Below are positions 1 to 64,000 of a DNA stretch of 64,000 bases, piece by piece. The notes beneath the pieces are model-generated. The model did not search any database. It had not been told where the DNA came from and saw only the letters and a program-made list of their open reading frames with translations. How positions within the stretch are numbered: the stretch's first letter is position 1; every line of letters starts with the position of its first letter. The stretch covers positions 217 to 64,216 of the forward strand of contig JACREU010000091.1 of assembly GCA_016212705.1 (NCBI GenBank), written 5' to 3'. This DNA is from Deltaproteobacteria bacterium. GTDB taxonomy: Bacteria; Desulfobacterota; GWC2-55-46. Made by a program: the position numbers and the translations under genes.

Positions 1-474
1 TCCAGAAAGGACCAGATGGAGCTCGCCGAGGAGTACGACTTAAACGACTACCCTTGCCCGTCCGGAGGGTGTTTATTGACCGACAAGATATTCTCGAAGA
101 AGGTCAGGGACCTGATATTCAATAAGAAGGACGTGAGCAAGAAAGACCTCGCGCTACTTAAGTCCGGCAGGCACTTCAGGTACAACGGAGTGAAGATAGT
201 AGTCGGGAGGAACGAATCAGACAACTCGAAGCTCAAAAACCTCGTCCAGCCGGGCGACACGCTCGTCGAGCCCTCGGGGTTCCACGGGCCAGTGGCCATA
301 GTCGCGGGGGAGGCAGGCGACGCGATAGCCTTCGCCGCCGGCCTCATCGTCAGGTACGCGCTCGACAAGGCCGGGGCGGACCCGGTCGTCACGGCATCGC
401 GTAACGGCGAGGCGAGGGATATGCGCCCGGCCCCGGTCTCCGACGTCGTGGTCGAGGAGACGCGCATATGCTGA
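1..474 (+). CDS. C-terminal part of a PP-loop ATPase/thiouridylase-like protein (5' end outside window)
   Basis: Frame 1 is open from nt 1 (SRKDQ precedes the first Met at 16). The CPSGGCLLTD and KIVVGRNESDN motifs recall the NFACT-R/DUF814-like C-terminal module fused to PP-loop ATPases (from memory). The stop overlaps the start of the next PP-loop gene. Confidence 0.45.
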   Translation, partial: SRKDQMELAEEYDLNDYPCPSGGCLLTDKIFSKKVRDLIFNKKDVSKKDLALLKSGRHFRYNGVKIVVGRNESDNSKLKNLVQPGDTLVEPSGFHGPVAIVAGEAGDAIAFAAGLIVRYALDKAGADPVVTASRNGEARDMRPAPVSDVVVEETRIC

Positions 475-1340
475 ACGATGCCGTCGTCTGCGCGGGCGGA
501 AGGGACCTCCTCATAACGGGTGAGAAAAAGGCGGACGCCGTCGGTAAGCTCGAAAGGCTCAAGGCTATTATCGAGGAGATGGGCTCGGTCCTCGTAGCCT
601 TCTCCGGCGGGGTCGACTCGACCTTCCTCCTTAAAGTCGCGTCAGACGCGCTCAAAGACAGGTGCGCCGCGATAACCGCGACGTCCCCGACCTACCCGGA
701 AAGGGAGTTCAAGGAGGCGGTCAGGCTCGCGGACTCCATGAAGGTAAGGCACATAATAGTAGAGTCTAACGAGCTCCTCATACCGAACTTCGCCGACAAC
801 ACGGAGAAGCGGTGCTATTACTGCAAGAGCGAGCTCTTTAAAATCTCGGTCGATAACGCGCGTTCGCTCGGCTTCAACCACGTCGCGGACGGCTCCAACG
901 CCGACGACCTCCTCGACTTCAGGCCCGGCAAGACCGCGGCAAACGAGCTCGGCGTCAGGAGCCCTCTTCAGGAAGCTGGCCTTACAAAAGACGAGATACG
1001 GATACTCAGCCGGGAGATGAATCTACCCACCTGGGACAAACAAAGCTTCGCGTGCCTCTCGTCCCGCTTCCCTTACGGGACGGCGATAACGGAAGAGAGG
1101 CTCTCGATGGTCTCCGAAGGCGAAGACCTCTTGCGCGACCTCGGGTTCAATCAGTTCAGGGTGAGGTACCACGGCGAGACCGTAAGGATAGAGGTCGAGG
1201 CAAAGGCGATAGCGAGGTTCCTTGACGAGGACCTCAGAAAAAAGATAGTCGCGGGCTTTAAAGACATAGGCTTCATATACATAACCCTCGACCTCCAGGG
1301 CTACAGGACCGGCTCCATGAACGAGGTGCTGGGTAGCTGA
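468..1340 (+). CDS. larE: LarE-family PP-loop ATP-dependent sulfur transferase (COG1606-like)
   Basis: PP-loop VAFSGGVDSTFLL. Cys triad CYYCK ... ACLSSRFPYG as in LarE homologues. 290-aa ORF. Confidence 0.75.
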   Translation: MLNDAVVCAGGRDLLITGEKKADAVGKLERLKAIIEEMGSVLVAFSGGVDSTFLLKVASDALKDRCAAITATSPTYPEREFKEAVRLADSMKVRHIIVESNELLIPNFADNTEKRCYYCKSELFKISVDNARSLGFNHVADGSNADDLLDFRPGKTAANELGVRSPLQEAGLTKDEIRILSREMNLPTWDKQSFACLSSRFPYGTAITEERLSMVSEGEDLLRDLGFNQFRVRYHGETVRIEVEAKAIARFLDEDLRKKIVAGFKDIGFIYITLDLQGYRTGSMNEVLGS

Positions 1341-4061
1341 CTAAGGCCTCAACAGCCCCTGGCTTTCGCTCCGGGCCTCGTCGAGCCACTGGTGGAAGTG
1401 GTATTTGACGAGCTGTCTGAAGAACTCGCCTTCTGAGTTGAGCATCTCGTAGATGACCATGGGGATATTCGTCTCGAAGCCCTTGAATATGACCTCGCCG
1501 CTTTTGAAGAAGGCCTCCGTCCGTTCCGAGTTTTTTATGGTCTCTGTCGAGAACCAGAATTCGAGCGGCGTGGCCGGGAAGAAGAAGGCGTCGCGGATGG
1601 CGCTGTCGAGGTCTTTTGGCTCGACGGTCTTTTTGAAGAAGAACTTGGTGCCCTTCTTCTCGCGCATGTAGGCGTCCAGCGCGTTTACGCTTATCGCCTG
1701 CCCCTTGTTATAGATGTCGGTCGTCGAGGAGATAATCCTTAAGTTTGTAAAGGCCTCGCCTGCGATTATCTTCTTAAGGTCAGTGAAGAACTCGTTAGCC
1801 ATTATCTGGGTCATGGCCTGCGCCGAGGCAGGCTTGCCGGAGCCTATGAGTTTCTCGAAGGCGTTTTCGAGCTCGGGCGGCATCTTTATGGAAAATACCC
1901 GGTCGATGTAGATGTCGAACGGGTATTTTACCTTCTGCCTGCGCCTGAGCCTCTCGTTTTCGAGGAGGAGTTCGAGCTTGGCCCTCACCATCGGGTTCCT
2001 GAACGTCCCTCTTGCCGCCTCGTTTATCTTCTCCCCTATGGCGACCTTTACCGGTCCCGAGAACTCGCCCCTGGGCTCTATGACGGTCGTCTCGGCCTTT
2101 GCGCCGTAAGAGATGTACAAGCCAGCCTCGAGTTCGCCTTTTATGGCGGCCTCGATCTCGTCCCTGTATGTGTTCTCGAGCCTGTGTTCCTCCTCGCCGA
2201 GGGAGACGAGCTTCAATTCCACGCCCGGCTCTTTCCTTTCGAGCGCCCTCTGCAGTTCGGTCCGCCTGAGTTTGAGCGCGTCCTTTTTTTCCTCGAAGGA
2301 CTTGTGGACCCCGTCGAGGATCTCTTCGTTCCTCATGGGCGGGAGTTTCTGGGCGAGCTGGTCCCTGTACCGTCTTATTATCTGCTGTATGTCGCGCGCG
2401 AGCGCTATGAGGTAGCTTACGCCGCCGGAGAATATCGCCGCGTCGCCGGGGAGGTTCGTGAGGTTTATGCCGCGCTCGTCGCTTGAGACCCCAATGCCGG
2501 CGCTGTACTGTGCCGCGGCGGAGAGGATAGGCTTGTAGAAGTGCTCATTCATGAACTCGGCCATCGCTATCTCCTTTACCTTGAGCGTCTTCCTGGTAAA
2601 GTCCTTCATGTCGATGAAGAGCTGGCCCTCCTCTTCGGTCGCGAGAGTTTTCAGAATGACCCTGTCGTCAACGGAGAACCTGTATAGGCGTCCCCTGTTG
2701 TATTCCTCTACGAGCATGTTCTGGTTGAACTCGCCCCTCCTGTCGGCGAGGGAGGCGCGCATCGGCCCCTCGAAGCCCTCTATGTGGTCGTCGAAGGCCG
2801 AGGCGCAGTAGCCCTCGACCAGCGGGAGTATCGAATCGAGCTCCTTTTTGGAGCTTTTGAGGAGACCGCCGAGGACCGATTTTTTCGAGGAGAGGAAGGA
2901 CTGAAGCGAGTTTAAGCGCTCCACCCTTCTGCCGTCTTTCGTGAACCTTTTTTTGATATCTTCGAGCGCCCTGGCGAGGTTCTGCGACGCCTTCTGGTCG
3001 TTAAGGAGGTTCCTTATGAGACGGTCCTCGTTCAGAACGTCGTAGAGGACCGACTGGACCTCCGAGCCGGGTATGTCGAACTCCATGAGGTAGGCGAGCG
3101 CTTCTTCCCTGAACCTCGTCGCGTCGAGGATGGACCTTAAGCCTTCCATTATCCCGGACTTATGCCTGATCTCCTCTGAAATGGAGTTTATGAGGTCCAA
3201 TGAGGCGGCCTTGCCCGAGACGGGCATCGCGTGGCCGGATAAGAGCTCGATGACCTCGGCGTTGATTCCGTACGGGTTCAGCGTGTTCGCGAAGAGGGAC
3301 TGGGGTATGGAGAGGAACGACCTCGGCGTAAGCGCGGAGCGCAGGAGCGCGTCGTTAAGCGGCGTGTACGCGGCCGCGCCCTGGTCCCTGAGCTTGTCCA
3401 GCGTATCCATTACGGAGGTCCTTAAAGAGGTAAAGAGCGCCATGCCCACGGCGAGGTCTATCTTTTCGTAGGTGAGCCCCTTTATCCTGAAGCTCTTTAC
3501 CTTCTCTTTCTTCTTCCTTACGGTATTTACAGCCGCGAGAACGGCGAGGTACGCGGTCTTCTCATCGCCACCGTGCCGCGCCTCGTCCTTCAGGGCCTTT
3601 TCCACGAGTGCGGAAGCCCATTTTACGAATTTTTTCCCGTGGCCGTCGCCTGTGAGCCATCCGGCGAGCATGGCGCTGTCAAGGTAAGGCGTCGATGAGA
3701 GTATACCGGCGGCTAGCCTCTTCTCCAGCGAGTCCGACATGAAGAGGTCTGTCCTGAACGTCTTGTCCTTTATCTGGGGGACGGTGAAGATGATCGGCTG
3801 GGGGCCTTCCCTGCCTTCTATGGAAGGGGGCGAATACCTCTTGACCATGAGGGCGACGAGCGACTGGACGGCGTCATCGATGAACGCCTCGTCGTCGGCG
3901 CCCATGTGGAACGGGATCTTAAGCTCCGCGATATTTTCGCCGTGCCTGAAACGGAGCGACTTGGGCTCTATGGTCCATGGCCTGCCGTTCGTTACGTCGA
4001 GACCGAGTTTTAAGAGCGCGTCGTGAATCGAGAGGCGCTCCTGCGGGTATCCTGAGGGCAT
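1341..4061 (-). CDS. large uncharacterised protein with an internal class III nucleotidyl-cyclase-like core
   Basis: 906-aa uninterrupted ORF. Motifs LFIDMKDFT, PGDAAIF and AIGEKINEAARGT occur in canonical order at aa ~478-690. Confidence 0.6.
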   Translation of the reverse strand: MPSGYPQERLSIHDALLKLGLDVTNGRPWTIEPKSLRFRHGENIAELKIPFHMGADDEAFIDDAVQSLVALMVKRYSPPSIEGREGPQPIIFTVPQIKDKTFRTDLFMSDSLEKRLAAGILSSTPYLDSAMLAGWLTGDGHGKKFVKWASALVEKALKDEARHGGDEKTAYLAVLAAVNTVRKKKEKVKSFRIKGLTYEKIDLAVGMALFTSLRTSVMDTLDKLRDQGAAAYTPLNDALLRSALTPRSFLSIPQSLFANTLNPYGINAEVIELLSGHAMPVSGKAASLDLINSISEEIRHKSGIMEGLRSILDATRFREEALAYLMEFDIPGSEVQSVLYDVLNEDRLIRNLLNDQKASQNLARALEDIKKRFTKDGRRVERLNSLQSFLSSKKSVLGGLLKSSKKELDSILPLVEGYCASAFDDHIEGFEGPMRASLADRRGEFNQNMLVEEYNRGRLYRFSVDDRVILKTLATEEEGQLFIDMKDFTRKTLKVKEIAMAEFMNEHFYKPILSAAAQYSAGIGVSSDERGINLTNLPGDAAIFSGGVSYLIALARDIQQIIRRYRDQLAQKLPPMRNEEILDGVHKSFEEKKDALKLRRTELQRALERKEPGVELKLVSLGEEEHRLENTYRDEIEAAIKGELEAGLYISYGAKAETTVIEPRGEFSGPVKVAIGEKINEAARGTFRNPMVRAKLELLLENERLRRRQKVKYPFDIYIDRVFSIKMPPELENAFEKLIGSGKPASAQAMTQIMANEFFTDLKKIIAGEAFTNLRIISSTTDIYNKGQAISVNALDAYMREKKGTKFFFKKTVEPKDLDSAIRDAFFFPATPLEFWFSTETIKNSERTEAFFKSGEVIFKGFETNIPMVIYEMLNSEGEFFRQLVKYHFHQWLDEARSESQGLLRP

Positions 4062-4248
4062 CTTGTCCGTTTTTTTAGAGAAAATCGCTTAAATTCCCGA
4101 TATTTACTTAAGTCTATAATAAATAAACGGTTAAATCAAGGGCGCAAGTCACAGGAATCATAAGCCTTGTATGTTTCCGCCAAAATAGTTAAAATAATCC
4201 AATTAAGACGCTGTCTTACAGACTTAGAGGGGCTCTCCCCGGGTAAAA

Positions 4249-6153
4249 ATGCGGAACGTTTCTTCGGCAAACAATAATTGCGGCCCCTCGGGGCAAGGGG
4301 AAAAAGACCTTTTTCATGTCGCGGTCCTCGTTGTCGTCGCAGTCATAGCGGTCGCGTATTCCAACACGCTTTTCGCCCCGTTCCAGTTCGACGACCACCT
4401 GTATGTCATAGACTACAACGCCGGCAAGGGGCTCGGCGCGTTCTGGCCGCCCTCAGGGACGCGGTATGTGACTTATTTGAGCTTCGCCCTCAACTACCGA
4501 TTCGGCGGGCTCTCTACCTTCGGCTATCACCTCGTAAACATCATCATACACGCGCTCAATTCCATCGGCGTCTACCTGCTCGTCGCGTGGATAGTGAGGG
4601 CGCCGTTATTAAAGGGAAGGGTCGCGCTCGCGCCCTCTATCGCGCTCCTTTCAGCGGTCCTCTTCGCCGCGCACCCGGTACAGACTGAGGCGATAACCTA
4701 CATAAGCCAGAGGTTTGCCTCCCTTGCAACGCTATTCTACGTCTATTCCATCGTCTTTTACCTCAAATGGCGTCTCTCCGGCGCCTCGCGCCAAAGGTGG
4801 TTTTTTTATCTATCCTCGATAGCGCTGGCCGTCCTCGCGCAGAAGACAAAGGAGATTGCGTTCACGCTCCCGTTCCTGCTCATTTTCTTCGAGTTCACGC
4901 TCTTTGAAAGGGGAGGCTACGGCGGAAGAATAGCGCGCCTCCTCCCATTCGCGCTCTGCCTCATCATAATACCGATGACCATCTACGGCCACGACCTCAT
5001 CCTCTGGGGCGGGGATAAGGCCGTCGGCGACGAGGTGAGGGGCCTTCAATTGAAAGACCTCCATTCCATCTCGAGGCACGATTACCTCTTGACCCAGTTC
5101 AGGGTCGTTGTAACTTATTTGCGGCTCATCGTCCTTCCCGTGGGACAGAACCTCGACTATGACTACCCGATGTACCGCTCGATTGCGGAGCCCGCCGTGT
5201 TCCTGTCCCTGGTTTTCGTCGCGTCCGTATTTTCCCTGGGCGTATGGCTCTTCGCGCGGTCTTGTCAAAAGGGGGGAGGGTACGGCGCTCTCGCGGGCCT
5301 CGGCGTCATCTGGTTCTTTGTGACGATCTCTATCGAGTCCTCGATAATCCCGATAAAGGACCTGATATTCGAGCACAGGCTCTATCTGCCGTCCGCGGGA
5401 GCCGCGCTATTTACGGCGACGGCCATATTTTTCCTGAAGGACAGAATCGCCCCCGGTCTAAAGACCGCCGCCTTTACCGCGCTTGCCGTAGCCGTGCTCG
5501 CGACCCCGCTCGGCGTGGCGACTTACATGAGGAACTCGCTCTGGAGCGACGAGGCGGCGATATTCGAGGACGCGGCGCGCAAATCCCCTGGCAAGGAGCG
5601 GGTCCACTACAACCTCGCGTGGGCGTACCAGAGGAAAGGGGAGAATGACAGGGCGATAGCCCACTATAAGGAGACTATACGGCTTAAGCCCGACAAGGAC
5701 AAGGCCCACTACAACCTCGCGGTCTTATACCAGACGACAGGGGACAACGCCGGGGCGCTCGAGCACTTCAAGGAGGTAGTCCGGCTCTCGCCCAATAACG
5801 CCGTTGCCCGCTACAACATGGCCGCCATTTACCACGACATGGGCGACGACCCCGGGGCCATAGAGAGCTACTCGGAGGCGATACGGATAAACCCCGGCTA
5901 CGGGGACGCGCACTTTAATATCGCCTGGCTCTACAAGGAGGCCGGGGACTTTAAAAGGGCTGAGGCGCACCTCCATGCGGTCATAGCCCTCGCCCCGGAA
6001 AGCGCGGACGCCCGCTATAACCTCGGGCTCATCTATTCGAAGGCGGGCCGCCCCGATCTGGCGGCGCAGGAGCTCAAGGCCGCGCTTGAGATAAACCCCG
6101 GTTACAATGACGCGGCTTTAGAGCTCGCGCGGCTCACGGGAGGGGCGAGGTAG
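4249..6153 (+). CDS. GT-C type membrane glycosyltransferase (PMT_2/TMTC-like) with C-terminal TPR repeats, paralogue 1
   Basis: About 11 hydrophobic segments. N-terminal loop motif NTLFAPFQFDD. Conserved YRP/HL(V)N/KE(I)A motifs shared with the three paralogues. At least 5 TPR units (AHYNLA..., ARYNLG...). Confidence 0.7.
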   Translation: MRNVSSANNNCGPSGQGEKDLFHVAVLVVVAVIAVAYSNTLFAPFQFDDHLYVIDYNAGKGLGAFWPPSGTRYVTYLSFALNYRFGGLSTFGYHLVNIIIHALNSIGVYLLVAWIVRAPLLKGRVALAPSIALLSAVLFAAHPVQTEAITYISQRFASLATLFYVYSIVFYLKWRLSGASRQRWFFYLSSIALAVLAQKTKEIAFTLPFLLIFFEFTLFERGGYGGRIARLLPFALCLIIIPMTIYGHDLILWGGDKAVGDEVRGLQLKDLHSISRHDYLLTQFRVVVTYLRLIVLPVGQNLDYDYPMYRSIAEPAVFLSLVFVASVFSLGVWLFARSCQKGGGYGALAGLGVIWFFVTISIESSIIPIKDLIFEHRLYLPSAGAALFTATAIFFLKDRIAPGLKTAAFTALAVAVLATPLGVATYMRNSLWSDEAAIFEDAARKSPGKERVHYNLAWAYQRKGENDRAIAHYKETIRLKPDKDKAHYNLAVLYQTTGDNAGALEHFKEVVRLSPNNAVARYNMAAIYHDMGDDPGAIESYSEAIRINPGYGDAHFNIAWLYKEAGDFKRAEAHLHAVIALAPESADARYNLGLIYSKAGRPDLAAQELKAALEINPGYNDAALELARLTGGAR

Positions 6154-6157
6154 GTTT

Positions 6158-7783
6158 GTGATAAGGCCCTGTAAAATCATACCCGCCCTTGTTGTCGTTG
6201 CCGCGGTCTTCGCGGTCTACGCGCAGACGCTTCAAAACGGCTTCGTCTACGACGACAACCACATCATACTCGCCAACGAGTGGATAAGGGACCTTGCGCG
6301 CATCCCGGATATACTCACGTCTTCGACCATATTCGCGGACCCGGCGCGCTCCGCCTCAAACACATACAGGCCGCTCCTCTTCCTCGTATTCATGGCCGAG
6401 CAATTCGTATTCGGGCTTGAGTCCCCCTGGGGCTTTCACCTCGTGAACGTCTCCTTGCTTGCGCTTAACGGCTGTCTCCTTTACGGGATAGCATCGATGC
6501 TGTTTGCGAAGGATGAGGAGGGACATGCCTCCGGTTACGGGTTTTTGCCTCCGCTCCTCGCCTCTCTTGTCTTTACGCTCCATACGATAAATTCAGAGGC
6601 CGCCAACTGGGCGTCCGCCCAGGCGGAGCTCCTTTTTACGGCCCTCTTCCTCGCCGCCTTCTGGATATATACGAAAGGCGGGAGAGAGGCGGTTGGGAGG
6701 GTAGCCGTTTCCGTTCTTGTCTATTTCTTAGCCCTCCTTGTCAAGGAGACTGCGATAATACTCCCGGCGCTCCTCTTCGCCTTCGACCTCATCCATGACG
6801 GCAGAAGGATATTCAAGAGGGCGTTCAATTACGCGATATTCTTCGGCGCGGCGGTAGTGTATATGGCCATAAGGACTTACGCCGTCGGCGGCGTCATCCA
6901 GCACAGGCAGGCGCCGTTAACCGGCGTAGAGCTCGTGATAAATATATTCCCGCTCGTCTTTCAATACGCCTGGAAGCTCGTCTACCCGACGGGCTTATCA
7001 GCGCTCTACGAGCTCCATGCGATAAAGTCGTTTGACCTGAACGCCGCGGCGGGCATCGCGGTGACAGCGGCCTTTGTCGCGGCGTTCGTCGTATTCAGGA
7101 GAAGGCGCGCGGTCTTCCTCGGGCTCATCATGATGGGGCTCCCGTTGCTCCCCGTGCTCTACATCCCCGCGTTGTCCACGTCCGCCTCAGCCGACAGGTA
7201 CATGTACCTGCCGACCGCCGGGTTCGGCATCATCGTCGGCTGTATAGTTGAGGCTGTCTTCAGGGGGAAGCTAAAGGCCGCTTTTTCCGTAGCTATTATC
7301 GCCGTCATGATAGCGGTCACTGCCGCTTACGCGTTTGCTTCCTTTGAAAGGGTTGCCGTATGGAGGGACGACTTCGCCCTCTGGTCGGATACCGTCAGGA
7401 AGTCGCCGGGGAGCAGGTACGCGCATTATAACCTCGCGCTCGCGTACCAGGACAGGGGCGATCTTGATAACGCCATAGTAGAGTTCAAGGCGGCGATAAA
7501 GGCCGCCCCCGGCTACGAGGACGCCCACTACAATCTCGCGTGGTGCTACCAGTCAAAAGGTGATAGCATTAACGCGGCCGTCCACTACAGGGAGGTCCTG
7601 AGGCTCGATCCAGGCTCCGCGGACGCGCACTACAACCTCGGGCTCATATACAGGGGTGAATCGTTTTTTGATGAGGCGGCTTTCGAGTTCAGGGAGGCGC
7701 TCCGGCTGAAACCCGGCTATGCCGAGGCAACAGGGGCCCTTGCGGAGATTCCAGGGGCCATTGGAGGGGTTACTGCGCGATGA
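6158..7783 (+). CDS. GT-C type membrane glycosyltransferase (PMT_2/TMTC-like) with C-terminal TPR repeats, paralogue 2
   Basis: LQNGFVYDDNHII, YRPLLFL, WGFHLVNV and LLVKETA motifs. C-terminal TPRs (AHYNLALAYQDRGD...). Confidence 0.7.
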   Translation: MIRPCKIIPALVVVAAVFAVYAQTLQNGFVYDDNHIILANEWIRDLARIPDILTSSTIFADPARSASNTYRPLLFLVFMAEQFVFGLESPWGFHLVNVSLLALNGCLLYGIASMLFAKDEEGHASGYGFLPPLLASLVFTLHTINSEAANWASAQAELLFTALFLAAFWIYTKGGREAVGRVAVSVLVYFLALLVKETAIILPALLFAFDLIHDGRRIFKRAFNYAIFFGAAVVYMAIRTYAVGGVIQHRQAPLTGVELVINIFPLVFQYAWKLVYPTGLSALYELHAIKSFDLNAAAGIAVTAAFVAAFVVFRRRRAVFLGLIMMGLPLLPVLYIPALSTSASADRYMYLPTAGFGIIVGCIVEAVFRGKLKAAFSVAIIAVMIAVTAAYAFASFERVAVWRDDFALWSDTVRKSPGSRYAHYNLALAYQDRGDLDNAIVEFKAAIKAAPGYEDAHYNLAWCYQSKGDSINAAVHYREVLRLDPGSADAHYNLGLIYRGESFFDEAAFEFREALRLKPGYAEATGALAEIPGAIGGVTAR

Positions 7784-8526
7784 AGAACGGCAAGGTGCTC
7801 TCCGTCATAATGCCTTCGTACAACGAGGGCGCGCACATCCGGAAGAACGTCGTTGAAACATGGGAGACGCTCGAGAAGGTCTGGGGCGATTCTTTCGAGA
7901 TAATAGTAGTCGACGACGGGAGCTCTGACAATACCCACGCGGAGGCACTGGCCGCTTCAAATATGCGCTCGCGCGTAAAGGTCGTCCATTACGCTGATAA
8001 CCGCGGCAAGGGCGGGGCGCTGAAGGAGGGGTTCAGGAACGCGGCTGGAGACTATATTGCCTTCCTGGACGCGGACCTCGACCTCCACCCCTCTCAGATA
8101 CCGGCGCTATTCAAGGTGATGGAGGAAAGCGGGGCCCAGGTAGTGATAGGGTCCAAGCACCACCCCTCTTCCGCCCTCAAGTACCCCGTGCGCCGGAGGA
8201 TAATTAGCAGGGTATACGCAACAGCTCTGAAGTTCCTCTTCAAGCTCCCCGTCCGGGACACGCAGACCGGGATCAAGATATTCAAGGCCGAGGTGCTTAA
8301 AAGGATATTCCCGAGGGTCGTCTGCGCGAGGTACGCCTACGACCTCGAGATACTCGCAAACGCGCACCGTCTCGGCTACACGATAGCCGAGACGCCGATA
8401 GTCCTTAACTTCCAGAGGGTCGCAAAATGGGGGAGGATAAGGACGAGAGACCTCTACCTCGCGGGAATGGACACGCTCGCCATATTTTACAGGATGTACT
8501 TTACTCGGCACTACAAGGGGATCTGA
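7780..8526 (+). CDS. family 2 glycosyltransferase, polyprenyl-phosphate mannose/glucose synthase-like (DPM1/GtrB-like, soluble form)
   Basis: SVIMPSYNEG...IIVVDDGSSDNT...FLDADLD (GT2 DxD). 248 aa with no C-terminal TM segments. Start overlaps the upstream stop (ATGA). Confidence 0.75.
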   Translation: MKNGKVLSVIMPSYNEGAHIRKNVVETWETLEKVWGDSFEIIVVDDGSSDNTHAEALAASNMRSRVKVVHYADNRGKGGALKEGFRNAAGDYIAFLDADLDLHPSQIPALFKVMEESGAQVVIGSKHHPSSALKYPVRRRIISRVYATALKFLFKLPVRDTQTGIKIFKAEVLKRIFPRVVCARYAYDLEILANAHRLGYTIAETPIVLNFQRVAKWGRIRTRDLYLAGMDTLAIFYRMYFTRHYKGI

Positions 8527-8532
8527 CGCGCC

Positions 8533-10281
8533 ATGCGCTCTGAAAGGGGGCTTAGACTGTTCTTTATCGCGATAGCCGCGCTCGTCTCATTCGCGGTCTA
8601 CGCTAACACCCTTGGGAACGGGTTCGTCTACGACGACCACCTGCAGATAGAGAAGAACGTCTGGCTCGTGTCCTTCTCCAGCATACCCGATATACTCACA
8701 AGCCATGTCTACGGTTTCAAGCAGGAGATCAAGGTAACGGGCTCATACAGGCCGCTATTCATGCTCGTCTATCTCTTCGAATACGCCGCATTCGGAATGA
8801 AACCCTGGGGCTGGCACCTCGTGAACGTCTCCCTCCACGCCGTTTCCGTTATAATGGTATTTCTCATAGCCGATACCCTGACAAGAGGACGACGCGCAGA
8901 GGCCGGGGCGCCGCAGGTAAGGCTCGTAGCCCCGTTCATAGCCTCTCTCCTCTTCGCCGTTCACCCGGCGCACAACGAGCCGGTGGCGTGGGTCGCCTGC
9001 GTCCCGGACCTCTCGTACACGGCGCTCTACCTCGTTGCGTTATATATTTCCATAAGGTCTACGCGCGCCTTAGCCGTTGTACCGGCGATCATTTATCTCA
9101 TCGCCCTCCTTTTTAAAGAGACGGCTGTTACGCTCCCCCTTGCGGTATTCGCCTGCGACAGGCTCATTGCCGAAGAAAAGACGGACAGCCTCAGGCGTTA
9201 CCTCCCATTCGTTGCGGCGCTCGCATTATATCTGGCCTTCCGGCGCTTGTTCCTCGGCGGCCTCGCGGGCGCGCCCTCGATGCACCCGTATATGGACGCG
9301 GGCATGACAGTCATAAACGCCGTCATATTCTTTGCCGGATATCTCCGCGCGCTCGTCTTCCCTTATTGGTTCGAGCCCTTCAGAGTATTCGCCCCGGCTG
9401 TCTCGATGGCGGATCCGAGGTTCATATCCGGCGCGCTCGCCGTATCAGCCGTCATAGCGGCGGTCATATACTGCCGTAAAAGGCACCCGCTCTCGGCGTT
9501 CTCACTTATCTTTTTTTCGATCGCCATACTCCCAGCGCTCTACATACCGGGCCTCAGCCAGAACCCGTTCGCCGAGAGGCAGGCCTATCTGCCCTCTGCC
9601 GGGCTCGCGATAGGGGCTGCGGCAGTTTCGTCCCGAATGATCGGTGAGAGGGTTTCGCGCGCAGTCCTCGCGCTCGCGCTCCTTCTCGTGATTACATCCG
9701 TCCTCTCATACGCCGCTATAACTCGTAACTTCGCCTGGAAAGACGACCTCTCCATCTGGACCGCCTCGGCGGTCTCTCAGGAAGGCAATTATCTCGCCTC
9801 GCACAATATCGCCGTTGAGCGCGTGATAGCAGGGGAAGCCGGCTCCGCCATATTCGATTACAGGGAATCGATACGGATGAACAAGGAGAGAGTATTCCCG
9901 GATGAAAAGACCCTTGTGCTGTCGAACCTGTATCTCGGAAAGATATACGCGGGCAAGGGCCTGCAGAGGGAGGCTGTTGCAAGGTTTAAGGAGGCCTTAC
10001 GGCTCAAGCCTGACCTCCCGGAGGCCCGTTTAGACCTCGCGCGCGCGCTGGAGGCGTCCGGCGACCCCGCGGGGGCGGTTATCGAATACAACAGGGCGCT
10101 CGGTCTGCCCTGGAGGAGGGAGGACCTCAAGGCCATATACAGGGACCTCGGCAGGACGCTTGCCGGACTCGGCATGCATGATGACGCGCTTCTGAGCCTC
10201 GAAGAGGCCCTGAAGCTCGACCCCGACGACGCGGATACGGCAAGGGACCTCGCGCTCGCAAGGAGGTTGTCCGGGAGATGA
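8533..10281 (+). CDS. GT-C type membrane glycosyltransferase (PMT_2/TMTC-like) with C-terminal TPR repeats, paralogue 3
   Basis: LGNGFVYDDHLQI, YRPLFML, WGWHLVNV and LLFKETA motifs. TPR-like C-terminus. Confidence 0.7.
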   Translation: MRSERGLRLFFIAIAALVSFAVYANTLGNGFVYDDHLQIEKNVWLVSFSSIPDILTSHVYGFKQEIKVTGSYRPLFMLVYLFEYAAFGMKPWGWHLVNVSLHAVSVIMVFLIADTLTRGRRAEAGAPQVRLVAPFIASLLFAVHPAHNEPVAWVACVPDLSYTALYLVALYISIRSTRALAVVPAIIYLIALLFKETAVTLPLAVFACDRLIAEEKTDSLRRYLPFVAALALYLAFRRLFLGGLAGAPSMHPYMDAGMTVINAVIFFAGYLRALVFPYWFEPFRVFAPAVSMADPRFISGALAVSAVIAAVIYCRKRHPLSAFSLIFFSIAILPALYIPGLSQNPFAERQAYLPSAGLAIGAAAVSSRMIGERVSRAVLALALLLVITSVLSYAAITRNFAWKDDLSIWTASAVSQEGNYLASHNIAVERVIAGEAGSAIFDYRESIRMNKERVFPDEKTLVLSNLYLGKIYAGKGLQREAVARFKEALRLKPDLPEARLDLARALEASGDPAGAVIEYNRALGLPWRREDLKAIYRDLGRTLAGLGMHDDALLSLEEALKLDPDDADTARDLALARRLSGR

Positions 10282-12008
10282 ACGGAAGGCTTAAACTCCT
10301 CCTTTTCGCGCTCGCCCTCGTAGCGGCCTCTTTTGCCGTTTACCACGCCACACTCTGGAACTCCTTCGTCTACGACGACGCGGAGCAGGTATTGAGGAAC
10401 CGCTGGATCACGGATTCGGGGTATTTAAAGGAGATATTCACCTCCCACACGTTCGGCTTCTCGGAATCCAGCTACCAGGCTATCTCCTACAGGCCTCTCT
10501 TCCTGGCCTTCTATATGGCCGAGTACGCCGTCTTCGGCCTTGAGCCGTGGGGGTGGCACCTTGTGAACATAATCCTCCACTCGGCAAACGCCGTAATCGC
10601 GTTCCTTCTCATAAGGCGGCTCATCGGAGCGGATGAGGAAGGGGCGTCCTTCGCCGCCTTTGCCGGAGCCCTCGTATTCACGGTCCTTCCGGCGGGGAGC
10701 GAGGTGGTCTCGTGGGTCGGGTGCGTCCCTGAGCTCTTATATACCTTTCTCTGTCTCGTTTCTTTTTATGTATACGCGGGGGCCGGCAAGGGGGTCGTAA
10801 GGGTCGTCGTTTCGGTTTTCTTTTATTTCATCGCGGCCTTCACGAAGGAGACCGCCATAATATTCCCGTTCTTTTTTTACGTGTATGATTCGCTCCGCGA
10901 GGGTTGGGTCCCTGGTCTCTCCCGCGTAAAAAGGTACGTCCCTTTTGCGGCGGCGGCAGTTGCCTACATCGGCATAAAATCCGCGCTACTCGGCCACATA
11001 GCCGCGCCCGTTCGGATACACACGGACCTTAAAGCGGCGGACTTCCTCGCAAGCGCCCCGTATCTTTTCGTTGAGTACCTGAGGGCGCTCGTATTCCCCG
11101 AGGGCGTCTACCCCCTTCAGCCCTTTGCGCCGATACCCTTCTTCGGCGCGGAGTTCATACTCTCGGCCCTGGGCATCGTTGCGCTCTCAGCCTTCTGTTT
11201 TTACTTTCGAAAGAGGTTCGGCAGGTTAACCCTCCTCGCCTTCGCGATATTAGTCGTGCCGCTTCTGCCGGCGCTCTACGCCCCGGCCATAAGCAGGACC
11301 CCTTTTGCCGAGAGATACCTGTATCTCCCGTCCGTCGGGTTAGCGCTCCTTATAGCCCTTGCCTTCCAAAGGGGCCTGCTCTATTCGGCTGTCTGGCGGA
11401 AAGCGCTTATTATCGCGCTCGCCGTCGTCTCGGCCTTTTACTCCGTCTGGTCGTACAAAAAGTCCCTCAACTGGAGGGATGACAGGGCCCTGTGGGAAGC
11501 ATCGCTCAAGGGGGGGCCGGGAAACCATCTCGCGCTGCATTCGCTGGGGTACATCGATTTCAAGGAGGGCAGGGACATTGAGGCGATAGAGAAGTTATCG
11601 CAGGCGCTTAAATACAACCTTGAGGGGATCCACCCTGACCCGACGATGGTCCTCCTTACGAGGAAGGTTCTCGCCAACGCGTACCAGAGGGGAGGCTTGA
11701 GTGACCGTGCGGTAATTGAGTACGAGGAGGTCTTAAGGTACGAGCCCGAGGACCCTGTCGCAGGCTTCAACCTTGGGACTATATACGAGGGGATGGGCCG
11801 CCCCGGCGACGCGATAGAACTCTATGAAAAGGCGCTTTACTTCGCGAAAAGGCCGGAGCTTCTGAGGGAGATTATCTTAAGGCTCGGAGAAGGTTATGCA
11901 AGGACCGGGCGCGCAACTGAGGCGCGTGCCTTATATGAGAGGGGCGCGGAGGCGTTCCCCGGAGACCCCGAGTTCCGGCAAAGGGCCCGCGCCCTCCCCG
12001 CGCGTTAG
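10278..12008 (+). CDS. GT-C type membrane glycosyltransferase (PMT_2/TMTC-like) with C-terminal TPR repeats, paralogue 4
   Basis: LWNSFVYDDAEQV, YRPLFLA, WGWHLVNI and AFTKETA motifs. TPR-like C-terminus. 4-nt overlap with paralogue 3. Confidence 0.7.
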   Translation: MNGRLKLLLFALALVAASFAVYHATLWNSFVYDDAEQVLRNRWITDSGYLKEIFTSHTFGFSESSYQAISYRPLFLAFYMAEYAVFGLEPWGWHLVNIILHSANAVIAFLLIRRLIGADEEGASFAAFAGALVFTVLPAGSEVVSWVGCVPELLYTFLCLVSFYVYAGAGKGVVRVVVSVFFYFIAAFTKETAIIFPFFFYVYDSLREGWVPGLSRVKRYVPFAAAAVAYIGIKSALLGHIAAPVRIHTDLKAADFLASAPYLFVEYLRALVFPEGVYPLQPFAPIPFFGAEFILSALGIVALSAFCFYFRKRFGRLTLLAFAILVVPLLPALYAPAISRTPFAERYLYLPSVGLALLIALAFQRGLLYSAVWRKALIIALAVVSAFYSVWSYKKSLNWRDDRALWEASLKGGPGNHLALHSLGYIDFKEGRDIEAIEKLSQALKYNLEGIHPDPTMVLLTRKVLANAYQRGGLSDRAVIEYEEVLRYEPEDPVAGFNLGTIYEGMGRPGDAIELYEKALYFAKRPELLREIILRLGEGYARTGRATEARALYERGAEAFPGDPEFRQRARALPAR

Positions 12009-12132
12009 TGGATAAACCGCTTTCTTGTTGTAATCCGCCATATTATGATATAATCAGCGTGCCGGGACTGGGTTGGGGGCGCGAGGCTCAAAGGCGCTGA
12101 ATTGTGAAAAAACACGTCGAGGGAATATCTTC

Positions 12133-12954
12133 ATGGCTTCTGAAAGAACAGACTCTAATCCGATGAGCTCAACCCGCGAAAAGCTGGCCCACATGTTCTC
12201 CAAGGTCATGGCAGGGACGGTCACGAGGGAAGAGGGGACGATGCTCCTCAACCACCTCGTAAAGGAGGACCATGCAGGTACGGTAAAGGAGCTCGCCTAT
12301 CTTATCGACTACCCGCCCCCTGGCGTTTTCCCCAAGACCATACTCCACACCATAGCGCTTTCGAGGAACAAGGCCTTCTACAACATAATGGTAGGGAGCC
12401 TCGAGCACAAGAACGAGGAGGTCTCGATACTCGCGGCCCAGGAGCTCGCCAGGCTCAAGACCTCGGACGCGAAGGTCGTGCTCGTCGAACACCTGAACAG
12501 CGAGGTATACCACGTAAGAAAGGCTTCAGCGATAGCGCTCGTAGATGGGTTGACCGACGGGATTGATATCGTCAGAAGACACCTCATGGACCAGGCAGAG
12601 CCTTTTTACAGATCCACTTCCGCGCTGGCGCTCCTTACAGGCGGCAGGAAGGGTATGGAGGCGCTCCTCGCCATTCTCAATTCCGGCGAGCCGGGCCCCG
12701 TGTCCACGGCCGCTGAGGCGGTAATGGGGGCGTCTTCCAGGCTTGACGCGGGAGACATACCAAAGGTCTTCGAGGCGTTGATGCTCGCCGGCGACAGGAA
12801 GGACTCAAGGACGATTATAGAGCTTCTGAAGGTGGCGACGGCGCTCGGAGGCAGGGCGAGGGGGTTCGATGGCTATGTGCAGGCCTTCATCGACTACCCG
12901 TTCGACGCGGTGAGGAACGAAGCCGTGGACGCGCTCCGTGTGATCAGGGCTTGA
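12133..12954 (+). CDS. HEAT/PBS-lyase-like repeat protein
   Basis: Repeated approx. 30-aa helical units (SILAAQELARLK..., VRKASAIALVD..., VRNEAVDALRV). Start chosen at the ATG at 12133 rather than the 12073 extension. Confidence 0.5.
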   Translation: MASERTDSNPMSSTREKLAHMFSKVMAGTVTREEGTMLLNHLVKEDHAGTVKELAYLIDYPPPGVFPKTILHTIALSRNKAFYNIMVGSLEHKNEEVSILAAQELARLKTSDAKVVLVEHLNSEVYHVRKASAIALVDGLTDGIDIVRRHLMDQAEPFYRSTSALALLTGGRKGMEALLAILNSGEPGPVSTAAEAVMGASSRLDAGDIPKVFEALMLAGDRKDSRTIIELLKVATALGGRARGFDGYVQAFIDYPFDAVRNEAVDALRVIRA

Positions 12955-13765
12955 ACCTTGTCCGCCTCAGGCCTTCAGCGGCCTCGAAGAGGAGCGGGTC
13001 CAGCCCCTGCGCGGTTTCGTATTCTTCTGCGGCGCGTATATGCTCGCCCGACATTTCAAACGCCTTCCCGAGCCCGTTATGGGCCTCGGCGGAGCCGGGG
13101 GCAAGCTCGACGGCACGGGAAAGGTTCTCGATGGCTGAGGCCGGGTCTTTCTTGATGATGAACGCCTCCCCGATCAGCCTGTGGGCGTCCGCGTAATCCG
13201 GCCTGTACCTTAACGCCGTTCTGTATTCCCCGATCGCCTCATCCAGCAAGCCCGTATCCCTGTAAAGATACCCCAGGTTAATGAGCGTCTTCACGTGAGA
13301 GGGTTTTATGCCGAGGGCCGTCCTGTATTCCTTAAGCGCCTCCGGGAACCTGCCCTTCGTGTAATAGGCGTATCCGAGGTTGTTGCGGGCCTCGACTATG
13401 TCGGGTTTGAGCGCAAGGGCGATCTCGTACTTTTCAATGGCTTCGTCTATCCTTCCCCATGTGTGGAATATCGCCCCGATGTTGAAGTACGCCTTCCCGT
13501 AATACGGGTATATCCCGATGGCCAGCAAGTTTTCCTCGAGCGCGCGGTCGAGGTCGCCGTTTCCGGCAAGCACCGTAGCGTAGTTGTAATGCGGGCGGGC
13601 CTTTGACGGGGATTTGCCGACGACGTCCGCCCAGAGCGTCTCCGGGCTCTTCCAGACCGAATTCCTGTTGAACGATATGAAGGCGAGCGCGATGATGGCC
13701 GCCGCAAGCGCGAGCGATGGGAGGGGGGACTGGTCGGTCCGGGCTGTTGGGCCGTTTACGCTCAT
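12944..13765 (-). CDS. membrane-anchored TPR repeat protein
   Basis: N-terminal TM segment (LALAAAIIALAFISF) followed by about 6 TPR units (YYGKAYFNIGAIF..., ARNNLGYAYY...). Its start overlaps the stop of the upstream OMP gene (TAATG). Confidence 0.7.
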   Translation of the reverse strand: MSVNGPTARTDQSPLPSLALAAAIIALAFISFNRNSVWKSPETLWADVVGKSPSKARPHYNYATVLAGNGDLDRALEENLLAIGIYPYYGKAYFNIGAIFHTWGRIDEAIEKYEIALALKPDIVEARNNLGYAYYTKGRFPEALKEYRTALGIKPSHVKTLINLGYLYRDTGLLDEAIGEYRTALRYRPDYADAHRLIGEAFIIKKDPASAIENLSRAVELAPGSAEAHNGLGKAFEMSGEHIRAAEEYETAQGLDPLLFEAAEGLRRTRFKP

Positions 13766-15774
13766 TACCAGACCCTCACGAAGACCCTTGTGGCCCTGAA
13801 TAGCAGCGAGGCCTCCTTCGTCTCGGTATTGCTCTCGACCGTGTACGTGTTCTTCTGTTCGAGACCGAGGAACCAGGCCCTCAGGGGATAGGTGAGGGAG
13901 TTGGTGAACGAAGTAGTGTCCTTGTCCGACTCAGAGCTCAGCTTCTGTGTGACCGAGAAGGTCGCCTGCCAGTTTAGGTTGTTGTAGAACTTCCTCGTGT
14001 ACTGGGTGAGGAACTGCAGGTCCCTTATAGTGTCGGAGCCGCCCTCAAATTCGGTGTCCATCAGCGTGTAGTAGAGCGAGAGGCTCAGCGACCCCTTGAA
14101 AAGGGGCCTGTTGTGCCCGACGGAGGCCCCGACGGAGTCGTTCTGTCCCGACCCGCTAACCCCGCTGAATGTGCTCGATCGTTCAGCGTAGCCCATGAGG
14201 TTGAAGTTCTTGAAGTAGGCGGAAGTGGCGTCGAGCCTGTACGTCTCGCTCTTGCTCCCGGTTATATCGATATAGGACTCGGTTACGGATTTGTTGAATG
14301 AGGCGTTAATGAGGACGTACTGTTTCCAGAGCTTGTTGAAGGCGTTGGCGTTGTAGTTACTTGAATGGGAGAATATGTCCTGGCCGGCGAGCGTGTAGGT
14401 GTCGGCGCGCGAGAAGCCTGCGCCGAAGCCGACGTACTTGTTTACGTCTATGTTGCCGAGCGACGCGTTGAAGCTGTGCTCGAGGCCCTGCCCGGTGCTG
14501 AAGCCCTCGGCCTTGTCCTCTATGTAGCCAAGCCCCCAGCCTGCCCCCAGCACGGCCCAGGAAAGCGCCTTCGAGTAGCTCAGCCTGGAGGTCGCCCTGA
14601 GCGTTGTCCTGTCGCCGGTCGTTGCGGACGTATCCGAGGCCGTGTCGGTCGTCGTTGTGTCAGTGGTGGTGTCGGTCGTGTCCGTCGTGTCCGTGGTTGA
14701 GGCGGCCGAGGTGTTGGCGTTTGTCTTGTAATCGGAATACGACACCGATTCCGAGGCCATGAGGTTATCCGTGAGCCTGAGGTTTACGCCGCCGCCCACG
14801 CCGAATGACTCGGTTTCGGAATCCGAGGTCGAAGAGTCGCTCTTTACGGTGCCGAGGCTGACGGAGAGGCTCGCGTCCGCCCTCTTCGATATCTTGTAGC
14901 CCATGTCGCCGGAGTAGGTGGTCCCTATCTGCTCGTCGCCGTCGGTTGAGTTCCTGTAGTAGGAGTACCTGTGGTCCTGCTTGAAGTCCTCGCTCGGCTT
15001 GGAGTTGAGGAGGAGGCTTAAGCCTTCGAGGCTCGTATTGGCGTCCGAGTCGGTCTCGGTAGAGGCGGAACGGCTGAGCGTGGCGCCCGCGTATATCTGG
15101 GTGCTCTTGGATATCTTTGTGAGGTTGTTGGCGTTAAAGGTGGCGGTCGACGATTCCGTGCCGTCGGTCGAGCCGCTCGTCGAGTACTGCATCGTCGCAT
15201 CGTTCACCGTCGGGCCGATGTCCTTCTTCAATATGACCTTGTAGTTGCCGGTCTCCGTATCGAGGCCTTCCGACTCCGAGAGCGTCCTCTCGGCGTAGAG
15301 AGAGGTCTGAGGCAGGGTCCGGAGTTTCAAAAACCAGTTGAGGCCGTAGGTAGTCTTTATCGTTTCCGCAGTGCTCGACTCGTCCACGGTCCTCTGTCCG
15401 TATAGGGAGAGAGGTATGGCGGATTTCGGGAGCGCCGTCGTGCGGAAGTAATAGCCGGTAGAGCGAGTCGTGACGTCGCTGGCATCCGACGAATAGTCGC
15501 TGTTCGTGAAGGACACCCCGGCGTCGTAGATTAAGAGCCTCCTCGACAGGAAGTTGCCCTTCAAGTCCAGTGTGTATGTCTGCTGGAAGCGGGCCGATTC
15601 CGACCCTATTCCGTTCTGCTCGGCCGCGGACTCCTCGAACTCGAACAAGACCTGTCCAACGAGGGACTTGTAGATGTACGGGTCCTCCTCGACCGCGTAG
15701 CCTCTTTGAGGCGCAAAGAGGAGAGCGGCGACGGCGGCTGTTGCGGCAACGAGCGCCAGTTTGTTGCGGAGCAT
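13765..15774 (-). CDS. large outer-membrane beta-barrel protein (putative)
   Basis: Sec signal (AAVAALLFAPQRGYA). Alternating-hydrophobic, Ser/Thr/Tyr/Gly-rich strands throughout. C-terminal ...VFVRVW aromatic end typical of OMPs. Internal Thr/Asp low-complexity loop. Confidence 0.6.
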   Translation of the reverse strand: MLRNKLALVAATAAVAALLFAPQRGYAVEEDPYIYKSLVGQVLFEFEESAAEQNGIGSESARFQQTYTLDLKGNFLSRRLLIYDAGVSFTNSDYSSDASDVTTRSTGYYFRTTALPKSAIPLSLYGQRTVDESSTAETIKTTYGLNWFLKLRTLPQTSLYAERTLSESEGLDTETGNYKVILKKDIGPTVNDATMQYSTSGSTDGTESSTATFNANNLTKISKSTQIYAGATLSRSASTETDSDANTSLEGLSLLLNSKPSEDFKQDHRYSYYRNSTDGDEQIGTTYSGDMGYKISKRADASLSVSLGTVKSDSSTSDSETESFGVGGGVNLRLTDNLMASESVSYSDYKTNANTSAASTTDTTDTTDTTTDTTTTDTASDTSATTGDRTTLRATSRLSYSKALSWAVLGAGWGLGYIEDKAEGFSTGQGLEHSFNASLGNIDVNKYVGFGAGFSRADTYTLAGQDIFSHSSNYNANAFNKLWKQYVLINASFNKSVTESYIDITGSKSETYRLDATSAYFKNFNLMGYAERSSTFSGVSGSGQNDSVGASVGHNRPLFKGSLSLSLYYTLMDTEFEGGSDTIRDLQFLTQYTRKFYNNLNWQATFSVTQKLSSESDKDTTSFTNSLTYPLRAWFLGLEQKNTYTVESNTETKEASLLFRATRVFVRVW
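14612..14712 (-). repeat. Thr/Asp-rich low-complexity tract (TTDTTDTTDTTTDTTTTDTASDTSATTGD) encoded by degenerate ACN-GAC trinucleotide repeats
   Basis: Visible in the DNA as gtcggtcgtgtccgtcgtgtccgtggt-type repeats inside the OMP gene. Confidence 0.7.
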
Positions 15775-15969
15775 GGAACGGTCCTTTCCCGGCCCGACGC
15801 TTTGTTTTATTCCGGTGTCGACTTAAGGCAAAAACGGCTGTTCCGCGGAGGCCCCGCTTAAGTGTGGGGCCTGCGCGGCGTGTCTTTTTGACCAAGGGCT
15901 TCACAGGGCCCGGAGGACGCGGTGGGCCCTGCGGCTCTCAGACGCGCCTTCAGGCGGCCTTGATGAGAT

Positions 15970-16761
15970 TTACCAGGCGCACCTGAACCCCACGTCGTCG
16001 TAACGTCTTTCGGGGGGCGCGGCGTTCCTGAAAGGCGCCCTGACGTAGACCTGGAGCGAGTAGTGGCCCATGCCGCCCCATCCGCCGCCGCGGACCACCT
16101 TGAGCTTCTCCCCGTAATCAGGGTCCTTGAACTCGTTATTCGGGTACGGTTTGTACCAGTCCGACGTCCACTCCTGCGCGTTGCCGGACATGTCATAGGC
16201 GCCGTAGGGGCCGACCCCGTCCTTGAGCGTGCCTACCGGGAGGGTGCCGCCGTACTCGCCTATGGTGTTGACCTTCTTTATGTCGAAGTCGTTGCCCCAG
16301 GGGAAAATCCTCCCGTCCGCGCCTCTGGCGGCCTTCTCCCACTCCGCTTCCGACGGTAGCCTCCGCCCCTTCCACTTGCAGTACTCATCGGCGTCCGCCC
16401 ATGTCACGAATACCACGGGATGGTCGGAGAGGTTCGCCGGATACGACCCCGCGGACCACTGCGGCGGAGCGGTCCGCCTGGTGGCGTCTACGAACTCCTT
16501 GTACTGTCTGTTCGTCACCTCGGTCCTGTCGATATGGAACGTATCGAGTTTTATCTTCCTCTCGGGCCTCTCGTTCGCGTACCAGGGGCGCCTGTCGCCG
16601 TACTGCATGGCCTTGGCCTCCCTGTCCACCTCGTTACTGCCGATCGTGAACTCGCCCCCCGGGACCTTCACCATGTCCTCGGGCGCTGATTGGCACCCAA
16701 CGAGGGCGAGAGAGAGTGACGTAAGGATCAAATAACCGGCATTCTTTACGGAGCGCATCAA
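15970..16761 (-). CDS. FGE-sulfatase (SUMF1/EgtB/PvdO-like) domain lipoprotein
   Basis: Lipobox LALVGCQ. Motifs RLPSEAEWEKAARG, WTSDWYKPYP, VRGGGW and GFRCAW. Lacks the Cx4C active-site pair of true FGEs. Confidence 0.75.
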   Translation of the reverse strand: MMRSVKNAGYLILTSLSLALVGCQSAPEDMVKVPGGEFTIGSNEVDREAKAMQYGDRRPWYANERPERKIKLDTFHIDRTEVTNRQYKEFVDATRRTAPPQWSAGSYPANLSDHPVVFVTWADADEYCKWKGRRLPSEAEWEKAARGADGRIFPWGNDFDIKKVNTIGEYGGTLPVGTLKDGVGPYGAYDMSGNAQEWTSDWYKPYPNNEFKDPDYGEKLKVVRGGGWGGMGHYSLQVYVRAPFRNAAPPERRYDDVGFRCAW

Positions 16762-16848
16762 AAACCTCCCTGTGTTTAAAGGCCTACCCCGCGGGGGCCG
16801 GCCCGAAATGTGAAGTATTAACCGCCGTTAGCGGCTTTTTCAAGCCTT

Positions 16849-18417
16849 TCAGTCCAGGACGATCTCCCGGTCCGACGTCGCAATAACGCTGAAGCGGAAC
16901 CGCTCCCTGGTCTTGAAGTCCTGGAAATCCACAGGGTTGAAGTCGTCCGTAAAAAGCGTCTCTCCAAGGGGAAGCTCTATTTTCCTTGAAAGGAGCGCCC
17001 TTACGTCCTCCTCGAACGCTGGATGAACCCTGGCTTCGTAGGAGTCATTTATCGGCCGCTCGACGAGGGTCGCCGCGAATATCATGTTCACTACCCTTGG
17101 GGCGGGGGCGGAATACTCAACCGACGTGTAGACGTCGATACGGGGGAAGACCTCCTTCAAGGTCCGCAGGAGCGACGAGGGGGCCGCGAGGTCCTCCGGC
17201 ATATTCGACCCGACGAAGTTTATTATAAGGACCCCGTCTACTGCGAGCCTTTTTCTGACGAGCTTGAACGCCTCCAGGCTTATGAGGTGGCTCGGTGGCG
17301 TATCCCCTGAGAACGCGTCGAGGACTATTATGTCGTAAGGCTCCGTTGACGCGTTGAGGAAGTACCGGCCGTCCTCGATGAACGTCGGGTGGAGCGACTT
17401 GTCATAGGCGAAGTACCTGGCCGCCGTCAGAACGACCGAGGGGTTTATCTCCACTACGTCGGTCTTTATGCCGTAGAGCTTATGCAGCCTGTTCGGTACG
17501 ATGCCGCTCCCGAGCCCTATGACAAGGGCGCGCTTTGCCGAAGGGTTGTAAGCGCGCGAGAGCTTCTCGATGTAGTACGTGTACTTGGAGACCGAAAGCC
17601 CGGTCCTCAAGTCGACGGCGCCCTGTATCATGTTCTCAAGAAGGAACTCGCGGACCAATTGGTCTCCGTAGGTGTAATCGACGACCTTTATCTGCCCGTA
17701 GGCGCTGTCCTCGTTTACGACGAGAGCGGCCTTTGTGCCGTCGGGCCTGACGACGGACGGGAGGTCCTTCGGGAAAAGAAGGAGGACTAACGGCACCGCG
17801 ACGACCGCCAGGGCGTAGGCCTTTCTCCTGAACAGGAGCCAGTAGAGCGCCCCGATCAGGATGAGGGACGCCGACGAGAGGTAGATTATGTTATTGACGC
17901 CGATATTCGGTATGAGGATAAAGCCGGTGGATACGGTGCCGACGAAGCTCCCGGCGGTCGATACCGCGTAGAGCCAGCCGACGGTCCTCCCGATCCCGTC
18001 CCTCCCGTCGCCCATGTAGAGCTTGACGGTGTACGGCGCGACCATGCCGAGTAAAAATAGCGGCGGGCCGAAGAGGACGGTCGAGCTTACGAGCGACCCG
18101 GCGCGCAGGCCCAGGGACAGGGAGAGACCTATGACAGTCCCCTTTATGACCGGGACCGCGAGAAGGGAGAGCCCGGCGAGGAAAATGACCGTAAAGAGCG
18201 CGCCGTGGCTCCCGTATCGGTCCGCGAGCCTGCCGCCCAGCCAGTAGCCTAACGCGAGCGATACGAGCGTTACGGTTATGAGCGAGGTCCAGACGAAGAG
18301 GCTCACGCCGAAAGGCGGTCCGATGACCCTTGAGCCGATGAGCTCGACGACCATTACTATCGAGCCGCACGCGAAGGCGGTGAAGACGAGGTATTTGTTC
18401 GAGCCTTCCCCTTTCAT
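16849..18417 (-). CDS. fused polytopic membrane domain / spermidine-synthase-like (SpeE-like) protein
   Basis: About 7 N-terminal TM segments. C-terminal SAM-MTase/aminopropyltransferase-like motifs: ALVIGLGSGIV and DIIVLDAFSGD. Confidence 0.65.
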   Translation of the reverse strand: MKGEGSNKYLVFTAFACGSIVMVVELIGSRVIGPPFGVSLFVWTSLITVTLVSLALGYWLGGRLADRYGSHGALFTVIFLAGLSLLAVPVIKGTVIGLSLSLGLRAGSLVSSTVLFGPPLFLLGMVAPYTVKLYMGDGRDGIGRTVGWLYAVSTAGSFVGTVSTGFILIPNIGVNNIIYLSSASLILIGALYWLLFRRKAYALAVVAVPLVLLLFPKDLPSVVRPDGTKAALVVNEDSAYGQIKVVDYTYGDQLVREFLLENMIQGAVDLRTGLSVSKYTYYIEKLSRAYNPSAKRALVIGLGSGIVPNRLHKLYGIKTDVVEINPSVVLTAARYFAYDKSLHPTFIEDGRYFLNASTEPYDIIVLDAFSGDTPPSHLISLEAFKLVRKRLAVDGVLIINFVGSNMPEDLAAPSSLLRTLKEVFPRIDVYTSVEYSAPAPRVVNMIFAATLVERPINDSYEARVHPAFEEDVRALLSRKIELPLGETLFTDDFNPVDFQDFKTRERFRFSVIATSDREIVLD

Positions 18418-18432
18418 CTCATCGCGGGCCTT

Positions 18433-19425
18433 TTATTTTTTGTCATTCGCGCACCGGAACCCGAAGTTGTTGTTCTTCGTGGTCGGGTGGAAGAATATCC
18501 TGTTGTAGTTCGGGGAGCTTATCCCGCACTTGTACGTGGTGCAGTCGTACCAGGAGCCGCCCTTCAACACCTTGTACTTTTCCCCGTAGTTCTCGTCGGG
18601 GTGGGTGTTCCCGGGGTAGGGTTTGAACCAGCTGTCCGTCCACTCGAATGCGTTGCCGGCCATGTCGTAGAGGCCGTAAGGGCTCTTGCCGCTCTCGAAG
18701 GACCCGATCGGTAGCGTGTCCTCGTGCCCGTACTGCGGCGTGTTACCCTTTTCCTTGGCGAACTTGTCGCCCCAGGGGAATGTCCTCTTGTCAACGCCTC
18801 TGGCGGCCTTTTCCCATTCCTCCTCGGAGGGAAGGCGCTTGCCCTCCCATCTGCAGAAGTTGTCCGCGTCCTTCCATGTCACATATACGACAGGGTGGTC
18901 CTTCTTGCCCTCCGGAATATTCCCGTCCTTCCAGTGGTCCGGGGCAGGGTAGCCTGCGGCGTCGACGAAGGCCTTATAGCGCGCATTTGTTACCTCGTAT
19001 CTGTCGATGTAGAAGGCCCCGACCATCCTTGAATGCTCCGGCTGGCTCTTGGGCCACCATTCATTCGACCCCATGGTGAACTCCCCGGCAGGGATGAGCA
19101 CCATCCCCTTTGGGGCGGCCCCCTTTACCGCGCCCTTGCCGGAAGCAACGGCAAGGGTCTCGGCGTACCTGTCTATTTCATTCCGCTCCGAGGGGTCCCT
19201 GAACCTCCCGTTTATCTCCACATAGTTGTCGCTTAAGCCCGGGCCGTGGCACTCCGCGCAGGTCTCGTCCCTGGTGTAGTCCGTCGAGTACCGCCTGTCC
19301 GGCGTGTGGCAGTCCATGCACTTGGGCTCGCCTGTGGCCGGGTCGTAGTCGCTCGCCGCGCCGTAAGCGGACGTTGCGAGCGCGCAGAGGGAGACGGCAA
19401 CGGCTGATAAGAGTAGTCTTTTCAT
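18433..19425 (-). CDS. diheme c-type cytochrome fused to an FGE-sulfatase domain
   Basis: Signal peptide. Two CxxCH motifs (CMDCH, CAECH) in the N-terminal 60 aa. FGE-domain motifs follow: RLPSEEEWEKAARG, WTDSWFKPYP, LKGGSW, then C-TTYK-C (Cx4C) and GFRCAN. Confidence 0.75.
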   Translation of the reverse strand: MKRLLLSAVAVSLCALATSAYGAASDYDPATGEPKCMDCHTPDRRYSTDYTRDETCAECHGPGLSDNYVEINGRFRDPSERNEIDRYAETLAVASGKGAVKGAAPKGMVLIPAGEFTMGSNEWWPKSQPEHSRMVGAFYIDRYEVTNARYKAFVDAAGYPAPDHWKDGNIPEGKKDHPVVYVTWKDADNFCRWEGKRLPSEEEWEKAARGVDKRTFPWGDKFAKEKGNTPQYGHEDTLPIGSFESGKSPYGLYDMAGNAFEWTDSWFKPYPGNTHPDENYGEKYKVLKGGSWYDCTTYKCGISSPNYNRIFFHPTTKNNNFGFRCANDKK

Positions 19426-19453
19426 TTTTAGCCAGTTTTTTTTGTTTGCGGCC

Positions 19454-19903
19454 TTATTTCGGGGCGGCCTTGCCCTCGCGTTCGAGCTGTCTTATGAACG
19501 CGAGCACGTCCCATCTCTCTTTTTCGGACAATATCTCCTGCCACCTCGGCATGGACATCGACTCTCCGCCGACCTCTTTGTGTATCCCCTCTGTTATGGA
19601 TTTAAAGAGCTCGGCGTCGGTCTTCGACATCCTCTTCGCGTCGTTTACGAAATCAGCCGGGTGAGGTGAGAGGGCTATGCCCACTGGCCCGTCGCCCATG
19701 CCCTTTTGCCCGTGGCAGAAGTGGCAGTACCTGAAGTATATATCCCTGCCCGCCGTTGCTTCGCCGGCTCCTGCCTGCATGGCCTGAGCCGCGGCCGGCG
19801 GCTTTTCAGGCTGAGGGGGGCTCTTTTTCTCGCCGGTGCATCCGGATACGGAAAGAAGCGCCGCAAGGGAGGCGGCTATGGTTATCGCGAGCGGCTTCTG
19901 CAT
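19454..19903 (-). CDS. monoheme class I c-type cytochrome lipoprotein
   Basis: Lipobox LSVSGC. Single CHFCH motif with a distal Met candidate (SMSMP). 149 aa. Confidence 0.75.
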   Translation of the reverse strand: MQKPLAITIAASLAALLSVSGCTGEKKSPPQPEKPPAAAQAMQAGAGEATAGRDIYFRYCHFCHGQKGMGDGPVGIALSPHPADFVNDAKRMSKTDAELFKSITEGIHKEVGGESMSMPRWQEILSEKERWDVLAFIRQLEREGKAAPK

Positions 19904-19954
19904 AAATGGGATATCCTTGTCTTCACATGCCGATACTGCCGGCCCGACACTCAG

Positions 19955-20950
19955 TCATTTAAGGGGTGTTACGAACTCGACCTTGGAGGAATCGCGCAGG
20001 CTTTTGAGCCATCCGCTCCAGAGCCTCTTGTACTCCTTGGCTTCGAGCTCCTTTTCGAGTTTTTCCTTGTTGAGCTCCTCGAACTTCTTCTGCACCGCAG
20101 GCTTGCTTCCCTCGAGCCTTATGACATGGTAGCCGTAAATTGACATGACCGGTCCGCCGACCTCGCCGGCCTTGAGCTTCGAGGCGGCGTCGTCTATCTC
20201 AGGTATTAGCTCGCCCTTGTGCGACCAGCCCATGTCGCCGCCATTTTTAGCGAACGGGTCCTCGGAGTTCTTCTCGGCGAGCTTGGCGAAGTCCTCGCCC
20301 GCCTTCGCCTTCTCCGCTAAATCCTTCGCCTTCTTGAGCGACTCGTTCCAGACCTTCTGGCCGCCTGAAGGGTCTGCCTTGACGAGTATGGACCTTAAGT
20401 GTATCTGCTCGGGCTCCTTGAACTTCGGGAGGTTCTTCTGATAGTAGTCCTTCATGAAGGCCTCGTCGACGGTCTTTTCCGAGAGCTTCTTTGTTTCCTC
20501 AGTTTTTTTCTTGGCGAGCCTCTCAACGACCATGTCCCTCTTGAAGTCCTCCTTCAAGTCGGCGAGCGTAATCCCGCTCCTCTTCAAGACCTTCTCAATG
20601 GTCTCGCCCTTCGGGAGCTTCTTCTTGAGTTCCTTGACCCTCGCGTCTATTTCCTTAGGGTCTACGTCGTCCTGTTTCGTTTCAACTGCGGCCTTGTACA
20701 TGAGCTCGTTGTTTATGAGCTTATCGAGCGCCTGCCTCTGTATCTCCCTCATCCGTTCGTCGGAGACCGACTGGTGATATGTCATGAGAGGGAGGAGGTT
20801 GCTTGTGGCGGTATCCAGGGTCTCCCTCGTTATGACCTTTCCGTTCACCTTTACTATCACGTCCGCCGGCGAAGTGGCCGCGAACGACGCCGGGGCGAGG
20901 AGCGCGACAAAGACGGCTGTGGCGAGGAGCCTTTTTGAAAAGCTTGACAT
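19955..20950 (-). CDS. parvulin-type peptidyl-prolyl cis-trans isomerase (SurA/PrsA-like chaperone)
   Basis: Signal peptide. SurA-like N-terminal region. Parvulin motifs: HLRSILV...GGDMGW...GYHVIRLEG. Confidence 0.7.
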   Translation of the reverse strand: MSSFSKRLLATAVFVALLAPASFAATSPADVIVKVNGKVITRETLDTATSNLLPLMTYHQSVSDERMREIQRQALDKLINNELMYKAAVETKQDDVDPKEIDARVKELKKKLPKGETIEKVLKRSGITLADLKEDFKRDMVVERLAKKKTEETKKLSEKTVDEAFMKDYYQKNLPKFKEPEQIHLRSILVKADPSGGQKVWNESLKKAKDLAEKAKAGEDFAKLAEKNSEDPFAKNGGDMGWSHKGELIPEIDDAASKLKAGEVGGPVMSIYGYHVIRLEGSKPAVQKKFEELNKEKLEKELEAKEYKRLWSGWLKSLRDSSKVEFVTPLK

Positions 20951-21336
20951 GTATGGACCTCCGGGGGTTAGTGATTGGCTATTATAATATAACGGAAATA
21001 AATAATAAATCTAAAATCTTATCCTGGCGGGCGAATAAACCGGCCCAGTGCCACATTCTATATTTTCAGTTTAAAATGACGGTTATGCGATTATTAAAAA
21101 ATTTTAACCTTCCGGGCAAGAAAACATTGACAAGACCATAAGAGAAAACAAAAAGGGGGAGACGCGGGCCGTTCGCGCCTGTTTCCGCGCGTTTTGTCGC
21201 CCCTGTCCGAATATGGAGGAGTATACATCAGGGTATGCTGTGTCGAGGTGATGATTCGCGAGGTATCCCCCCCCCCCTGGGTGGCGCCGTGGGCTTATGC
21301 AGGCACATCATCATAAGGGAGTGGCGCCGGATGGAG

Positions 21337-21373
21337 GCAAAAAAAAAGAAGGGCCGGTTTCCCGGCCCTTCTT
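21337..21373 (-). terminator. Rho-independent terminator of the tetraheme cytochrome gene
   Basis: 12-bp GC-rich stem AAGAAGGGCCGG/CCGGCCCTTCTT with a 4-nt loop. It is followed on the minus strand by a T9 run, about 30 nt after the stop codon. Confidence 0.85.
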
Positions 21374-21404
21374 TGCACCTTGCAGTCTCGCGACCGCAGA
21401 GTGA

Positions 21405-22295
21405 TTACTTCTGGTGGCAGGTTCTGCAGAGACCAGAACCGGTGTTGCCGCCGACCCTTCTAAGGAACAGGCCGTTGGACTCAGCTTCCTGGTCCGCGGT
21501 CACGTTCGAGTAGGTGGAGTCGATTTCCTGCCAAGACTTGTTGTTGAAGTGCGGATCGTGGCAGCTGGAGCACTCAACCTTGGAGGACCTGAGGAGGTCG
21601 GCGATCGTCGCCGAGTTGGAGACGAAGCCCTTTACCGCCCAGAGGTTCTTGGTGAGGTTGCCGTTGTCGTAGGTCGCGGCAGAGGTGTTGAGCTCAGAGG
21701 TAAGGTCGATACCGCTGATGGTTACGTTGGTGGCCCTCAGACCAGCGGCCGTCCCGGCGGCATAGGTCACGGAAACCGGGTGGTCGTTGGAGAGGTTAAG
21801 GCCGATGTTCAACCTGCTGGAGGTCATGAAGTCGGAGACGACTGACCCGAAGTCATAGAAGGTGTAGCCACGGTCCGAACCGCCGTTGACGACGCCGGAC
21901 TTACCAGGGGCGTTGACAATGTTGTCGAAGGTGGTTACGCCGTCATGGCATGAAAGACAGGCAAGCGAAGTCGAGCCGATGTCGGTGTTGAGGATCGAGG
22001 TACCCGCGATCGTCGAGCCATAGGCCGTGAAGGATGTCGGAGCGGAGGTGCCCCTGTTCCACATCGGCTTAAGGTTGTTGGCGGTGTTGGTGTGGTGAGG
22101 CGTGTGACAGAATACGCAGACTTCGGTCGTGCCCTGGGCGCCGATGTGCATCGAGAAGCCGCCGAGGTTGTGCCTGGAAGACGCGATGCCTGACGCGGCG
22201 TCGCCGTTGGCGTAGGTGTCAACTGCTGAAGCTGTACCGGCGGTGATGAAACCGATTGAGGCGACCGCTACTGCGATTGCGAGAAACCTTTTCAT
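21405..22295 (-). CDS. secreted tetraheme c-type cytochrome (doubled-CXXCH family)
   Basis: Sec signal (TASA/VD). Four CxxCH motifs: CVFCHTPHH, CLSCH, CSSCHDPH, CRTCH. SRHNL precedes heme 1 as in paired-CXXCH proteins. Gly/Ser/Thr/Asn-rich. Good RBS (AAAGGAG). Confidence 0.85.
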   Translation of the reverse strand: MKRFLAIAVAVASIGFITAGTASAVDTYANGDAASGIASSRHNLGGFSMHIGAQGTTEVCVFCHTPHHTNTANNLKPMWNRGTSAPTSFTAYGSTIAGTSILNTDIGSTSLACLSCHDGVTTFDNIVNAPGKSGVVNGGSDRGYTFYDFGSVVSDFMTSSRLNIGLNLSNDHPVSVTYAAGTAAGLRATNVTISGIDLTSELNTSAATYDNGNLTKNLWAVKGFVSNSATIADLLRSSKVECSSCHDPHFNNKSWQEIDSTYSNVTADQEAESNGLFLRRVGGNTGSGLCRTCHQK

Positions 22296-22371
22296 ATGAG
22301 ACTCCTTTCAATCTTTAAAGTTGTTTTTTTAGATACCTTGTTTCGTTTCGTCTCTGGCATTTTTTTTGGGT

Positions 22372-22422
22372 AAAAAAAATGCCTTCAGTTACCACCACCA
22401 GTCATCGGTAGTACCAAGGCAT
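22372..22422 (-). terminator. leader (attenuator-type) terminator inside the 5' UTR of the tetraheme cytochrome gene
   Basis: RNA AUGCCUU-GG-UACUACC ... GGUGGUA-ACUG-AAGGCAU forms two 7-bp helices, directly followed by U8. It lies about 75 nt upstream of the start codon. Confidence 0.45.
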
Positions 22423-22485
22423 CCATCGCCTGGAGGTCTGTCAGGGCCCGCCGTGAACCTTGTCAGCCTTCATTAAGTTACCACC

Positions 22486-22513
22486 ATTATACTCTTAAGT
22501 TAAAAACTGTCAA
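22486..22513 (-). promoter_or_regulatory. consensus sigma70 promoter of the tetraheme cytochrome gene
   Basis: Minus strand reads TTGACA-N16-TATAAT (plus strand tgtcaa at 22508-22513, attata at 22486-22491). This implies a leader of about 185 nt. Confidence 0.7.
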
Positions 22514-22677
22514 TAGGAAAATTAACAGGTTTTTAATAATTTTTTATGGAAGGGCTAATATTGTGTAAGTTGTTGTTTTTATTAAGTAAATATCTTTTTT
22601 GTTGTGCCATTTTGCCTTTTGGCCGGCCTTTTGAGGCCCTCTTCGCGTGTAAAAAGCCTTTTGTAAAAGTGCCTTCT

Positions 22678-22713
22678 CCCCTCCTTACCAAGGAGGGGCA
22701 AGGGGAGGTCGTC
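22678..22713. repeat. GC-rich hairpin repeat (CCCCTCCTT-ACC-AAGGAGGGG + CAAGGGGAGGTCGTC tail), family copy 1
   Basis: 9-bp perfect stem. Related copies lie at 30455, 34979 and 58140. Further small palindromes follow (22732-22754, 22764-22780, 22784-22806). Confidence 0.7.
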
Positions 22714-22824
22714 TTGAAATCACCCCACCCGGCCTCCCATTGTAGAGGGGAGGCGATTTACTCCTGCGCGCAAGCGCGCAACAAGGCCTTCAATTAAAAG
22801 GCCTTGCTTTTTGAAGGGCGGTCC

Positions 22825-22860
22825 AAAAAAAAAGCCCGGCGGGCTTGTGCCTGCCGGGCT
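22825..22860 (-). terminator. Rho-independent terminator of the NHL-repeat gene
   Basis: Stem GCCCGGCGGGC/GCCTGCCGGGC (one mismatch), loop TTGT, followed on the minus strand by T9. Confidence 0.75.
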
Positions 22861-22881
22861 GGATAATGCCAGGTGAGCCGC

Positions 22882-23922
22882 TTACTTCTTAATAACAGGC
22901 ACGCTCGTCCTCACTTTTGCCTTGTCCCCGAGGTACTCGAACTTCTCGATCCGCCTGTTCCAGGAGTCTACTACATATATATAGTCGTCCTTATCGACCG
23001 TGAGGCCCGCGGGCAGTATCATCTGCCCCCTGTCGCTCCCGTAGGAGGCGAACGCGAGGAGTATCTGCCCCTCCTCGTTGAATATCTGGATATTATTGAA
23101 GGCCGCGTCCACGACGTATATATGCCCTTCGCTGTCGACCCCGATGCCCTTGGGTCTGGCGAACATCCCCGGGGCGTCCCCGAACTGGCCGAAGGCCCGT
23201 ATGAACTTGCCTTCGGTATCGAATATCTGGACCCTGCCGTTCATGGTGTCTACTACGTAGAGGTTGCCCTTTGTGTCAACGGCTATGTGGGACGGGAAGT
23301 TGAACTCGCCCTCCTCCTTGCCCCTCTTGCCGATAGTGCTTATGTGCTTCAATGTCTCGGTATCGAAGACCTTTATGTTATGCGTGTGCGTGTCCGCGAC
23401 GTATATCTTCTTGCGCTCGAAGTCGGAGGCGATCCCGCTCGGCTGCTTGAAGGGCTGGTCCGCGACGAGGTTGCCGACGACCTTGCCGGTCGGGTCGAGG
23501 ACCGTAACCGAGTCGGTCTGGGAGTCCGATACATATATCCTGCCGTTTACGTCCGTCGCAACGCCTATGGGCTTGTAAAAGAGCTTCGCGCCCATCGCCG
23601 CGAGGGACGTGCCGGTCATGTTTACGGTGTCGAATATAAAGACGTCGGCGCTCGAGGTGTCGGTTACATAAATCTTGCCCTTTATGTCGGTATGGACGCC
23701 CATGGGCTTTCTAAGGGAGCCGCCGCCCTCGCCGCCGAGGAGGATGTCCATAGCCGCCGAGCCCTTCTTGAAGTCGGCTCCGCCGCGAAAGTCCCGGATA
23801 TATTTTATCCGGGGCTCGTCCGGGGGCTCGGGCCACAAGAGGTCCGGGAGCGGCGGCGCGGCGCAACCGTATATCAGGATGGGAAGGGCGATTGTGACGA
23901 GAACCTTGAATATCTTCTTCAT
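22882..23922 (-). CDS. NHL-repeat six-bladed beta-propeller lipoprotein
   Basis: Lipobox LIYGCA. Six or seven repeats of the G.IYV.D type roughly every 45 aa (IYVTD, IYVSD, IYVAD, LYVVD, IYVVD x2). Confidence 0.8.
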   Translation of the reverse strand: MKKIFKVLVTIALPILIYGCAAPPLPDLLWPEPPDEPRIKYIRDFRGGADFKKGSAAMDILLGGEGGGSLRKPMGVHTDIKGKIYVTDTSSADVFIFDTVNMTGTSLAAMGAKLFYKPIGVATDVNGRIYVSDSQTDSVTVLDPTGKVVGNLVADQPFKQPSGIASDFERKKIYVADTHTHNIKVFDTETLKHISTIGKRGKEEGEFNFPSHIAVDTKGNLYVVDTMNGRVQIFDTEGKFIRAFGQFGDAPGMFARPKGIGVDSEGHIYVVDAAFNNIQIFNEEGQILLAFASYGSDRGQMILPAGLTVDKDDYIYVVDSWNRRIEKFEYLGDKAKVRTSVPVIKK

Positions 23923-24140
23923 GTCGGACTCGTTCCTTGTTGTGTATTCTTTGTTTGTGTATCCATTACGGAAGCTTCCAAGGCCATTATCTAACTTTAA
24001 AATGATACTATGCCGAATCCGTCAAAGTCAAGGGGAAGGATGGTCCTGGCCGGACGGACAAAGTTCATATCGAAACGGCTTTGCCTGCCCTTGCTCTATA
24101 ACTTCCGAAGGACATTGCCGCCACGCCAGGGGGAGGGCGC

Positions 24141-24773
24141 CTACTTGAAAGTCTCCCTCTCAAGGGACTGCCCCTTTAGGATTATGTGGCACCTTACGCA
24201 GTTCTCCCTCGGCCAGAAGGTGAAGGCGACCTTGCCGTGGCACCTGCCGCACCACTGCCCCTTGAATATCTCGTCCATGGAGATCGGGTTCGCGCCGGCT
24301 TCAGGTATGAATATCTTCGGGTGGCAGTTGTTGCAACTCAGCCAGTAGGTGTGTATCGAGTGAGGGAAGATGACGTTAGCCATGAGCGGGACCTTGGCCT
24401 CTATGAAAATATTAAGGTTAAGCGGCTGGTCCTCGGGAACGCCGGGTTCGAGCGAGCCCCTCGGGTTTATATAGCCGTTTACAACCGCCGCGGTCCAGTT
24501 GACGTTGCCGGATGGGTCCTTGGGGAGCGAGTCGAGGGCCTTTATGTCAGAGGTGCCTTCCTTTATGTGAGACCTTCGTGCGACCTCTTTATAGAACTTC
24601 TCGTAATAGTCGTCGAGGTTGACCTTTTCATCGACCTTCTTCGGCATATCGGCGTTTACGAGGGTGTCGAAGTCATCGGCCATGCCGCCGCATCCTGTGA
24701 GGAGAGCCGCGCAGAAAAGCGCGAAAAAGAGGAGGCGGGCTGTATCGTTAAGGGACTTCCGCACCGGTTGCAC
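24141..24773 (-). CDS. c7-type triheme cytochrome domain lipoprotein
   Basis: Lipobox LLTGCGG. FPHSIH...CNNCH...GQWCGRCHGKVAF...CVRCH matches the triheme c7/c3-type pattern. Confidence 0.75.
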   Translation of the reverse strand: MQPVRKSLNDTARLLFFALFCAALLTGCGGMADDFDTLVNADMPKKVDEKVNLDDYYEKFYKEVARRSHIKEGTSDIKALDSLPKDPSGNVNWTAAVVNGYINPRGSLEPGVPEDQPLNLNIFIEAKVPLMANVIFPHSIHTYWLSCNNCHPKIFIPEAGANPISMDEIFKGQWCGRCHGKVAFTFWPRENCVRCHIILKGQSLERETFK

Positions 24774-24902
24774 CGTGTAGGGGCCTCAAGGCCTGGAGTT
24801 ATATTTTTTATACTTTACTACCTATAATAATTTGTACTATCAGTGCGTGCGTTTGTCAAGGGTTTAAATAATTTATCTCCTGAATAATGTTGACAATTTC
24901 AG

Positions 24903-26141
24903 GTGAAAAGGGTACTTAGTACGGCAATGCCTGGAAAAAAAACAATATGGTCCGTAGGCGGCGGCAAGGGCGGCGTGGGGAAAAGCATCGCCACCGCCAA
25001 TATAGGTTGCGCACTGGCCCAGAGGGGCAATAAGGTTATACTTGTCGACGCGGATCTGGGCGGCGCGAACCTGCACACCTACTTCGGCATAAGGCACCCG
25101 GAAAAGGGTCTCGACGATTTTTTGAAGGGCAGGGCAGGGTCCCTTGAAGATACCGCGCTTGAAACCGATGTCAAGGGCTTGCGCCTCATAACCGGCGGTG
25201 GCGAGTTCCTGGGGATAGCCAACCCGGCATTTGCCCAGAAGCAGAGGCTCCTCTCCCATATAAAAAAGCTCGAAGCCGACTTCATACTCGTAGACCTCGG
25301 CGCCGGCTCCACCTACAACATCCTCGACTTCTTCGCCGTCTCGAACGAGGGGATAGTCGTCCTCGTGCCTGAGCCCGCGGCTATCCAGAACGCCTATATA
25401 TTCCTCAAAAGTTTCGTTTACAGGAGGCTCCAGCGCCTCTTCGCCGAAAACGAAGGCATCTCCCGCATGGTCAGGGACGCGACGGACGCGAGGAGCGGCT
25501 CGTCGGTCAAGACCTTCTCCGACCTCTGCGAAAAGATAGCCTCTAAGGACAGGGAGGCCGCGAAGTCCGCGATAACCGAGATAAAGTCCTTCAGGCCAAA
25601 GGTCCTCTTGAACATGGCCGCCTCCAGGGAGGACCTGAAGGTCGTCGACGCCTTCAGGTCCGCCTCGAATACGTTCCTCGGCCTTGAGACCGATTACATA
25701 GGCGTCCTCTATTCCAGGCCGTCCGTCAAGGCCGCGGCCAGGCGCATGAGGCCGTTCATGTGCGACAGGACTGCGGACGACGCCCACAGGGACATGGGCG
25801 TCATAATAGAGAGCCTCCTTAAGGCCGCGGGAGAGGAGCCCATTGTCCGCCCCGTTCCCCAGAAGGAAGACGCGGCCCATGTACAGGAGGTATTCGGGTT
25901 CAACGACAACGTGAGCCACGCAGGCGCAGTCTACCATGTCCAGACAGAGGTCCAGGGCGGCAGTCTTCCCTCGATAGAGACGATCATATACTGCGGCGGC
26001 AGGATATATTTTTCAAAGAAGTCGCTCTGGAACGACATCGCGGAGGCGAACGGCGGGCTTGAGATAAAGGACTACGCCACGCGCCAGCACAGGGCCGCGA
26101 TGGCGGCTATAAAGATGGACAAGATCACACTCAAGGGCTGA
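24903..26141 (+). CDS. MinD/ParA-family P-loop ATPase with an unrecognised ~120-aa C-terminal extension
   Basis: Deviant Walker A GGGKGGVGKS. VLVDADLGGANLH and FILVDLGAG motifs. GTG start at 24903, or ATG at 24927. Confidence 0.75.
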   Translation: MKRVLSTAMPGKKTIWSVGGGKGGVGKSIATANIGCALAQRGNKVILVDADLGGANLHTYFGIRHPEKGLDDFLKGRAGSLEDTALETDVKGLRLITGGGEFLGIANPAFAQKQRLLSHIKKLEADFILVDLGAGSTYNILDFFAVSNEGIVVLVPEPAAIQNAYIFLKSFVYRRLQRLFAENEGISRMVRDATDARSGSSVKTFSDLCEKIASKDREAAKSAITEIKSFRPKVLLNMAASREDLKVVDAFRSASNTFLGLETDYIGVLYSRPSVKAAARRMRPFMCDRTADDAHRDMGVIIESLLKAAGEEPIVRPVPQKEDAAHVQEVFGFNDNVSHAGAVYHVQTEVQGGSLPSIETIIYCGGRIYFSKKSLWNDIAEANGGLEIKDYATRQHRAAMAAIKMDKITLKG

Positions 26142-26145
26142 ATAT

Positions 26146-26844
26146 ATGGGGTACGGCGTGGTGTTAATAGGCAAGGGAAGCGCCTTTACGGGCGATTTCA
26201 GGAAGCTCGTCGAGGACTGCGGCTATGAGGTCAGGGCCGGGGGAATGGACCAACAGGCGGATTTGAGAGACCTCTGCGTCTACGAGGTCGCGGACAAGGA
26301 CGACCTTAAGGGCCTCATGGAAATGGGGGGCCGCCTCCAGGCCGAGCCGTTTCTCGTCTTCACCGCTCTTGAGTCGCTTGACTGGCTCCAGCCATTGAGG
26401 GAGGCCGGGCTCATGGGCGTCGTCTCGCCCGCGTCTTCAGCCGAGGACGCCTCTTTCCTCTTGAACAAGGCCCTCTTCTATAAAAAGATGCTCAAAAGGA
26501 ACCCGAGGGTACAGGTGAACCTCCCGGTGGAGCTTAAAAGCGGGCCGCGCACCATAAGGACGAACGCGTCGCTATTAAGCAGGGACGGGATGTTCATCGT
26601 CACCTTGAACCCGCTCCCGGTGAACGCGCTCTGCGAGCTGAGGTTTTCACTGCCGGGCAGACCCCTTGAGACCGCCGCGAGGGTCCTCTATAATATCTCC
26701 ATAAACAAGGACCTGAACATCATCGCGGACCCGAAAGACCCATTCAAGAGGCTCGTCTCCCACCCGGGCATGGCAGTATTCTTTACGGGGCTATCGGACG
26801 CGGAGAAAGAAGAGATAGACGGGTATATAAAGGCGCTGGAATAA
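26146..26844 (+). CDS. receiver-like N-terminal domain + PilZ-like C-terminal domain protein
   Basis: The C-terminal half (KRNPRVQVNLPVEL...NASLLSRDGMFIV) resembles PilZ. The RxxxR / DxSxxG signatures are degenerate. The N-terminal half has a CheY-like pattern without a clear phospho-Asp. Confidence 0.5.
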   Translation: MGYGVVLIGKGSAFTGDFRKLVEDCGYEVRAGGMDQQADLRDLCVYEVADKDDLKGLMEMGGRLQAEPFLVFTALESLDWLQPLREAGLMGVVSPASSAEDASFLLNKALFYKKMLKRNPRVQVNLPVELKSGPRTIRTNASLLSRDGMFIVTLNPLPVNALCELRFSLPGRPLETAARVLYNISINKDLNIIADPKDPFKRLVSHPGMAVFFTGLSDAEKEEIDGYIKALE

Positions 26845-27074
26845 AGGCTATCTCTAAAAATTGTTCTTTTTCCTGACTGCTATGCGCAGGGCTAAAGTTG
26901 GCATGGAGTCTCCAGGCAAGTCAATTCTCCAGCCGTTTGATACGGATTTGCCAGTCCGGCGGGACTGCGTCAGGACGGAAATAAAAATGCTCACATATTC
27001 ACATATATGCTCCGCTTTTTATTTCCGCCCTTCCTTGACCTCAGAAAAAATTCCTAATTTTTAGAGGTAGCCTT
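26844..27074. repeat. 231-bp AT-rich MITE-like / structured element bounded by 19-bp imperfect inverted repeats
   Basis: AAGGCTATCTCTAAAAATT (26844-26862) versus AATTTTTAGAGGTAGCCTT (27056-27074), 18/19 complementary. Internal 11-12-bp hairpin: (C)GGAAATAAAAA (26978-26989) / TTTTTATTTCC(G) (27016-27027). Confidence 0.5.
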
Positions 27075-27088
27075 AAAATAATCTCCCC

Positions 27089-27115
27089 AAACCCCTCTTT
27101 AAAAAAGAGGGGTTT
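27089..27115. repeat. 12-bp stem hairpin AAACCCCTCTTT-AAA-AAAGAGGGGTTT in a convergent intergenic region
   Basis: Perfect inverted repeat between the PilZ-like (+) and PRTase (-) genes. Likely a bidirectional terminator or REP-like element. Confidence 0.55.
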
Positions 27116-27184
27116 AAATCCGGGCTGATGCCCCGTTCTTCGACCCCCGTATCTCCGGGCGGACTACCAACCCTCATACGAGTA

Positions 27185-27895
27185 TCAACCCGGCCCATCT
27201 GCAAACTCCTTAAGTATTTCTATTACCTCTTCGTCCTCTATTTGCCGGAAGTCCGCGTAGAGCTGGCTCACCGCGAAAAAGAGCGGCGGTATGACCGGGC
27301 AGACCACCTCTGAGACCTCTTTCATCCCCCGTATCAGCTCAACCGAATCCTCGGGCCCTCCGGGGACCGCTACTATTATCCTCGCCGCCCCTTCGGCTGA
27401 GGCGGCCTGTATGGCTGATATCATCGTCGCGCCTGTTGCGAGGCCGTCGTCGGCTATTATGACGGTCCTGCCCGAGAGCGGGACCTTCTTCCTTATCTTC
27501 CTGTATAAGGCGAGCCTCTCGGTAATCGCAGACAGGCGCGCCTTCTTTTCTTTCTCAAGATAGTCGGGCTTGACGTGAAGGCCCCTTATGGCGAGAGCGT
27601 TAAGGTAGACGCGCCCGTCCTCGGTTATGGCGCCTATGGCGAGCTCGGGGTTGTAAGGGGCCCGGAGCTTGCCCGCTATTATCACGTCGAGGTCGGCCTT
27701 CATGGCGCGGGCGACGATCGCGGCTACGACCACCCCGCCCCTCGGAAGCCCTACGACTACGGGGAGTTCTGATGCGTAAGGTTTGAGCTTGTCAACAAGC
27801 GCCATGCCCGCCTCACGCCTGTTTTCATACGGGTTATCGTTTCTCATTAGTAGTCCCTTTGATTCAGAGGATATCCGGATAAAGGCGTTTGTCAA
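27185..27895 (-). CDS. phosphoribosyltransferase-family protein
   Basis: PRPP-binding motif VIIADDGLATGATM. 236 aa. Confidence 0.7.
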   Translation of the reverse strand: MTNAFIRISSESKGLLMRNDNPYENRREAGMALVDKLKPYASELPVVVGLPRGGVVVAAIVARAMKADLDVIIAGKLRAPYNPELAIGAITEDGRVYLNALAIRGLHVKPDYLEKEKKARLSAITERLALYRKIRKKVPLSGRTVIIADDGLATGATMISAIQAASAEGAARIIVAVPGGPEDSVELIRGMKEVSEVVCPVIPPLFFAVSQLYADFRQIEDEEVIEILKEFADGPG

Positions 27896-28003
27896 GAGAA
27901 GCGGGGTTTTGGGATATACTGTATTTCGCGGTTGGCTCTCTTGCCGGAGGCCGGCTTATGGGTTATATTTAGTTTGGCAAGGCGCGCGGGGGCGATACTG
28001 AAG

Positions 28004-29389
28004 ATGAAGGCTGAAAAGAGACTGGCCGAAGAGATAGCCGGGTACGGGCAGGGCCTCAAGTTCACTGACCTGCCTGACGCGGTCGTCCGCGAGGTGAAGA
28101 GGCGCGTTATAGACGCCTTCGCCTGCGCGCTCGGGGCTTACGGGGCCTTGCCGGTGAAGGCCGCTTTGAGTGTAGCGCCTTCGATAAAAGACGGCCCGTC
28201 ATCCTCAATCATCGGCGGAGGCGAGACCTCCCCTGAGTTTGCCGCGTTTATAAACGGCATTCTCATAAGGTATCTCGACTTCAACGACACGTATCTCTCC
28301 AAGGAGCCGGCGCACCCCTCCGACAACATCGCCGCCGCGCTCGCATCCGCAGAGGCGGCAGGGAGGAGCGGCGGGGAGCTCATAACCGCGATAGCCGCGG
28401 CATATGAGCTTCAGTGCAGGCTCTGCGACGCGGCGTCTTTAAGGTCGAGAGGCTGGGACCATGTGACCTACGGCGCGTTCTCGGCGACCCTTGCGGCCTC
28501 CATGCTCCTCGGGCTCACAAAGGAAGAGACCGTCCACGCGCTCGGCATAGCCGGGACGACCTCTCCCGCGCTCAGGCAGACGAGGGCCGGGGTGCTGTCC
28601 ATGTGGAAGGGCGCGGCCTTTGCCCATGCGTCAAAGGAGGCGGTATTCTCCGCTATGCTTGCGAAGAACGGCATGACCGGGCCGGGTCCGGTATTCGAGG
28701 GCGAGTTTGGTTTCTTTAAGCTCGTCTCCGGGCCTTTCTCGCTTCCGCCGCTTGCGCGGGGGAGGCGCGATCACTTCAAGATACTCGACACCTACATCAA
28801 GTACTATCCCGTCGAGTACCACGCGCAAAGCGCCGTCGGCGCGGCGATAGAGATTTACAAAGAGATCGAAGACGGGGACGTTATAGAAGCCGTCGAGGTA
28901 AAGACATTCAGGGCGGCTTATGAGATAATAGGCTCCGGCCCCGAGAAGTGGAGGCCGAAGACGAGAGAGACCGCCGACCACAGCCTCCCGTTCGTCGTAG
29001 CCGCCGCCCTCGTTGACGGGACCGTTAACGAGGGCACTTTTGCCGGGAAGCTGGAGGACGCGAGGATAATGGCCCTCGCGGAAAAGGTCAGGGTCACGGT
29101 GGACGACGCGCTTGAGAGCCTTTACCCGGAGGCCGTACCTAACAGGGTCGAAGTGACGCTCTCTTCGGGCAGGCGCGTCTCAAGGGAGGTCATCTACCCG
29201 AAGGGGCACCCGAAGGACCCGCTTACCGACCGCGAGGTCGAGGAGAAGTTCAGGTCTCTCTCCGGCTGGCTCTTTTCAGGCGAAAGCATGGACCGGGCGT
29301 TAGATGCGCTATGGAATATCGAGAAGGCCGCTGATATAAGGGGGGTTTTTAAGGTGGGGATAGGAGGCTCAGTTGACCGGAGGTCTTAA
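28004..29389 (+). CDS. MmgE/PrpD-family protein (2-methylcitrate dehydratase-like)
   Basis: Length and motifs (DFNDTYL, HPSD, GWDH...) resemble PrpD. Start moved to the ATG at 28004 (MKAEKRLAEE...). Confidence 0.65.
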   Translation: MKAEKRLAEEIAGYGQGLKFTDLPDAVVREVKRRVIDAFACALGAYGALPVKAALSVAPSIKDGPSSSIIGGGETSPEFAAFINGILIRYLDFNDTYLSKEPAHPSDNIAAALASAEAAGRSGGELITAIAAAYELQCRLCDAASLRSRGWDHVTYGAFSATLAASMLLGLTKEETVHALGIAGTTSPALRQTRAGVLSMWKGAAFAHASKEAVFSAMLAKNGMTGPGPVFEGEFGFFKLVSGPFSLPPLARGRRDHFKILDTYIKYYPVEYHAQSAVGAAIEIYKEIEDGDVIEAVEVKTFRAAYEIIGSGPEKWRPKTRETADHSLPFVVAAALVDGTVNEGTFAGKLEDARIMALAEKVRVTVDDALESLYPEAVPNRVEVTLSSGRRVSREVIYPKGHPKDPLTDREVEEKFRSLSGWLFSGESMDRALDALWNIEKAADIRGVFKVGIGGSVDRRS

Positions 29390-30233
29390 GGGGCTCATAA
29401 GGAAGGGCGGGGCGCTCGTCGTACCCGGGGCCTTCGACGCGGCCTCAGCCATGCTCGTGGAGAAGGCCGGCTTCAAGGCGTTCTATGTGTCGGGGGCCGG
29501 GGTGTCGAACTCCAGCGGACTGCCGGACGCCGGGTTGCTCCCGAGAGACGAGGTCGCGCGCGTCGCCTCATACATGATAAAGGCGGTCGATATCCCCGCG
29601 ATAGTCGATTGCGACACCGGCTTCGGGGGCCCCGAAGACACTGGCGGGACAGTGGCCCTTTTTGAGGACCTCGGCGCAAAGGCAGTCCAGATAGAGGACC
29701 AGAGATACCCGAAGAGGTGCGGCCACCTGCCCGGCAAAGAGGTCGTGCCGATGGTTGAGTTCGCGGAAAAGATAGAGGCCGCGGCAAGGGCGAGAAAGAG
29801 CGGTGAGTTCATTATCATAGCGAGGACAGACGCATACGCCGTTGAGGGGATAGAGTCGGCGATAGCGCGGGGGCGCCTCTACGCCGAGGCCGGGGCGGAC
29901 GTCATATTCCCCGAGGCCTTGACGACAAGGGACGAGTTCGAGTATTACGCGAGCGAGGTCCGCGCTCCACTCATGGCCAACATGACCGAGTTCGGCAGGA
30001 CCCCATATTTCACGGTGGATGAATTCAAGGAGATGGGTTATTCTATGGTGGTATTCCCGATGACGGCGTTTCGCGCCGCGATGAAGGCGGTGGAGGGCGC
30101 GCTTTTTGAGATTCGGGGTAAAGGGACACAGGCCGGGATGCTCGATAAGCTCCAGACGAGGGCGGAGCTCTACGAACTGCTTAAATACCGCGGTTTTGAG
30201 CCTTCTGTCGGAACAGGGACAAAAACAGTTTGA
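29373..30233 (+). CDS. isocitrate lyase/PEP mutase-family enzyme (methylisocitrate lyase-like)
   Basis: Motifs GAFDAASA, CDTGFGG, IEDQRYPKRCGHLPGK. TTG start preceded by GGAGG. Confidence 0.7.
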   Translation: MTGGLKGLIRKGGALVVPGAFDAASAMLVEKAGFKAFYVSGAGVSNSSGLPDAGLLPRDEVARVASYMIKAVDIPAIVDCDTGFGGPEDTGGTVALFEDLGAKAVQIEDQRYPKRCGHLPGKEVVPMVEFAEKIEAAARARKSGEFIIIARTDAYAVEGIESAIARGRLYAEAGADVIFPEALTTRDEFEYYASEVRAPLMANMTEFGRTPYFTVDEFKEMGYSMVVFPMTAFRAAMKAVEGALFEIRGKGTQAGMLDKLQTRAELYELLKYRGFEPSVGTGTKTV

Positions 30234-30246
30234 GCGGACGGCAGAG

Positions 30247-30438
30247 ATGGCGATAGAGAAGGCAGACTGCTTCAAGTGCAAGTTTTTTTACATCACCTGG
30301 GACGAGTTCTTCCCGAGGGGCTGCAAGGCCCTCGGCTTCAAGAGCAGGGAGGTCCCCTCTGCCGTGGTCTTCAACTCGTCGGGCCTGCCGTGCCAGAAGT
30401 TCGAGCTTAATGCAAGAAGGTCAAAAGGCTCGGAGTAG
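30247..30438 (+). CDS. small Cys-rich hypothetical protein (63 aa)
   Basis: The ATG at 30247 follows the prpB-like stop. CFKCKFFYITWDEFFPRGCKALGFKS...LPCQKF looks like a conserved small-protein family. The longer 30106 ORF overlaps the upstream gene and is rejected. Confidence 0.45.
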   Translation: MAIEKADCFKCKFFYITWDEFFPRGCKALGFKSREVPSAVVFNSSGLPCQKFELNARRSKGSE

Positions 30439-30454
30439 GGCGATATCTTTTTCT

Positions 30455-30493
30455 CCTCCCCTTTTTACAAGGGGAGGCAGGGAGGGGTCGTCC
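30455..30493. repeat. GC-rich hairpin repeat (CCTCCCCTT-TTTAC-AAGGGGAGG + CAGGGAGGGGTCGTCC tail), family copy 2
   Basis: 9-bp perfect stem. Its tail is shared with the copy at 35012-35048. Confidence 0.7.
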
Positions 30494-30561
30494 TCTTTTT
30501 TTAGTTTCCGCCTTACCTGTAAATCCGTAACAGCTAATAAAGCCCAAGGAGAACCGGATAA

Positions 30562-31977
30562 ATGATAGATTCGTTCGAGCCGTTCAAGATACTCAAGGCC
30601 GCGCTCAAAAACGGAGGCGAGTTCGCCGATATTTATGTCGAGGACAACTGCAACACATCCATCGTCTCCGAGGAGGGGAGGATTGAGAAGGTCATAACGG
30701 GCAGGGACAGGGGGTGCGGCGTCCGTGTTATCGCAAACCTCAAGACCTACTACGCCTACACGAACGACCTGACCGAGAGGGGGCTCATCGAGGTCGCCGG
30801 TATTGTCGCCAACGGCGTCCGGGACGGCAAAGAGGCGGGGGACATAAGCCTCGTTAAAAAGGAAAAGGCCCCCGGCTTCGACATAAAGAGGCTCCCGACA
30901 CGGACGGATTTAAAAGAGAAGGTCGCTCTCGTGAACCGCGCGATGGACACCGCCTGGAAGACGGACAAGAGGATAGTGCAGGTGAGGGTCGTTTACGGGG
31001 ACGGCTGGAAGAGGGTCGCCATAGTGAATTCGCTCGGCGAGTGGGTGGAAGAGGAACGCGTCGGGCTCGTCTTTTTGTGCAACGCGGTTTCAAAGGACGG
31101 CGACGTCGTCCAGACCGGGTACGAGCCGCTCGGCGGGGCCTTCGGCATCGAGGCGTTCGACGAGACCCCGCCCGAGCTTGTCGCACGGACCGCCGCAAAG
31201 AGGGCGCTCTCAATGCTCAAGGCGCGGAGGGCGCCCGGCGGCAGGATGGGCGTGATACTCTCATCCGACGCCGGAGGCACGATGATACACGAGGCCGTGG
31301 GCCACGGGCTGGAGGCCGACCTCGCGCAACAGAACCTCTCTGTATATTCGGGGAAGATAGGCGAAAAAGTTGCCTCCCCCATCATCACGGTACTGGACGA
31401 CGCTACGATCCCTTACAAGAGGGGGTCGTTCTTCTTTGACGACGAGGGCGTGCGCGCGGAAAAGACGGTCCTTGTCGATAAGGGCGTATTGAAGAGCTAC
31501 ATGTGCGACAGGTTGAACTCCATGAAGAGCGGGCACAAGCCGACAGGGAACGGAAGGCGCGAATCCTATCACCACAGGCCCATACCCCGCATGACTAACA
31601 CTATCATCGCGCCCGGCAAGGACGATCCGGAGGCCATCATAAGGTCGCTCGACAAGGGATTGTTCGTCAAGAAGATGGGCGGCGGCCAGGTCAATACCGT
31701 AAACGGCGACTTCGTATTCGAGGTGACCGAAGGCTATCTAATAGAGAACGGCAAGATAGGCGAGATGGTGAGGGGAGCGACCCTTACGGGCAACGGCCCC
31801 GAGGTATTGATGAACATAGACATGGTGGGCACTGACCTCGGCTTCAGCATAGGCACCTGCGGCAAGGACGCTCAGGGCGTGCCGGTATCCGACGCACAGC
31901 CGACTCTACGCATACCTGAGATAACCGTCGGCGGGGGCGTTGGAGGCGAGGTCCTCGCAAAGAGTACGTTATGGTAA
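30562..31977 (+). CDS. tldD: TldD-family metalloprotease
   Basis: HEAVGHGLEAD zinc motif. 471 aa. TldD/PmbA-type C-terminus (GDF.FEVTEGY...). Confidence 0.85.
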   Translation: MIDSFEPFKILKAALKNGGEFADIYVEDNCNTSIVSEEGRIEKVITGRDRGCGVRVIANLKTYYAYTNDLTERGLIEVAGIVANGVRDGKEAGDISLVKKEKAPGFDIKRLPTRTDLKEKVALVNRAMDTAWKTDKRIVQVRVVYGDGWKRVAIVNSLGEWVEEERVGLVFLCNAVSKDGDVVQTGYEPLGGAFGIEAFDETPPELVARTAAKRALSMLKARRAPGGRMGVILSSDAGGTMIHEAVGHGLEADLAQQNLSVYSGKIGEKVASPIITVLDDATIPYKRGSFFFDDEGVRAEKTVLVDKGVLKSYMCDRLNSMKSGHKPTGNGRRESYHHRPIPRMTNTIIAPGKDDPEAIIRSLDKGLFVKKMGGGQVNTVNGDFVFEVTEGYLIENGKIGEMVRGATLTGNGPEVLMNIDMVGTDLGFSIGTCGKDAQGVPVSDAQPTLRIPEITVGGGVGGEVLAKSTLW

Positions 31978-32150
31978 AGGACCCGGTCTGCGGCATGGGG
32001 CTTATGGAGGAGAAGGCGCCGTTCAAATATGAGTATAAGGGACAGTTTTATTATTTCTGCGGCAAGGGTTGTAAGGAAAGGTTCGAGCGCGACCCGGAGA
32101 AGTACCTGTCGGGGAGGCCGGTGGACTGGATAGCGGACGAAGAACAATGA
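31971..32150 (+). CDS. YHS/TRASH-domain small metal-binding protein (59 aa; below the ORF-track cutoff)
   Basis: Own translation: MVKDPVCGMGLMEEKAPFKYEYKGQFYYFCGKGCKERFERDPEKYL... matches the YHS pattern DPVCGM...YYFC...C...F. The ATG overlaps the tldD stop (ATGGTAA). Confidence 0.7.
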   Translation: MVKDPVCGMGLMEEKAPFKYEYKGQFYYFCGKGCKERFERDPEKYLSGRPVDWIADEEQ

Positions 32151-32316
32151 TAACTTAACGATTTTTTTACACCTTACAGTCTGTCACCTAATGTATTGAA
32201 TTATAAATGGATAATGCTGAAGCCCCCCTGTTTTTTAAAAAGAAGGTGTCCAGTTTTTTTACACTCTTTTGTCTTGTTATTTTTAATTCTTTAAGAAAAT
32301 TACATAGTTAGTTTTT

Positions 32317-32332
32317 TGGCACGGGATTTGCT
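32317..32332 (+). promoter_or_regulatory. sigma54 (-24/-12) promoter upstream of the PEP-CTERM gene
   Basis: TGGCACGGGATTTGCT matches TGGCACG-N4-TTGC(T/A). It lies 37 nt upstream of the ATG. Confidence 0.65.
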
Positions 32333-32368
32333 TTTATTACATGATAAAACCCGAACAGGAGGCTAATC

Positions 32369-32980
32369 ATGAAAAGGGCATTAATGATCTTGCTCAGCAT
32401 TGGGGTAGTATCCTTTGCTGCACAGGCTGAGGCGACGCTTATAACCTATGATTTCAACAGTTTGGCCAGCGGTACTTATACGGAGGCCGCTTTCAACACC
32501 AACTTCCTCGGCGTAGCTTTCGACAACACTGGAGGCAGTAATTTCGAAATTCAAACCGTTTCCCTGGACCCTGATTTTTCCGGTCAGGCGGTGCTTAATG
32601 CACCGTATAGTACCAGCGGCAACAGCACGATCGCTACCCTCTCATCGCTGACGGATTACGTAAGCGTCACTATAGGAGATTATGACGCGGATGCAGACAA
32701 CCTGTATCTTTATGCCTACGATTCGGCCAACGCCCTTCTCGATTCGGCCTTCTTTTACAACCCCGCGTCTTCGTATGCCGGCAATACCCTCATCGTTTCA
32801 ACAGGGTCGGCGTCGATCGCCTGGGTTGAGTTCTACGGCGTAGGCGTGAATAACAACAGCGTCTATTGGGATAACTTTACCTTCAATGACACCTCTTCCG
32901 TTCCCGAACCCTCCACCATGCTTCTCCTTGGAAGCGGCCTGGTAGGGTTTGGCTTGGTGAGGAGAAAGTTCAAGGGATAG
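32369..32980 (+). CDS. PEP-CTERM sorting-domain secreted protein
   Basis: Signal peptide. C-terminus VPEPSTMLLLGSGLVGFGLVRRKFKG (PEP motif + TM + basic tail). Confidence 0.85.
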   Translation: MKRALMILLSIGVVSFAAQAEATLITYDFNSLASGTYTEAAFNTNFLGVAFDNTGGSNFEIQTVSLDPDFSGQAVLNAPYSTSGNSTIATLSSLTDYVSVTIGDYDADADNLYLYAYDSANALLDSAFFYNPASSYAGNTLIVSTGSASIAWVEFYGVGVNNNSVYWDNFTFNDTSSVPEPSTMLLLGSGLVGFGLVRRKFKG

Positions 32981-33027
32981 ACGCCGGTGGAGGGTCTCAA
33001 TCCCGACAGGATCGAGCGCAAGACCAA

Positions 33028-33068
33028 CAAACCCCGGCCTTTTATCAAGGCCGGGGTTTGTTTTATTT
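33028..33068 (+). terminator. Rho-independent terminator of the PEP-CTERM gene
   Basis: 14-bp stem CAAACCCCGGCCTT/AAGGCCGGGGTTTG, loop TTATC, followed by TTTTATTT. Confidence 0.85.
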
Positions 33069-33101
33069 GGAGCGAAGCGGAAAGAAGTGCAAAATCAGCG
33101 G

Positions 33102-33196
33102 GTAGGCTGGGTTAGCGGAGCGTAACCCGGCATCTACTTAAATCATCAGCGCTTCCACTTCTATCATTGACACCCCGCCTCTCTTTACCTTAAAAT
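33102..33196 (+). repeat. REP-like hairpin fused to a portable sigma70-like promoter, copy A (upstream of the sulfatase-like gene)
   Basis: GTAGGCTGGGTTAGCGGAGCGTAACCCGGCATCTAC followed by cattgacaccccgcctctctttaccttaaaata (TTGACA 33167-33172, TAAAAT 33191-33196). Near-identical to 35076-35160. Confidence 0.65.
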
Positions 33197-33249
33197 ATCT
33201 AAATACCGCATATAGACAAACATCTGCTCCAAATTGAAAATCAATATAT

Positions 33250-34947
33250 ATGCAGGCCAACGCCCTCAGGAGTATCCTTCCACGCAGTCTCTTCGTCCTC
33301 TTTCCCCTGTTTGCCTGGGGTTGCGGATTGGGCGGAGAGGTCGTCTCCGACGTTACGCCTCCGTCTCTCTCCATCACCGTCAATAATAACGAGAGCTCTA
33401 CCACCTCCGGCATTGTCACGGTCGATATCGTCGCGGATGACGATGTATCAGTGGCCGCGTATTTTATCTCGGAATCCGTTGAGGCCGCCTCGGCAAATTC
33501 CGTAGAGTGGGTTAGCGTTGAACCGGCAAAGGGATACAGAGGGACAGCCTCTTTCAATCTCAGCTCCGGCTACGGGAACAAGACGATTTATGTATGGACG
33601 ATGGATTCTTCAGGCAATGTGTCGGCGCCGGCGTCCGTTGGCATAGAGAACTCTTTTGTCGAGACCGGAGAGGGCAGACCTAACGTCATTCTTATCGTGG
33701 TGGACACCCTCAGGGCCGACCACCTCTCCACCTACGGCTATGCCCGGGATACGAGCCCCAATATAAGCGCCTTCGCCGGTTCCGCCGTCAGGTTCACGCA
33801 GGCGATCAGCCCGGCCCCGTGGACGCTCCCGGCATATACGTCCATACTCACGGGGAAACACGCCTTCCACCACGCCTTAAACCAGCCCACGCTCACCGGC
33901 ACGCCCACCGGGGTCTTGCCCAAGCTTATTATGGATGAGGGATACAAGGCGGTATCGATACAGACCAACTATTATTTGCAAAACCTGGACCAGGCCTTCA
34001 AGGAAAGATACCAGTACTTCGATCCCGAGGAGATATGCGGCAGTGACCTTGATTGCGACTGGGAGCATACCGGCGTCCAGGACCCGGCGGCGATTGCGAG
34101 GGCGATAAAATGGCTGAGTGTGCCTGATAACGTTGACGAGAGCTTCTTCATGTTCATCGGGCTTATAAACCCGCACCTGGACTACAAGACAGGCAACGGC
34201 TACCTCGAGGAATTTGTCACCGATTCGACCTTCACTTCAGCGCCGGCCCTGTCTTTCTCCCTCTCCAGCTCGCTCACCTACTTGATCACCTCTGCGGACC
34301 TTTCAATCGAGGTCCAGGCCTGTATCGGCGAGCCGCCCTCGGATTACGGATATTACCAGGACAGCAGGCTCTATATCGCGGCCTACGATTCGGAGATAAA
34401 GCATACGGATTATTACATAGGCCTGCTCATGAGCAAACTCAAGAGCCTCGGGCTCTATGACGGCTCGCTAATCATAATAACAGCCGACCACGGCGAGAAT
34501 TTGGACGATTTCTCGCCCCCCTTCAGCCACGGCAACAACCTCAATAATACCCTCATCCACGTGCCCCTGCTGATAAAATTCCCCGGCCAGACAGAGGGCC
34601 TCGACGTCGACTCCTACATCAGGACAATAGACATCCTGCCGACGGTCCTGGACTACGCCGGCATAGCGCCTCCCGACGACGTGGACGGCCGTAGCCTCAT
34701 CCCCGTCGTCAACAACACGGTAACGGACGCCGAGGACAGGCCCGTGCTCTCGTACCGTGAAGACATCCTGGCGGGAGATGAAGGCAAGTACGTGTCCATC
34801 ATAAAGGACGGTTTCAAGCTGATAAAAAAAGGCGACGGCACCTATGTCCTATACAACCTCGCACTCGACCCGACGGAGAAGTACAAAATTACCGACCCGG
34901 ACAGGGCGAAAGACCTTTTTGATTATCTCCATCTGTATTACGAATAA
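33250..34947 (+). CDS. sulfatase-like (alkaline-phosphatase superfamily) lipoprotein with an N-terminal Ig-like region
   Basis: Lipobox FAWGCG. PNVILIVVDTLRADHL metal-binding motif. TADHGEN. The nucleophile position reads T-L-P-A-Y where C/S-x-P-x-R is expected. Confidence 0.7.
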   Translation: MQANALRSILPRSLFVLFPLFAWGCGLGGEVVSDVTPPSLSITVNNNESSTTSGIVTVDIVADDDVSVAAYFISESVEAASANSVEWVSVEPAKGYRGTASFNLSSGYGNKTIYVWTMDSSGNVSAPASVGIENSFVETGEGRPNVILIVVDTLRADHLSTYGYARDTSPNISAFAGSAVRFTQAISPAPWTLPAYTSILTGKHAFHHALNQPTLTGTPTGVLPKLIMDEGYKAVSIQTNYYLQNLDQAFKERYQYFDPEEICGSDLDCDWEHTGVQDPAAIARAIKWLSVPDNVDESFFMFIGLINPHLDYKTGNGYLEEFVTDSTFTSAPALSFSLSSSLTYLITSADLSIEVQACIGEPPSDYGYYQDSRLYIAAYDSEIKHTDYYIGLLMSKLKSLGLYDGSLIIITADHGENLDDFSPPFSHGNNLNNTLIHVPLLIKFPGQTEGLDVDSYIRTIDILPTVLDYAGIAPPDDVDGRSLIPVVNNTVTDAEDRPVLSYREDILAGDEGKYVSIIKDGFKLIKKGDGTYVLYNLALDPTEKYKITDPDRAKDLFDYLHLYYE

Positions 34948-34978
34948 TGGTAATGGGAACCGTTACGACCTCCCACGG

Positions 34979-35048
34979 CCCCTCCTTGTTAAGGAGGGGA
35001 GACCTAAAACTCCTCCCCTTTTTGCAAGGGGAGGTGGGGAGGGGTCAT
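34979..35048. repeat. GC-rich hairpin repeat, composite copy 3 (both hairpin types + tail)
   Basis: CCCCTCCTT-GTT-AAGGAGGGG (34979-34999) and CCTCCCCTT-TTTGC-AAGGGGAGG (35012-35034), then TGGGGAGGGGTCAT. Confidence 0.7.
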
Positions 35049-35075
35049 TTTCAGGGCTGTTTTGCCGTTTAAGCG

Positions 35076-35160
35076 TAGGTCGGGTTAGCGGAGCGTAACC
35101 CGACATCTACTCGTTTCCCCCTTCCACCATTGACACCCCGCCTATCTTTACCTTAAAATA
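35076..35160 (+). repeat. REP-like hairpin fused to a portable sigma70-like promoter, copy B (upstream of cstA)
   Basis: GTAGGTCGGGTTAGCGGAGCGTAACCCGACATCTAC followed by cattgacaccccgcctatctttaccttaaaata (TTGACA 35130-35135, TAAAAT 35154-35159). Confidence 0.65.
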
Positions 35161-35173
35161 CTCATTAGCCATT

Positions 35174-37105
35174 ATGAAGCCATCAACCGTCATCCTTGCC
35201 ATACTCTCAATCGTATTCGCCGTATCCTTCGGCTTCGTTGTGCGGGTATGGAGCCCGTCTGAATCGGTCAACGCCCTCTGGCTTGTCATCGCCTCGGCCT
35301 GCTTCTTTATCGTCATATACAGGGTCTACGGCGCGTTCATCTCGGCGAAGATTCTCGCGATAGACGAGAGGCGGAAGACCCCGGCCTATAAGCACGACGA
35401 CGGCAAGGACTTTCACCCGACTCACACGCTCGTCCTCTTCGGCCACCACTTCGCGGCTATAGCCGGGGCAGGGCCGCTCATCGGCCCGGTCCTCGCCGCG
35501 CAGTTCGGGTACCTCCCCGGATTTCTCTGGATACTCATAGGCGCCGCCTTCGGCGGCGCCGTACACGACATGGTGATACTCGCGGCGTCCGTCAGGAGGG
35601 ACGGCTCGTCGCTCGCGCAAATCGCGAAAAAGGAGATAGGGCCCGTCGCCGGGTTCACCGCCGCGCTCGCCATACTCTTTATCATCATCGTCGCGCTCGC
35701 GGGCTTGGGGCTCGCGGTAGTAAACGCCCTGTACAGGAGCCCGTGGGGTACGTTCACGATATTCGCGACGATCCCGATAGCCCTCTTCATGGGCCTTTAT
35801 CTATATAAGATAAGGCGCGGGAAGGTCGGCGAGGTAAGCGTCATGGGTGTAGCGCTCCTCCTTGCCGCCGTCATCGGCGGGAGGTACATACCGGGGTCCG
35901 CGCTCGGCCCGTTCTTTACGCTCGACAAGACCACGATAGTCGTCATCATGGCGGCCTACGGGTTTATTGCCTCTGTCCTTCCGGTATGGTTGCTCCTTTG
36001 CCCTCGCGATTATCTCTCTACTTATTTGAAAATCGGCACAGTCCTGATACTTGCGGCAGGGGTCATATTCATGGCCCCCGAGATACAAATGCCGGCCTTC
36101 ACAAGGTTCGTCGACGGGGGCGGGCCTGTGATACCGGGGTCCGTATTCCCGTTCATGTTCATAACGATAGCCTGCGGCGCGATCTCCGGCTTCCACTCGC
36201 TCATATCATCCGGCACAACGCCCAAGATGATAAAGAGCGAGGGGGACATTCAATTGATAGGTTTCGGCGCGATGCTCGCCGAGGGGTTCGTCGCGGTCAT
36301 GGCGATAATCGCGGCTACGGTTCTCATGCCCGGAGACTACTTCGCCATCAACTCGACGCTCTCGTTCGACGCGCTCGTTGCGCTCGGCTTTCCGCCCGTA
36401 AATATAAACGAATTGTCGGAGACCGTCGGGGTGAACGTCGCGGGGAGGCCCGGGGGCGCGGTCTCTCTCGCGGTCGGGATGTCGTACATATTCTCGGCGC
36501 TCCCCGGCATGAAGGGGCTAATGCCCTACTGGTACAACTTCGCGCTCATGTTCGAGGCGCTCTTTATCCTGACGACGGTGGATACCGGCACGAGGGTCGC
36601 GCGGTTCATACTCCAGGAGCTCGGCGCTTATGTCTATAAGCCGCTCGGGAGGACGAACTGGACGCCGGGCACGGTCTTAACGAGCGCGCTCGTCGTCGTC
36701 GCGTGGGCGTACCTTATAAACTCGGGTTCTGTCTCCACCATCTGGCCGATGTTCGGGGTCGCCAACCAGTTGCTCGCCGCGCTCGCCCTCTCCGTCGGCA
36801 CGACGATTATATTGAAACTCAATCCGAACAGGATAAAATACGCCCTCGTGACGTTCATCCCCATGGTATTCATGTTCGTCATGACGGTCGTCGCTTCGTG
36901 GGAACTCTTCTGGATATTCTCGACAAAAGCGGCTATTGCCGCGAACCCCTCCGACGCGTTCACCTTCAGGCTGGATTCGGTCCTTGTGGCCGCGATGGCC
37001 GCGCTAGCCGTCGTCGCCATGCTGGACGCCGCGATAAAGTGGCGCTCTCTCGTGAATAACGCGTCTGCAATAACTCCCGACGCGGAGGCGCTCGATAACG
37101 ATTGA
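35174..37105 (+). CDS. cstA: carbon starvation protein A (peptide/pyruvate transporter family)
   Basis: The N-terminus aligns from memory with E. coli CstA (NALW.V.AS.C...YR.YG..IA..VL..D..R.TPA...DG.D..PT). FGHHFAAIAGAGPLIGPVLAAQFGYLPG motif. 643 aa, polytopic. Confidence 0.9.
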   Translation: MKPSTVILAILSIVFAVSFGFVVRVWSPSESVNALWLVIASACFFIVIYRVYGAFISAKILAIDERRKTPAYKHDDGKDFHPTHTLVLFGHHFAAIAGAGPLIGPVLAAQFGYLPGFLWILIGAAFGGAVHDMVILAASVRRDGSSLAQIAKKEIGPVAGFTAALAILFIIIVALAGLGLAVVNALYRSPWGTFTIFATIPIALFMGLYLYKIRRGKVGEVSVMGVALLLAAVIGGRYIPGSALGPFFTLDKTTIVVIMAAYGFIASVLPVWLLLCPRDYLSTYLKIGTVLILAAGVIFMAPEIQMPAFTRFVDGGGPVIPGSVFPFMFITIACGAISGFHSLISSGTTPKMIKSEGDIQLIGFGAMLAEGFVAVMAIIAATVLMPGDYFAINSTLSFDALVALGFPPVNINELSETVGVNVAGRPGGAVSLAVGMSYIFSALPGMKGLMPYWYNFALMFEALFILTTVDTGTRVARFILQELGAYVYKPLGRTNWTPGTVLTSALVVVAWAYLINSGSVSTIWPMFGVANQLLAALALSVGTTIILKLNPNRIKYALVTFIPMVFMFVMTVVASWELFWIFSTKAAIAANPSDAFTFRLDSVLVAAMAALAVVAMLDAAIKWRSLVNNASAITPDAEALDND

Positions 37106-37158
37106 CCACTGGGCTCTTTAAGTTTTTAAGATCAAGGTGGGGTGGGGGAGATAAATTT

Positions 37159-37192
37159 CAGGCGCGCCCCCCCGGTTGGGGCGGCGCGCCTG
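37159..37192. terminator. GC-rich hairpin between convergent cstA and hsp20
   Basis: CAGGCGCGCCCCCC-CGGTT-GGGGCGGCGCGCCTG (14-bp stem with one bulge). There is no clear U-tract on either strand, so the terminator call is tentative. Confidence 0.4.
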
Positions 37193-37244
37193 GGTATGGG
37201 TATACGTGCATGGGCGGTAGTAGGTCAGGCGGGATTGCGGGCAA

Positions 37245-37709
37245 TTACTCGATATCGACCTTTATCCTCCTGGGTTGCAGGTCCTCTGCCTTCGGGAGAT
37301 GGATAGAGAGTATCCCGTCCTTTAGCGTCGCCTTTATATTGTCAGTGGCTATCTTTACCGGGATGTTTATGGCCCTGGCATAATACCTGTAAGTCCTCTC
37401 CGAATACGAGTACTCGCCATTGTCCTTCTCGGCCTCATCTTTTATCTCGCCATTCAGGGTAAGTGTCCCCTCCTGCATGGAGATGTTGATGTTTTCTCTC
37501 GCGACCCCCGGCATCTCGGCCTTTACGATTATCTCGTTCGTCCTGTCGATTATGTCGATCGCCGGGGAAGCGGCGCCGCCCTTCTCTCCCGGCCTCCTCC
37601 ACTGGGCCTCTGCCCTCCTCGGCGAGGCGAATACGTCGTCCCAGATCCTGTCCATCTCTTTCTTCATGGACTCAAGCTCCCGTAACGGATTCCACTTTTC
37701 AAGCGGCAT
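37245..37709 (-). CDS. Hsp20/alpha-crystallin family small heat-shock protein
   Basis: 154 aa. Alpha-crystallin domain pattern (PAIDIIDRTNEIIVKAEMPGV...GTLTLNGE...ATLKDGILSIHLPK). Confidence 0.9.
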   Translation of the reverse strand: MPLEKWNPLRELESMKKEMDRIWDDVFASPRRAEAQWRRPGEKGGAASPAIDIIDRTNEIIVKAEMPGVARENINISMQEGTLTLNGEIKDEAEKDNGEYSYSERTYRYYARAINIPVKIATDNIKATLKDGILSIHLPKAEDLQPRRIKVDIE

Positions 37710-37787
37710 GTGTTGCCCTCCCTTCAGCGATATTGCTTAAGGATAGGCGCCGGTGGACCAGTTGTCAAGGGGGCGTGGGAGAAGAAA

Positions 37788-38690
37788 TTATATGAGGTTA
37801 GATACGATAAGCAGGACGCCTGTCGAAAGGTGCGCGAGGATGACGGACTTTATCGCGGGAATGAGCGCGGGGCCGCCCTTATAATTCCTTATAAGACCTA
37901 TGGCGCCGGGGAGCGCCACTACGATGGAGAGCGCGGCTAAGAGGGAGGCGCGGGGTAACGCCCCAGTAGCCGCGCCGAGGATTATGCTTGAGTACGCCCC
38001 GCCCAGGATGACGAGTATGCCCCACCTGCCGCGCGCAGGCCCGAGCCTTACGACGAGCGTCCTCTTGCCGGCTTTTTTATCCGCCTCGTAATCCGGGAAC
38101 TCGTTTATGTAGAGGAGCGCGGCTATGAGAAAGGCCATGGGGAGGGATGAGAAAAAGGCCGACGCCCCGAGCTCTCCGGTCTGCACGAGATACGCCCCGA
38201 GGACCGTCAATACGCCGAAAGAGAGCCCGACGGCCGCCTCTCCGAGACCGCGCCCGGCGAGGAAGACCGGGGGCGCGGAGTAGGAAAAACCTATTAGGAG
38301 CCCAAGGGCCCCGATGACGATGAGCAGAGGGTTTATGGTGAGCGCGAGGTATAACCCCGCAATCGAGCCGAGTAAAACGAGCGCGAGCCCGAACAGGAGG
38401 GTCTCGCCGGGTGTTATGCGTTTGTTCTGGATAAACCTGGACCCGCCGGTAAAGGGCGTGAGCGCGGACGTATTGATGTTGTCGGAGCCGTTTTTGAAGT
38501 CGAAGTAGTCGTTCAGGACGTTCATCCCGCCGTGGAATAGGACGGCCGCTATGAGAGAAATAAGGAAGCGCGCCGGGTGGAACTCGCTATGTGTGTGCCA
38601 CGCGACGGACGCGCCGAGCGAGACCGGGACGGCTATGCCAGGGAAGAACTGCGGTCTTGTGGAGAGAAAGAAGTCTTTTAGCCTTCGCAT
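37788..38690 (-). CDS. menA: UbiA-family prenyltransferase, 1,4-dihydroxy-2-naphthoate prenyltransferase-like
   Basis: NVLNDYFDFKNGSD (NDxxD) and a second Asp-rich loop (YINEFPDYEADKK). About 8 TM segments. 300 aa. Confidence 0.6.
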   Translation of the reverse strand: MRRLKDFFLSTRPQFFPGIAVPVSLGASVAWHTHSEFHPARFLISLIAAVLFHGGMNVLNDYFDFKNGSDNINTSALTPFTGGSRFIQNKRITPGETLLFGLALVLLGSIAGLYLALTINPLLIVIGALGLLIGFSYSAPPVFLAGRGLGEAAVGLSFGVLTVLGAYLVQTGELGASAFFSSLPMAFLIAALLYINEFPDYEADKKAGKRTLVVRLGPARGRWGILVILGGAYSSIILGAATGALPRASLLAALSIVVALPGAIGLIRNYKGGPALIPAIKSVILAHLSTGVLLIVSNLI

Positions 38691-38740
38691 ACTGTATTAT
38701 GTATCGCTTTCCCGGCAAGCGCTCAGAGGGGCGCGCGGCG

Positions 38741-39763
38741 TCATCTGATAAGCATGAATAGGACTATGAGGACAAAGGAGACGTAGCACGCGCCGTTCAG
38801 TATGAAGTAAAAGGGTTTGAGCCTCTTGAATTTGACGGCCATCAGGTAGAGCCATAGAGCGGCTATAATAGTAATGATTCCGCTCGTAAGGACGGTCGTG
38901 TTGAGCGTCCAGGGCGTGAGGAATATGCCTATCGCCGGGAGCAGGCTCCCCTGGAATACCATCGCCCCGGTGATATTGCCCGTGGCCATCGTGTCCTTCC
39001 CGTTCCTTATCCAGAGTATGCTGTTGATCTTGTCCGGCAGTTCCGTAGCCACGGGCACGATAAGGAGCGAGAGCGCGATTATCGGCATGTGGAGGATATC
39101 GGCGAGTGATTCAACTCCGTGGACAAAGCCCCTGGCGCCGACGATTATGAGGCCGAGAGCGAAGAGGAGCTGGAGGAGGACCGTCCCCATGTGCTCCTTG
39201 AATATGAGCGAGAGATAGAGATTTTTAGTGCTCTCGGTCGAGTGGCCCTCCTTTACGAGGTCCGCGCTCGCCTTTACAGTCTCAAGGACGTAGTAGAAGT
39301 AGGTAAGGACGAGGACGAAGCAGACGAAGAGCCGGACCGACCTGTACTCGTGAGGGGTGAACGCGACGAGGAACGAGAGTATGAAGGCGAAGAGGAAGAA
39401 CTCGATATCGCGCTTGAAGCCTGACCTCTCCGGGGCGACGTCCGCCGAAGGCCTTCTTTTCCTGAACTTCCACGCGGACAGGCCCACGAGGAACATCGCG
39501 AGCGTTGAGAGCATGAACGGCGCGCCGAGTATCGCCCCGACGCCGACCTCCTCGCTCACGTGCGCGGAGTTGCCTCCGAATATGGCTACGAGCGGGACCA
39601 TCGTCTCCGGGAGCGCCGTGCCTACCGCCGCGAATATGGAGCCCGTGACGCCCTCGGAAAATTTGAGCTTGGCGCCGAGCGCCTCTATCGCGTTCGTGAA
39701 AATTTCGCTCGCCGCTACTATGACGACGAGGTAAAAGCCGAGTACAAGTAGTTCGTAGAACAA
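38741..39763 (-). CDS. CaCA-family sodium/calcium exchanger membrane protein (YrbG-like)
   Basis: Two alpha-repeat signatures: GTALPE and ATELPD. 340 aa, polytopic. Confidence 0.7.
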   Translation of the reverse strand: MFYELLVLGFYLVVIVAASEIFTNAIEALGAKLKFSEGVTGSIFAAVGTALPETMVPLVAIFGGNSAHVSEEVGVGAILGAPFMLSTLAMFLVGLSAWKFRKRRPSADVAPERSGFKRDIEFFLFAFILSFLVAFTPHEYRSVRLFVCFVLVLTYFYYVLETVKASADLVKEGHSTESTKNLYLSLIFKEHMGTVLLQLLFALGLIIVGARGFVHGVESLADILHMPIIALSLLIVPVATELPDKINSILWIRNGKDTMATGNITGAMVFQGSLLPAIGIFLTPWTLNTTVLTSGIITIIAALWLYLMAVKFKRLKPFYFILNGACYVSFVLIVLFMLIR

Positions 39764-39887
39764 TTCAGAGTCTCCTTATTTGTTTAAGCGCAACATACAG
39801 CGCGGCAATGGGTCTCTTTCCAACCTCTCCCGCCTGTCGGACACGTGCAGGGGTGGTTAGAAAGGATATTCCAGTCGGCGTGTAATT

Positions 39888-40916
39888 TCAACCCTTTTGT
39901 CTTAAGAGCTCGCCCCTGTCTCCCCTGAAAAAGAGGAGTAGTAGCATCCCCGCGACGAGCACGCTGGAGCCGGCGATGATGAGCCAGATGCCGGGGTCTT
40001 TGTGGATGGCGAGCACCGCATATTCCTTTATTATGAAGTCCTCGAGGGTGAAGGTCCTATTCCAGGCCCGGACGCTCGTGCCGGTCCTTGAGAGGTCGAG
40101 GAAGGCCGGGTCCCCGGGGCCTTTTATCTCGATATAAGGGTTGCTGAAGTCGTTGGAACGGCTAAAGGGCCTGCCGTCGGCGTCGAGCGCGAAGTCCGGG
40201 TATATCTCTCCCAGAGAGAAAGACGCGCCGTCGGACGTGGCAAACGACGCGTCAAAGTCCGCCTCTATCGTTTCTCCGTTAGACGAGAGGACTATCCCCG
40301 CCGGGGAGGTCCCCTGGTCGAGGTGATAGAAGGCTATGCCCTTGTATACGACCGGGGAGTTCATCTCTATGTCGCCTGTCTTTACCTCGCCTCCGTCCCT
40401 TAGAAGCGTTATGTTGGACCTTAAGTATTCGAGGCCTCGCTCCTCGCTGCCCTTTATCTCCATTTCATTCAGCCTGACCTGAAGCCCCGGCGCGTTCGGC
40501 ACGGGAGCGGAGCCACCCTTGAATACGACGTTCCCCTGGCTCCTGAACCCGCCGACGGACCCCGCGAGATGGCCGAGGAGCGCGATAAAGAACCCGACAT
40601 GGACGATATGCGGAAAGAGCGACTGGACAGGTCTCTTCGATTTGAGTATCAGAGAGACCTTGTCGAGCGTGCAGACTACCGTGTTTATCGTGAATAGGGA
40701 TACGAGGAAGACGAGCGCGTATATCCATCCGGTAAGCGGCAGGCGCTTAAGCCCCTCATCGGCGAGCCATGGGAAGAGTATCTCATGGTCGAGCGCCCTG
40801 TAGAACCGGGGGTACTTCATGGTTAGGAGCGACCCCAGCGCCGCTACGACGCATATGACGAAAGCCAGGACTATAGTGAGATAGATGGACGCGAAAAAAC
40901 GCCAGACCTTCGACAT
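39888..40916 (-). CDS. ResB-like (cytochrome c biogenesis CcsB-family) membrane protein, short form
   Basis: N-terminus VWRFFASIYLTIVLAFV... and C-terminus ...IHKDPGIWLIIAGSSVLVAGMLLLLF resemble the ResB termini. No ccsA lies adjacent. Confidence 0.55.
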   Translation of the reverse strand: MSKVWRFFASIYLTIVLAFVICVVAALGSLLTMKYPRFYRALDHEILFPWLADEGLKRLPLTGWIYALVFLVSLFTINTVVCTLDKVSLILKSKRPVQSLFPHIVHVGFFIALLGHLAGSVGGFRSQGNVVFKGGSAPVPNAPGLQVRLNEMEIKGSEERGLEYLRSNITLLRDGGEVKTGDIEMNSPVVYKGIAFYHLDQGTSPAGIVLSSNGETIEADFDASFATSDGASFSLGEIYPDFALDADGRPFSRSNDFSNPYIEIKGPGDPAFLDLSRTGTSVRAWNRTFTLEDFIIKEYAVLAIHKDPGIWLIIAGSSVLVAGMLLLLFFRGDRGELLRQKG

Positions 40917-40919
40917 CCC

Positions 40920-41747
40920 TTATTCCCTGAACCACCTGATGATGTTATCCGCGAGCTTCCTGTTGTCGGCCTCTCCGATGAACTTGTTGGCGAACGGGGC
41001 GTCGTCGGCTACGACCACGACCTTGCCCTTGCCGAATTCGCTTACCGCGACGACGCCGAAGGCCTGCTGAGGCTCGTCCTTGCCGAGTTTTCTGTCCCTG
41101 TTCATGTCGGCCCAGGCCTTGTCAGAGGTGGAGGCGACGACCTTGGCGCTTCCCTCGGCGAGCAGGCCCCATGTGCCGAAGACCGCGAGCCGTTTCACTC
41201 CAGCCGTCACGGGGTGCGGCGCGATAGCGGATACGTAGAAGTCCTGCGACTGCTTCTTTATGTTCCCCGACTTCTCCGATATGACGAAGTTGGAGACGAT
41301 TATCCCGAACTCCTCGGTAAGGGGCGCGACAGGCCCGGAGATGTGGAGGAGCACAAGGAGGTTGCCGCCGTTATTTACGAAGTCGGTGAGCGCGGCGATC
41401 TCTCCCCTGGCGATCGGCTGGGCCGGGCCGGCTATCACATAGGTGGTCGCGCGCGCGAGCGCGTCCGTGTTTATCTGCCCCTCGTTCAAAGAGACCTCTT
41501 CGCCCGACTTCTTTATCGCCTTATAGAAGCCCGTGTAGTTGAGCGGGCCTTCCTTTACGGGCGAGAATATCTCGGAATGAGAGGCGTCGAATACGGTCTT
41601 TCCCGGGGCGTTCGCGGACGACGCGGCTTGTACGGGCGCGGACAGCGGCTTTGCCTTCTCTTCACGGTCCGTCGCAGGGGACGCGGAGGCGCATGCGACA
41701 GCGGCCAAGAGGAGAGAGACAGTGAGGCTCGTGAGCTTCTTTTTCAT
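40920..41747 (-). CDS. secreted lipoprotein, DUF4350/GldG-like (class I glutamine-amidotransferase-like fold)
   Basis: Lipobox LAAVAC. The pattern YVIAGPAQPI...GGNLLVLLH...VVVVADD recalls DUF4350. Confidence 0.4.
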   Translation of the reverse strand: MKKKLTSLTVSLLLAAVACASASPATDREEKAKPLSAPVQAASSANAPGKTVFDASHSEIFSPVKEGPLNYTGFYKAIKKSGEEVSLNEGQINTDALARATTYVIAGPAQPIARGEIAALTDFVNNGGNLLVLLHISGPVAPLTEEFGIIVSNFVISEKSGNIKKQSQDFYVSAIAPHPVTAGVKRLAVFGTWGLLAEGSAKVVASTSDKAWADMNRDRKLGKDEPQQAFGVVAVSEFGKGKVVVVADDAPFANKFIGEADNRKLADNIIRWFRE

Positions 41748-41907
41748 GGGGTCTTATTCCCTTTCTAAAGGCGTTTTTTAACAGCATTAAGGATATCCGT
41801 TGGGGCCGGGTAAAGTCAAGCCATATGACGGGGGACGCGCGTAACTTAATAAGCCTTTAACCTTTTTTTATTGATTTTGAGCCGTTGAACCGTGTTAAAC
41901 TGGGCTT

Positions 41908-42276
41908 ATGTATGAACTGACCGTAATTTCACATTTTTCCTCCGCCCATAACCTCCGCGGCTACGATGGCGCGTGCGAGAACCTCCACGGCCACAACTGG
42001 AAGGTCGAGGCGTCCGTTACCGCGGAGAGGCTCGACAAGCTCGGCATGGCGCTCGACTTCAAAGTCTTGAAGGGCGCGCTTATGAAGATAGTCGACGGGC
42101 TTGACCACAGGTACTTGAACGAGGTTCCCCCGTTCGATAAGGAGAACGCGACCGCCGAGAATATATCGATGCACATATTCACCGTGCTCTCGAAGGCCTT
42201 GAACGACGGCAATATAAAAGTATCCGGCGTGCGCGTCTGGGAATCCGAGACCGCCTCGGCCTTGTACTCGGAATAA
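41908..42276 (+). CDS. queD: 6-carboxy-5,6,7,8-tetrahydropterin synthase
   Basis: 122 aa. SAHNL...CENLHGHNW (Cx3HGH). Confidence 0.85.
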   Translation: MYELTVISHFSSAHNLRGYDGACENLHGHNWKVEASVTAERLDKLGMALDFKVLKGALMKIVDGLDHRYLNEVPPFDKENATAENISMHIFTVLSKALNDGNIKVSGVRVWESETASALYSE

Positions 42277-42294
42277 GGGGGCGAGCGGACCGGG

Positions 42295-43095
42295 ATGGCA
42301 AAGAAAGTATTAAGGGACGTCCAGTCCGAGCCCGACTCAAGGCGCATAGCGATCGACAAGGTCGGCGTAAAGGACATCCGCTACCCGATAGTCGTGCTCG
42401 ACAGGAAGAACAAGTTCCAGCACACGATAGCCTCCATCAACATGTACGTGGACCTCCCGCATCAGTTCAAGGGCACGCACATGTCGCGGTTCATTGAAAT
42501 TCTGAATGAGCACAGGGGCGAGATCTCCGTCAGGAACTTCCCGGAGATACTCGGGAAGATGAAAAAGAGGTTCAACGCCTCGACCGCCCACCTCCACGTC
42601 GAGTTTCCGTACTTCATTGAAAAATCCGCGCCGGTCTCCAAGTCAAAGGGGCTCATGGAGTACCGGTGCTCCTACTCCGGAGAGCTGAGGGAAAAAAGAG
42701 ACTTCGTGCTCTCGGTCTCCGTCCCGGTATCCACGCTTTGCCCGTGCTCGAAGGAGATAAGCGAACGCGGCGCGCACAACCAGCGGGGGATAGTTAAAGT
42801 CTCCGTCCGCTTCGACGGGTTTGTATGGATAGAGGACATAGTGAAGGCGATAGAAAAGTCGGCCTCAAGTCCGGTATATTCGCTCCTTAAGAGGGTGGAC
42901 GAGAAGCACGTGACCGAGCAGGCCTATGACAACCCCATGTTCGTCGAGGACGTGGTGCGGGAGGCCGCGTTGAACCTTCAGAAGATAAAATCGATAGTGT
43001 GGTTCAAGGTAGAGGCCGAGAACTGGGAGTCGATACACAACCACAGCGCGTACGCCTTTCTCGAAAGGGACCTCTCAGAGAAAGGACGGGCATAG
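42295..43095 (+). CDS. folE2: GTP cyclohydrolase I type 2 (FolE2/MptA)
   Basis: 266 aa. KGTHMSRF and LCPCSKEIS..GAHNQR motifs. Confidence 0.85.
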   Translation: MAKKVLRDVQSEPDSRRIAIDKVGVKDIRYPIVVLDRKNKFQHTIASINMYVDLPHQFKGTHMSRFIEILNEHRGEISVRNFPEILGKMKKRFNASTAHLHVEFPYFIEKSAPVSKSKGLMEYRCSYSGELREKRDFVLSVSVPVSTLCPCSKEISERGAHNQRGIVKVSVRFDGFVWIEDIVKAIEKSASSPVYSLLKRVDEKHVTEQAYDNPMFVEDVVREAALNLQKIKSIVWFKVEAENWESIHNHSAYAFLERDLSEKGRA

Positions 43096-43111
43096 GATGT
43101 TTTTGTCTGTC

Positions 43112-43135
43112 ATTCCCGAGGTTTTTATCGGGAAT
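43112..43135. repeat. REP-like hairpin ATTCCCGA-N8-TCGGGAAT (followed by CCAG)
   Basis: 8-bp perfect stem in the convergent intergenic region. It resembles the widespread ...cattcccg...cgggaatccag intergenic repeat type. Confidence 0.5.
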
Positions 43136-43222
43136 CCAGTTTTGAAAATCCGGTGTCATACAGACATACGGGTTATGCAGGGGGCTCGTAAATAAAAGGC
43201 GGGGCGGGGATGTTGCTTCCGT

Positions 43223-43978
43223 TCAGTCCTTGTACATCACTTCTTTGATCTTCAGTTTCAGCTCTTCAGCCCAGAAGGGGTTCCCCTTCTGGATAAAGCC
43301 CTTCACATGCAGGTCGAACCACTTGGGGTCGAGGACGAGGTCGTCGAGTATGTCCTTGCCCGTAGTTATTATCGCGGGTATGCTCATGCCCGATGCGACG
43401 ACCCTTTTCAAGAGGTCCTCGCCGTCTATGAGGGACTCCGGGTCAGCGGGGTTCTTAAGATAGAGGTCGGTTACGATGAGGTTCACGCGTTCGGTCCGGA
43501 GGGCCTTCAACGCCTCGGCGGCGTTCTTTGCCTGAACAAGCCTTATGCCGACGTCCTTAAGCGTGTTCTGGACCATCTCCCTTGCGAGCTTGTCGTCTTC
43601 TATAAGGAGTATCGTCTCGGTCTCCGGGGCCTCTTCCAGAGGGACGGCCTCGCGAAAGGGCGGACGCGTGTCCCGCGCGCTCGCCTCGGCCTCGGCGGTC
43701 TCCCGCGCCGGTTTGGGCCTCGGCTGGGAGGTCTTCTCGTCAGCGGGCTTGGGTTGCCGCAGGGGCAGGGCCTCGAACGAGCCTCCGGCCGTCCTTCGGA
43801 CGAAGTGCTGTGCGCCGCAACGGATACAGTTGACCCGCACCCCGGCCTCCCATTCCCTTATGTTCTCAAGCGGCACCCAGAGCCTGAAACCGGTGTTGCA
43901 GTCGAGGCAATGGATCTCGATAGGTTCTTTTTTTTGGGCCATTTTGGCGTCTTTCGTACTGCCGACCGCGTAAGCCAT
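43223..43978 (-). CDS. response-regulator receiver protein with an N-terminal zinc-ribbon and Pro/Glu-rich linker
   Basis: CLDCN...CIRCG zinc ribbon. C-terminal REC domain (ILLIEDDKLAREMV...LIVTDLYL...). No output domain. Confidence 0.65.
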   Translation of the reverse strand: MAYAVGSTKDAKMAQKKEPIEIHCLDCNTGFRLWVPLENIREWEAGVRVNCIRCGAQHFVRRTAGGSFEALPLRQPKPADEKTSQPRPKPARETAEAEASARDTRPPFREAVPLEEAPETETILLIEDDKLAREMVQNTLKDVGIRLVQAKNAAEALKALRTERVNLIVTDLYLKNPADPESLIDGEDLLKRVVASGMSIPAIITTGKDILDDLVLDPKWFDLHVKGFIQKGNPFWAEELKLKIKEVMYKD

Positions 43979-44071
43979 TCGTTAAGCGCCGGGATCCCTG
44001 GAATTTGTGGCAGGCCACAGTTTAACTTAAATAAGACGGCAGTGTCAATGATTCAAGGTAATTCAGGGAGG

Positions 44072-46213
44072 TTAGCGCGTAAGCGACCCTTCGAATCCGG
44101 CGAGCTTGCCGAGCCCCTTTAAATTGAAGGTTACGAACAGGAGCTTCTCCTCGAGACGGTTTGTGTAGCCGAACTGGGCGGACCAGCACTGGTGCCTGTA
44201 CTCGAAGCCGTATGAGGCCTCGAGCGACTTGTATTCATCGTATGAGTACCTGTTGAGATAGATGAAATCCAGGGGGTCGGTCAAGCGGACCCTCGCCGAG
44301 GCCTCGAGGTAGCTTGTGGAGTCCCTGACGAACCTGTACGCGAGGTTAAAGGAGTCCCCCCGGCTTGTCGCGGTCCCTAATGAGGCGTCGAAGCTTGAAA
44401 AGAGCGACTCATAGACGTCGAACTTGCCCTTTGCCGTAATCGACGTGGCGACGGTCGGTTTCACGATCAATTCGCCGTTTATCTCCTTGAAGGGTTTTTT
44501 CTTGTCCTCTTCGCTCTCCCCCTCCCGGGTCGCCTCGTTTATGTCGAATGCCTGGCTCAAGTCGAAGTAGAGGTAGTCCTGGTAGAGAGCGCCTTCGCCC
44601 TGCTTGAGCTTCCCGGTAAGCGTGGAATTGACAGAGTAGGTAATGCTGTTGGTCTTCTCTATCGCGTCGACGGAGTCGAAGTCCGGGAGGTCCGACTGCT
44701 CGGTGTCGGGGATATAGGTGTACGAGAGCTTGGGCCTTATCGTGTGCTTCACGGCTGAAAGATTTTCGCCGCCCGTCTGGAAGACCCTGACGAACGTGGT
44801 CGTAAGGTCCGACTGTACGTCGTAGAGGAACCTGTCGAGGTACGCGCCTTCCGGGTGGTCCTTTACCACGTAGAACGTCCCCCTCGGAGCGACAGAGACG
44901 GTGAAGTCGGCGTAGCCATTGACGCTCATGGGGAGCGAGACCCTCGGGTGGAGGTCGAGCCTGTCGCCCTCGGCCCCCTCCTCCCTGTAAAAGTTGATGA
45001 ACGAGGTCTCGGAAGAAAAATAGAACGGCGTCTCCAGTATCCGCTTGTCGGACCCTGTGAGCGTTATTTCCGGGAGCCTCTGGAGCGTCTCCGAGTCGTC
45101 GGCGTCAAGGAGGTTGTTGAAGACCCGGATTTGACCGACGAGGCTGTATCCGTTAAAGCTCTTTGTGACCGATACGTTGGATTCGATTGATTCGAGCGAC
45201 CTCTCGGCCCCGCCCGCCCCGAAGTCGAGGAAGTACTCGTCGTCGCTTACCACGTTTATATCGGCCTTGATGTTGAAGTCTCCGGAGAGGACCTCGGTGT
45301 GCTTGTATTTTATCCGCCACCTGTCGTCGGAGGCGGTCTCGGGCCTCGACAGGTTGTCGGCGTCTTCCCTGAACTCCCTTACGCGTCCCATGTCGTTTTC
45401 GCTGAAGTGGTAGAGGAACGCCTCTCCGTAGCTGTCGGCGGTCCTGAAGTACCTGTACTCGGCGCCGGCCCCGATGCCCCGCGCCGTCTCTACGTCGAGA
45501 TAGAAGGTCGCGTCAGCGCTCTCGGAGATGGCCCAGAAGAACGAGTTATCGAGCATAAAGCCCCTGAGCTCGGAGAACCCCGGCTCAGATGGCAGGAAGC
45601 CGGTCTGCCTCTCCCTCTTCACAGGGACCGTGACATACGGGAAGTAGAAGACAGGGACGTCCTTTATCTTGAAACGGGCGTTCCAGCCCGTCAAAAATTC
45701 CCCGATGGTGACATCAGCCGAGGTGGCCGTGAAGGACCACGCCGGGGACTCTCCCTCGCCGCACTCGCAGGCGGTGTACGTGACGGACTCGGCCGTATAC
45801 GACTCTGTCCCCGTCTTCCTTAAGACCCTGCCGGTGATGTATATCCCTTCCTCGGAGTAGAAGATGCGCGCGTTCGTTATAACGGCCGTCTTTGCCTTTA
45901 TGTCGAATGTGAGGCCTACTCCGGTGATGGTGGAGCCGCCCTCGTCGGTCAACATCACCTTGCCCTTGGCTGTGGCGACCCCGGAGGCCGTGTCGAGGAT
46001 CACCTCGTCGGTCCTTACCGAGACCCCTTTTTGTCGGAGTTCCACGGACCCGCGAGCGTAGTAGGTCTCGGTCTCCTTTTCGTAGGTGATGAAGTCCGCG
46101 TCCAGCTCTATCGGGAGGCCGCCCTTGGAAAGCGGTCCTTCGGCCTCTGCGGTGGCCTGGATGAATAGCGCGAGGGAAAAGGCTATGAGGAAGATGAGTT
46201 TTATTGGTTTCAT
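44072..46213 (-). CDS. lptD: LPS-assembly outer-membrane protein LptD
   Basis: Signal peptide. N-terminal OstA-like beta-jellyroll (LDADFITYEKETETYYARGSVELRQ...). Large C-terminal barrel. 713 aa. Confidence 0.8.
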   Translation of the reverse strand: MKPIKLIFLIAFSLALFIQATAEAEGPLSKGGLPIELDADFITYEKETETYYARGSVELRQKGVSVRTDEVILDTASGVATAKGKVMLTDEGGSTITGVGLTFDIKAKTAVITNARIFYSEEGIYITGRVLRKTGTESYTAESVTYTACECGEGESPAWSFTATSADVTIGEFLTGWNARFKIKDVPVFYFPYVTVPVKRERQTGFLPSEPGFSELRGFMLDNSFFWAISESADATFYLDVETARGIGAGAEYRYFRTADSYGEAFLYHFSENDMGRVREFREDADNLSRPETASDDRWRIKYKHTEVLSGDFNIKADINVVSDDEYFLDFGAGGAERSLESIESNVSVTKSFNGYSLVGQIRVFNNLLDADDSETLQRLPEITLTGSDKRILETPFYFSSETSFINFYREEGAEGDRLDLHPRVSLPMSVNGYADFTVSVAPRGTFYVVKDHPEGAYLDRFLYDVQSDLTTTFVRVFQTGGENLSAVKHTIRPKLSYTYIPDTEQSDLPDFDSVDAIEKTNSITYSVNSTLTGKLKQGEGALYQDYLYFDLSQAFDINEATREGESEEDKKKPFKEINGELIVKPTVATSITAKGKFDVYESLFSSFDASLGTATSRGDSFNLAYRFVRDSTSYLEASARVRLTDPLDFIYLNRYSYDEYKSLEASYGFEYRHQCWSAQFGYTNRLEEKLLFVTFNLKGLGKLAGFEGSLTR

Positions 46214-46294
46214 TATATGGGGTGTTTAACAGGTGTGAAAAAAATAGCACAGAAAAGGGCTATTTACAAGTTTGCGAGGGGAGGGCGCTAAGGA

Positions 46295-47560
46295 CTATTT
46301 TTTCGATTTAATGAGATACCCGCGCGCCTCTCCCACGGTGAATATGGAGCCCGTTACGCAGACCGCGTCCTCCGGGCCGGCCTCGGCAATAGCAAGGCGG
46401 CAGGCCTCTTTTACGGACCCCGCGGATATGACGCGCTTTTTGAAGGGGAGGGCGAGCCTTTCAAGGGCCTCGACCGGCGCCGAGCGCTTGACGCGAGGCG
46501 AGGCGAGAAAGACCGTATCAGAGAGCGGCATGAGCTCTTTGAATATCCCCTTTATGTCCTTGTCGTTCATGACACCTATGACGAGAGAGAGGCGTCTTTT
46601 TTTGAGCCCTTCGAGGTAGGCCCCGAGGGCCTTCGCCCCGGACGGGTTGTGGGCGGCGTCGAGGAGGACGAGCGGCCGTTTCTTAACGACTTCAAGCCTC
46701 CCGGGCCACGAGGCCTTTTTAAGCCCGTCCCTTACGGCCTTTGCCGTTATGTGGAGCCCGTACATCCTTACGCACTCCAGGGCCGCGAGCGCGACTGAGG
46801 CGTTACTCATCTGGTGCGCGCCGGAAAGGCCCAATTTAAGGCCCCTTATCCCGCCGTCTATCCCGGTGTAATCAACGGACCTCTCGTCGCCGTCGATATC
46901 GAAGGCGCGCCCGAGAATGATGAGGGGGGCGTCGAGCTCACGCGCCCTTTTGGCTATCACCGAGAGCGCGGCCTTGTGAGTCTCGCCGGTCACGACAGGG
47001 ACGCCGTATTTTATTATCCCGGCCTTCTCGAAGGCTATCTCCGCGAGAGTAGAGCCCAGGTGCGCCGTGTGGTCGAGGCCGACGTTGGTTATTATCGACA
47101 CGAGCGGCGCTACTGTGTTAGTAGCGTCCCACCTGCCGCCCATGCCGGTCTCGACGACAACGACGTCGGTCTTTTTTTCGCTGAAGTACAGGAAAGCGAG
47201 CGTGGTCGTGAACTCGAAGAACGAAAGCTGTCCCTTGACGCCTCTCGCCGCATTTCTCACGCGGGGGACGAGGCGTGAGAGGTCCGCATCGCTGATCGCT
47301 CGGCCGTTTACCTGTATCCGTTCGTTGAATTTGGAGAGGTGGGGGGAGGTGTAGAGGCCGGTCCTGAAGCCCGCCTCCCTGAGTATGGAGGCCGCGAAGG
47401 CCGAGGTCGAGCCCTTGCCGTTTGTCCCGGCTATGTGAATGGACAGGAAGTCGCTCTCCGGGTTGCCGAGGAGGCCAAGGAGCTTCTCCACGCGGGCGAG
47501 CCCGGGCCTTATGCCGTGCCTCTGGAGGCCGTAGAGGAAGGAGAGCGCGTTACCCTTCAT
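46295..47560 (-). CDS. folC: bifunctional folylpolyglutamate synthase/dihydrofolate synthase
   Basis: [12 protein letters not shown]-loop. Mur-ligase-type central and C-terminal motifs (DAAHNP). Confidence 0.85.
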
Positions 47561-48401
47561 TTTGCGAGAGCATGGACAGGAGGCGCGAGAGCGTGTCCTT
47601 CAAGAGCTTCCTTTCCACTATCATGTCTATCATCCCGTGGTCGAGGAGGTACTCGGCCCTCTGGAAGCCTTCGGGCAGTTTCTGCCTTATAGTTTCGGCT
47701 ATGACCCTCGGCCCGGCGAACCCGACGAGCGCTCTGGGCTCGGCTATTATGACGTCGCCGAGCATGGCGAAGGACGCCGTTACGCCGCCCATCGTCGGGT
47801 CGGTCACGACCGATATGTACGGGAGCCCCGCCTCCTTGAGCTTTGCGAGCGCGGCGGAGGTCTTGGCCATCTGCATGAGCGACAATATCGACTCCTGCAT
47901 CCGCGCGCCGCCCGAGGACGAGAATATGACGACGCCGCATCTTTCCCCTATCGCCTTTTCCACGGCGCGGGCTATTTTTTCCCCGACGACCGAGCCCATC
48001 GAGCCGCCCATGAACGAGAACTCGAATACGGCGACACAGGCGCGCTCTCCGTTTATCGTCCCTTTTCCGGTGACGACGGCGTCCTTAAGGCGCGTCTCCT
48101 TCTGCGAGGCCTTTATCCTGTCCTTGTACTTCTTGAGGTCGCGGAAGTCGAGCCCGTCGACAGGCTCCAGATGGGAGTCGAACTCGCTGAAGGACCCTTC
48201 GTCCATGACGATATCGAGCCGGGAGTGGGCGGAGATGCGGAAGTGGTAGTTGCATTTGGGGCAGACGTCGAGGTTCCGCTCGACCTCCTTCTTGTAGATG
48301 ATCTCTCCGCAGTGCTCGCATTTGACCCAGAGGCCTATCGGGACCTTGACGCTTTTGCCTTCGTCGCCGTTGGTGAGTATGTCTTTTTTAAACCAGATCA
48401 T
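47550..48401 (-). CDS. accD: acetyl-CoA carboxylase carboxyltransferase beta subunit
   Basis: N-terminal Zn ribbon CEHCGE...[17 protein letters not shown] and SGGARMQE motifs. Confidence 0.9.
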
Positions 48402-48427
48402 CGCCTGTTCTTCCCCGTGTTTTCGCC

Positions 48428-50107
48428 TTAAGCCCCGTGCGCCGTCGCCGGTATCGCGCCGGTGATGTCGCCGTTATCGAAGGCCCTGATGAAGGCCTCG
48501 ACCACCCTCCCGTCGAACTGCACCCCGGCGTATTTCCTGAGCTCGGCTATCGCCACCTCCGGGGGGAGCCCCTTCCTGTAAGGCCGGGTCGTCGTCATCG
48601 CGTCGTAGGTGTCGGCGACCGAGATTATCCGGGCGATGAGCGGTATCTGCTCGCCCTTGAACCCCCTGGGGTAGCCCTGTCCGTCGAAGCGCTCGTGGTG
48701 GTGGAGCATGCCGGGGACGATGTCCTTCAATTGCGGGACGTGCTTCATTATCTCGGCCCCGTACTGCGGGTGGAGCCTCATAACCGCGGCCTCGTCGGCG
48801 TCGAGCGGCGCGTCCTTGCGGAGTATCCTGTCCTCTATGCCAATTTTGCCGATGTCGTGGAGGACGGCCGAGAGCTTCAATATCTCGAGCGCCTTAGGGG
48901 GCATCGTCATGTGCTTGCCTATGGCGAGCGAGTACTCGAAGACCCTCTTCGTGTGTCCGCCGGTGTACGGGTCCCGTTTTTCTATGGCCTCCGCGAGCGC
49001 TTCCGACGTCGCGTGGAAGGTCTCCCTGATCTCCTCGTAGAGCCGCGCGTTGTCGAGAGCGATAGCGACCTGGTTTGAAAAAAGCTGGAAAAGGCGCAGG
49101 TCTTCCTTCTCGAACGTCCCGCCTATCCTGTTGATCGCCTGCAGTACCCCGATGGTCTTGCCCTTTATGCGCACCGGCACGCAGACCATGTCGCGCGTCG
49201 TGAACCTTGACTTCCTGTCCACGTTGGCCTGAAACCGCTTGTCGCTGGCGACGTCGTTTATGACAAGCGGGCGTCCGTGCTTGGCCACCCATCCGGCGAT
49301 GCCCTCGCCGATATTGAGCCTTACTTCTTTTATCTCGTCGCCCTTTTCCCCGAGCGCGACCTCGAAGTAGAGCTGTTTGTTCAACTCATCGACGAGCAGG
49401 AGCGAGCCTGCCTCGGCGCGCATGATCGAGGTTATAGCCTCCATCGCCCTCAGCCTGACGACCTTCTGGTCGAGCGTGGAGTTCAGGAGGTTCCCGACTT
49501 CCTGCAGGGTCGAGAACTGGCGGAGCCTGCCGTCGAGCTCCGAGAAGAGCTCGGCCCTCTCCATGATTATGGAGAAGTGGTTGGCGAGCGATTTGAGGGT
49601 CTTGAGGTCCGCCTTTGTGAACGGTCTTGAGTCTATCTTGTTTATTACCTCTATGACGCCTATGGCCCGCTTCTTCCTGAAGAGCGGCACCGCGAGCATG
49701 TTGCCGTGCTCCCGGGTTGTCTTTATCCCTATCCAGTACTTGTCTTTCCCGAGGTCGGAGCTTATATAGGGCCTGCCGGTCTTGAGTACGTGCCCCGCTA
49801 TGCCCGCCACGCCCTTCATGCGCAGGCCCTTGAGCTTTCTGGCGAGAGGGCCCTTGACCACCTCGAACGAGAGCTCGTTGGAGGCGGCGTCCAGCAGGTA
49901 GAGCGTCCCGGACCGCGTCTCCATCGCGTTAAGGGTAAAGTCCATGAGCCTGCTGAGTATCGCGGACCTGGAGGCCCCCTTGACGGCGAGGCCGCCTATC
50001 TTCCTGTATATCTCGAGCTCGATGCCCATCACATCGAGCCTTTTCCTGCAGGAGGCGAGGTCGGTCTTCTCCTTAGCGGTCTTATCCCTCTGTTTTTTCT
50101 CTGCCAT
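48428..50107 (-). CDS. GAF-GAF-HD-GYP domain protein (probable c-di-GMP phosphodiesterase)
   Basis: Two GAF-like regions. HD motif (LHDIGKIGI) and [13 protein letters not shown]. Confidence 0.85.
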
Positions 50108-50133
50108 GCGGGGCCCTTGGTTTAAGGGTTAGG

Positions 50134-50952
50134 TTACGAATCCATCGCGGAGCGGAGGGAGGAGACGAATCTCCTGACCTCTCCCACGAGCTTTTTCCCG
50201 TTCGCCTGGTTCTTCGCTATGACGTTAACGATGGCGCTTCCGACGATGACGGCGTCGGCGTATCTTGAGACCTCTTTGGCCTGTGCCGGGGTGGAGATGC
50301 CGAATCCGACGCCGACTGGCAGGTCCGTAGTCTTTCTTATCTTCGCGACAAAGCTTTTTGCGTCGCCCGCGACTGTTGAGCGCGCGCCTGTTACGCCGGT
50401 GACGGAGACGAAGTAGATGAAGCCCGAGGCCTTTGAGGCAACGATGGACATGCGCCCGGCGTTTGACGTTGGCGTCAGGAGGAAGACCATGTCGAGGGAC
50501 TTTTCATCGAGCCTGTCCTTGAGCTCTCCGGCCTCTTCGGGCGGCAGGTCGACGATGAGCGCGCCGTCGGCGCCGGCGGCCTTTGCGTCCCGCGCGAATT
50601 TCTCCAGCCCGTAGTTGAATACCGGGTTGTAGTATCCGAATAGGACGATCGGGATCTCGGTTTCCTTCCTTACGTCCCTGACGAGCCGGAGCACGTCCTT
50701 AAGGTGCGTGCCCTTCTTGACGGCCCTTTCGGACGACGCCTGTATGGTAGGGCCGTCGGCCATGGGGTCGGAAAACGGGACCCCGAGCTCTATTATATCG
50801 GCCCCGGCTTCTTCAAGCGCGAGAATAATGTCCTTGGTGGACGGGAGGTCCGGGTCCCCGGCGGTGATGAACGTGATGAGCGCCTTCCTACCTTCCGCCT
50901 TTAGCCTTCCGAAGGCCGCCTCTATCCTGCCGTTTGCGATCGTCGTGGTCAT
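50134..50952 (-). CDS. trpA: tryptophan synthase alpha chain
   Basis: 272 aa. IELGVPFSDPMADGPTIQ motif. Last gene of the trp operon. Confidence 0.9.
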   Translation of the reverse strand: MTTTIANGRIEAAFGRLKAEGRKALITFITAGDPDLPSTKDIILALEEAGADIIELGVPFSDPMADGPTIQASSERAVKKGTHLKDVLRLVRDVRKETEIPIVLFGYYNPVFNYGLEKFARDAKAAGADGALIVDLPPEEAGELKDRLDEKSLDMVFLLTPTSNAGRMSIVASKASGFIYFVSVTGVTGARSTVAGDAKSFVAKIRKTTDLPVGVGFGISTPAQAKEVSRYADAVIVGSAIVNVIAKNQANGKKLVGEVRRFVSSLRSAMDS

Positions 50953-50961
50953 GGGGTTTTC

Positions 50962-52155
50962 CTATAGCTCGAAGTTGAACGCCTTGGATACCGTGTTGAG
51001 GTCCTTGTCCCCCCGGCCAGAGAGGTTCACGATGATGACCTTGCCCTTGCCGAGCTCTTTTGCGGCCTTTATCGCGTGGGCGACGGCATGAGAGCTCTCA
51101 AGCGCCGGGATGATGCCCTCGGAGAGGGTGAGCGCCTTGAAGCCGTCGAGCGCCTCGCTGTCCTTGATGGTAACGTAGTTGACGCGTCCGGCGTCGTGGA
51201 GGTACGCGTGCTCCGGGCCGACACCGGGGTAGTCGAGGCCAGCGGATATCGAATGAGTGTCTATTATCTGCCCGAACCTGTCCTGCAACAAATAGGTCTT
51301 GTTGCCGTGGAGGACCCCGACGCGCCCGCCGTTAATGGAGGCCGCGTGCCTGCCGGTCGACAGCCCGTGCCCCCCTGCCTCGACGCCGGTCATCTTCACC
51401 CCCGCGTCCTCAAGGAACGGGTGGAAGAGCCCCATGGCGTTGGAGCCGCCGCCGACGCAGGCGATTAATTCATCCGGGAGCCTCCCGGCCGTCTCCTTGA
51501 TTTGTCTGCGCGCCTCGGTCCCTATGACGGACTGGAAATCGCGGACCAGCATCGGGTACGGGTGAGGCCCGGCCACGGTGCCTATGATGTAGAAGGTGTT
51601 GTTGACGTTAGTCACCCAGTCGCGTAGCGCCTCGTTCATCGCGTCCTTCAGAGTCTTCGAGCCGGATGTCACGGGCGTGACCTTCGCGCCGAGCAACTTC
51701 ATCCTGAAGACGTTAGGCGACTGCCTCTTTATATCGTCCTCGCCCATGTATATCTCGCACTCGTTCCCGAACATCGCGGCGACCGTCGCCGTGGCGACCC
51801 CGTGCTGTCCTGCGCCGGTCTCGGCTATGACGCGCTTTTTACCCATCCTCTTGGCCAGCAGTATCTGGCCGATAGTGTTGTTTATCTTGTGGGCGCCGGT
51901 GTGGCAGAGGTCTTCTCTCTTAAGATAGATATCGGCCCCGCCTGTTTTCCGGGTGAGCCTCTCTGCGAAGTAGAGGGGGGTGGGGCGTCCGACGTATTCC
52001 TTGAGATAGTAGGCGAACTCGGCCTTGAAGTCGGGGTTCGTCCGCCACTTGTCGTACGCCTCTTCAAGCTCCTGGACGGCGGGCATGAGGGTTTCAGATA
52101 TATACCGGCCTCCGTATATGCCGTAGTGTCCTAACCTGTCAGGGGTCCTTTTCAT
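50962..52155 (-). CDS. trpB: tryptophan synthase beta chain
   Basis: 397 aa. [12 protein letters not shown]-Lys motif and GGGSNA. Confidence 0.95.
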
Positions 52156-52766
52156 GCGGTCTTCGCCTCTTCGATAAACTTTTTCATCTTTTCCAGGTCC
52201 TTCTTTCCCGGCCTGGCCTCTACCCCCGAGCTTACGTCCACCGCGTAGGGCCGGACCGTCTTTATTGCCATAGCCACATTGCCCGGGGTGAGCCCGCCGG
52301 ATAATATTATACGCCGAAGCGCGGAGGCTTCAACAGCTATTTCCCAGTTGAATGTTTCGCCTGTGCCGCCGGGCACGCCATCCACGTAGGTGTCGAGTAG
52401 AAATGCCGATACATCGTACAAGGCAAGCTTCTCCATATCCGCCCGGCCTCTTATCCTGAACGCCTTTATGACGCCGGGAGAGGCCTCAGCGCAATATCCG
52501 GGTGTCTCGTCCCCGTGGAACTGGAGCCTGTCGAGTGAGGCGTCTTCCCTTACGCGGGAAACCTCTTCGAGCGCCGTGTCCACAAAGACGCCGACCTTTA
52601 TGACAAAGGGCGGGAGCGCCCGGATAATAGCCGCCGCGCGGAGCGGGTCTATGTAACGGGGGCTTTTTTTATAGAATATGAACCCGAGGGCGTCGGCGCC
52701 GAACGCGACCGCGGCCTCGGCGTCTTCGAGGTTCGTTATCCCGCATATCTTTACTCTTACCGGCAT
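52152..52766 (-). CDS. trpF: phosphoribosylanthranilate isomerase
   Basis: 204 aa. VKICGIT...QFHGDE pattern. Operon context. Confidence 0.85.
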
Positions 52767-52769
52767 GGG

Positions 52770-53567
52770 CTACTTCGGCGGGAGTATGCCCCGGAGCTCC
52801 TTCACTTTCTTTATTATCTCTTTTTCGCGGATAAGCGCCTCGCCTATCAAAACGGCGTTAACGCCTGCGTCCATCAGGTCGAGGATGTCGGCGTAGCTCT
52901 CGATCCCGCTCTCGCTTACGATGAGTGTTCCGGCGCCGACGAGCGGCGCGAGCCTCAGCGTGGTGTTGAGATCGACCTCGAAAGTCCGCAAGTCCCTGTT
53001 GTTTATCCCGATTATCTTCGCGCCGGAATCGACGACCCTCTTCATCTCTGTCTCGTCGTGGACCTCTACGAGCGTTTGCATGCCGAGTTGCGCGGCGAGC
53101 GCCATGAGTTCCTTAAGCCTCTTGTCGTCGAGTATCGCGGCTATGAGGAGGACGGCGTCCGCGCCGGCGGCCCTGGACTCATACATCTGGAAGTCGTCGA
53201 AGATGAAGTCCTTCCTTAAGATCGGGATCCTCAGGTGGCTCTTTATGGGGGTCAGGAAATCGAGTTTGCCCTTGAAGTACTTTTCTTCGGTAACGACCGA
53301 TACCGCCGCCGCGCCTCCGACCTCGTATGAGCGCGCGATGTCGTAGGGGATGAATTCCTCACGGAGTATCCCCTTCGAGGGCGAGGCCCTCTTTACTTCG
53401 GCTATTATCCGTACCGCCTTCGGCGCGGGCCGCACGGTTAGCGCGGAGGCGAAGTCCCTGAGCGGCCTCGCGAGCAACGTCCTTTTTTCAAGCTCCGCTA
53501 TCGTCGTGTACGCCTTTACGCGTTCGAGCTCCAGCCGTTTATTCGCAACTATTTCGTCGAGTATCAT
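52770..53567 (-). CDS. trpC: indole-3-glycerol-phosphate synthase
   Basis: 265 aa. [12 protein letters not shown] and ILRKDFI motifs. Confidence 0.9.
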
Positions 53568-54574
53568 CTGTTGGATATCCTTTTTAGCTTTATGAGCTTT
53601 TCAAGCGCCGCTCCTGAGTCAATGGAGCCGTGGGCGAGCGCGATGCCTTCCGCGATGGTCCCGGCCTTGCCGCCGGCGGTTATCGCGGCGGCTGAGTTCA
53701 AGAGGACAACGTCCCTTGCCGGGCCCTTCCTGCCTTCGAGCACGTCCGTTATTATCCGCGCGTTCTCCCCTGGGTCCCCGCCCTTCAGGGCCTCCGGGGC
53801 GCACCGCTCAAACCCGAAGTCCTCGGGTTTTATGTGATATGTCTTTATGTTTCCGTCCTTGAGCTCTGTCACGCGCGTCTCTTTTGTGAGGGTTATCTCA
53901 TCGAGCCCGTCCTCGCCCCGCACGACGAAGGCGTGGACCGATCCGAGATTGAAGAGGACCTTGGCTAAAACGTCTGTCAGCGCCGCGTCATAGACGCCGA
54001 TGACCTGCCTCCTGGCCCCGGCGGGGTTTGTGAGCGGGCCTAAAATATTGAATATCGAGCGGATGCCTATCTCCCTTCTAACGGGCGCCGCGTACTTCAT
54101 CGCTCCGTGGAGCATGGGCGCGAACAGGAATCCTATGCCCGCTTCCGATATGCACTCCTCTACGCGGGACGCCTCCGCCTCGATGTTGACGCCGAGCGAG
54201 CGGAGCACGTCGGCGGAGCCGCTCCTTGAGGATACCGAGCGGTTCCCGTGCTTGGCGACGATGAGCCCCGCGCCAGCCGCTACGAACGCCGAGGCCGTGG
54301 ATATATTGAAGGTCATCGATTCGTCCCCGCCCGTGCCGCAGGTATCGAGTACGTCGCTACCCGCCTCGACCTTCGTAGCCTTTTCGCGCATGACGCGCGC
54401 GGCGCCGGTTATCTCCGAGACCGTCTCGCCCTTCATGCGTAGCGCCGTTATGAACGAGCCGATTTGGGCCGGGGAGGCCCCTCCGGTCATGACCTCGTTC
54501 ATGACCGAGACCATCTCGTCTTCGGAGAGGTCAGAGCCCTTTACGACCCTCGCTATCGCGTCCTTTACGGTCAT
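53564..54574 (-). CDS. trpD: anthranilate phosphoribosyltransferase
   Basis: 336 aa. DTCGTGGD and KHGNRSVSS motifs. Confidence 0.9.
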
Positions 54575-55144
54575 TTACCTGTACCTCTCAAGGAAGTTCC
54601 TTAAAATATCCTTGCCCGAGTTCGTAAGTATCGACTCCGGGTGGAACTGCACGCCTTCGATTGCGAGCGTCTTATGGCGCAGGCCCATTATCTCGTCAGA
54701 TTCGGTCCACGCGCTCACCTCAAAACAGTCCGGGAGGGTCTCTTTCCTTACTATGAGCGAATGATACCTGTTCGCCTCAAACGGGTTAGGGATGCCTTCG
54801 AAGATGGTCTTCGAGTCGTGATAGACCATGGAGGTCTTGCCGTGCATGAGGCGCTGTGCCTTTACTACCTCCCCGCCGAATGCGTAGCCGATGGACTGGT
54901 GCCCGAGGCATACGCCGAGGATCGGGACCTTGCCGGCGAAGTGTCTTATCGCCGCAACGGATATCCCGGCCTTCGGCGGGTCGCACGGCCCAGGAGAGAT
55001 GACGAGCCTTCTCGGGGCGAGCCTTTCTATCCCTTCGATGGTTATGGCGTCGTTCCTGTATACCGATACATCGGCCCCGCGATCCATGAAATACTGGGCG
55101 AGGTTGAATGTGAAGGAGTCGTAGTTGTCTATGATGAGGAGCAT
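54575..55144 (-). CDS. trpG: anthranilate synthase component II (glutamine amidotransferase)
   Basis: 189 aa. GVCLGHQ catalytic Cys and FHPES motif. Confidence 0.9.
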
Positions 55145-55145
55145 G

Positions 55146-55307
55146 TTATATTAGCCCCCCCCTTGCGAGCTCGACGGCTTTGAGCATCCCGCGCGCCTTG
55201 TTCTCGGTCTCCTCGAACTCCTTTTCAGGGACCGAGTCGGCTACGATCCCCGCCCCGGCCTGTATGTAGATCGAGCCGTCCTTTATGACGAGCGTCCTTA
55301 TTGTGAT
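55146..55307 (-). pseudogene. trpE: in-frame continuation of trpE downstream of an internal TGA (C-terminal 53 codons)
   Basis: Own translation after the TGA at 55308-55310: [53 protein letters not shown]. This is the conserved TrpE C-terminus, in the same frame as the upstream ORF. Confidence 0.8.
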
Positions 55308-56642
55308 TCACATGTCCATGTTGCCGGTGTATGAGAAGTACCCTACTGAGCCGCCGTAGACGCCCCTCTTGCAGGGCTCGAGCTCCTCTATTATCTCCAT
55401 CGCCCGGACCTTAGGCGCGCCCGTCAGGGTCCCTGCCGGGAAACACGACCTGAACGCGTCGAACGCGGAGAGTTCCTTTTTAAGTAGGCCTTTGACGTTA
55501 GAGACGATGTGCATGACGTGCGAGTATCTCTCTATGGTCATGAGCTCGTCGACCTCCACTGTCCCGGCGCGCGCTACCCGCCCGATGTCGTTCCTGCCGA
55601 GGTCCACGAGCATGATGTGCTCGGCCCTTTCCTTGGGGTCGGCGAGGAGGTCTTTTTCGAGTGCGAGGTCTTCCTCATCGTCCCGCCCGCGCTTTCTTGT
55701 CCCGGCTATGGGTTTCAGGTTTATGTCGTCGCCCTCGACCCGGACGAGTATCTCGGGAGATGAGCCCGCGAGCGTCAAGTCCCCGAGCCTGAGGAAAAAC
55801 ATATATGGCGAGGGGTTTACGACGCGCAGCGCCCTGTATATGTCGAATGGTTCGACGTCTAAAGGGGTCTCGAACCTCTGCGAGAGGACCGCCTGTATGA
55901 TGTCTCCGTCGAGGATGTAGCCCTTTGTCTTCTCCACGGCCTTCAGGAACTCCCCCCTCCTGAAGTTGGACGCGACGGCGCGGTCGCCGTTTGCACCGGA
56001 AACCGGCCTTGCCGGGAGGTGGGTCTCCCTGAGCCTCGCTATCAAGGCGTCTATCCGCGCCGTGGCCTTTCCGTAGGCCTCAACAGGGTCGTCGCCGTCT
56101 TTTATGAAGGCGTTGGCGACGACCTTTATCTTGTGCTCGACGTTGTCGAATACGAGGAATGTGTCGGTGAATATGAAGAATAGGTCGTAGAGGTCGAGGT
56201 CCTTGGGCGCCGTGTCCGGGAGCTTCTCTATGTGCCGGATGACGTCGTAGCCCATGTAGCCTATGGCGCCTCCGGCGAACCTCGGCGCGCCCTCGACCTC
56301 GGCGGCCTTAATCGACGACATGAGCCCGCGCAACACCTCGACCGGGTCCCCTTCGACGGTCCTTGTGGCGCCGCCCTCGATTATCTCTACGGCAGTGCCC
56401 TTTGCGCGGACGACCCTCATGGGAGAGGCCCCGATGAGGGAGAAGCGCCCCCACTTCTCGCCGCCCTCGACGCTCTCCAGGAGAAATGCGTCCCCTCCGG
56501 TGTCTATCTTCATGAACGCCCCTACCGGGGTCTCGGTATCGGCGAGGATGTCTCTAAAGACCGGGACGGCGTTGGAGGTCTTCGCCTTGTCCCTGAAGAC
56601 CTCTAAGGAAGGGAAATAGCTGGGCTTTTTCATAAGCTTCAT
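55308..56642 (-). CDS. trpE: anthranilate synthase component I, interrupted by an in-frame TGA at 55308-55310
   Basis: Chorismate-binding-enzyme motifs (SPEILVRV, GTLTGAPKVRAMEIIEELE, RGVYGGSVGYFSYTGNMD). Start set at the MKLMKK Met (56642) because the longer ORF overlaps the upstream DUF882 gene. Confidence 0.85.
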   Translation of the reverse strand: MKLMKKPSYFPSLEVFRDKAKTSNAVPVFRDILADTETPVGAFMKIDTGGDAFLLESVEGGEKWGRFSLIGASPMRVVRAKGTAVEIIEGGATRTVEGDPVEVLRGLMSSIKAAEVEGAPRFAGGAIGYMGYDVIRHIEKLPDTAPKDLDLYDLFFIFTDTFLVFDNVEHKIKVVANAFIKDGDDPVEAYGKATARIDALIARLRETHLPARPVSGANGDRAVASNFRRGEFLKAVEKTKGYILDGDIIQAVLSQRFETPLDVEPFDIYRALRVVNPSPYMFFLRLGDLTLAGSSPEILVRVEGDDINLKPIAGTRKRGRDDEEDLALEKDLLADPKERAEHIMLVDLGRNDIGRVARAGTVEVDELMTIERYSHVMHIVSNVKGLLKKELSAFDAFRSCFPAGTLTGAPKVRAMEIIEELEPCKRGVYGGSVGYFSYTGNMDM

Positions 56643-56648
56643 AGAATA

Positions 56649-56683
56649 CCACACAGGCCTTGAACGGGTCAAGGCCTGTGTGG
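56649..56683 (-). promoter_or_regulatory. 15-bp perfect hairpin immediately upstream of the trpE start (terminator of the upstream gene and/or trp leader element)
   Basis: CCACACAGGCCTTGA-ACGGG-TCAAGGCCTGTGTGG. On the minus strand it ends 6 nt before the trpE ATG and is followed by UAUUCU. Confidence 0.5.
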
Positions 56684-56736
56684 GCAGGATTAAACGCGAT
56701 TTAAGGGGTTTTACAAAGGATGGAGAGGTGAGGGCG

Positions 56737-57381
56737 TCACCAGCGGCGGACCCTGCCGGAGTCGAGGTGTACAAACCCGGCCCTCGGGTAGTAGCCGACG
56801 CCGCCGAACTCGAGGTCGAGCGCCGTGCGCCGGAGCAACTTCGTGGTTACGCCCGGGATGCGTATGTCAACGGCCTTGCCGTAAAGGTGCAGAGAGTTCT
56901 TGGCGACCCTCCGTCTCATCTTTTTACGGAGCATGTCGTTGTACTTCTTCGACCTGTAACCCGAGACAACGTGGATGAGGTTGTCTCCGTCGCCTATGCC
57001 CTTGTCCACGGCGCTCAGGAACTCTATCGTGCGGACGTCTATATCGGTCTCTTCGTCATTGTGGTGGCAACGGAAGAGGTGGTTAATGGCCTTCATCGCC
57101 TGTTCGTCGTATTCGCCTTTAGAGTTCCTGAACGTGACGTCGAGCTTTTCGTTCATCCTCGGGCGGTAGATGCGGAGCCTGCCCTCGGGGAGGTTCTCCC
57201 TTACAGCCTCATCATAGAGGTCTTTGCCGATAGTCTCTCCTCCAGCCGCGTCGAGGAGGAGGTTGGACGAGGATGATTCTTCCTCTATGAGCTCGGTGGC
57301 GAGCGCGGGTTTGCCGAAGAGGAGCAGGGTGCCGATTATAGCGGCCTTGACAAACGACCTTCTGCTGATGAGTTGCTTCAT
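56737..57381 (-). CDS. DUF882/YcbK-like peptidase M15 family protein with Tat-type signal
   Basis: SRRSFVKAAIIG twin-Arg-like signal. C-terminal HLYGKAVDI...GGVGYYPRAGFVHLDSG motif. Confidence 0.65.
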   Translation of the reverse strand: MKQLISRRSFVKAAIIGTLLLFGKPALATELIEEESSSSNLLLDAAGGETIGKDLYDEAVRENLPEGRLRIYRPRMNEKLDVTFRNSKGEYDEQAMKAINHLFRCHHNDEETDIDVRTIEFLSAVDKGIGDGDNLIHVVSGYRSKKYNDMLRKKMRRRVAKNSLHLYGKAVDIRIPGVTTKLLRRTALDLEFGGVGYYPRAGFVHLDSGRVRRW

Positions 57382-57620
57382 GATCAGACTCCGCTTCGGG
57401 GATTTCAGGGCCTGTTACAAAATGTGCGGCATATTAACAGAAAAAAAAGAGCGAGTCAACCCAAAAAACTCTCATGTCCGGGATACGCATCGTCAGGGGT
57501 ATGCGGCCGTTACAATATGTTTTCGGCCCGATTCCGATAACCTTTATACCCGAGGCGCAAAAAAAAAGAAGTGATAAAAGACACGCGGGCCTGCTTATGG
57601 GCTTTTCGGCGTTTTTTTCC

Positions 57621-57649
57621 TTGACATGGGGTTGTCTTTTTCCTAAAAT
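57621..57649 (+). promoter_or_regulatory. sigma70-type promoter for the small coiled-coil lipoprotein gene
   Basis: TTGACA-N17-TAAAAT. Confidence 0.55.
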
Positions 57650-57785
57650 TCCTTTGCCCGTTAATGTTTTTTGCGTTTGACCAGGCGGCCTTCGCGGGCC
57701 TTCGCGGGTCTTTATTTACTTGAGACCGTTTTTCGCGGGAGAGCGCCCGGCGGCCAGCCGAAAAAATAGAAAAGGAGAAGAAGGA

Positions 57786-58067
57786 ATGACGAAGAAGATA
57801 GGTCTTTTTGGCATGGTATTGGCCCTCCTGCTTTTCGTGTCAGGCTGCGGACAGCAGTTGAAGCAGGAAAACGAGCAGTTAAAGGGGCAGGTGGCTACGC
57901 TGACAGAGGAGGGGAACGGCTTGAAGGGCCAGGTCGCCTCGTTACAGAAAGAGGCAGAGGACTTGAAAGCCCAGGTTGAGACCCTCTCCGCCGAGAGAGA
58001 CGCCCTAAAGAAGGAGCTTGAGGCGAAGTCCAAGCCCGCCCCCAAGGCCAAGAAGAAAAAGAGATAA
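57786..58067 (+). CDS. small coiled-coil lipoprotein (Lpp-like architecture)
   Basis: The ATG at 57786 is preceded by AAGGAGAAGAAGG. Lipobox LFVSGC. Heptad-like QLKQENEQLKGQVATL... repeats and a Lys-rich tail. Confidence 0.55.
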   Translation: MTKKIGLFGMVLALLLFVSGCGQQLKQENEQLKGQVATLTEEGNGLKGQVASLQKEAEDLKAQVETLSAERDALKKELEAKSKPAPKAKKKKR

Positions 58068-58088
58068 GGCGTTAAACGTTTTTTTCAG

Positions 58089-58122
58089 GGCCCGCCGGGG
58101 GTATCCGGCGGGCCTTTTTTTT
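58089..58122 (+). terminator. Rho-independent terminator
   Basis: GGCCCGCCGG-GGGTAT-CCGGCGGGCC followed by T8. Confidence 0.85.
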
Positions 58123-58229
58123 AAGCGCCGGGCTAAAGGGGAGGGGCGTCCCCTCCGATATGAACTGAATAGCCTCATATTCCGTCTTTTTCTCAATCGC
58201 CGGGCCTCAGGGGCAGGGTCTTTTTTTTG

Positions 58230-58258
58230 TTGACACCAGGGGGAGGTTTTAATAGAAT
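58230..58258 (+). promoter_or_regulatory. sigma70-type promoter upstream of the MCP gene (~270-nt leader)
   Basis: TTGACA-N17-TAGAAT. Confidence 0.5.
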
Positions 58259-58531
58259 TCCTTTTTTAAAGGGTATATACTAATCTCCTAAGTTCCTTTT
58301 TTACGTTGTTTTTTCGCGTCCGGCGTTGGTACTTTCAGGTCCCTCTCATAAGCTCTATTGAAGCGTCTTTTTATTAACCGTAGAACGGAAAACGGGCGGC
58401 GGGCCGCAAACCGCGGCTTGTGCCTCTTTTCGCCCGCGGTTAAGCCACTCTGTAAATAAGCGCCGTCAGCCGGGCTCCATCGGCATACCGGTCCGTACGG
58501 CCGCTTAAAGCCTATCGTCTTCGGGATACCA

Positions 58532-60724
58532 ATGTTCCGTCAAGGCCTCAAATCAAAGATATTGAACCTGACCATAGGGTTGTCGCTTCTCGGCTTCGGC
58601 GTCCTCGTTTTTATCGTCATCAAGGAGGAGGAGAAGAGCCTGCTGCGCGAGAGGATGAAGGCGAGCGAGCTCATGGCCCAGCCTATCCTGCATACCATAT
58701 ACAAGGACATGCTCGACGAGAGGGCGGATATGCCCCGTTTCCTTATCGAGGGCTTGAAGACCATAAAGGGTGTCGAGAGGGTACAGCTCATAAGGGCGAA
58801 CGGCGTCGAGGAGGCGTTCAAGGACTATAAGACCTTGAACGCCGTAAAGGTCGAGTTCGGCGAGATAAAGCCCGAGTGGGTCGTAGACCACCCGAACATA
58901 CTCAATAACGTGGCGCTCGGCACGCAGAACCAGGATTTCAAGAAGGCCCTTCTGGACTTCAACAAGGGGGCGAAAGAGGCGGTCTCCTATATAGAGAAGG
59001 AAGGCGAGAGGTCCCTCTTTACCTACCTCGTGCCGATAGTGGCAAAGCCGAAGTGTTCGTCGTGCCACTCGCAGGAGGAGGCCGCGCGCGGCGTCCTCAT
59101 GATATCGACCTCGCTCGACGAGATGTACGAACTGCTGAAGAGCTCGCGTAACAGGTGGATTATTTACGGGGTAATGACGGTCGCGGCTACGACCGTGCTA
59201 CTCGGCCTCCTCGTTACGGGTGTCGTCACCAAGCCTGTCGACAGGGCCGTCGGCATGCTGAAGGCCATAGCCGAGGGCAAGGGCGATTTGACGCAGAGGC
59301 TCGATATCTCGTCGAACGACGAGATGGGCATGCTCGGCAGGTGGTTCAACAAGTTCGTCGAAGGCATGCAGCACATGGTCAAGGAGATATTCGGGATCTC
59401 GCGCGAGGTCTCCGTCGCGTCGTCCGAGATCGAGGCCTCGTCAAGGGAGATAGTCGGGGCCGTCGCCAAACAGCTCCGCGCCGCCGAGGATACCTCGGTT
59501 TCCATCAAGGAGATGGACGCATCGATAAAGACCGTAGCCGAGGAGGCCGAGGCCCTTAACCTCTCGGCGATGGAGGTCTCGACTTCCGCTCACGCGATGT
59601 CTTCATCCGTCGACGAGGTGCGGGTCAACATAGAGAAGCTCTTTTACTCGGCCTCGTCCACGACCTCGTCGATCAACGAGATGGCGATATCCATAAACCA
59701 GGTCGCCTCGCACGTCGACGAGCTCTTCAAGAGGACCGAGGAGGTCGTCTCTTCCATCATCGAGATAGGCTCGCGCGTAAAGGACGTCGAGAACTACTCG
59801 CGCAGGCAGGCCGAGCTCGCCGAGAAGGTCCGCTCCGACGCCGAGGACATAGGCATGGCCGCGGTCGTAAAGACGCGCGAGGGCATAGAGAAGGTAAGCG
59901 AGGAGGTCGCCTCGACCGGCATAGTGATAAACAGGCTCGGCGAGCGCTCCAAGGAGATAGGAAAGATCCTGACCGTCATAAACGAGATAGCCGACAACAC
60001 GCACCTCCTTGCCCTTAACGCGACTATACTCGCGGCCCAGGCCGGGGAGCACGGCAAGGGGTTCGCCGTCGTCGCGCGCCAGGTCAAGGACCTCGCCACC
60101 AAGACGACGTTATCCACCAAGGAGATAGCCGGGCTCATAAGCCAGGTCCAGGGCGAGGTATCCGTGGCGGTAGAATCGATGCAGAGGTCTTCGGAAAAGG
60201 TCGAGGACGGGGTCAGGTTATCACGGGACGCGCAGGACGCGCTCAAGATGATACTGGATTCGGCCAGAGGCTCCTTCGAGATGGCGAAGATGATAGAGAG
60301 GACGACGATAGAGCAGACCAAGGGCGCGGTCCAGATAACTAACGCCGCGCAGATAATAAGCCACATGGTCGGCGACATAAAGAACGCGGCGAACGAGCAG
60401 TCCTCGGCGGCGCGCGAGATATTGAAGGACACCGTCCAGATGAAGGAGTTCATGGAGAGGGTGAAGCACTCGACTATCGAGCAGTCGAGGGAGGGCAGGC
60501 ACGTCTCGGAATCCATCTTCAAGGTCGCGGACAGGATAAAGAAGGTGGCGTCCGCTACGTCCGCGCAGATGGAGTTCTCGAGGAGGATAGTCGCGGCTGT
60601 GGAGACGGTCAAGCAGGCGGCCGAGGACAACGCGGCGCTCGCTTCCCGGCTCGATAAGACGGTAAAAGAGATGAACAGGCAGGCCGAGGCGCTCCGGTCC
60701 ACCGTCGGGAGCTTCAAGGCGTAA
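58532..60724 (+). CDS. methyl-accepting chemotaxis protein with a periplasmic c-type-heme (DUF3365/Tll0287-like) sensor domain and HAMP
   Basis: Two TM segments flank a ~170-aa periplasmic region ending in YLVPIVAKPKCSSCHS...GVLMISTS. HAMP follows. Long MCP signalling hairpin (LLALNATILAAQAGEHGKGFAVVA). Confidence 0.8.
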   Translation: MFRQGLKSKILNLTIGLSLLGFGVLVFIVIKEEEKSLLRERMKASELMAQPILHTIYKDMLDERADMPRFLIEGLKTIKGVERVQLIRANGVEEAFKDYKTLNAVKVEFGEIKPEWVVDHPNILNNVALGTQNQDFKKALLDFNKGAKEAVSYIEKEGERSLFTYLVPIVAKPKCSSCHSQEEAARGVLMISTSLDEMYELLKSSRNRWIIYGVMTVAATTVLLGLLVTGVVTKPVDRAVGMLKAIAEGKGDLTQRLDISSNDEMGMLGRWFNKFVEGMQHMVKEIFGISREVSVASSEIEASSREIVGAVAKQLRAAEDTSVSIKEMDASIKTVAEEAEALNLSAMEVSTSAHAMSSSVDEVRVNIEKLFYSASSTTSSINEMAISINQVASHVDELFKRTEEVVSSIIEIGSRVKDVENYSRRQAELAEKVRSDAEDIGMAAVVKTREGIEKVSEEVASTGIVINRLGERSKEIGKILTVINEIADNTHLLALNATILAAQAGEHGKGFAVVARQVKDLATKTTLSTKEIAGLISQVQGEVSVAVESMQRSSEKVEDGVRLSRDAQDALKMILDSARGSFEMAKMIERTTIEQTKGAVQITNAAQIISHMVGDIKNAANEQSSAAREILKDTVQMKEFMERVKHSTIEQSREGRHVSESIFKVADRIKKVASATSAQMEFSRRIVAAVETVKQAAEDNAALASRLDKTVKEMNRQAEALRSTVGSFKA

Positions 60725-60726
60725 AG

Positions 60727-60766
60727 AGAGGCGATCTTTCCGCTGGAAAGGCGCAAGGCCTCTTTT
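60727..60766 (+). terminator. probable terminator after the MCP gene
   Basis: AGAGGC...CTTTCC-GCT-GGAAAG...GCCTCT composite hairpin followed by TTTT. Confidence 0.45.
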
Positions 60767-60840
60767 AAATAGGCCGTAGCGGAAGCAGGCGATGCGGGCC
60801 GATCGTGACAGATTTTTCTGCACCATGACCAGGAGGTCAT

Positions 60841-61839
60841 ATGAGGACAAACGCAGTTGCCGTTGCGATTCTGTTGATGATTGTTTTTCTGGCTGTGCCC
60901 GCCAAAGGCGCCCTTGGCGCCGACTGGACAAAAGCCGTTGCGGCGGACGTTACGCTCTTCTACCCTGGCGTCGCCTCGTGGGAGTTTCTTAACAGCGACG
61001 ACCACAGGCTCGGCGGCAGGGAGATAAAACAGGTGAGAAAGGACTGCAGGCACTGCCACCTGTCCAAGGGCGGCGAGCTGGATCTGAAGGCAGACGAGAT
61101 CGCCGCAGGGTCCATTAAGATGAAGAGGTCGCATAACCCGTTCGAGCCGGAGCCGCTTCCCGGTAAAAAAGGGATCATGTCGGCCAAGGCGCAGGCCGCT
61201 TACGACGACGAGTTCCTTTACATAAAGGTCGAGTGGGAATCCAGGGGCGCGGGCTGGTCAAAGGGCGCGAAAAAATCGGACAGGGTCTCCCTCCAGATAA
61301 ACAAGGCCGAGCCGACCTTCAAAAAATACGGCTGTTTCATAACCTGCCACAACGACCTGAACACGATGCCCGAGTCCCCTTCCAAGAAAGAGGTCTCCGC
61401 CAACCCGTACTACGGCGGACAGCAGAGGGACGACGTCCGCCTCTACGCCTATTACGCGAGGTCGGCCTGGGACCAGAGGAGGCCGGAAGGGGAGCTGTCG
61501 AAGAAGCTCAAGGACGGCGGCAGGATAGACCTCGTCTCAGTCGAGTTCGAAAACGGCTCAGCTACGGCGTTCGACGGCTGGATTTTCGACGACAGGCGCT
61601 GGGAGGATAAGGCCGGGAACGCCACGGGCGCTTACTCCAAAGGAAAGTACTCCGCCGAGTTCAAGCTTAAATTAAAGTCAAAGGACCAGTTCGACGCCGA
61701 CCTCTTTGAGGGCGACGTCGTCTCCATAGGCATGGCAGTCCACGACGACGGCGCATCGAAGAGAAAACACTACGTATCTTTCCCGTTCACGATAGGGCTC
61801 GGGGTCGCCGCGGACATAAAGGCCGAAAAGACAAAGTAA
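60841..61839 (+). CDS. periplasmic heme protein, EB_dh/DOMON-like (ethylbenzene-dehydrogenase gamma-like) domain with an extra CxxCH
   Basis: Signal peptide. CRHCH motif. AAYDDEFLYIKVEWES...DRVSLQI...YGCFITCHNDLNTMP fits my recollection of the EB_dh heme-binding domain. Good RBS (AGGAGG). Confidence 0.5.
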   Translation: MRTNAVAVAILLMIVFLAVPAKGALGADWTKAVAADVTLFYPGVASWEFLNSDDHRLGGREIKQVRKDCRHCHLSKGGELDLKADEIAAGSIKMKRSHNPFEPEPLPGKKGIMSAKAQAAYDDEFLYIKVEWESRGAGWSKGAKKSDRVSLQINKAEPTFKKYGCFITCHNDLNTMPESPSKKEVSANPYYGGQQRDDVRLYAYYARSAWDQRRPEGELSKKLKDGGRIDLVSVEFENGSATAFDGWIFDDRRWEDKAGNATGAYSKGKYSAEFKLKLKSKDQFDADLFEGDVVSIGMAVHDDGASKRKHYVSFPFTIGLGVAADIKAEKTK

Positions 61840-61848
61840 GGAGGCTGG

Positions 61849-63021
61849 ATGAGAGCCTTTTCAAGACGCGCTTTCAAGATGGCCGCCAACTGCGCTGTCC
61901 CCGTCGTATTCTGCACGATATTCTTATCCGTCATTTTTTCCCCGTCGCTCTCGGAGGCCTATCCGTTCTTCTCAAGGCAGGTCGGCAGGGACTGCACCTT
62001 CTGCCACTCCGTATTCCCGAAGCTGAACGAGACGGGCAGGATGTTCCGCTCCGGCGGATACAGGCTCTCAGCCGAAGCCGAGTGGAAGGAAGTAAAGGAC
62101 TTAAGCGCCATCCCGGCCGCTATCGAAGTCGAGGTAGAGGCCGCGTACAACGACCTCAACGCCAACGGCGCGAATGTTAAATCATCCGACCTTAAGATCG
62201 AGGAGATAGAGCTCTTCGCCGGCGGCGCGTTCGGAAAGACCGGGAGGGTCTCGGTCAATACCGCCATCACCTTCGAGGATACCGAGGCAGGGGCCGACGT
62301 CTCCATAAGGAAGGCGTTCCTTCAGGTGAACGACCTCGTAGGGCCGACAGGCGAGGGGATGCTTAACTTCCGGGCCGGGAAGTGGGACATAGGGTTGCCG
62401 TTTGTGAATACCATCGCCCCGATCTCGAACCGCTATCTCGCCGAATCCGCGCTTGGCGTACTCTCCATAGAAAATAAGGCATTGGAGCTTAACGGTACGC
62501 TCACTTCTGAAGGCGAGACGCTAATTGTCACGCACCGCTGGGCCGTTGGGGCGTCACAGGAGGACGTTCTGAGCGACGACAAGCTAAAGGGCGGCTACGC
62601 CCTGTATTCGGTAACCTTTCAGGAGGATTACAGCCTGGGCGCGCTCGTGAGGACCGGCGAGGAGGCAACAAACGGCGTGGACGCATCCTACACGAGGTAC
62701 GGGCTCGCGGCAGAGGCCGAGTTGGGGCCGACTATACTTACTTTAGGATACTTCAGGGCGGACTCCGGTGCGGACGCCGACGACTTTCTCGTTGAGGCCC
62801 TATGGCTGCCCCGCGCGAAGGTGAAGCTCGGGGTCCGCTACGAGTATCTGAGGGAAGACGAGAGTCAAGGGGTTTCGTCACAGACCTTGATGGCCCGATA
62901 TAATATACTCAGCAATGCGTATGTACAGGCGGAATGCAGGTTGCTATCCGACGAGGACCATGTGACTTCAATTAACGAGGACGAGACGAAGCTCCGCGCC
63001 TTTCTCGTCGCGGTATTCTAA
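61849..63021 (+). CDS. fused monoheme cytochrome-porin candidate (Cyc2-like outer-membrane beta-barrel)
   Basis: Signal peptide (SLSEA/YP). Single N-terminal heme motif in YPFFSRQVGRDCTFCHSVFPKLNETGRMFRSGGYR. About 330 aa of amphipathic beta-strand pattern follow, ending ...AFLVAVF. Confidence 0.55.
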   Translation: MRAFSRRAFKMAANCAVPVVFCTIFLSVIFSPSLSEAYPFFSRQVGRDCTFCHSVFPKLNETGRMFRSGGYRLSAEAEWKEVKDLSAIPAAIEVEVEAAYNDLNANGANVKSSDLKIEEIELFAGGAFGKTGRVSVNTAITFEDTEAGADVSIRKAFLQVNDLVGPTGEGMLNFRAGKWDIGLPFVNTIAPISNRYLAESALGVLSIENKALELNGTLTSEGETLIVTHRWAVGASQEDVLSDDKLKGGYALYSVTFQEDYSLGALVRTGEEATNGVDASYTRYGLAAEAELGPTILTLGYFRADSGADADDFLVEALWLPRAKVKLGVRYEYLREDESQGVSSQTLMARYNILSNAYVQAECRLLSDEDHVTSINEDETKLRAFLVAVF

Positions 63022-63033
63022 AGAGCTTAATAT

Positions 63034-63609
63034 ATGGGCGCAAAAGATGAAATAGAACTGCTGGACTCGAAGATCGCCCGGCTCAAGGTCGAGTACGAGC
63101 AGTATTTCATGCGGGTCTTGAAGAGAGAGCCCGCGAAGCTCCGCGACGAGGTCGACAGGCTCGTCCTGTTTTACAGCAACAAGAACCTCACCAACACGTC
63201 CCTCAGGTTCAAGTACAACACCATCGTCGCCAAATACAACTCATACAAGCAGTATTGGACGAGGACGCTCCGCGCCATAGAAGAAGGCGATTTTTACAGG
63301 AAGGCCGAGGGCGAGCTTGATACGGGCGCGCGCACGGCGAGCGCGCATCGGGAGGCCCGGAGTGCGCCAACAGAGGCCGCCCCGGCCGCCGGCAATGACG
63401 TAAGGGAGATATACGAAAAATACATCGAGGCGAGAAAGGCCTGCAACGAGCCGATTGAGGGCATAACGCTCGGCACGCTTGAAAAGACCCTGCAGGAGTA
63501 CAAGAAGAAGGTGGAGGCGCAGTACAACACGCAGGACGTGGAATTTAAGGTGGCCATAAGGGACGGCAAAGCGAAGCTCACGATCGCGCCGAAGAAGAAG
63601 GCGGGGTAG
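63034..63609 (+). CDS. hypothetical cytoplasmic protein (coiled-coil N-terminus, low-complexity linker, conserved C-terminal domain)
   Basis: 191 aa with no signal peptide. The C-terminal VREIYEKYIEARKACNE...DVEFKVAIRDGKAKLTIAPK resembles a deltaproteobacterial MXAN_5187-type C-terminal domain (weak recollection). Confidence 0.4.
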   Translation: MGAKDEIELLDSKIARLKVEYEQYFMRVLKREPAKLRDEVDRLVLFYSNKNLTNTSLRFKYNTIVAKYNSYKQYWTRTLRAIEEGDFYRKAEGELDTGARTASAHREARSAPTEAAPAAGNDVREIYEKYIEARKACNEPIEGITLGTLEKTLQEYKKKVEAQYNTQDVEFKVAIRDGKAKLTIAPKKKAG

Positions 63610-63616
63610 GATTTTT

Positions 63617-63640
63617 TGTAGGGTGGGCTCCGCCCACCAA
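63617..63640. repeat. REP hairpin GTAGGGTGGGC-TCC-GCCCACC next to the RAYT gene
   Basis: 7-bp stem GGTGGGC/GCCCACC (63622-63638) preceded by GTAG, a classic REP-type sequence. Confidence 0.6.
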
Positions 63641-63671
63641 ATTATATTTCCGTTTAGACCATCGCATTGAT

Positions 63672-64000
63672 ATGTCCAATTACATAAGGTCGAGAGGCCC
63701 GAGCGTCTTTTTTTTTACCGTCGTAACGCACATGCGTCAACCTATTCTTTGCCTGGACGATTCGGTTAGCGCATTAGAAGACTCGATAGTGGAGGTGCGG
63801 AAGGAAAGGCCCTTTGAGACCAAGGCACTGGTCGTTTTGCCGGACCACATGCATTGCATATGGGAGCTTCCCGAAGGCGACACGGATTATTCCGTCAGAT
63901 GGGCGTTGATAAAAATTGGTTTCACGAAGAGGATGAAAGGGCGGCTCAAAACTCCTCAGTCGAGTCTTTCGCGGACAAGGCACAGGGAGGCCGCTGTCTG
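63672..64000 (+). mobile_element. REP-associated tyrosine transposase (RAYT, IS200/IS605 Y1 HUH family), 3' end outside window
   Basis: Own translation: MSNYIRSRGPSVFFFTVVTHMRQPIL...ALVVLPDHMHCIWELPEGDTDYSVRWALIKIGFTK... It has the HUH motif (HMH) and the typical RAYT N-terminus. The ORF stays open to nt 64000, so it is absent from the ORF track. Confidence 0.8.

What the first reader, a model, noticed from the sequence alone, without database searches (positions are those of the whole stretch)
12944..20950. Seven-gene envelope operon: PPIase, cyt c, diheme-FGE, membrane SpeE-like, FGE lipoprotein, giant OM barrel, TPR protein
All seven genes are on the minus strand with short gaps (51, 28, 15, 87 and 195 bp, plus a 1-nt TAATG overlap), so they are plausibly co-transcribed. 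The combination is one I cannot assign to any described pathway. It has a periplasmic folding catalyst, a soluble monoheme electron carrier and two FGE/SUMF1-fold (copper-oxidase-type) proteins. It also has an inner-membrane protein with a cytoplasmic or periplasmic aminopropyl/methyl-transferase-like domain, a 669-aa outer-membrane barrel and a membrane-anchored TPR scaffold. The architecture spans inner membrane, periplasm and outer membrane. It looks like a redox-driven protein- or small-molecule-modification and export machine.
Basis: inference. Interest (0 to 1): 0.65.

Follow-up and report, generated by a model that had tools for sequence, protein, structure and literature searches.

The report
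Accessory genes of a cytochrome-nanowire locus

Summary
All seven minus-strand ORFs, their gaps and their domain calls are correct. The gene order recurs in 16 species-level genomes of uncultured groundwater Thermodesulfobacteriota and in about 20 metagenome contigs.

The operon is not an orphan. A tetrahaem cytochrome gene (21405-22295) lies 454 bp upstream. It is homologous to the Geobacter OmcE nanowire subunit (PDB 7TFS, E=1.4e-15) and keeps eight invariant His. Upstream of that are an NHL beta-propeller lipoprotein, orthologous to the one next to Geobacter omcE, and a trihaem c7 lipoprotein. GT2 and TPR-membrane genes converge on the other side.

The seven genes most likely help fold, supply with electrons, export or anchor an OmcE-type filament:
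- a SurA-like PPIase (prolyl isomerases are reported as nanowire factors for OmcS and OmcZ)
- a predicted 32-strand outer-membrane barrel
- an inner-membrane-anchored TPR protein
- a module of cyt c, dihaem-FGE and a Cys-less FGE lipoprotein

The FGE module also occurs away from OmcE, in places as a cyt c::FGE fusion, so it looks like a self-contained redox enzyme of unknown substrate. The SpeE-like gene is absent from about half the loci.

Verdict: a new variant of a known kind, of moderate interest.

The parts
19955..20950 (-). SurA-like periplasmic chaperone/PPIase (SurA_N domain plus one parvulin domain, Sec signal peptide). First gene of the seven-gene unit.
   Evidence: Pfam Rotamase 75 bits and SurA_N_3 45 bits. 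Signal peptide ...ASFA/ATS. Always linked to cyt c-FGE-FGE in loci with >=60% dihaem-FGE identity, except L055/L058.
19454..19903 (-). Monohaem class-I cytochrome c lipoprotein
   Evidence: Cytochrome_CBB3/Cytochrom_C. One CXXCH and lipobox SVSGC. Fused to the second FGE domain in L064-L068.
18433..19425 (-). Dihaem cytochrome c fused to an FGE/SUMF1-fold domain that keeps a C-x4-C pair (C295, C300)
   Evidence: FGE-sulfatase 200 bits. CXXCH at residues 36 and 56. Both haem motifs and GGSWYDC-x4-C are kept in every full-length orthologue examined. Human FGE is the best PDB sequence match, E=3e-32.
16849..18417 (-). Seven-TM membrane protein with a C-terminal spermidine-synthase/methyltransferase-like domain. 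An optional component.
   Evidence: NF037959, 241 bits. Nearest PDB sequences are spermidine synthases and the METTL13 C-domain, E about 1e-7. Seven hydrophobic peaks in 10 orthologues, with the positive-inside rule placing the domain in the periplasm. Absent from L003, L014, L015, L017, L018, L019, L023, L024, L027, L035 and L037-L055.
15970..16761 (-). FGE-fold lipoprotein without the catalytic Cys pair (conserved GGGWGGMGH instead)
   Evidence: FGE-sulfatase 194 bits. Lipobox LVGC. No Cys pair in any orthologue.
13765..15774 (-). Outer-membrane beta-barrel of about 32 strands, the fastest-evolving gene of the locus
   Evidence: AF2 pLDDT 83.5, 32 strands. C-terminal FVRIW. PDB fold hits are only generic large barrels, best MtrB with TM 0.35. 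249 cluster representatives at E<=1e-3 in an exhaustive HMMER search.
12944..13765 (-). TPR protein with one N-terminal TM anchor. Its start overlaps the barrel's stop (TAATG).
   Evidence: TPR families. TM segment 14-32. Overlap read. Follows the barrel wherever the contig extends past it.
21405..22295 (-). OmcE-family tetrahaem cytochrome, the likely filament subunit and client of the seven genes. Its own transcription unit.
   Evidence: PDB 7TFS E=1.4e-15 and 9YUQ E=1.9e-12. Four CXXCH plus four further invariant His across 43 family members, including Geobacter OmcE. 7TFS is the only significant fold match.
22296..22513 (-). Consensus sigma-70 promoter (22513-22486) and conserved structured leader of the OmcE-like gene
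   Evidence: TTGACA-16-TATAAT, 12 of 12, in the window and in L003, L005, L006, L015 and L021. Two conserved hairpins, the second followed by U8.
21345..21374 (-). Strong intrinsic terminator that separates the OmcE-like gene from the seven-gene unit
   Evidence: 13-bp stem with 8 GC pairs and a T-run, 30 nt after the stop. Equivalent terminators in L005 and L021.
22882..23922 (-). NHL six-bladed beta-propeller lipoprotein
   Evidence: NHL 119 bits. 37% identity, E=4e-64, to the propeller next to Geobacter omcE. Lipobox IYGC.
24141..24773 (-). Trihaem c7-type cytochrome lipoprotein. First gene of the locus on this strand.
   Evidence: Cytochrome_C7. TIGR04257 nanowire_3heme, 65.6 bits against a cut-off of 40. 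Three CXXCH and a lipobox.
4249..12954 (+). Convergent operon of four polytopic proteins with C-terminal TPR repeats, a GT2 glycosyltransferase and a HEAT-repeat protein. Presumed glycosylation/assembly genes.
   Evidence: Conserved next to the cluster in the loci. Matches the GT/TPR genes reported after Geobacter omcE clusters.

Best explanation
The seven genes are the accessory operon of an OmcE-type extracellular cytochrome (nanowire) locus in an uncultured groundwater Thermodesulfobacteriota bacterium.

Shown:
- The locus order is c7 trihaem lipoprotein, NHL propeller, OmcE-like tetrahaem subunit, then the seven genes. A GT2/TPR-membrane/HEAT operon converges on the far side.
- The subunit gene has its own consensus promoter, a conserved leader, and terminators on both sides.
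- The whole arrangement is conserved across many genomes.

Inferred:
- The Sec-exported, haem-loaded and mostly coil subunit is held and proline-isomerised by the SurA-like PPIase.
- It is polymerised at, or threaded through, the 32-strand outer-membrane barrel.
- The inner-membrane-anchored TPR protein and the NHL propeller act as scaffolds.
- The lipoprotein cytochromes (c7 and monohaem c) bring electrons to the base of the filament.

The cyt c, dihaem-FGE and Cys-less FGE trio is a self-contained periplasmic redox enzyme. It resembles a catalytic SUMF1-like subunit paired with a SUMF2-like non-catalytic paralogue, each served by a c-type cytochrome. This lineage has recruited it to the locus. 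Its substrate is unknown. My guess is an oxidative modification of the filament, its glycan, or an envelope component. The SpeE-like membrane protein is an optional extra.
For: - OmcE homology of the adjacent gene.
- The NHL propeller is orthologous to the one next to Geobacter omcE, whose locus also has a large barrel with no Pfam match directly after omcE, followed by glycosyltransferases.
- Conserved synteny in 16 genome loci and in the >=60%-identity metagenome loci, including three different rearrangements that keep PPIase-cyt c-FGE-FGE together near OmcE, NHL and c7.
- Barrel model and beta-signal.
- All products carry a signal peptide, lipobox or TM segment.
- Prolyl isomerases are reported as folding factors for OmcS (OscH) and as required for OmcZ nanowire expression.
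- Promoter and terminator architecture.
- A conserved TATATTATAAT element sits before the PPIase gene in the window, L027 and L028.
- The FGE module is autonomous: a cyt c::FGE fusion and occurrences without OmcE.
Against: - No experiment or transcript data.
- Filament formation by this OmcE homologue is untested. It is 64 residues longer than Geobacter OmcE and its AF2 model is poor (pLDDT 58).
- The barrel shows no detectable sequence homology to the Geobacter omcE-cluster barrel.
- Two loci keep the seven-gene unit but lack an intact OmcE gene at that position. L028 has none. L027 has only a C-terminal remnant.
- The FGE pair also occurs in unrelated contexts, so its link to the filament may be indirect.
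- No cluster protein has a free Cys or a CxPxR motif for classical FGE chemistry.
- OscH and OscE-G sequences could not be obtained for comparison.
Confidence: 0.6

Rival explanations
1. The seven genes are an independent envelope redox-modification/export system. They only neighbour the OmcE-like gene, and their client is some other protein, lipid or glycan.
For: The unit has its own promoter-like region and is separated from the OmcE-like gene by a strong terminator. L028 and L027 keep the unit without an intact OmcE gene. The FGE pair occurs in many contexts without OmcE.
Against: In at least 16 distinct loci the unit lies beside OmcE-family genes. NHL and c7 genes are there even where OmcE is missing. 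Rearranged versions still keep the module next to OmcE, NHL and c7 (L040-L054, L055). OmcE paralogues are numerous elsewhere in these genomes, so action in trans is possible.
Confidence: 0.2
2. The barrel, the periplasmic cytochromes and the OmcE-like protein form a porin-cytochrome conduit of the Mtr/Pcc type. It carries electrons across the outer membrane without secreting a filament.
For: The best PDB fold hit of the barrel is MtrB, 6R2Q_B. Three periplasmic c-type cytochromes are encoded in the locus.
Against: TM-score is only 0.35, with 32 rather than 26 strands. There is no deca- or octahaem periplasmic partner to fill a barrel. The extracellular partner is homologous to a protein whose solved structures are filaments.
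Confidence: 0.1
3. The FGE-fold proteins are structural, like the PorK/GldK lipoprotein ring of type IX secretion. Together with the PPIase, giant barrel and TPR protein they form a T9SS-like secretion apparatus.
For: Both FGE proteins match PorK/GldK (TIGR03525 E=2.6e-31 and 2.3e-24; PDB 9MZU E about 1e-14 to 1e-15). One is a lipoprotein lacking the catalytic Cys pair. From my own recollection, not checked here, the T9SS translocon SprA is a giant barrel purified with a PPIase.
Against: Scores are far below the GldK cut-off (109 and 86 bits against 350), and lower than the scores against catalytic FGEs. Covalent haem domains and an invariant C-x4-C point to redox chemistry. No PorL, PorM or PorN-like genes are present. 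The barrel does not match SprA among the top fold hits.
Confidence: 0.05
4. The FGE proteins mature sulfatases by converting Cys to formylglycine. The rest of the operon is unrelated envelope housekeeping.
For: High-scoring FGE-sulfatase domains, with a Cys pair in one of them. A sulfatase-family gene lies 12 kb away at 33250-34947.
Against: No C/SxPxR motif in any cluster protein. The sulfatase-family protein has WTLPA at the nucleophile position and is not syntenic in L006. The loci examined for the FGE pair show no sulfatases.
Confidence: 0.03

Closest known systems
Geobacter/Desulfuromonadia omcE nanowire gene cluster (OmcE = GSU0618; PDB 7TFS, 9YUQ)
   Same: OmcE-family tetrahaem subunit with the same eight His. 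Orthologous NHL beta-propeller lipoprotein immediately upstream. Periplasmic c-type cytochromes upstream. A large outer-membrane barrel with no Pfam match downstream. GT2/TPR glycosylation-type genes alongside.
   Different: Five genes (PPIase, cyt c, dihaem-FGE, SpeE-like, FGE lipoprotein) sit between subunit and barrel, and a TPR gene follows the barrel. There is one propeller rather than two. A trihaem c7 lipoprotein replaces the two larger multihaem cytochromes. The barrel is not detectably homologous. The subunit is 296 aa against 232 aa.
osc (omcS-companion) cluster of G. sulfurreducens (Shen et al. 2025, Cell Chem Biol 32:239; known here only through citing papers)
   Same: A nanowire subunit gene accompanied by a folding factor (OscH), channel-like secretion proteins (OscE, F, G) and a morphology factor (OscD), as reported in PMC13194489. 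The abstract as I remember it calls OscH a prolyl isomerase and OscD beta-propeller-like. Here too there is a PPIase, a putative channel and a beta-propeller.
   Different: The subunit here is OmcE-like (4 haems), not OmcS-like (6 haems). No FGE or SpeE-like components are mentioned for osc in the texts I could read. Sequence homology to the Osc proteins could not be tested.
omcZ-ozpA-prolyl isomerase operon
   Same: A dedicated prolyl isomerase encoded with a nanowire cytochrome and needed for its expression (bioRxiv 10.64898/2026.07.18.739370).
   Different: There is no OzpA-like protease here, and the cytochrome family is different.
SUMF1/SUMF2 (FGE and its non-catalytic paralogue pFGE)
   Same: A pair of FGE-fold paralogues, one with the two catalytic Cys and one without. 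Both match PDB FGE and SUMF2.
   Different: These are periplasmic. One is fused to a dihaem cytochrome c and the other is partnered with, or elsewhere fused to, a monohaem cytochrome c. No sulfatase substrate is present.
PorK/GldK lipoprotein of the type IX secretion system
   Same: An FGE-fold lipoprotein without the catalytic Cys pair, encoded with outer-membrane machinery.
   Different: Scores are well below the family cut-off. Haem partners are present. No other T9SS genes are present.

Membership tests
OmcE-type cytochrome nanowire locus | OmcE-family tetrahaem subunit (4 CXXCH plus 4 distal His) encoded in the locus | tested here: met
   7TFS E=1.4e-15 and 9YUQ E=1.9e-12. Eight invariant His in a 43-sequence alignment that includes Geobacter OmcE. 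7TFS is the only fold hit.
OmcE-type cytochrome nanowire locus | Beta-propeller lipoprotein(s) adjacent to the subunit gene | tested here: met
   The NHL lipoprotein at 22882-23922 is 37% identical (E=4e-64) to the Geobacter neighbour of omcE. Only one copy is present, whereas two are described for Desulfuromonadia.
OmcE-type cytochrome nanowire locus | Large outer-membrane beta-barrel encoded after the subunit | tested here: inconclusive
   A 32-strand barrel is present. There is no significant homology to the Geobacter 752-aa protein by hhalign or by a 123-sequence HMM. Only weak collinear BLAST matches appear at the termini.
OmcE-type cytochrome nanowire locus | Two multihaem cytochromes upstream | tested here: not met
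   Only one trihaem c7 lipoprotein lies upstream. The other cytochromes of the locus are monohaem and dihaem.
OmcE-type cytochrome nanowire locus | The subunit polymerises into an extracellular filament | not testable with these tools
   Needs cryo-EM, or AF3 modelling with haems.
osc (omcS-companion) cluster | OmcS-like hexahaem subunit | tested here: not met
   The neighbouring cytochrome has four CXXCH and matches OmcE, not OmcS.
osc (omcS-companion) cluster | Homologues of OscH (PPIase), OscE/F/G (channel) and OscD (propeller) | not tested
   A PPIase, a barrel and a propeller are present as functional analogues.
Formylglycine-generating enzyme (catalytic FGE/SUMF1) | FGE fold | tested here: met
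   PF03781 at 200 and 194 bits.
Formylglycine-generating enzyme (catalytic FGE/SUMF1) | Two catalytic, copper-binding Cys in the C-terminal loop (C-x4-C after GGS) | tested here: met
   Dihaem-FGE: GGSWYDC-x4-C is kept in every full-length orthologue examined. No Cys equivalent to human C235 exists to explain the pair as a structural disulphide. The equivalence to C336/C341 is inferred from position and spacing. The first Cys of the motif was part of one search pattern used for the metagenome loci. Not met in the lipoprotein paralogue.
Formylglycine-generating enzyme (catalytic FGE/SUMF1) | Sulfatase substrate with a C/SxPxR motif | tested here: not met
   No motif in any cluster protein. The nearby sulfatase-family protein lacks it.
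T9SS PorK/GldK | Score above the TIGR03525 cut-off, and presence of PorL/M/N partners | tested here: not met
   109 and 86 bits against a cut-off of 350. No such partners among the annotated neighbours.
Spermidine synthase (SpeE) | Equivalog-level match and the GGGDG motif | tested here: not met
   TIGR00417 at 40.5 bits against a cut-off of 249.55. The motif is GLGSG. The protein does meet the subfamily model NF037959, fused MFS/spermidine synthase (241 bits against 40).
Porin-cytochrome conduit (MtrAB/Pcc) | A barrel of about 26 strands, similar to MtrB, plus a periplasmic deca- or octahaem insert | tested here: not met
   TM 0.35 to 6R2Q_B, and 32 strands. The largest periplasmic cytochrome has three haems.

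The most novel reading that the evidence does not exclude
The cyt c, dihaem-FGE and Cys-less FGE trio may be a previously unrecognised class of periplasmic FGE-family oxidoreductase fed by c-type cytochromes. In this lineage it would carry out an unknown maturation step on an extracellular cytochrome filament or its glycan coat. The 32-strand barrel, SurA-like PPIase and TPR anchor would then be a dedicated outer-membrane assembly pore for OmcE-type nanowires, unrelated in sequence to the Geobacter one. The conserved terminator-containing leader upstream of the subunit gene would be a new riboswitch or attenuator that controls nanowire production.
Probability: 0.2. Interest if true: 0.8.

Novelty: new variant of a known kind. 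Interest (0 to 1): 0.55.

Why it matters
How cytochrome nanowires are folded, exported and anchored is still described as speculative (PMC12307469). This locus offers a second, sequence-unrelated candidate for the outer-membrane component of an OmcE-type system. It also carries a PPIase like those implicated for OmcS and OmcZ, which suggests that prolyl isomerisation is a general requirement.

It also exposes a widespread, uncharacterised protein family: a dihaem cytochrome c fused to an FGE domain with the catalytic Cys pair, always partnered with a Cys-less FGE. As far as I know, the physiological electron donor of aerobic FGEs has not been identified. A covalent cytochrome fusion points to a testable candidate. 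The extreme conservation of the subunit's promoter and leader gives a handle on how nanowire expression is regulated in uncultured groundwater bacteria.

Tried and rejected
- Sulfatase maturation. No C/SxPxR motif in any cluster protein. The only sulfatase-family gene in the window lacks the motif and is not syntenic.
- Homology of the barrel to the Geobacter omcE-cluster barrel. hhalign gave 1.65% probability. A 123-sequence HMM gave no hit at E<=10. BLAST showed only weak collinear terminal matches. Left as inconclusive.
- A specific structural relative for the barrel. Foldseek against the PDB gave only generic large barrels with TM <=0.38.
- AF2 of the OmcE-like protein. Poor model, pLDDT 58, used only as weak support through its single 7TFS hit.
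- Rfam search of 11000-28000 for riboswitches. Nothing at E<=0.1 except two chance-level sRNA hits.
- The 195-nt gap before the barrel gene as a structured element or terminator. z = -1.65, not significant.
- ORF 24873-25937(-). A shadow of the real MinD/ParA-like gene on the plus strand.
- Reading Shen et al. 2025 and Wang et al. 2022. Not held. The Osc comparison therefore rests on citing papers.
- Pfam and NCBIfam on the membrane domains of the four TPR-membrane proteins and on the 906-aa protein. No hits.
- Literature searches linking OmcE or nanowires with FGE or spermidine synthase. Nothing relevant.
- Exact look-up of the SpeE-like protein in the contig index. Not on record.


Full report
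**Observation.** The gaps are 51, 28, 15, 87 and 195 bp, and the TAATG stop/start overlap at 13765 was read directly.

Pfam and NCBIfam confirm each domain call:
- a SurA_N plus parvulin PPIase
- a monohaem class-I cytochrome c
- an FGE-sulfatase protein preceded by two CXXCH motifs
- a 'fused MFS/spermidine synthase' (NF037959, 241 bits)
- a second FGE-sulfatase protein
- a 669-aa protein with no family
- a TPR protein

Every product is exported or membrane-bound. The PPIase, the dihaem-FGE and the 669-aa protein have Sec signal peptides. The cyt c and the second FGE have lipoboxes. The TPR protein has one TM segment and the SpeE-like protein has seven.

AlphaFold2, run on 15 homologues, models the 669-aa protein as a signal peptide followed by 32 beta-strands (pLDDT 83.5). 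Its C-terminus, FVRIW, looks like a BAM beta-signal.

The next gene upstream on the same strand (21405-22295, 296 aa, four CXXCH) is homologous to the Geobacter sulfurreducens OmcE nanowire subunit (PDB 7TFS, E=1.4e-15). It also matches a second deposited multihaem cytochrome (9YUQ, E=1.9e-12), which I take to be the Desulfuromonas soudanensis OmcE filament, though the entry's organism was not checked.

I aligned 43 proteins spanning this clade and the Geobacter OmcE clade. The invariant residues include the four CXXCH motifs and exactly four further histidines: H42, H67, H172 and H249. That matches a bis-His tetrahaem. The AF2 model of this protein is poor (pLDDT 58). Even so, its only significant PDB fold match is 7TFS.

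Two more genes lie upstream:
- An NHL beta-propeller lipoprotein (22882-23922) is 37% identical (E=4e-64) to the propeller encoded immediately before omcE in G. sulfurreducens.
- A trihaem lipoprotein (24141-24773) passes the NCBIfam 'nanowire_3heme' c7 domain model.

In Geobacter the order is two multihaem cytochromes, the NHL propeller, OmcE, a 752-aa protein with no Pfam match, and then glycosyltransferases. A 2025 preprint describes the minimal OmcE cluster as two multihaem cytochromes, two beta-propeller lipoproteins, OmcE and a large beta-barrel. It says this core is often followed by GT2/4/39, TPR and methyltransferase genes.

The window has the same skeleton. A convergent operon of four TPR-membrane proteins, a GT2 and a HEAT protein lies at 4249-12954. 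The difference is that five extra genes sit between subunit and barrel, and a TPR gene follows the barrel.

**Synteny.** I probed one genome per GTDB species with the barrel alignment. This returned 16 loci, all from uncultured 'Deltaproteobacteria'/Thermodesulfobacteriota MAGs. The closest is GWB2_55_19, at 93%.

A tblastn map shows the order c7, NHL, OmcE (one or two copies), PPIase, cyt c, dihaem-FGE, [SpeE-like], FGE lipoprotein, barrel, TPR. The convergent HEAT/TPR-membrane/GT2 genes and a 906-aa protein follow. This order appears in every locus that is long enough.

An independent probe, the dihaem-FGE alignment against JGI metagenomes, returned 80 loci:
- Loci with >=60% identity again carry the locus. 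Some are rearranged: the PPIase-cyt c-FGE-FGE block is convergent with c7, NHL and OmcE, or the barrel lies between OmcE and NHL copies.
- One locus (L028) has no OmcE gene at that position, and one (L027) has only a C-terminal remnant.

OmcE-family paralogues are also scattered elsewhere in these genomes.

The SpeE-like gene is absent from about half the loci. The barrel diverges fastest, at 25-40% identity where the FGE proteins remain 62-77% identical. That fits a surface-exposed protein.

**Transcription signals.** A perfect TTGACA-16-TATAAT promoter lies about 190 nt upstream of the OmcE-like start codon. It is conserved in five other loci whose proteins are only 44-71% identical.

Strong intrinsic terminators follow the NHL gene and the OmcE-like gene. 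The subunit is therefore an insulated, probably very highly expressed unit.

The seven genes start after that terminator. They are preceded by an AT-rich region with a TATATTATAAT element that recurs in L027 and L028, and by a GGAGG ribosome-binding site. No convincing terminator lies within the unit. Co-transcription of the seven genes is plausible, and the available signals do not contradict it. No transcript data were available.

**The FGE module.** The dihaem-FGE keeps both CXXCH motifs and a GGSWYDC-x4-C motif in every full-length orthologue examined. One caveat applies: GGSWYDC was one of the two search patterns used for the metagenome loci.

The position after GGS, the C-x4-C spacing and the distance to the C-terminal FGFRCA match the catalytic Cys pair of FGEs. 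No Cys equivalent to human C235 is present that could make the pair a structural disulphide (the equivalence is my inference).

The lipoprotein paralogue has no such cysteines and carries a conserved GGGWGGMGH instead. In a second set of metagenome loci (about 57% identity) the monohaem cytochrome c is fused to this second FGE domain, and no OmcE gene lies within 10 kb. In more distant loci (43-50% identity) a dihaem-FGE plus Cys-less FGE pair sits in unrelated neighbourhoods.

The trio therefore behaves as an autonomous, cytochrome-wired enzyme, reminiscent of SUMF1 with its non-catalytic paralogue SUMF2. It does not look like a structural PorK-like ring.

Classical substrates are absent:
- No cluster protein has a C/SxPxR motif.
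- Every Cys in the secreted cluster proteins is accounted for by haem attachment, a lipobox or the signal peptide, or lies in the FGE proteins themselves.
- The one sulfatase-family gene in the window lacks the motif and is not syntenic.

**SpeE-like protein.** It is closest to spermidine synthases and to the METTL13 C-domain, which as I recall is a protein N-terminal methyltransferase (E about 1e-7). Its motif is GLGSG rather than GGGDG. Seven hydrophobic segments recur in ten orthologues, and the positive-inside rule puts the catalytic domain in the periplasm. This is a crude prediction. Because the gene is dispensable in half the lineages, I treat it as an optional accessory.

**Mechanism.** The synteny, the homologies and the localisation signals are shown. 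The rest is inferred.

The PPIase probably chaperones the coil-rich, haem-loaded subunit. Citing papers report OscH as the OmcS folding factor, and a prolyl isomerase as required for OmcZ nanowire expression. The 32-strand barrel probably serves as the outer-membrane exit or anchor. The TPR protein and the NHL propeller probably act as scaffolds. The lipoprotein cytochromes probably deliver electrons. The FGE pair probably performs an oxidative step of unknown substrate.

I put 0.9 on membership of an OmcE-type locus and about 0.55 on the biogenesis role, giving 0.6 overall.

**Rivals.**
- An independent system that merely neighbours OmcE: 0.2.
- A porin-cytochrome conduit: 0.1. MtrB is the top fold hit, but at TM 0.35.
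- A T9SS-like structural apparatus: 0.05.
- Sulfatase maturation: 0.03.

**Comparison and novelty.** The system works like the Geobacter omcE and osc clusters. Membership of the OmcE-type locus is met for the subunit and the propeller. It is inconclusive for the barrel, which shows no detectable homology. It is not met for the two upstream multihaem cytochromes.

Full-text searches found no paper that links OmcE or nanowires with FGE-family or spermidine-synthase-like proteins. The key osc paper could not be read.

I rate this a new variant of a known kind, with interest 0.55. The locus as a whole is explained by a known system. The cytochrome-fused FGE pair, the unrelated giant barrel and the conserved leader RNA are concrete leads that I could not find described in the searchable literature.

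Noticed in passing
window 22296-22513 (minus strand); also L003, L005, L006, L015, L021: The 5' leader of the OmcE-like gene is conserved at nucleotide level (67% mean identity), while the proteins are 44-71% identical. It has a perfect sigma-70 consensus promoter, a hairpin with compensatory changes, and a long hairpin followed directly by U8 and then an A-run/TGCC that could form an alternative pairing. This looks like a transcription attenuator or riboswitch. No Rfam family matched at E<=0.1.
   Followed up: partly
L064-L068 (e.g. L066:10941-12197): In these marine/sediment metagenome loci the monohaem cytochrome c and the Cys-less FGE are fused into one 418-aa protein that follows the dihaem-FGE. 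No OmcE gene lies nearby. The neighbours are NnrS, a radical SAM protein, an M14 peptidase and an L,D-transpeptidase.
   Followed up: partly
window 24903-26844 (plus strand): Divergent from the locus are a MinD/ParA-like ATPase with a C-terminal RomY_Nterm domain and a PilZ-domain protein. The pair is conserved at this position in L003, L005, L006 and others. It may be a c-di-GMP/polarity regulator of the system. The minus-strand ORF 24873-25937 is only its shadow.
   Followed up: partly
window 1341-4061 (minus strand): A 906-aa protein with no Pfam, NCBIfam or PDB match, no signal peptide and no TM segment. It is conserved (48-64% identity) at the far end of the TPR/GT2 operon in most loci.
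   Followed up: partly
window 13765-15774, residues 355-385 of the barrel: A Thr/Asp-rich low-complexity loop (TTDTTDTTDTTTDTTTTDTASDTSATT) is present only in the closest relatives. It may be an extracellular loop that is glycosylated or binds metal.
   Followed up: partly
L027:7236-8291 and L028:8071-8438: Two metagenome loci keep c7, NHL and the seven-gene unit but have lost the OmcE-like gene at this position. L027 retains a 56-residue C-terminal remnant plus the terminator. The subunit gene therefore behaves as a gain/loss cassette, unless this is an assembly collapse among paralogues.
   Followed up: partly
window 33250-34947 (plus strand): A lipoprotein of the sulfatase/alkaline-phosphatase superfamily lies in a low-GC stretch (0.506). 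It lacks the C/SxPxR motif and is absent from the syntenic region of L006, so it is probably a local insertion unrelated to the FGE genes.
   Followed up: yes
window 4249-12008 (plus strand): Four paralogous proteins of about 540-630 aa, each with a large N-terminal membrane domain that matches no Pfam family and C-terminal TPR repeats, interleaved with a GT2. In L001 one orthologue has a weak PMT_2 (GT39-like) hit, which suggests protein O-glycosylation enzymes.
   Followed up: partly
one search hit list (P0016-P0135): The OmcE-like family is large (2030 clusters at E<=1e-3). Several paralogues per MAG sit on different contigs, many of them outside this locus type (e.g. L007).
   Followed up: no

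Follow-up and report, generated by a model that had tools for sequence, protein, structure and literature searches.

In the window, the whole 64,000-nucleotide stretch of DNA that we analysed, one open reading frame joins a diheme cytochrome c to the fold of the formylglycine-generating enzyme (FGE). It lies in an operon that probably starts with a SurA-like peptidyl-prolyl isomerase gene and ends with a TPR protein gene (Table 1). Promoter-like sites are found upstream of the isomerase gene at 21119-21090 and 21015-20986, and this gene has orthologues in three other loci (L007, L009, and L011). At the same three loci an orthologue of the monoheme cytochrome c gene is directly upstream of the fusion gene, and there are syntenic orthologues of the genes for both the 669-aa protein, which had no match in Pfam or NCBIfam, and the TPR protein. 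The membrane protein gene that follows the fusion gene after 16 nt has orthologues in L007 and L009 but is absent in L011. The OmcE-type gene belongs to a separate upstream transcription unit and is followed by a strong terminator-like hairpin (21374-21345); of its structural matches, 7TFS is the OmcE filament of G. sulfurreducens and 9YUQ is from D. soudanensis. Genes for an NHL beta-propeller lipoprotein, a c7-type triheme cytochrome, and a GT-C glycosyltransferase are also present at the locus. The genome contains three heme-copper-oxidase subunit I genes and one bd-type match, so O2 chemistry and copper handling are available to the host.

Table 1. Features of the fusion gene and its neighbours, in window coordinates.
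Feature	Position	Strand	Basis
Diheme cytochrome c/FGE-fold fusion protein, 330 aa	18433..19425	(-)	ORF; PF03781 E=8.4e-59
Predicted signal peptide, aa 1-22, cleavage between AYG and AA	19360..19425	(-)	Read from sequence
Heme-binding motif 1, C36-M-D-C39-H40	19306..19320	(-)	C36, C39, H40 invariant (family alignment)
Heme-binding motif 2, C56-A-E-C59-H60	19246..19260	(-)	C56, C59, H60 invariant (family alignment)
FGE-sulfatase (SUMF1-like) domain, aa 106-326	18448..19110	(-)	Pfam PF03781 E=8.4e-59
Active-site-loop equivalent, G289-G-S-W-Y-D-C295-T-T-Y-K-C300-G-I-S-S-P-N-Y-N-R309	18499..18561	(-)	Cross-clade conservation; aligns with bacterial FGE Cu(I) cysteines
Class I monoheme cytochrome c lipoprotein (CHFCH), upstream partner	19454..19903	(-)	PF13442/PF00034
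SurA-like peptidyl-prolyl isomerase, probable first operon gene	19955..20950	(-)	Rotamase and SurA_N domains
OmcE-type tetraheme cytochrome, nanowire subunit homologue	21405..22295	(-)	PDB 7TFS E=1.4e-15; 9YUQ E=1.9e-12
Fused MFS/spermidine-synthase-like membrane protein	16849..18417	(-)	NF037959, 241 bits vs cut-off 40
Cys-less FGE-fold lipoprotein paralogue, lipobox LALVGC	15970..16761	(-)	PF03781 E=6e-57
669-aa Cys-free protein, candidate outer-membrane barrel	13765..15774	(-)	Near operon end; no family match
TPR protein, operon end	12944..13765	(-)	TPR families

Residues 1-22 of the fusion protein, MKRLLLSAVAVSLCALATSAYG, which are followed by AAS, read as a signal peptidase I signal with the usual n/h/c layout, A occupying position -3 and G position -1. 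Aligned family members have hydrophobic N-termini of variable sequence, and conserved positions begin at D26/Y27. Because both CxxCH motifs (CMDCH, aa 36-40; CAECH, aa 56-60) are C-terminal of the predicted cleavage site, they should be kept in the mature protein; their loss with the signal peptide, a concern attached to the original prediction, is therefore not expected. The two motifs are present in all 120 of the best full-length homologues (56-98% identity), are 20 residues apart in nearly all of these, and occur together with the motif [KR]GGSWYDCT.YKCGIS in 119 of them. With Pfam, the matches to Cytochrom_c3_2 (E=0.0014) and Cytochrome_C7 (E=0.008) were both weak and under the Pfam cut-offs. 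Apart from the CxxCH histidines, the aligned heme arms share no His or Met that could be a distal heme ligand, and across clades the FGE domain has no family-specific conserved His or Met, only M108, M118, and H177, all of which are superfamily-wide. We read the fusion protein as a periplasmic c-type cytochrome in which two hemes would be covalently attached to an N-terminal arm of approximately 40 residues.

The remainder of the protein has the FGE fold. In addition to the Pfam match, which with the two CxxCH motifs bears out the claim of a diheme cytochrome c and an FGE domain in one open reading frame, the PDB sequence matches are to the human, S. coelicolor, and T. curvata FGEs with E between 1e-24 and 1e-32. 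A Foldseek search with an AlphaFold2 model returned CalU17, ToxD, and FGEs; the probability was 1.0 to FGE structures at a TM of ~0.5 with a poor model, and we take this result to confirm the superfamily only. The model, built on a 44-sequence family alignment, has a mean pLDDT of 64.8 and falls below 50 at aa 39-61, 123-127, and 270-311. These segments hold the heme arm, a WWPKS stretch, a THPDENYG stretch, and the Cys loop, all of which are invariant within the clade of the fusion protein; across all clades, conservation in these segments is limited to the heme motifs and the Cys loop. Low confidence there would be expected if these segments fold around cofactors that the model lacks.

The fusion protein belongs to a large uncharacterised family that is widespread among uncultured Thermodesulfobacteriota and Nitrospirota of groundwater and sediment. 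When 150 representatives of clusters at 50% identity were sorted, eight had both the hemes and the Cys loop, three had the loop only, three had the hemes only, and 136 had neither. Two of the three loop-only representatives look truncated and two of the three heme-only representatives are truncated family members. The single intact heme-less member follows a gene for a 19-heme cytochrome, and the full Cys loop is present in a heme-less lipoprotein member (P0200).

The Cys loop is preceded by LK and followed by the C-terminal FGFRC325AN, and the codons for C295 and C300 are at nt 18541-18543 and 18526-18528. In 55 sequences from at least three clades, C295, Y298, C300, G301, S303, and N308 are invariant, and P305 (54 of 55) and R309 (52 of 55) nearly so. 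Alignment of the family with a profile of 70 bacterial FGEs (GGSYLCH.SYCNRYRVAAR) by hhalign placed C295 on the first catalytic cysteine and C300 on the second, and this placement was unchanged under -glob, -mact, and -norealign. The same cysteine placement was obtained with hmmsearch and the FGE HMM, which also put R309 on a conserved FGE Arg, human R349, by way of two single-residue insertions; R309 sits in the superfamily column R-x12-GFR. The Cx4C that follows the GGS strand thus coincides in the profile alignments with the two Cu(I)-binding cysteines of FGE, as the original prediction had proposed, and we consider C295 and C300 to be equivalent to these in alignment position. A pairwise comparison of the protein with human FGE (phmmer/hmmsearch) paired C295/C300 with C341/C346, for which it needed a gap of four residues and an insertion of six. 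We rejected this pairing because the bacterial FGE profile and the R-x12-GFR spacing both point to C336/C341, the catalytic, copper-binding cysteines of the human enzyme; we attribute the misplacement to the third cysteine that eukaryotic FGE has.

As a comparison, FGEs of known structure (human SUMF1, 1Y1E; S. coelicolor, 2Q17/6MUJ; T. curvata, 5NXL/6S07) share with the fusion protein the PF03781 fold, the GGS strand followed by the Cys-x4-Cys loop, a conserved Ser before the loop, a conserved Arg 12 residues before GFRC, and the need for, or ability to use, two external electrons per turnover. Unlike FGE, the fusion protein has two N-terminal c-type hemes and one-residue insertions on either side of the Cys pair; its first Cys is not followed by His, nor is there an Arg two positions past the second. 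Where bacterial FGEs have the signature CH.SYC.RYR, the family reads GGSWYDCT.YKCGIS.P.YNR. The position of that Arg, R276 of tcFGE, is occupied by I302 in the fusion protein, and R276 contacts the substrate thiolate (PMC6676471). In the hhalign alignment the family has a gap opposite approximately 40 columns of the FGE profile, among them the consensus pWW, and with the FGE HMM, positions 77-127 find no match while 11 query residues stand opposite them. A second FGE insert of approximately 13 residues is also missing. The larger missing insert would, from the alignment, carry PWW and peptide-groove residues (tcFGE W108/W109, W84, F86, M99, and A101). Because both the second-sphere Arg and the ~40-residue insert are missing, an FGE-like O2-activating pocket is not assured.

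A maximum-likelihood tree of 86 domains supported the diheme family (100/98) and the FGEs (100/99), with generic Cys-less domains between them, and placed the diheme family with its Cys-less partners rather than with the FGEs. An AU test rejected a joint clade of the diheme family and the FGEs with p=0.012 for a group that was chosen with the tree already in view. The original prediction had described the Cys pair as retained, a word that implies descent from FGE, and the tree does not support this part of it. Because the diheme family is not sister to the true FGEs, the Cys pair that they share may be convergent.

A monoheme cytochrome c and an FGE-fold lipoprotein recur with the fusion gene in three main clades. 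The lipoprotein gene is near the fusion gene in every locus examined and directly downstream in most. Homologues of the monoheme cytochrome are found in the clade 2 loci, and in the clade 3 loci (L108 and L109) the monoheme cytochromes are placed divergently. Two outlying loci (L110 and L111) keep the lipoprotein and have no monoheme cytochrome gene beside it, so the adjacent cytochrome pointed out earlier is conserved as a partner throughout the three main clades and not at these two loci. The paralogue in the window reads GGGWGGMGHYSL in the loop, with G-H-Y (aa 232-234, nt 16060-16068) where the fusion protein has CxxxxC, and so does lack the Cys pair, as had been stated; all 17 lipoprotein partners have GH[YF] or THRF in the equivalent loop. 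This paralogue matches FGE structures with E=4e-29, almost as well as the fusion protein. The diheme-FGE protein is the centre of a conserved module of a class I monoheme cytochrome c, the diheme-FGE protein, and one or two Cys-less lipoproteins. In clades 2 and 3 this three-gene module occurs without OmcE, the barrel, or the peptidyl-prolyl isomerase. In clade 3 a UbiA protein (TIGR01474, 293.9 bits, over the cut-off) is fused to the diheme-FGE protein in L108, and in L109 the two genes overlap by 4 nt and are translationally coupled; this links the family with an enzymatic pathway. In a single clade 2 genome the module has a CusA/CzcA-type efflux system next to it; this neighbour is not conserved and we therefore did not count it as evidence for a link to copper.

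Potential sulfatase clients were sought in the genome, an 86%-complete MAG. The product of 33250-34947 was the sole real match to PF00884 in this genome and has W-T-L-P-A-Y at the nucleophile position, with Thr instead of C/S-x-P-x-R, which extends to the whole genome what had been noted for the window. A second PF00884 match was rejected as a sulfatase on reading its sequence, which resembles phosphoglycerate mutase. A genome-wide scan for C-x-P-x-R, which the original prediction had proposed, gave only 10 matches; most of these are low-complexity open reading frames that resemble wrong reading frames and none is a sulfatase. Because the MAG is 86% complete, the absence of a client sulfatase is not absolute. 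Among the exported products of the operon there is no free cysteine, each Cys being in a signal peptide, a lipobox, or a heme motif. In canonical FGE the third copper ligand is the thiolate of the substrate. Taken with the missing insert and signature and the position outside the FGE clade, the lack of a CxPxR sulfatase indicates that the fusion protein is not a sulfatase maturase and agrees with the earlier caution that the substrate may be something else.

Other FGE-fold systems resemble the module in part. The EgtB model gave 121 bits (cut-off 360) and the SenA model 119 (cut-off 420), and what matched in this comparison with EgtB/OvoA/SenA was the C-terminal FGE-like part only, not the N-terminal DinB-like iron domain. 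Pairing of a Cys-bearing FGE-fold protein with a Cys-less paralogue is seen with pFGE/SUMF2 (PDB 1Y4J), and SUMF2 has been reported to associate with SUMF1. Unlike SUMF2, the putative Cys-less partner here is a bacterial lipoprotein from the same operon with a conserved loop His (GHY). The type IX secretion ring proteins PorK/GldK and GldJ are similar in being Gram-negative envelope proteins of this fold, in being lipoproteins (as is the paralogue only), and in being encoded with outer-membrane components. By contrast, the fusion protein has no lipobox and reached 109.4 bits with the GldK model (TIGR03525) against a cut-off of 350, PorK has neither hemes nor a Cys pair, and no T9SS genes were found in the neighbourhood of the fusion gene. 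With the OmcE nanowire clusters (PMC13712944) the locus shares an OmcE homologue, an NHL lipoprotein, a c7 triheme cytochrome, a large candidate outer-membrane protein, and TPR and GT-C genes. As described, those clusters list no FGE-fold, class I cytochrome c, or peptidyl-prolyl isomerase genes (PMC13712944), and the diheme-FGE module is also present without OmcE in other clades.

The data above establish the architecture, conservation, cysteine positions, synteny, and absence of sulfatase clients; heme attachment, the metal, the direction of electron flow, the partner complex, and the substrate are inferred. The reading that we favour, and to which we give about an even chance, is that of a redox enzyme linked to cytochrome c, whose FGE domain would hold a Cys2 centre, possibly containing copper, and whose substrate would not be a sulfatase. 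Electrons would move between the respiratory chain and this centre through the monoheme cytochrome and both hemes of the arm. The two cysteines could hold Cu(I) as a bis-thiolate, like those of FGE, or could act as a redox-active dithiol, and the centre would oxidise a non-sulfatase substrate. In favour of this reading we count the conserved architecture, the placement of the Cys pair on that of FGE, the joint occurrence of hemes and Cys loop, the recurring module with its UbiA neighbours, the oxidase genes of the host, and the segments that AlphaFold2 left unmodelled. Because the module is in an envelope operon that runs from the peptidyl-prolyl isomerase to the TPR protein directly beside an OmcE-type gene, the client here probably belongs to the cell envelope or to the machinery of extracellular electron transfer. 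Against a redox enzyme, neighbouring cysteines in periplasmic proteins often form a simple disulfide, and FGE-fold lipoproteins such as PorK/GldK have a structural rather than a catalytic role. The missing second-sphere Arg and insert, the absence of a free cysteine from the exported operon products, the lack of a distal heme ligand conserved throughout, and the branching with Cys-less partners also count against it. A more specific proposal, which we regard as speculative and on balance doubtful, is that the diheme-FGE protein, the His-loop lipoprotein, and the class I cytochrome c form an unrecognised class of periplasmic enzyme in which a bis-thiolate Cu(I), perhaps with a His from the partner, is wired to the respiratory chain by the tethered hemes. 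Such a centre might take two electrons for O2 activation, as an oxygenase or oxidase, or might pass two substrate-derived electrons to the hemes in an FGE-like oxidation without O2. Its substrates could differ by clade, being prenylated quinone precursors where UbiA is fused and an OmcE nanowire or envelope component here.

The module could instead be a structural or electron-relay scaffold, which we think unlikely while giving it real weight. The diheme-FGE protein and the lipoprotein would dock under the 669-aa outer-membrane protein, the hemes would relay electrons to the OmcE filament, and C295-C300 would be a structural disulfide that stiffens the long loop; the C-type-lectin-like FGE fold would then, by analogy with PorK/GldK/GldJ and with the same modest likelihood, be a binding module. 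Consistent with this are the partial matches to the PorK/GldK and GldJ models (GldK at 109 bits) and to the PorK structures 9MZU/9OTS (~1e-15), the lipoprotein nature of the paralogue, the large Cys-free protein without a family match and the TPR protein in the operon, the OmcE homologue immediately upstream, and the branching of the diheme family with Cys-less paralogues. OmcE clusters also contain a large beta-barrel that is thought to be a secretion pore or anchor (PMC13712944), but those of the G. sulfurreducens type list no FGE-fold genes (PMC13712944), and clades 2 and 3 have the module without OmcE, barrel, or isomerase and, in clade 3, beside or fused to UbiA. Moreover, the loop residues D294, C295, Y298, C300, G301, S303, P305, and N308 are invariant or nearly so at ~45% identity, which exceeds what a disulfide staple needs, and two hemes are too few to span the outer membrane.

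It is improbable, in our view, that the cysteines are axial heme ligands (His/Cys, as in TsdA, SoxAX, and DsrJ), with the FGE domain forming the distal side of the heme pocket of a low-potential sulfur- or thiol-reactive cytochrome or redox sensor. This would account for the distal ligands, for which the FGE domain has no family-specific His conserved across clades and the heme arm no conserved His or Met besides the CxxCH histidines, for the co-occurrence of the hemes with the Cys loop, and for the failure of AlphaFold2 to model either the heme arm or the loop. However, the heme-less lipoprotein P0200 has the whole loop, the loop coincides with the metal-binding loop of FGE, and distal ligation could come instead from the partner lipoprotein's His or from Met108/Met118. 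Far less credible still is a genuine FGE that makes formylglycine from Cys in a type I sulfatase and uses the hemes in place of the thiol reductant of in vitro work. The Cys pair is in the FGE positions, S291 corresponds to the FGE Ser (tcFGE S266), Trp stands at the position of tcFGE W228 in most of the family (the fusion protein has F260), and FGE is the best-scoring solved relative. The nearly equal score of the Cys-less paralogue against FGE structures, the lack of any CxPxR/SxPxR sulfatase in the 86%-complete genome, where the only PF00884 protein has Thr, the loss of the substrate-groove insert and CH.SYC.RYR signature, and the position outside the FGE clade all argue against it.

No enzyme family other than FGE is so far known to activate O2 at a mononuclear bis-thiolate Cu(I) site, and the physiological source of the electrons that FGE uses has yet to be clarified (PMC5324649, PMC6676471, PMC12123546). 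Our search of the literature on FGE or formylglycine together with cytochromes or hemes found nothing on a fusion of this kind. The diheme-FGE family sets the FGE Cys pair beside two covalent hemes and a dedicated cytochrome c. If the redox-enzyme reading is true, it would offer a natural and testable example of a bis-thiolate site that is fed, or drained, by the respiratory chain and would extend FGE-type chemistry beyond sulfatase maturation. Even if the protein is only a scaffold, it would still mark an undescribed accessory module of nanowire loci. Because the family adjoins OmcE-type nanowires in some genomes and UbiA-dependent quinone biosynthesis in others, it is a candidate for missing steps in either.

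The fusion protein carries two CxxCH motifs in its N-terminal part, as stated in the original prediction. Both lie downstream of the predicted signal cleavage and are kept in the mature protein, not lost with the signal peptide. Its C-terminal sequence is KGGSWYDC295TTYKC300GISSPNYNR309IFFHPTTKNNNFGFRC325. No NCBIfam equivalog came near its cut-off for this protein (EgtB, 121 vs 360; GldK, 109 vs 350).

Features of the diheme-FGE, its gene and the surrounding block
Feature	Window position	Strand	Residues	Remarks
Diheme-FGE ORF	18433-19425	-		330 residues
Sec signal (predicted)			1-22	MKR + hydrophobic core + AYG/AA, by eye from sequence
CxxCH motif 1			36-40	CMDCH
CxxCH motif 2			56-60	CAECH
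FGE-sulfatase domain			106-326	Pfam, E=8.4e-59
Cys-less FGE-fold lipoprotein (partner)	15970-16761	-		loop GGGWGGMGHY
GHY of partner loop	16060-16068		232-234
Two promoter-like sites	20986-21119	-		upstream of PPIase gene
Strong terminator-like hairpin	21374-21345	-		13-bp GC-rich + T-run, after OmcE-like tetraheme gene
906-aa protein	1341-4061	-		no Pfam or NCBIfam match; far end of syntenic block

A homologue search of 5.8 billion proteins gave thousands of FGE-domain matches, of which the best 120 were analysed. These came from MAGs of Thermodesulfobacteriota/'Deltaproteobacteria' and Nitrospirota and were 56-98% identical with full-length coverage. Both CxxCH motifs and the signature [KR]GGSWYDCT.YKCGIS.P.YN[RK] are kept in 119 of these 120, and the spacing between the CxxCH motifs is 20 residues in nearly all. 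Further, more remote clades were recovered by whole-genome and representative searches (clade 2, WWDCMFYGCGISAP; clade 3, YDCLSYGCGLSSP), and there are two outliers, one with a Cx3CH variant motif. A divergent member from another metagenome (P0198) has CLLKCH (Cx3CH) at the first motif, with the second motif and the C295-x4-C300 loop intact (YNCLYYNCGISAP). In 55 family sequences there is no variation at C295, Y298, C300, G301, S303, and N308 and almost none at P305 and R309. Of 150 representatives of 50%-identity clusters, 8 combine the Cys loop with heme motifs and 136 have neither; most exceptions are truncated. In this co-occurrence the two features mark one clade and are not independent events. 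One intact lipoprotein (P0200) keeps the Cys loop without hemes, and its gene comes after a 19-heme cytochrome gene. Judged by these sequences, the diheme-FGE is a family rather than an accident.

The Cx4C pair had been proposed to correspond to the catalytic, copper-site cysteines of FGE. Searches of the PDB with phmmer and the family profile paired C295/C300 with C341/C346 of human FGE (SUMF1) via a 4-residue gap and a 6-residue insertion. This alignment is ambiguous because human FGE has three cysteines at 5-residue spacing (C336, C341, and C346), and bacterial FGE loci were therefore collected for comparison (80 fetched, 70 usable sequences). These 70 FGEs share the motif GGSYLCH.SYCNRYRVAAR and have no third Cys. 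When the 55-sequence family was aligned with the bacterial FGE profile by hhalign, C295 fell on the first catalytic Cys and C300 on the second, and this pairing was stable with -glob, -mact 0.01, -mact 0.5, and -norealign. Likewise, hmmsearch with the FGE HMM aligned GGSyl.ChesYCnr.YrvaaR with GGSWYdCTTYKCGIsSPNYNR, with two single-residue insertions and R309 on the conserved Arg; in a MAFFT alignment with approximately 70 generic FGE-fold domains, R309 is in the superfamily R-x12-GFR column. The AF2 model had pLDDT<50 for the Cys loop and heme arm. From the profile alignments, which agree with the proposed placement, we conclude that C295 and C300 occupy the positions of the Cu(I) ligands known from FGE (PMC5324649; PMC6676471).

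Other features argue strongly against the diheme-FGE being a genuine FGE. Approximately 40 FGE profile columns and a second block of approximately 13 face a gap in the diheme family. The pWW consensus is in the larger block, which by inference also holds the peptide-groove residues W84, F86, M99, A101, W108, and W109 named for T. curvata FGE (tcFGE; PMC6676471). The fusion protein has Ile in place of the second-sphere Arg (tcFGE R276) and Thr in place of the His that follows the first Cys. The FGE Ser is kept as S291; most members also keep the Trp (tcFGE W228), but the fusion protein has F260 at this place. General resemblance to FGE is unspecific, since the Cys-less paralogue matches FGE structures with almost equal scores. 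The diheme family (100/98) and true FGEs (100/99) are apart in an ML tree of 86 domains, where the diheme family shares a polytomy with the Cys-less lipoproteins that are its partners. A joint diheme and FGE clade was rejected by an AU test (p=0.012; the group was named after the tree was seen). The cysteines had been described as retained; because the two groups separate in the tree, the pair may instead be convergent. There is also no CxPxR sulfatase for such an enzyme: the 1.98-Mb, 86% complete MAG has four PF03781 proteins vs only one true sulfatase-family protein, which has T-L-P-A-Y at the nucleophile position, confirming the Thr reported earlier, and a CxPxR scan of this MAG gave nothing credible.

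The fusion gene is 29 nt downstream of the gene for a class I monoheme cytochrome c, and the next gene, 16 nt further downstream, encodes a membrane protein of fused MFS/spermidine-synthase-like type. Same-strand neighbours are a SurA-like PPIase gene upstream and, downstream, genes for the Cys-less FGE-fold lipoprotein, a protein of 669 aa without a family match, and a TPR protein. Judged by a terminator-like hairpin after the tetraheme gene and promoter-like sites ahead of the PPIase gene, the PPIase-to-TPR genes are probably one operon and the nanowire subunit gene appears to be a separate transcription unit. This tetraheme neighbour is a homologue of OmcE (PDB 7TFS, E=1.4e-15); beyond it are an NHL propeller and a c7 triheme cytochrome, which fits published descriptions of OmcE clusters (PMC13712944). 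The whole block, from c7 to the 906-aa protein, is syntenic in three other genomes (L007, L009, and L011), with orthologues 28-73% identical. The 906-aa protein is 50-57% identical to its counterparts at the same block end. PMT_2-type GT-C glycosyltransferases, often with TPR repeats, adjoin the module in three clades (window 4249-12008; L025:12515-14685; L111:3713-5794), L025 additionally having a PAP2 phosphatase. This recurrence may be chance or a link to envelope/nanowire glycosylation (PMC13712944).

The association with OmcE is clade-specific. Clade 2 loci have only the cytochrome c, the diheme-FGE, and two FGE-fold lipoproteins. In clade 3, the fusion gene comes directly after UbiA, either with a 4-nt overlap (L109:1001-2955) or fused (612 aa; L108:3876-5714), with a divergent monoheme cytochrome c gene and an FGE-fold paralogue alongside. 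This UbiA is a 4-hydroxybenzoate polyprenyltransferase (TIGR01474, 293.9 bits, above cut-off). Since the OmcE and UbiA neighbours vary by clade, the core that stays constant consists of the monoheme cytochrome c, the diheme-FGE, and the FGE-fold lipoprotein. Genes for cytochrome b and bd-type oxidase are near the L108 locus. The clade 2 monoheme cytochromes c (L025:12033-12452, L026:11346-11822, L027:11635-12057) have a conserved C-terminal L-C-x-C-Q-[YF] (CGC, CKC, CNC), which is absent from that of the window. In one clade 2 genome, heavy-metal efflux genes adjoin the module (L025:3429-9220; CusA/CzcA-family RND, 1290 bits, CusB-like adaptor, TolC-like outer-membrane factor); these were not seen at the other clade 2 loci.

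In the loop equivalent to the Cys loop, G-H-[YF] (or T-H-R-F) occurs in 17 of 17 partner lipoproteins from 13 loci (window, L007, L009, L011, L016-L022, L025, L026, L108-L111). Family alignments showed no clade-spanning distal His in the heme arm or FGE domain of the fusion protein, making the partner's His a candidate heme or metal ligand in a heterocomplex, although this is speculation.

The most economical reading is that the diheme-FGE is a cytochrome-c-linked redox enzyme. Electrons would pass between the respiratory chain, the class I cytochrome c, the two hemes, and a Cys2 centre, which could be either a dithiol or a bis-thiolate Cu(I) site. The enzyme would act with its His-loop partner on a non-sulfatase substrate, and two hemes would fit the two-electron balance of FGE-type chemistry, whichever way the electrons run. 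Against this, the diheme-FGE has only some of the pocket residues on which the reactivity of the FGE Cu(I) site depends, no candidate thiol client was seen, and a Cx4C pair in the periplasm can be a plain disulfide. The strongest alternative is that the protein serves the nanowire apparatus as a PorK-like structural component or electron relay. A lesser alternative is a heme with His/Cys ligation, an idea weakened by P0200, which lacks hemes but keeps the Cys loop. As for the host of the putative redox enzyme, its genome has genes for three homologues of heme-copper-oxidase subunit I and for one bd-type oxidase-like protein (contigs C13:107402-108694, C21:29596-30966, C121:1124-2323, C43:12486-13187), so O2 and copper belong to its physiology and this 'deltaproteobacterial' groundwater organism (genome approximately 2 Mb) is probably not a strict anaerobe.

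No description of an FGE-cytochrome fusion was found in the literature searched, and public annotations of the family are generic ('formylglycine-generating enzyme family protein', even 'hercynylcysteine S-oxide synthase'). The diheme-FGE belongs to the FGE superfamily, in which its architecture is new, and its function is probably new as well.

What the first reader, a model, noticed from the sequence alone, without database searches (positions are those of the whole stretch)
21405..24773. Highly signalled secreted tetraheme cytochrome with NHL beta-propeller and c7 triheme partners: possible extracellular electron-transfer (nanowire-type) locus
The 296-aa tetraheme gene has a perfect TTGACA/TATAAT promoter, a strong RBS and a textbook terminator. 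Its codon choices differ from its neighbours (Ile as ATC and Gly as GGT, rather than the ATA/GGG/GGC used elsewhere). That pattern is consistent with very high expression or with foreign origin. The protein is Gly/Ser/Thr/Asn-rich with 6 non-motif His residues, enough for bis-His ligation of all four hemes. Immediately upstream on the same strand are an NHL-repeat propeller lipoprotein and a c7-type triheme lipoprotein. From memory, Geobacter omcS lies next to an NHL-repeat gene, and tetraheme OmcE-type proteins polymerise into conductive filaments. That makes a filament-forming or surface-exposed role worth testing.
Basis: partly seen in the sequence, partly recalled or inferred. Interest (0 to 1): 0.6.

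Follow-up and report, generated by a model that had tools for sequence, protein, structure and literature searches.

The report
OmcE-type cytochrome nanowire gene cluster
The gene encodes a four-heme protein of the same family as the Geobacter OmcE "nanowire" subunit, it sits among conserved helper genes and is by far the most transcribed gene of this stretch in aquifer samples, so an uncultured groundwater bacterium probably builds heme wires on its surface.

Summary
These are four CXXCH motifs, six extra His, the only perfect TTGACA-N16-TATAAT in 64 kb, a strong RBS, a 13-bp terminator, and a codon bias unique among 52 ORFs.

The 296-aa protein belongs to the OmcE family. A family profile matches PDB 7TFS (G. 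sulfurreducens OmcE filament) at E=8e-47 and 9YUQ (D. soudanensis OmcE) at 7e-43. The AlphaFold model's only Foldseek hit is 7TFS. Eight His (four proximal, four distal) are invariant in 110 homologues.

The upstream NHL lipoprotein is 37% identical to the NHL lipoprotein upstream of Geobacter omcE. In about 50 of 81 related loci from several phyla, an OmcE-like gene is followed by a SurA-like PPIase. In most loci inspected, a 580-825-aa candidate outer-membrane protein comes next, with c7 cytochromes and NHL propellers nearby.

In five groundwater metatranscriptomes, RNA contig depth is 8-111 over this gene. Elsewhere in the window it is 0-14.

Filament formation and extracellular location are inferred, not shown.

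A conserved structured 5' leader with no Rfam match precedes the gene.

Verdict: a new member of a known kind.

The parts
21405..22295 (-). OmcE-family tetraheme cytochrome, 296 aa. Sec signal 1-24; hemes at C60/C63-H64, C113/C116-H117, C242/C245-H246 and C290/C293-H294; distal His H42, H67, H172, H249.
   Evidence: sequence. (7TFS E=1.4e-15 for the single sequence and 8e-47 for the profile; 9YUQ 7e-43). (8 His and 8 Cys invariant in 110 homologues). (pLDDT 83.7; Foldseek hits 7TFS only). (30.8% identity to G. sulfurreducens OmcE, E=2e-20).
22486..22513 (-). Sigma-70 consensus promoter: -35 TTGACA at 22513..22508, 16-nt spacer, -10 TATAAT at 22491..22486. A conserved AT-rich block lies upstream at about 22514..22550.
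   Evidence: unique perfect match in the window. (conserved in L001, L002, L007, L013). RNA contigs reach 22450 and no further.
22338..22484 (-). Conserved structured 5' leader of four hairpins. The last, P4, is the palindrome GGCAU8-ACCC-A8UGCC at 22383..22356. It is a candidate cis-regulatory or mRNA-stabilising element.
   Evidence: nhmmer hits lie only upstream of OmcE-like genes. (every full-length covariance-model hit with E<=0.03 in 1.36 Mb lies directly upstream of an OmcE-like gene). (covariation). (no Rfam family).
22301..22310 (-). Ribosome-binding site, TGAAAGGAGT (AGGAG at 22306..22302).
   Evidence: AAGGAGT is conserved in the six orthologue leaders; the L001 tandem paralogue has AAGGGGT.
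21336..21374 (-). Intrinsic terminator of the cytochrome gene (13-bp stem, T9 run).
   Evidence: RNA contig coverage stops at 21405-21420.
22882..23922 (-). NHL-repeat beta-propeller lipoprotein, 346 aa, lipobox LIYGC. It has its own terminator at 22846..22832.
   Evidence: NHL 3.6e-35, 5 repeats. (terminator). (36.7% identity over 327 aa, E=2e-63, to the NHL lipoprotein upstream of G. sulfurreducens omcE). (co-occurs in most related loci).
24141..24773 (-). Triheme c7-type lipoprotein, 210 aa, lipobox LLTGC, three CXXCH in the C-terminal 70 aa.
   Evidence: PF14522 1.4e-12; TIGR04257 3.3e-18. (c7 domains lie near OmcE-like genes in about 40 loci).
19955..20950 (-). SurA-like periplasmic peptidyl-prolyl isomerase/chaperone, 331 aa.
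   Evidence: Rotamase 8.5e-21, SurA_N_3 1.3e-11. (a PPIase directly follows the OmcE-like gene in about 50 of 81 loci from several phyla).
19454..19903 (-). Monoheme class-I cytochrome c lipoprotein, 149 aa.
   Evidence: Syntenic in L001, L002, L011 and L018.
18433..19425 (-). Secreted protein with an N-terminal diheme segment and an FGE-sulfatase-fold domain, 330 aa.
   Evidence: FGE-sulfatase 8.4e-59. (2 CXXCH). Syntenic in the clade.
16849..18417 (-). Polytopic membrane protein (about 6 TM helices) with a C-terminal spermidine-synthase-like domain, 522 aa.
   Evidence: Syntenic in the clade.
15970..16761 (-). FGE-sulfatase-fold lipoprotein, 263 aa.
   Evidence: Syntenic in the clade.
13765..15774 (-). 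669-aa secreted Ser/Thr-rich protein ending ...RVFVRVW. It is a candidate large outer-membrane beta-barrel (export pore or anchor).
   Evidence: signal peptide is the only hydrophobic segment. (no Pfam or PDB match). (homologous, hhalign probability 98.4%, E=1e-14, to the 580-825-aa proteins that follow the PPIase in distant OmcE-like clusters; most inspected end in Phe, Tyr or Trp). The barrel fold itself was not tested.
12944..13765 (-). TPR-repeat protein, 273 aa, the last conserved gene of the block.

Best explanation
The 296-aa protein is the subunit of an OmcE-type extracellular cytochrome filament.

Transcription. The gene is transcribed on its own from a consensus sigma-70 promoter. 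The mRNA is about 1.1 kb and carries a conserved structured leader, a strong RBS, translation-optimised codons and an efficient terminator. This gives very high output.

Maturation. The precursor is exported by Sec. Four c-type hemes are attached at the four CXXCH motifs. Each heme is bis-His ligated: proximal H64, H117, H246 and H294; distal H42, H67, H172 and H249.

Assembly. As in the solved OmcE filaments, subunits are expected to join head to tail. One distal His, probably H42 on the N-terminal arm, would ligate a heme of the neighbouring subunit. The result would be a continuous insulated chain of alternating parallel and T-shaped heme pairs.

Proposed roles of the flanking envelope proteins:
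- The SurA-like PPIase would keep the coil-rich subunit competent for export.
- The 669-aa outer-membrane protein and the NHL propeller lipoprotein would form the export or anchoring site.
- The c7 triheme and monoheme lipoproteins would pass periplasmic electrons to the filament.

Shown here: family membership, conserved ligands, conserved gene neighbourhood, monocistronic high transcription in situ.

Inferred: polymerisation, trans ligation, location, the roles of the helpers, and the direction of electron flow.
For: Homology:
- phmmer versus PDB gives 7TFS at 1.4e-15 and 9YUQ at 1.9e-12.
- A 110-sequence profile gives 7TFS at 8.2e-47 over residues 5-232 of 232, and 9YUQ at 7.3e-43.
- BLASTP to G. 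sulfurreducens OmcE gives 30.8% identity, E=2e-20.

Ligands: H42, H64, H67, H117, H172, H246, H249, H294 and all 8 Cys are invariant in 110 homologues. Each aligns with a His or Cys of OmcE.

Fold: the AlphaFold2 model has pLDDT 83.7 and pTM 0.82 and is mostly coil. Its only Foldseek PDB hit is 7TFS (E=1e-8, probability 1.0, TM 0.63 normalised to the target).

Literature: OmcE and OmcS use a His from the neighbouring subunit (PMC9473688, PMC12307469). omcE clusters carry beta-propeller lipoproteins and a large beta-barrel gene (bioRxiv 10.1101/2025.10.22.684050).

Context:
- The NHL lipoprotein is 36.7% identical to the one upstream of Geobacter omcE, and a similarly long gap precedes the cytochrome gene in both.
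- The order c7-NHL-OmcE-PPIase-cyt c-FGE-SpeE-like-FGE-669 aa-TPR is conserved in L001 and L002. L011 has the same genes in order through the 669-aa protein, and L018, cut within the cytochrome gene, has the downstream part.
- OmcE-like followed by a PPIase recurs in about 50 loci from Pseudomonadota, Campylobacterota, Nitrospirota, Aquificota and Bacteroidota. In most loci inspected a large protein comes next, with c7 domains and NHL propellers nearby.

Expression:
- Codon bias is shared by the 91% and 71% orthologues but not by a tandem paralogue.
- RNA contig depth over the two coding-sequence bins (21378..22319) is 7.6-11.9 in X7. In one search it is 12-19 (X9), 30-54 (X11), 40-52 (X12) and 97-111 (X13).
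- The whole window was laid for X12 and X13. The maxima elsewhere are about 2 (X12) and 12 (X13).
- For X9 and X11, 12.9-46.9 kb was laid. The maxima elsewhere are about 14 (X9) and 1 (X11).
Against: - No filament, heme stain, proteome or localisation data exist for this protein or any close relative.
- The protein shares only about 31% identity with OmcE. It is 64 aa longer, and the extra residues lie in non-heme regions of unknown effect on packing.
- The cluster is not the Geobacter one. The two 330-370-aa multiheme cytochromes of omcE clusters are absent.
- The 669-aa protein shows no convincing homology to the Geobacter 750-aa protein, and its barrel fold was not modelled.
- Only one propeller gene is present, whereas two are reported for minimal omcE clusters.
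- RNA evidence comes from assembler contigs of related strains (mostly 85-95% identity), not from read counts. In run X9 another part of the window reaches a similar depth (14 versus 19).
- The physiological need for cytochrome filaments is itself disputed for Geobacter (PMC11077965 title; PMC13194489).
Confidence: 0.68

Rival explanations
1. The protein has the OmcE fold but does not polymerise. It acts as a monomeric secreted, outer-surface or periplasmic tetraheme electron carrier, and the neighbouring genes are a generic envelope electron-transfer set.
For: More than 3,000 cluster representatives match the family, and only two members have been shown to form filaments. The insertions relative to OmcE could block the interface. 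The cluster lacks the Geobacter multiheme pair and a proven barrel.
Against: The N-terminal-arm His (H42) is invariant across 110 homologues, as expected if all eight His are needed. There is a tight, phylum-spanning linkage with a dedicated chaperone, a large secreted outer-membrane candidate and propeller lipoproteins. Very high expression fits a structural polymer. There is no similarity to the c3 fold.
Confidence: 0.22
2. It is the same filament, but electrons flow inwards. It would then be an uptake wire for Fe(II), reduced sulfur minerals or a syntrophic partner, rather than a reductive outlet.
For: Homologous PPIase-type clusters occur in lithotroph lineages, namely Gallionella, Thiobacillus, Sulfurimonas, Sulfuritalea and Persephonella. 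The cluster includes a class-I monoheme cytochrome c of the kind that often feeds oxidases. Heme wires are reversible in principle.
Against: Nothing in the window fixes the direction. The closest characterised relatives, in Geobacter and Desulfuromonas, are metal reducers. The host is an uncultured groundwater member of the former Deltaproteobacteria.
Confidence: 0.3
3. The unusual codon use marks a recently acquired foreign gene rather than high expression.
For: Ile and Gly codon choice differ sharply from all 51 other ORFs.
Against: - GC and GC3 are the same as in the neighbours, and Arg usage (AGG) follows the genome.
- The gene sits at the same place in a gene order conserved down to 48% protein identity.
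- Orthologues keep the bias while a tandem paralogue in L001 does not.
- Transcripts are abundant.
- The favoured codons (ATC, GGT, ACC, AAC) are the usual translationally preferred ones (general knowledge).
Confidence: 0.03

Closest known systems
OmcE of Geobacter sulfurreducens (GSU0618; filament structure PDB 7TFS)
   Same: - Tetraheme protein with a Sec signal.
- The same order of four CXXCH motifs and four distal His (HxL near the N terminus, CxxCHxxH twice, sNDHP).
- Mostly coil.
- The only Foldseek hit.
- An NHL lipoprotein gene directly upstream (37% identical), followed by a gap of about 580 nt.
- A large secreted protein with no Pfam match in the cluster.
   Different: - About 31% identity, and 296 versus 232 aa, with extra segments after H172 and between hemes 3 and 4.
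- The Geobacter cluster has two 330-370-aa multiheme cytochromes and no adjacent PPIase, FGE-fold or SpeE-like genes.
- The large proteins are not detectably homologous.
- Filament formation is shown for OmcE only.
OmcE homologue of Desulfuromonas soudanensis WTL (DSOUD_2954; PDB 9YUQ; bioRxiv 10.1101/2025.10.22.684050)
   Same: It is the second-best PDB match (profile E=7e-43), with the same heme motifs and His set. That paper reports OmcE homologues with a propeller and a barrel nearby in five phyla, including Thermodesulfobacteriota.
   Different: The loops that mediate antiparallel bundling there are not conserved in the family, so bundling cannot be predicted here. That minimal cluster type has two multiheme cytochromes and two propellers.
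OmcS and the osc (omcS companion) cluster of G. sulfurreducens (PDB 6EF8; Shen et al. 2025 as summarised in PMC13194489)
   Same: The logic is the same: a highly expressed filament cytochrome with companion genes proposed for folding, secretion and morphology. There is a weak profile match to part of OmcS (E=2e-10). Trans His ligation occurs in both OmcS and OmcE.
   Different: OmcS is a hexaheme protein of 407 aa with a different fold. The osc proteins were not compared here.
Five-heme OmcE-like proteins (proposed new nanowire family, bioRxiv 10.1101/2025.10.22.684050)
   Same: Close relatives of the window protein (P0097, P0117, P0119, P0120; 56-59% identity) carry a fifth CXXCH in the segment before the sNDHP motif.
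   Different: The window protein has four hemes only.
Periplasmic class III cytochromes c3/c7 (e.g. PpcA)
   Same: They are small multiheme, bis-His proteins. The neighbouring 210-aa lipoprotein carries a genuine c7 triheme domain.
   Different: The 296-aa protein has no PF02085 match (its weak PF14522 hit covers only the last two heme motifs), no c3-like fold hit and no similarity to PpcA.

Membership tests
OmcE-type cytochrome nanowire subunit | Significant full-length sequence similarity to a subunit with a solved filament structure | tested here: met
   7TFS at E=1.4e-15 (single sequence) and 8.2e-47 over residues 5-232 (profile). 9YUQ at 7.3e-43. BLASTP gives 30.8% identity, E=2e-20.
OmcE-type cytochrome nanowire subunit | Four CXXCH motifs plus four further conserved His, enough for bis-His ligation of four hemes | tested here: met
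   All 8 Cys and H42, H64, H67, H117, H172, H246, H249 and H294 are invariant in 110 homologues. All align with Cys or His of OmcE.
OmcE-type cytochrome nanowire subunit | OmcE-like, mostly coil fold | tested here: met
   The AlphaFold2 model has pLDDT 83.7. Its only Foldseek PDB hit is 7TFS: E=1e-8, TM 0.63 normalised to the target and 0.45 to the query. The model has no hemes, so this match is moderate.
OmcE-type cytochrome nanowire subunit | Secretion signal | tested here: met
   N-terminal hydrophobic segment 1-19 with an ASA-V cleavage site and no lipobox. This was read from the sequence; no predictor was run.
OmcE-type cytochrome nanowire subunit | Head-to-tail polymerisation with one heme ligated by a His of the next subunit | not testable with these tools
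   No multimer or heme-aware prediction was available. The claim rests on homology (PMC9473688; PMC12307469).
OmcE-type cytochrome nanowire subunit | Extracellular location | not testable with these tools
   Only the signal peptide and the neighbouring outer-membrane candidate support it.
omcE gene cluster (as described for Desulfuromonadia) | Beta-propeller lipoprotein gene next to the subunit gene | tested here: met
   The NHL lipoprotein at 22882..23922 is 36.7% identical (E=2e-63) to the one upstream of G. sulfurreducens omcE. Only one propeller is present here, whereas two are reported for minimal clusters.
omcE gene cluster (as described for Desulfuromonadia) | Large outer-membrane beta-barrel gene in the cluster | tested here: inconclusive
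   The 669-aa secreted protein has a C-terminal aromatic residue and no TM helices. It is homologous to the large proteins of the PPIase-type clusters but not convincingly to the Geobacter 750-aa family. It has no Pfam or PDB match, and no structure model was made.
omcE gene cluster (as described for Desulfuromonadia) | Two multiheme cytochrome genes (330-370 aa) upstream | tested here: not met
   No homologues of the Geobacter pair were found. Instead the cluster has a triheme c7 lipoprotein, a monoheme c and a diheme FGE-fold protein.
Class III cytochrome c3 (periplasmic tetraheme) | Match to the c3 family profile or a compact c3 fold | tested here: not met
   There is no PF02085 hit for the 296-aa protein and no c3 structure among the sequence or fold hits.
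OmcS-type hexaheme nanowire subunit | Six hemes and the OmcS fold | tested here: not met
   Four hemes only. The sole similarity is a partial profile match to 6EF8 (E=2e-10), and there is no Foldseek hit.

The most novel reading that the evidence does not exclude
Two linked claims make up this reading.

1. The conserved 147-nt leader is a new cis-acting regulatory RNA, either a riboswitch or a processing/stability element, that controls nanowire-subunit output.
2. The PPIase, the 580-825-aa outer-membrane protein, the c7 cytochrome and the NHL propeller form a dedicated assembly and secretion machine for OmcE-like filaments. This machine would be distinct from the Geobacter omcE and osc sets and spread across at least five phyla. 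In this clade it would be extended by FGE-fold lipoproteins and a SpeE-like membrane protein.

Together with the in-situ RNA data, this would make cytochrome wires one of the main products of uncultured aquifer bacteria.
Probability: 0.3. Interest if true: 0.7.

Novelty: new member of a known kind. Interest (0 to 1): 0.5.

Why it matters
Cytochrome nanowires have been shown structurally in only a few cultured organisms, and their ecological weight is debated. This locus contributes four things.

- It places an OmcE-family subunit in an uncultured groundwater lineage.
- It shows that this gene far outstrips its neighbours in transcript contigs from aquifer metatranscriptomes of two studies.
- It defines a gene set that recurs with OmcE-like genes in many phyla: a SurA-like PPIase, a large outer-membrane candidate, c7 cytochromes and NHL propellers. 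Some of the carriers are cultured isolates such as Aromatoleum toluolicum T and Noviherbaspirillum sp. ST 5-3, so the open question of how such filaments are exported becomes testable.
- It reveals a conserved leader RNA that could be a handle on nanowire regulation.

Tried and rejected
- Rfam scans of the window and of 8 related loci, at gathering scores, and of 20900-25000 at E<=1, found no known RNA family. In particular there is no c-di-GMP or cGAMP riboswitch upstream of the gene.
- The first AlphaFold run, with 46 close homologues, gave pLDDT 44 and was discarded. Only the 110-sequence run was used.
- The 669-aa protein could not be linked to the Geobacter 750-aa cluster protein. hhalign gave at best 74% probability, and only over the N-terminal 90 residues including the signal peptide.
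- The 669-aa family has no PDB or Pfam match.
- The PCC3/PCC4 porin-cytochrome clusters of Fe(II) oxidisers (PMC5566968) were read as a possible identity for the proteobacterial relatives. They have different components and are not the same system.
- N-glycosylation sequons are not enriched. There are six N-X-S/T, against about 5 expected from composition (hand estimate).
- The window holds no second OmcE paralogue and no remnant of one, unlike L001.
- A leader peptide is unlikely. The short ORFs in the leader are not conserved in frame (read).
- Foreign origin of the gene was rejected (see rivals).
- The residue that OmcE donates in trans could not be retrieved, because the 2022 paper is not held. 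The assignment to H42 is therefore an inference.

Full report
OBSERVATION. The ORF at 21405..22295 on the minus strand encodes 296 aa. It has an N-terminal Sec signal (MKRFLAIAVAVASIGFITAGTASA/VD). Its eight cysteines all lie in four CXXCH motifs. It has ten histidines, six of them outside the motifs. The mature part is 42% Ser, Thr, Gly and Asn.

The promoter TTGACA-16-TATAAT at 22513..22486 scores 12 of 12. It is the only perfect match in the 64-kb window; 100 shuffles gave none, and about 0.02 are expected analytically. AAAGGAG lies 6 nt before the ATG. A 13-bp stem followed by a T9 run lies at 21374..21345. A second terminator at 22846..22832 closes the upstream NHL gene, so the cytochrome gene is its own transcription unit.

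The codon claim holds. Ile ATA is 0/14 here against 450/774 in 27 other genes (p=6e-6). Gly GGT is 9/30 against 44/1015 (p=7e-6). GC and GC3 are unchanged. No other of 52 ORFs shows this pattern. The two upstream genes are an NHL-repeat lipoprotein and a triheme c7 lipoprotein.

WHAT THE PROTEIN IS. A sequence search of all PDB chains puts the G. sulfurreducens OmcE filament (7TFS, E=1.4e-15) and the D. soudanensis OmcE bundle (9YUQ, E=1.9e-12) first, with nothing else significant. The family is large:
- 2,030 hits in the 90% clusters.
- 3,257 cluster representatives at E<=1e-3.

A 110-sequence alignment has these invariant columns: C60, C63, H64, C113, C116, H117, C242, C245, H246, C290, C293, H294, plus H42, H67, H172 and H249. 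That is four proximal and four distal histidines, the set described for OmcE homologues (bioRxiv 10.1101/2025.10.22.684050). The profile of that alignment matches 7TFS at 8.2e-47 over essentially the full chain and 9YUQ at 7.3e-43. OmcS matches only in part (2e-10).

AlphaFold2 with a shallow alignment failed (pLDDT 44). With the deep alignment it gave pLDDT 83.7 and pTM 0.82, and a mostly coil chain. Foldseek against the PDB returned 7TFS as the only hit (E=1e-8, probability 1.0, TM 0.63 normalised to the target) and no c3-like fold.

Against G. sulfurreducens OmcE fetched here, identity is 30.8% (E=2e-20). The extra 64 residues lie after H172 and between hemes 3 and 4.

NEIGHBOURHOOD. All genes on the minus strand from 24773 down to 12944 encode envelope proteins:
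- c7 triheme lipoprotein.
- NHL propeller lipoprotein.
- The cytochrome itself.
- SurA-like PPIase.
- Monoheme cytochrome c lipoprotein.
- A secreted diheme FGE-fold protein.
- A polytopic SpeE-like membrane protein.
- An FGE-fold lipoprotein.
- A 669-aa secreted Ser/Thr-rich protein ending in ...RVFVRVW.
- A TPR protein.

This order is kept in relatives whose cytochrome is 91% and 71% identical (L001, L002). L011 (48%) has the same genes in order through the 669-aa protein, and L018, cut within the cytochrome gene, has the downstream part.

A scan of species-representative genomes found 505 relatives, of which 80 were kept. In about 50 of the 81 loci then in hand, the OmcE-like gene is followed directly by a SurA-like PPIase, with c7 domains and NHL propellers within 10 kb. 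The loci carrying such clusters come from:
- Pseudomonadota, including Gallionella, Thiobacillus, Aromatoleum and Noviherbaspirillum.
- Campylobacterota (Sulfurimonas).
- Nitrospirota.
- Aquificota (PPIase and propeller nearby on the opposite strand).
- Bacteroidota.

In most of the 26 loci inspected, the gene after the PPIase encodes a 580-825-aa protein that usually ends in Phe, Tyr or Trp. These proteins are homologous to the window's 669-aa protein (hhalign probability 98.4%, E=1e-14).

COMPARISON WITH THE GEOBACTER CLUSTER. The G. sulfurreducens omcE locus and four related loci read as follows: ppcA, resB, ccsB, two multiheme cytochromes, an NHL lipoprotein, a gap of about 240-580 nt (578 nt in G. 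sulfurreducens), omcE, a 713-752-aa protein with no Pfam match, then glycosyltransferases.

The window's NHL protein is 36.7% identical to the Geobacter one (E=2e-63). A gap of 586 nt separates the NHL gene from the cytochrome gene here too.

The two Geobacter multiheme cytochromes have no counterpart here. The two large proteins are not convincingly related. Geobacter has no PPIase at this position.

The locus is therefore an OmcE-family cluster of a different, PPIase-containing layout, not a copy of the Desulfuromonadia one.

Beyond the TPR and HEAT genes lie four TPR-tailed proteins with 7-9 predicted membrane helices, and a GT2 glycosyltransferase. This recalls the glycosylation genes next to freshwater omcE clusters (same preprint). 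No glycosylation evidence was obtained, and the number of sequons is about what chance gives.

EXPRESSION. The codon bias is conserved in the orthologues:
- L001: ATA 1/14, GGT 9/30.
- L002: GGT 7/33, GGG 0/33.
- The tandem paralogue in L001 lacks it: ATA 10/18, GGT 1/30.

This argues for selection on translation of the main subunit and not for recent transfer.

The sequence occurs in groundwater and aquifer metagenomes and metatranscriptomes. RNA contigs of five runs from two studies were laid on the window. They cover 21405..22450 at these word depths over the two coding-sequence bins:
- X7: 7.6-11.9.
- X9: 12-19; X11: 30-54; X12: 40-52; X13: 97-111.

The rest of the cluster shows 0-6. The highest depth elsewhere is:
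- X12: about 2, over the whole window.
- X13: about 12, over the whole window, from patchy pieces of about 80% identity.
- X9: about 14, over 12.9-46.9 kb.
- X11: about 1, over 12.9-46.9 kb.

Neighbour-gene contigs of 96-99% identity exist at depth 2-4. The contrast is therefore not only an effect of sequence divergence.

Coverage ends at 22430-22450, just inside the start site predicted from the -10 box, and near the stop codon at the other end.

Caveats: these are assembler contigs of related strains, not read counts, and no housekeeping gene of the same genome was available for scaling.

THE LEADER. The 5' untranslated region of about 185 nt is conserved at the nucleotide level in relatives whose proteins are only 45-91% identical. 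A sequence profile hits only directly upstream of OmcE-like genes. A covariance model searched over 1.36 Mb gave 13 strong matches and 5 weak ones. Every full-length match with E<=0.03 lies directly upstream of an OmcE-like gene on the same strand. The only other hits are reverse-strand matches to the palindromic last hairpin and one match at E=0.52.

The predicted fold has four hairpins. On an independent MAFFT alignment:
- 89.6% of cells pair, against 83.3% in shuffles.
- 10 pairs show double changes, against 5.7 in shuffles.
- Slid controls pair at 45-62%.

On the model-fitted alignment the figures are 93.4% and 14 pairs, but that alignment leans towards the structure. Rfam has no match. 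The leader is present in the abundant RNA. One RNA contig ends in adapter sequence at about 22385, the foot of the last hairpin. That could mark a processed, hairpin-protected 5' end. The function of the leader is unknown, and few independent sequences support it.

MECHANISM.

Shown:
- OmcE-family membership.
- The complete set of heme ligands.
- Conserved linkage to a chaperone, a large secreted outer-membrane candidate, a propeller and c7 cytochromes.
- Monocistronic, very high transcription in situ.

Inferred from the solved OmcE filaments and the literature (PMC9473688, PMC12307469):
- Head-to-tail polymerisation, with one distal His donated to the next subunit. I favour H42 because it sits on the N-terminal arm, as His16 does in OmcS. 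The His16 detail is from memory, and the OmcE residue could not be looked up.
- Export through the large outer-membrane protein, aided by the PPIase and the propeller.
- Electron supply by the c7 and monoheme lipoproteins.

The direction of electron flow is open, because related clusters sit in both metal reducers and lithotrophic oxidisers.

RIVALS.
- A non-polymerising carrier with the OmcE fold remains possible (about 0.2).
- Foreign origin of the gene is rejected.

NOVELTY. OmcE homologues with a propeller and a barrel nearby have been reported in five phyla, including Thermodesulfobacteriota (bioRxiv 10.1101/2025.10.22.684050). This is therefore a new member of a known kind.

What I did not find described in the papers I read:
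- The PPIase-type layout.
- The clade-specific FGE-fold and SpeE-like genes.
- The leader RNA.
- The in-situ expression contrast.

Noticed in passing
window 22338..22484 (-): A conserved structured 5' leader lies upstream of the OmcE-like gene: four hairpins, covariation in P1 and P3, and no Rfam family. It is found only upstream of OmcE-like genes in related loci and is a candidate new cis-regulatory RNA. One RNA contig ends in adapter at about 22385, the foot of the last hairpin.
   Followed up: yes
whole window (27 genes pooled): The genome-wide codon use is unusual for a 58% GC, GC3 0.79 genome. ATA makes up 58% of Ile codons and AGG 58% of Arg codons. The cytochrome gene drops ATA but keeps AGG.
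   Followed up: partly
window 24903..26844 (+): A divergently transcribed gene pair: a MinD/ParA-like ATPase with a C-terminal RomY-like domain (NF053858, 2.8e-17) and a PilZ-domain protein. The pair is syntenic with the cluster in L001, L002 and L013. It may provide a c-di-GMP-linked regulatory or positioning input.
   Followed up: no
window 4249..12008 (+): Four paralogous-looking proteins with 7-9 predicted membrane helices and C-terminal TPR repeats surround a GT2 glycosyltransferase. The membrane domains have no Pfam match. This may be a glycosylation or exopolysaccharide module next to the nanowire cluster.
   Followed up: partly
window 15970..19425 (-): Two FGE-sulfatase-fold envelope proteins, one with an N-terminal diheme segment, flank a polytopic SpeE-like membrane protein. 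They are conserved inside the cluster in this clade only. The same fold occurs in the T9SS ring lipoprotein PorK/GldK (NCBIfam hit 2.6e-31). Their role here is unknown.
   Followed up: partly
L001 11314..12204; proteins P0097, P0117, P0119, P0120: Close relatives carry a second, tandem OmcE-like paralogue without the codon bias. Other relatives have a fifth CXXCH motif. The window has a single four-heme copy and no remnant of a second.
   Followed up: yes
window 26965..27075 (intergenic, between the PilZ gene and the phosphoribosyltransferase gene): Short matches (33-74 nt) to RNA contigs of depth 10-35 in several metatranscriptomes overlie an AT-rich inverted repeat, GGACGGAAATAAAAA...TTTTTATTTCCGCCC. 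No tRNA or Rfam family is found there. This may be a small RNA or a 3' end.
   Followed up: partly
window 1341..4061 (-): A 906-aa cytoplasmic-looking protein with no Pfam match.
   Followed up: no
window 32369..34947 (+): A PEP-CTERM sorting-signal protein is followed by a sulfatase. This hints at an exosortase-dependent surface or exopolysaccharide system in the same genome.
   Followed up: no
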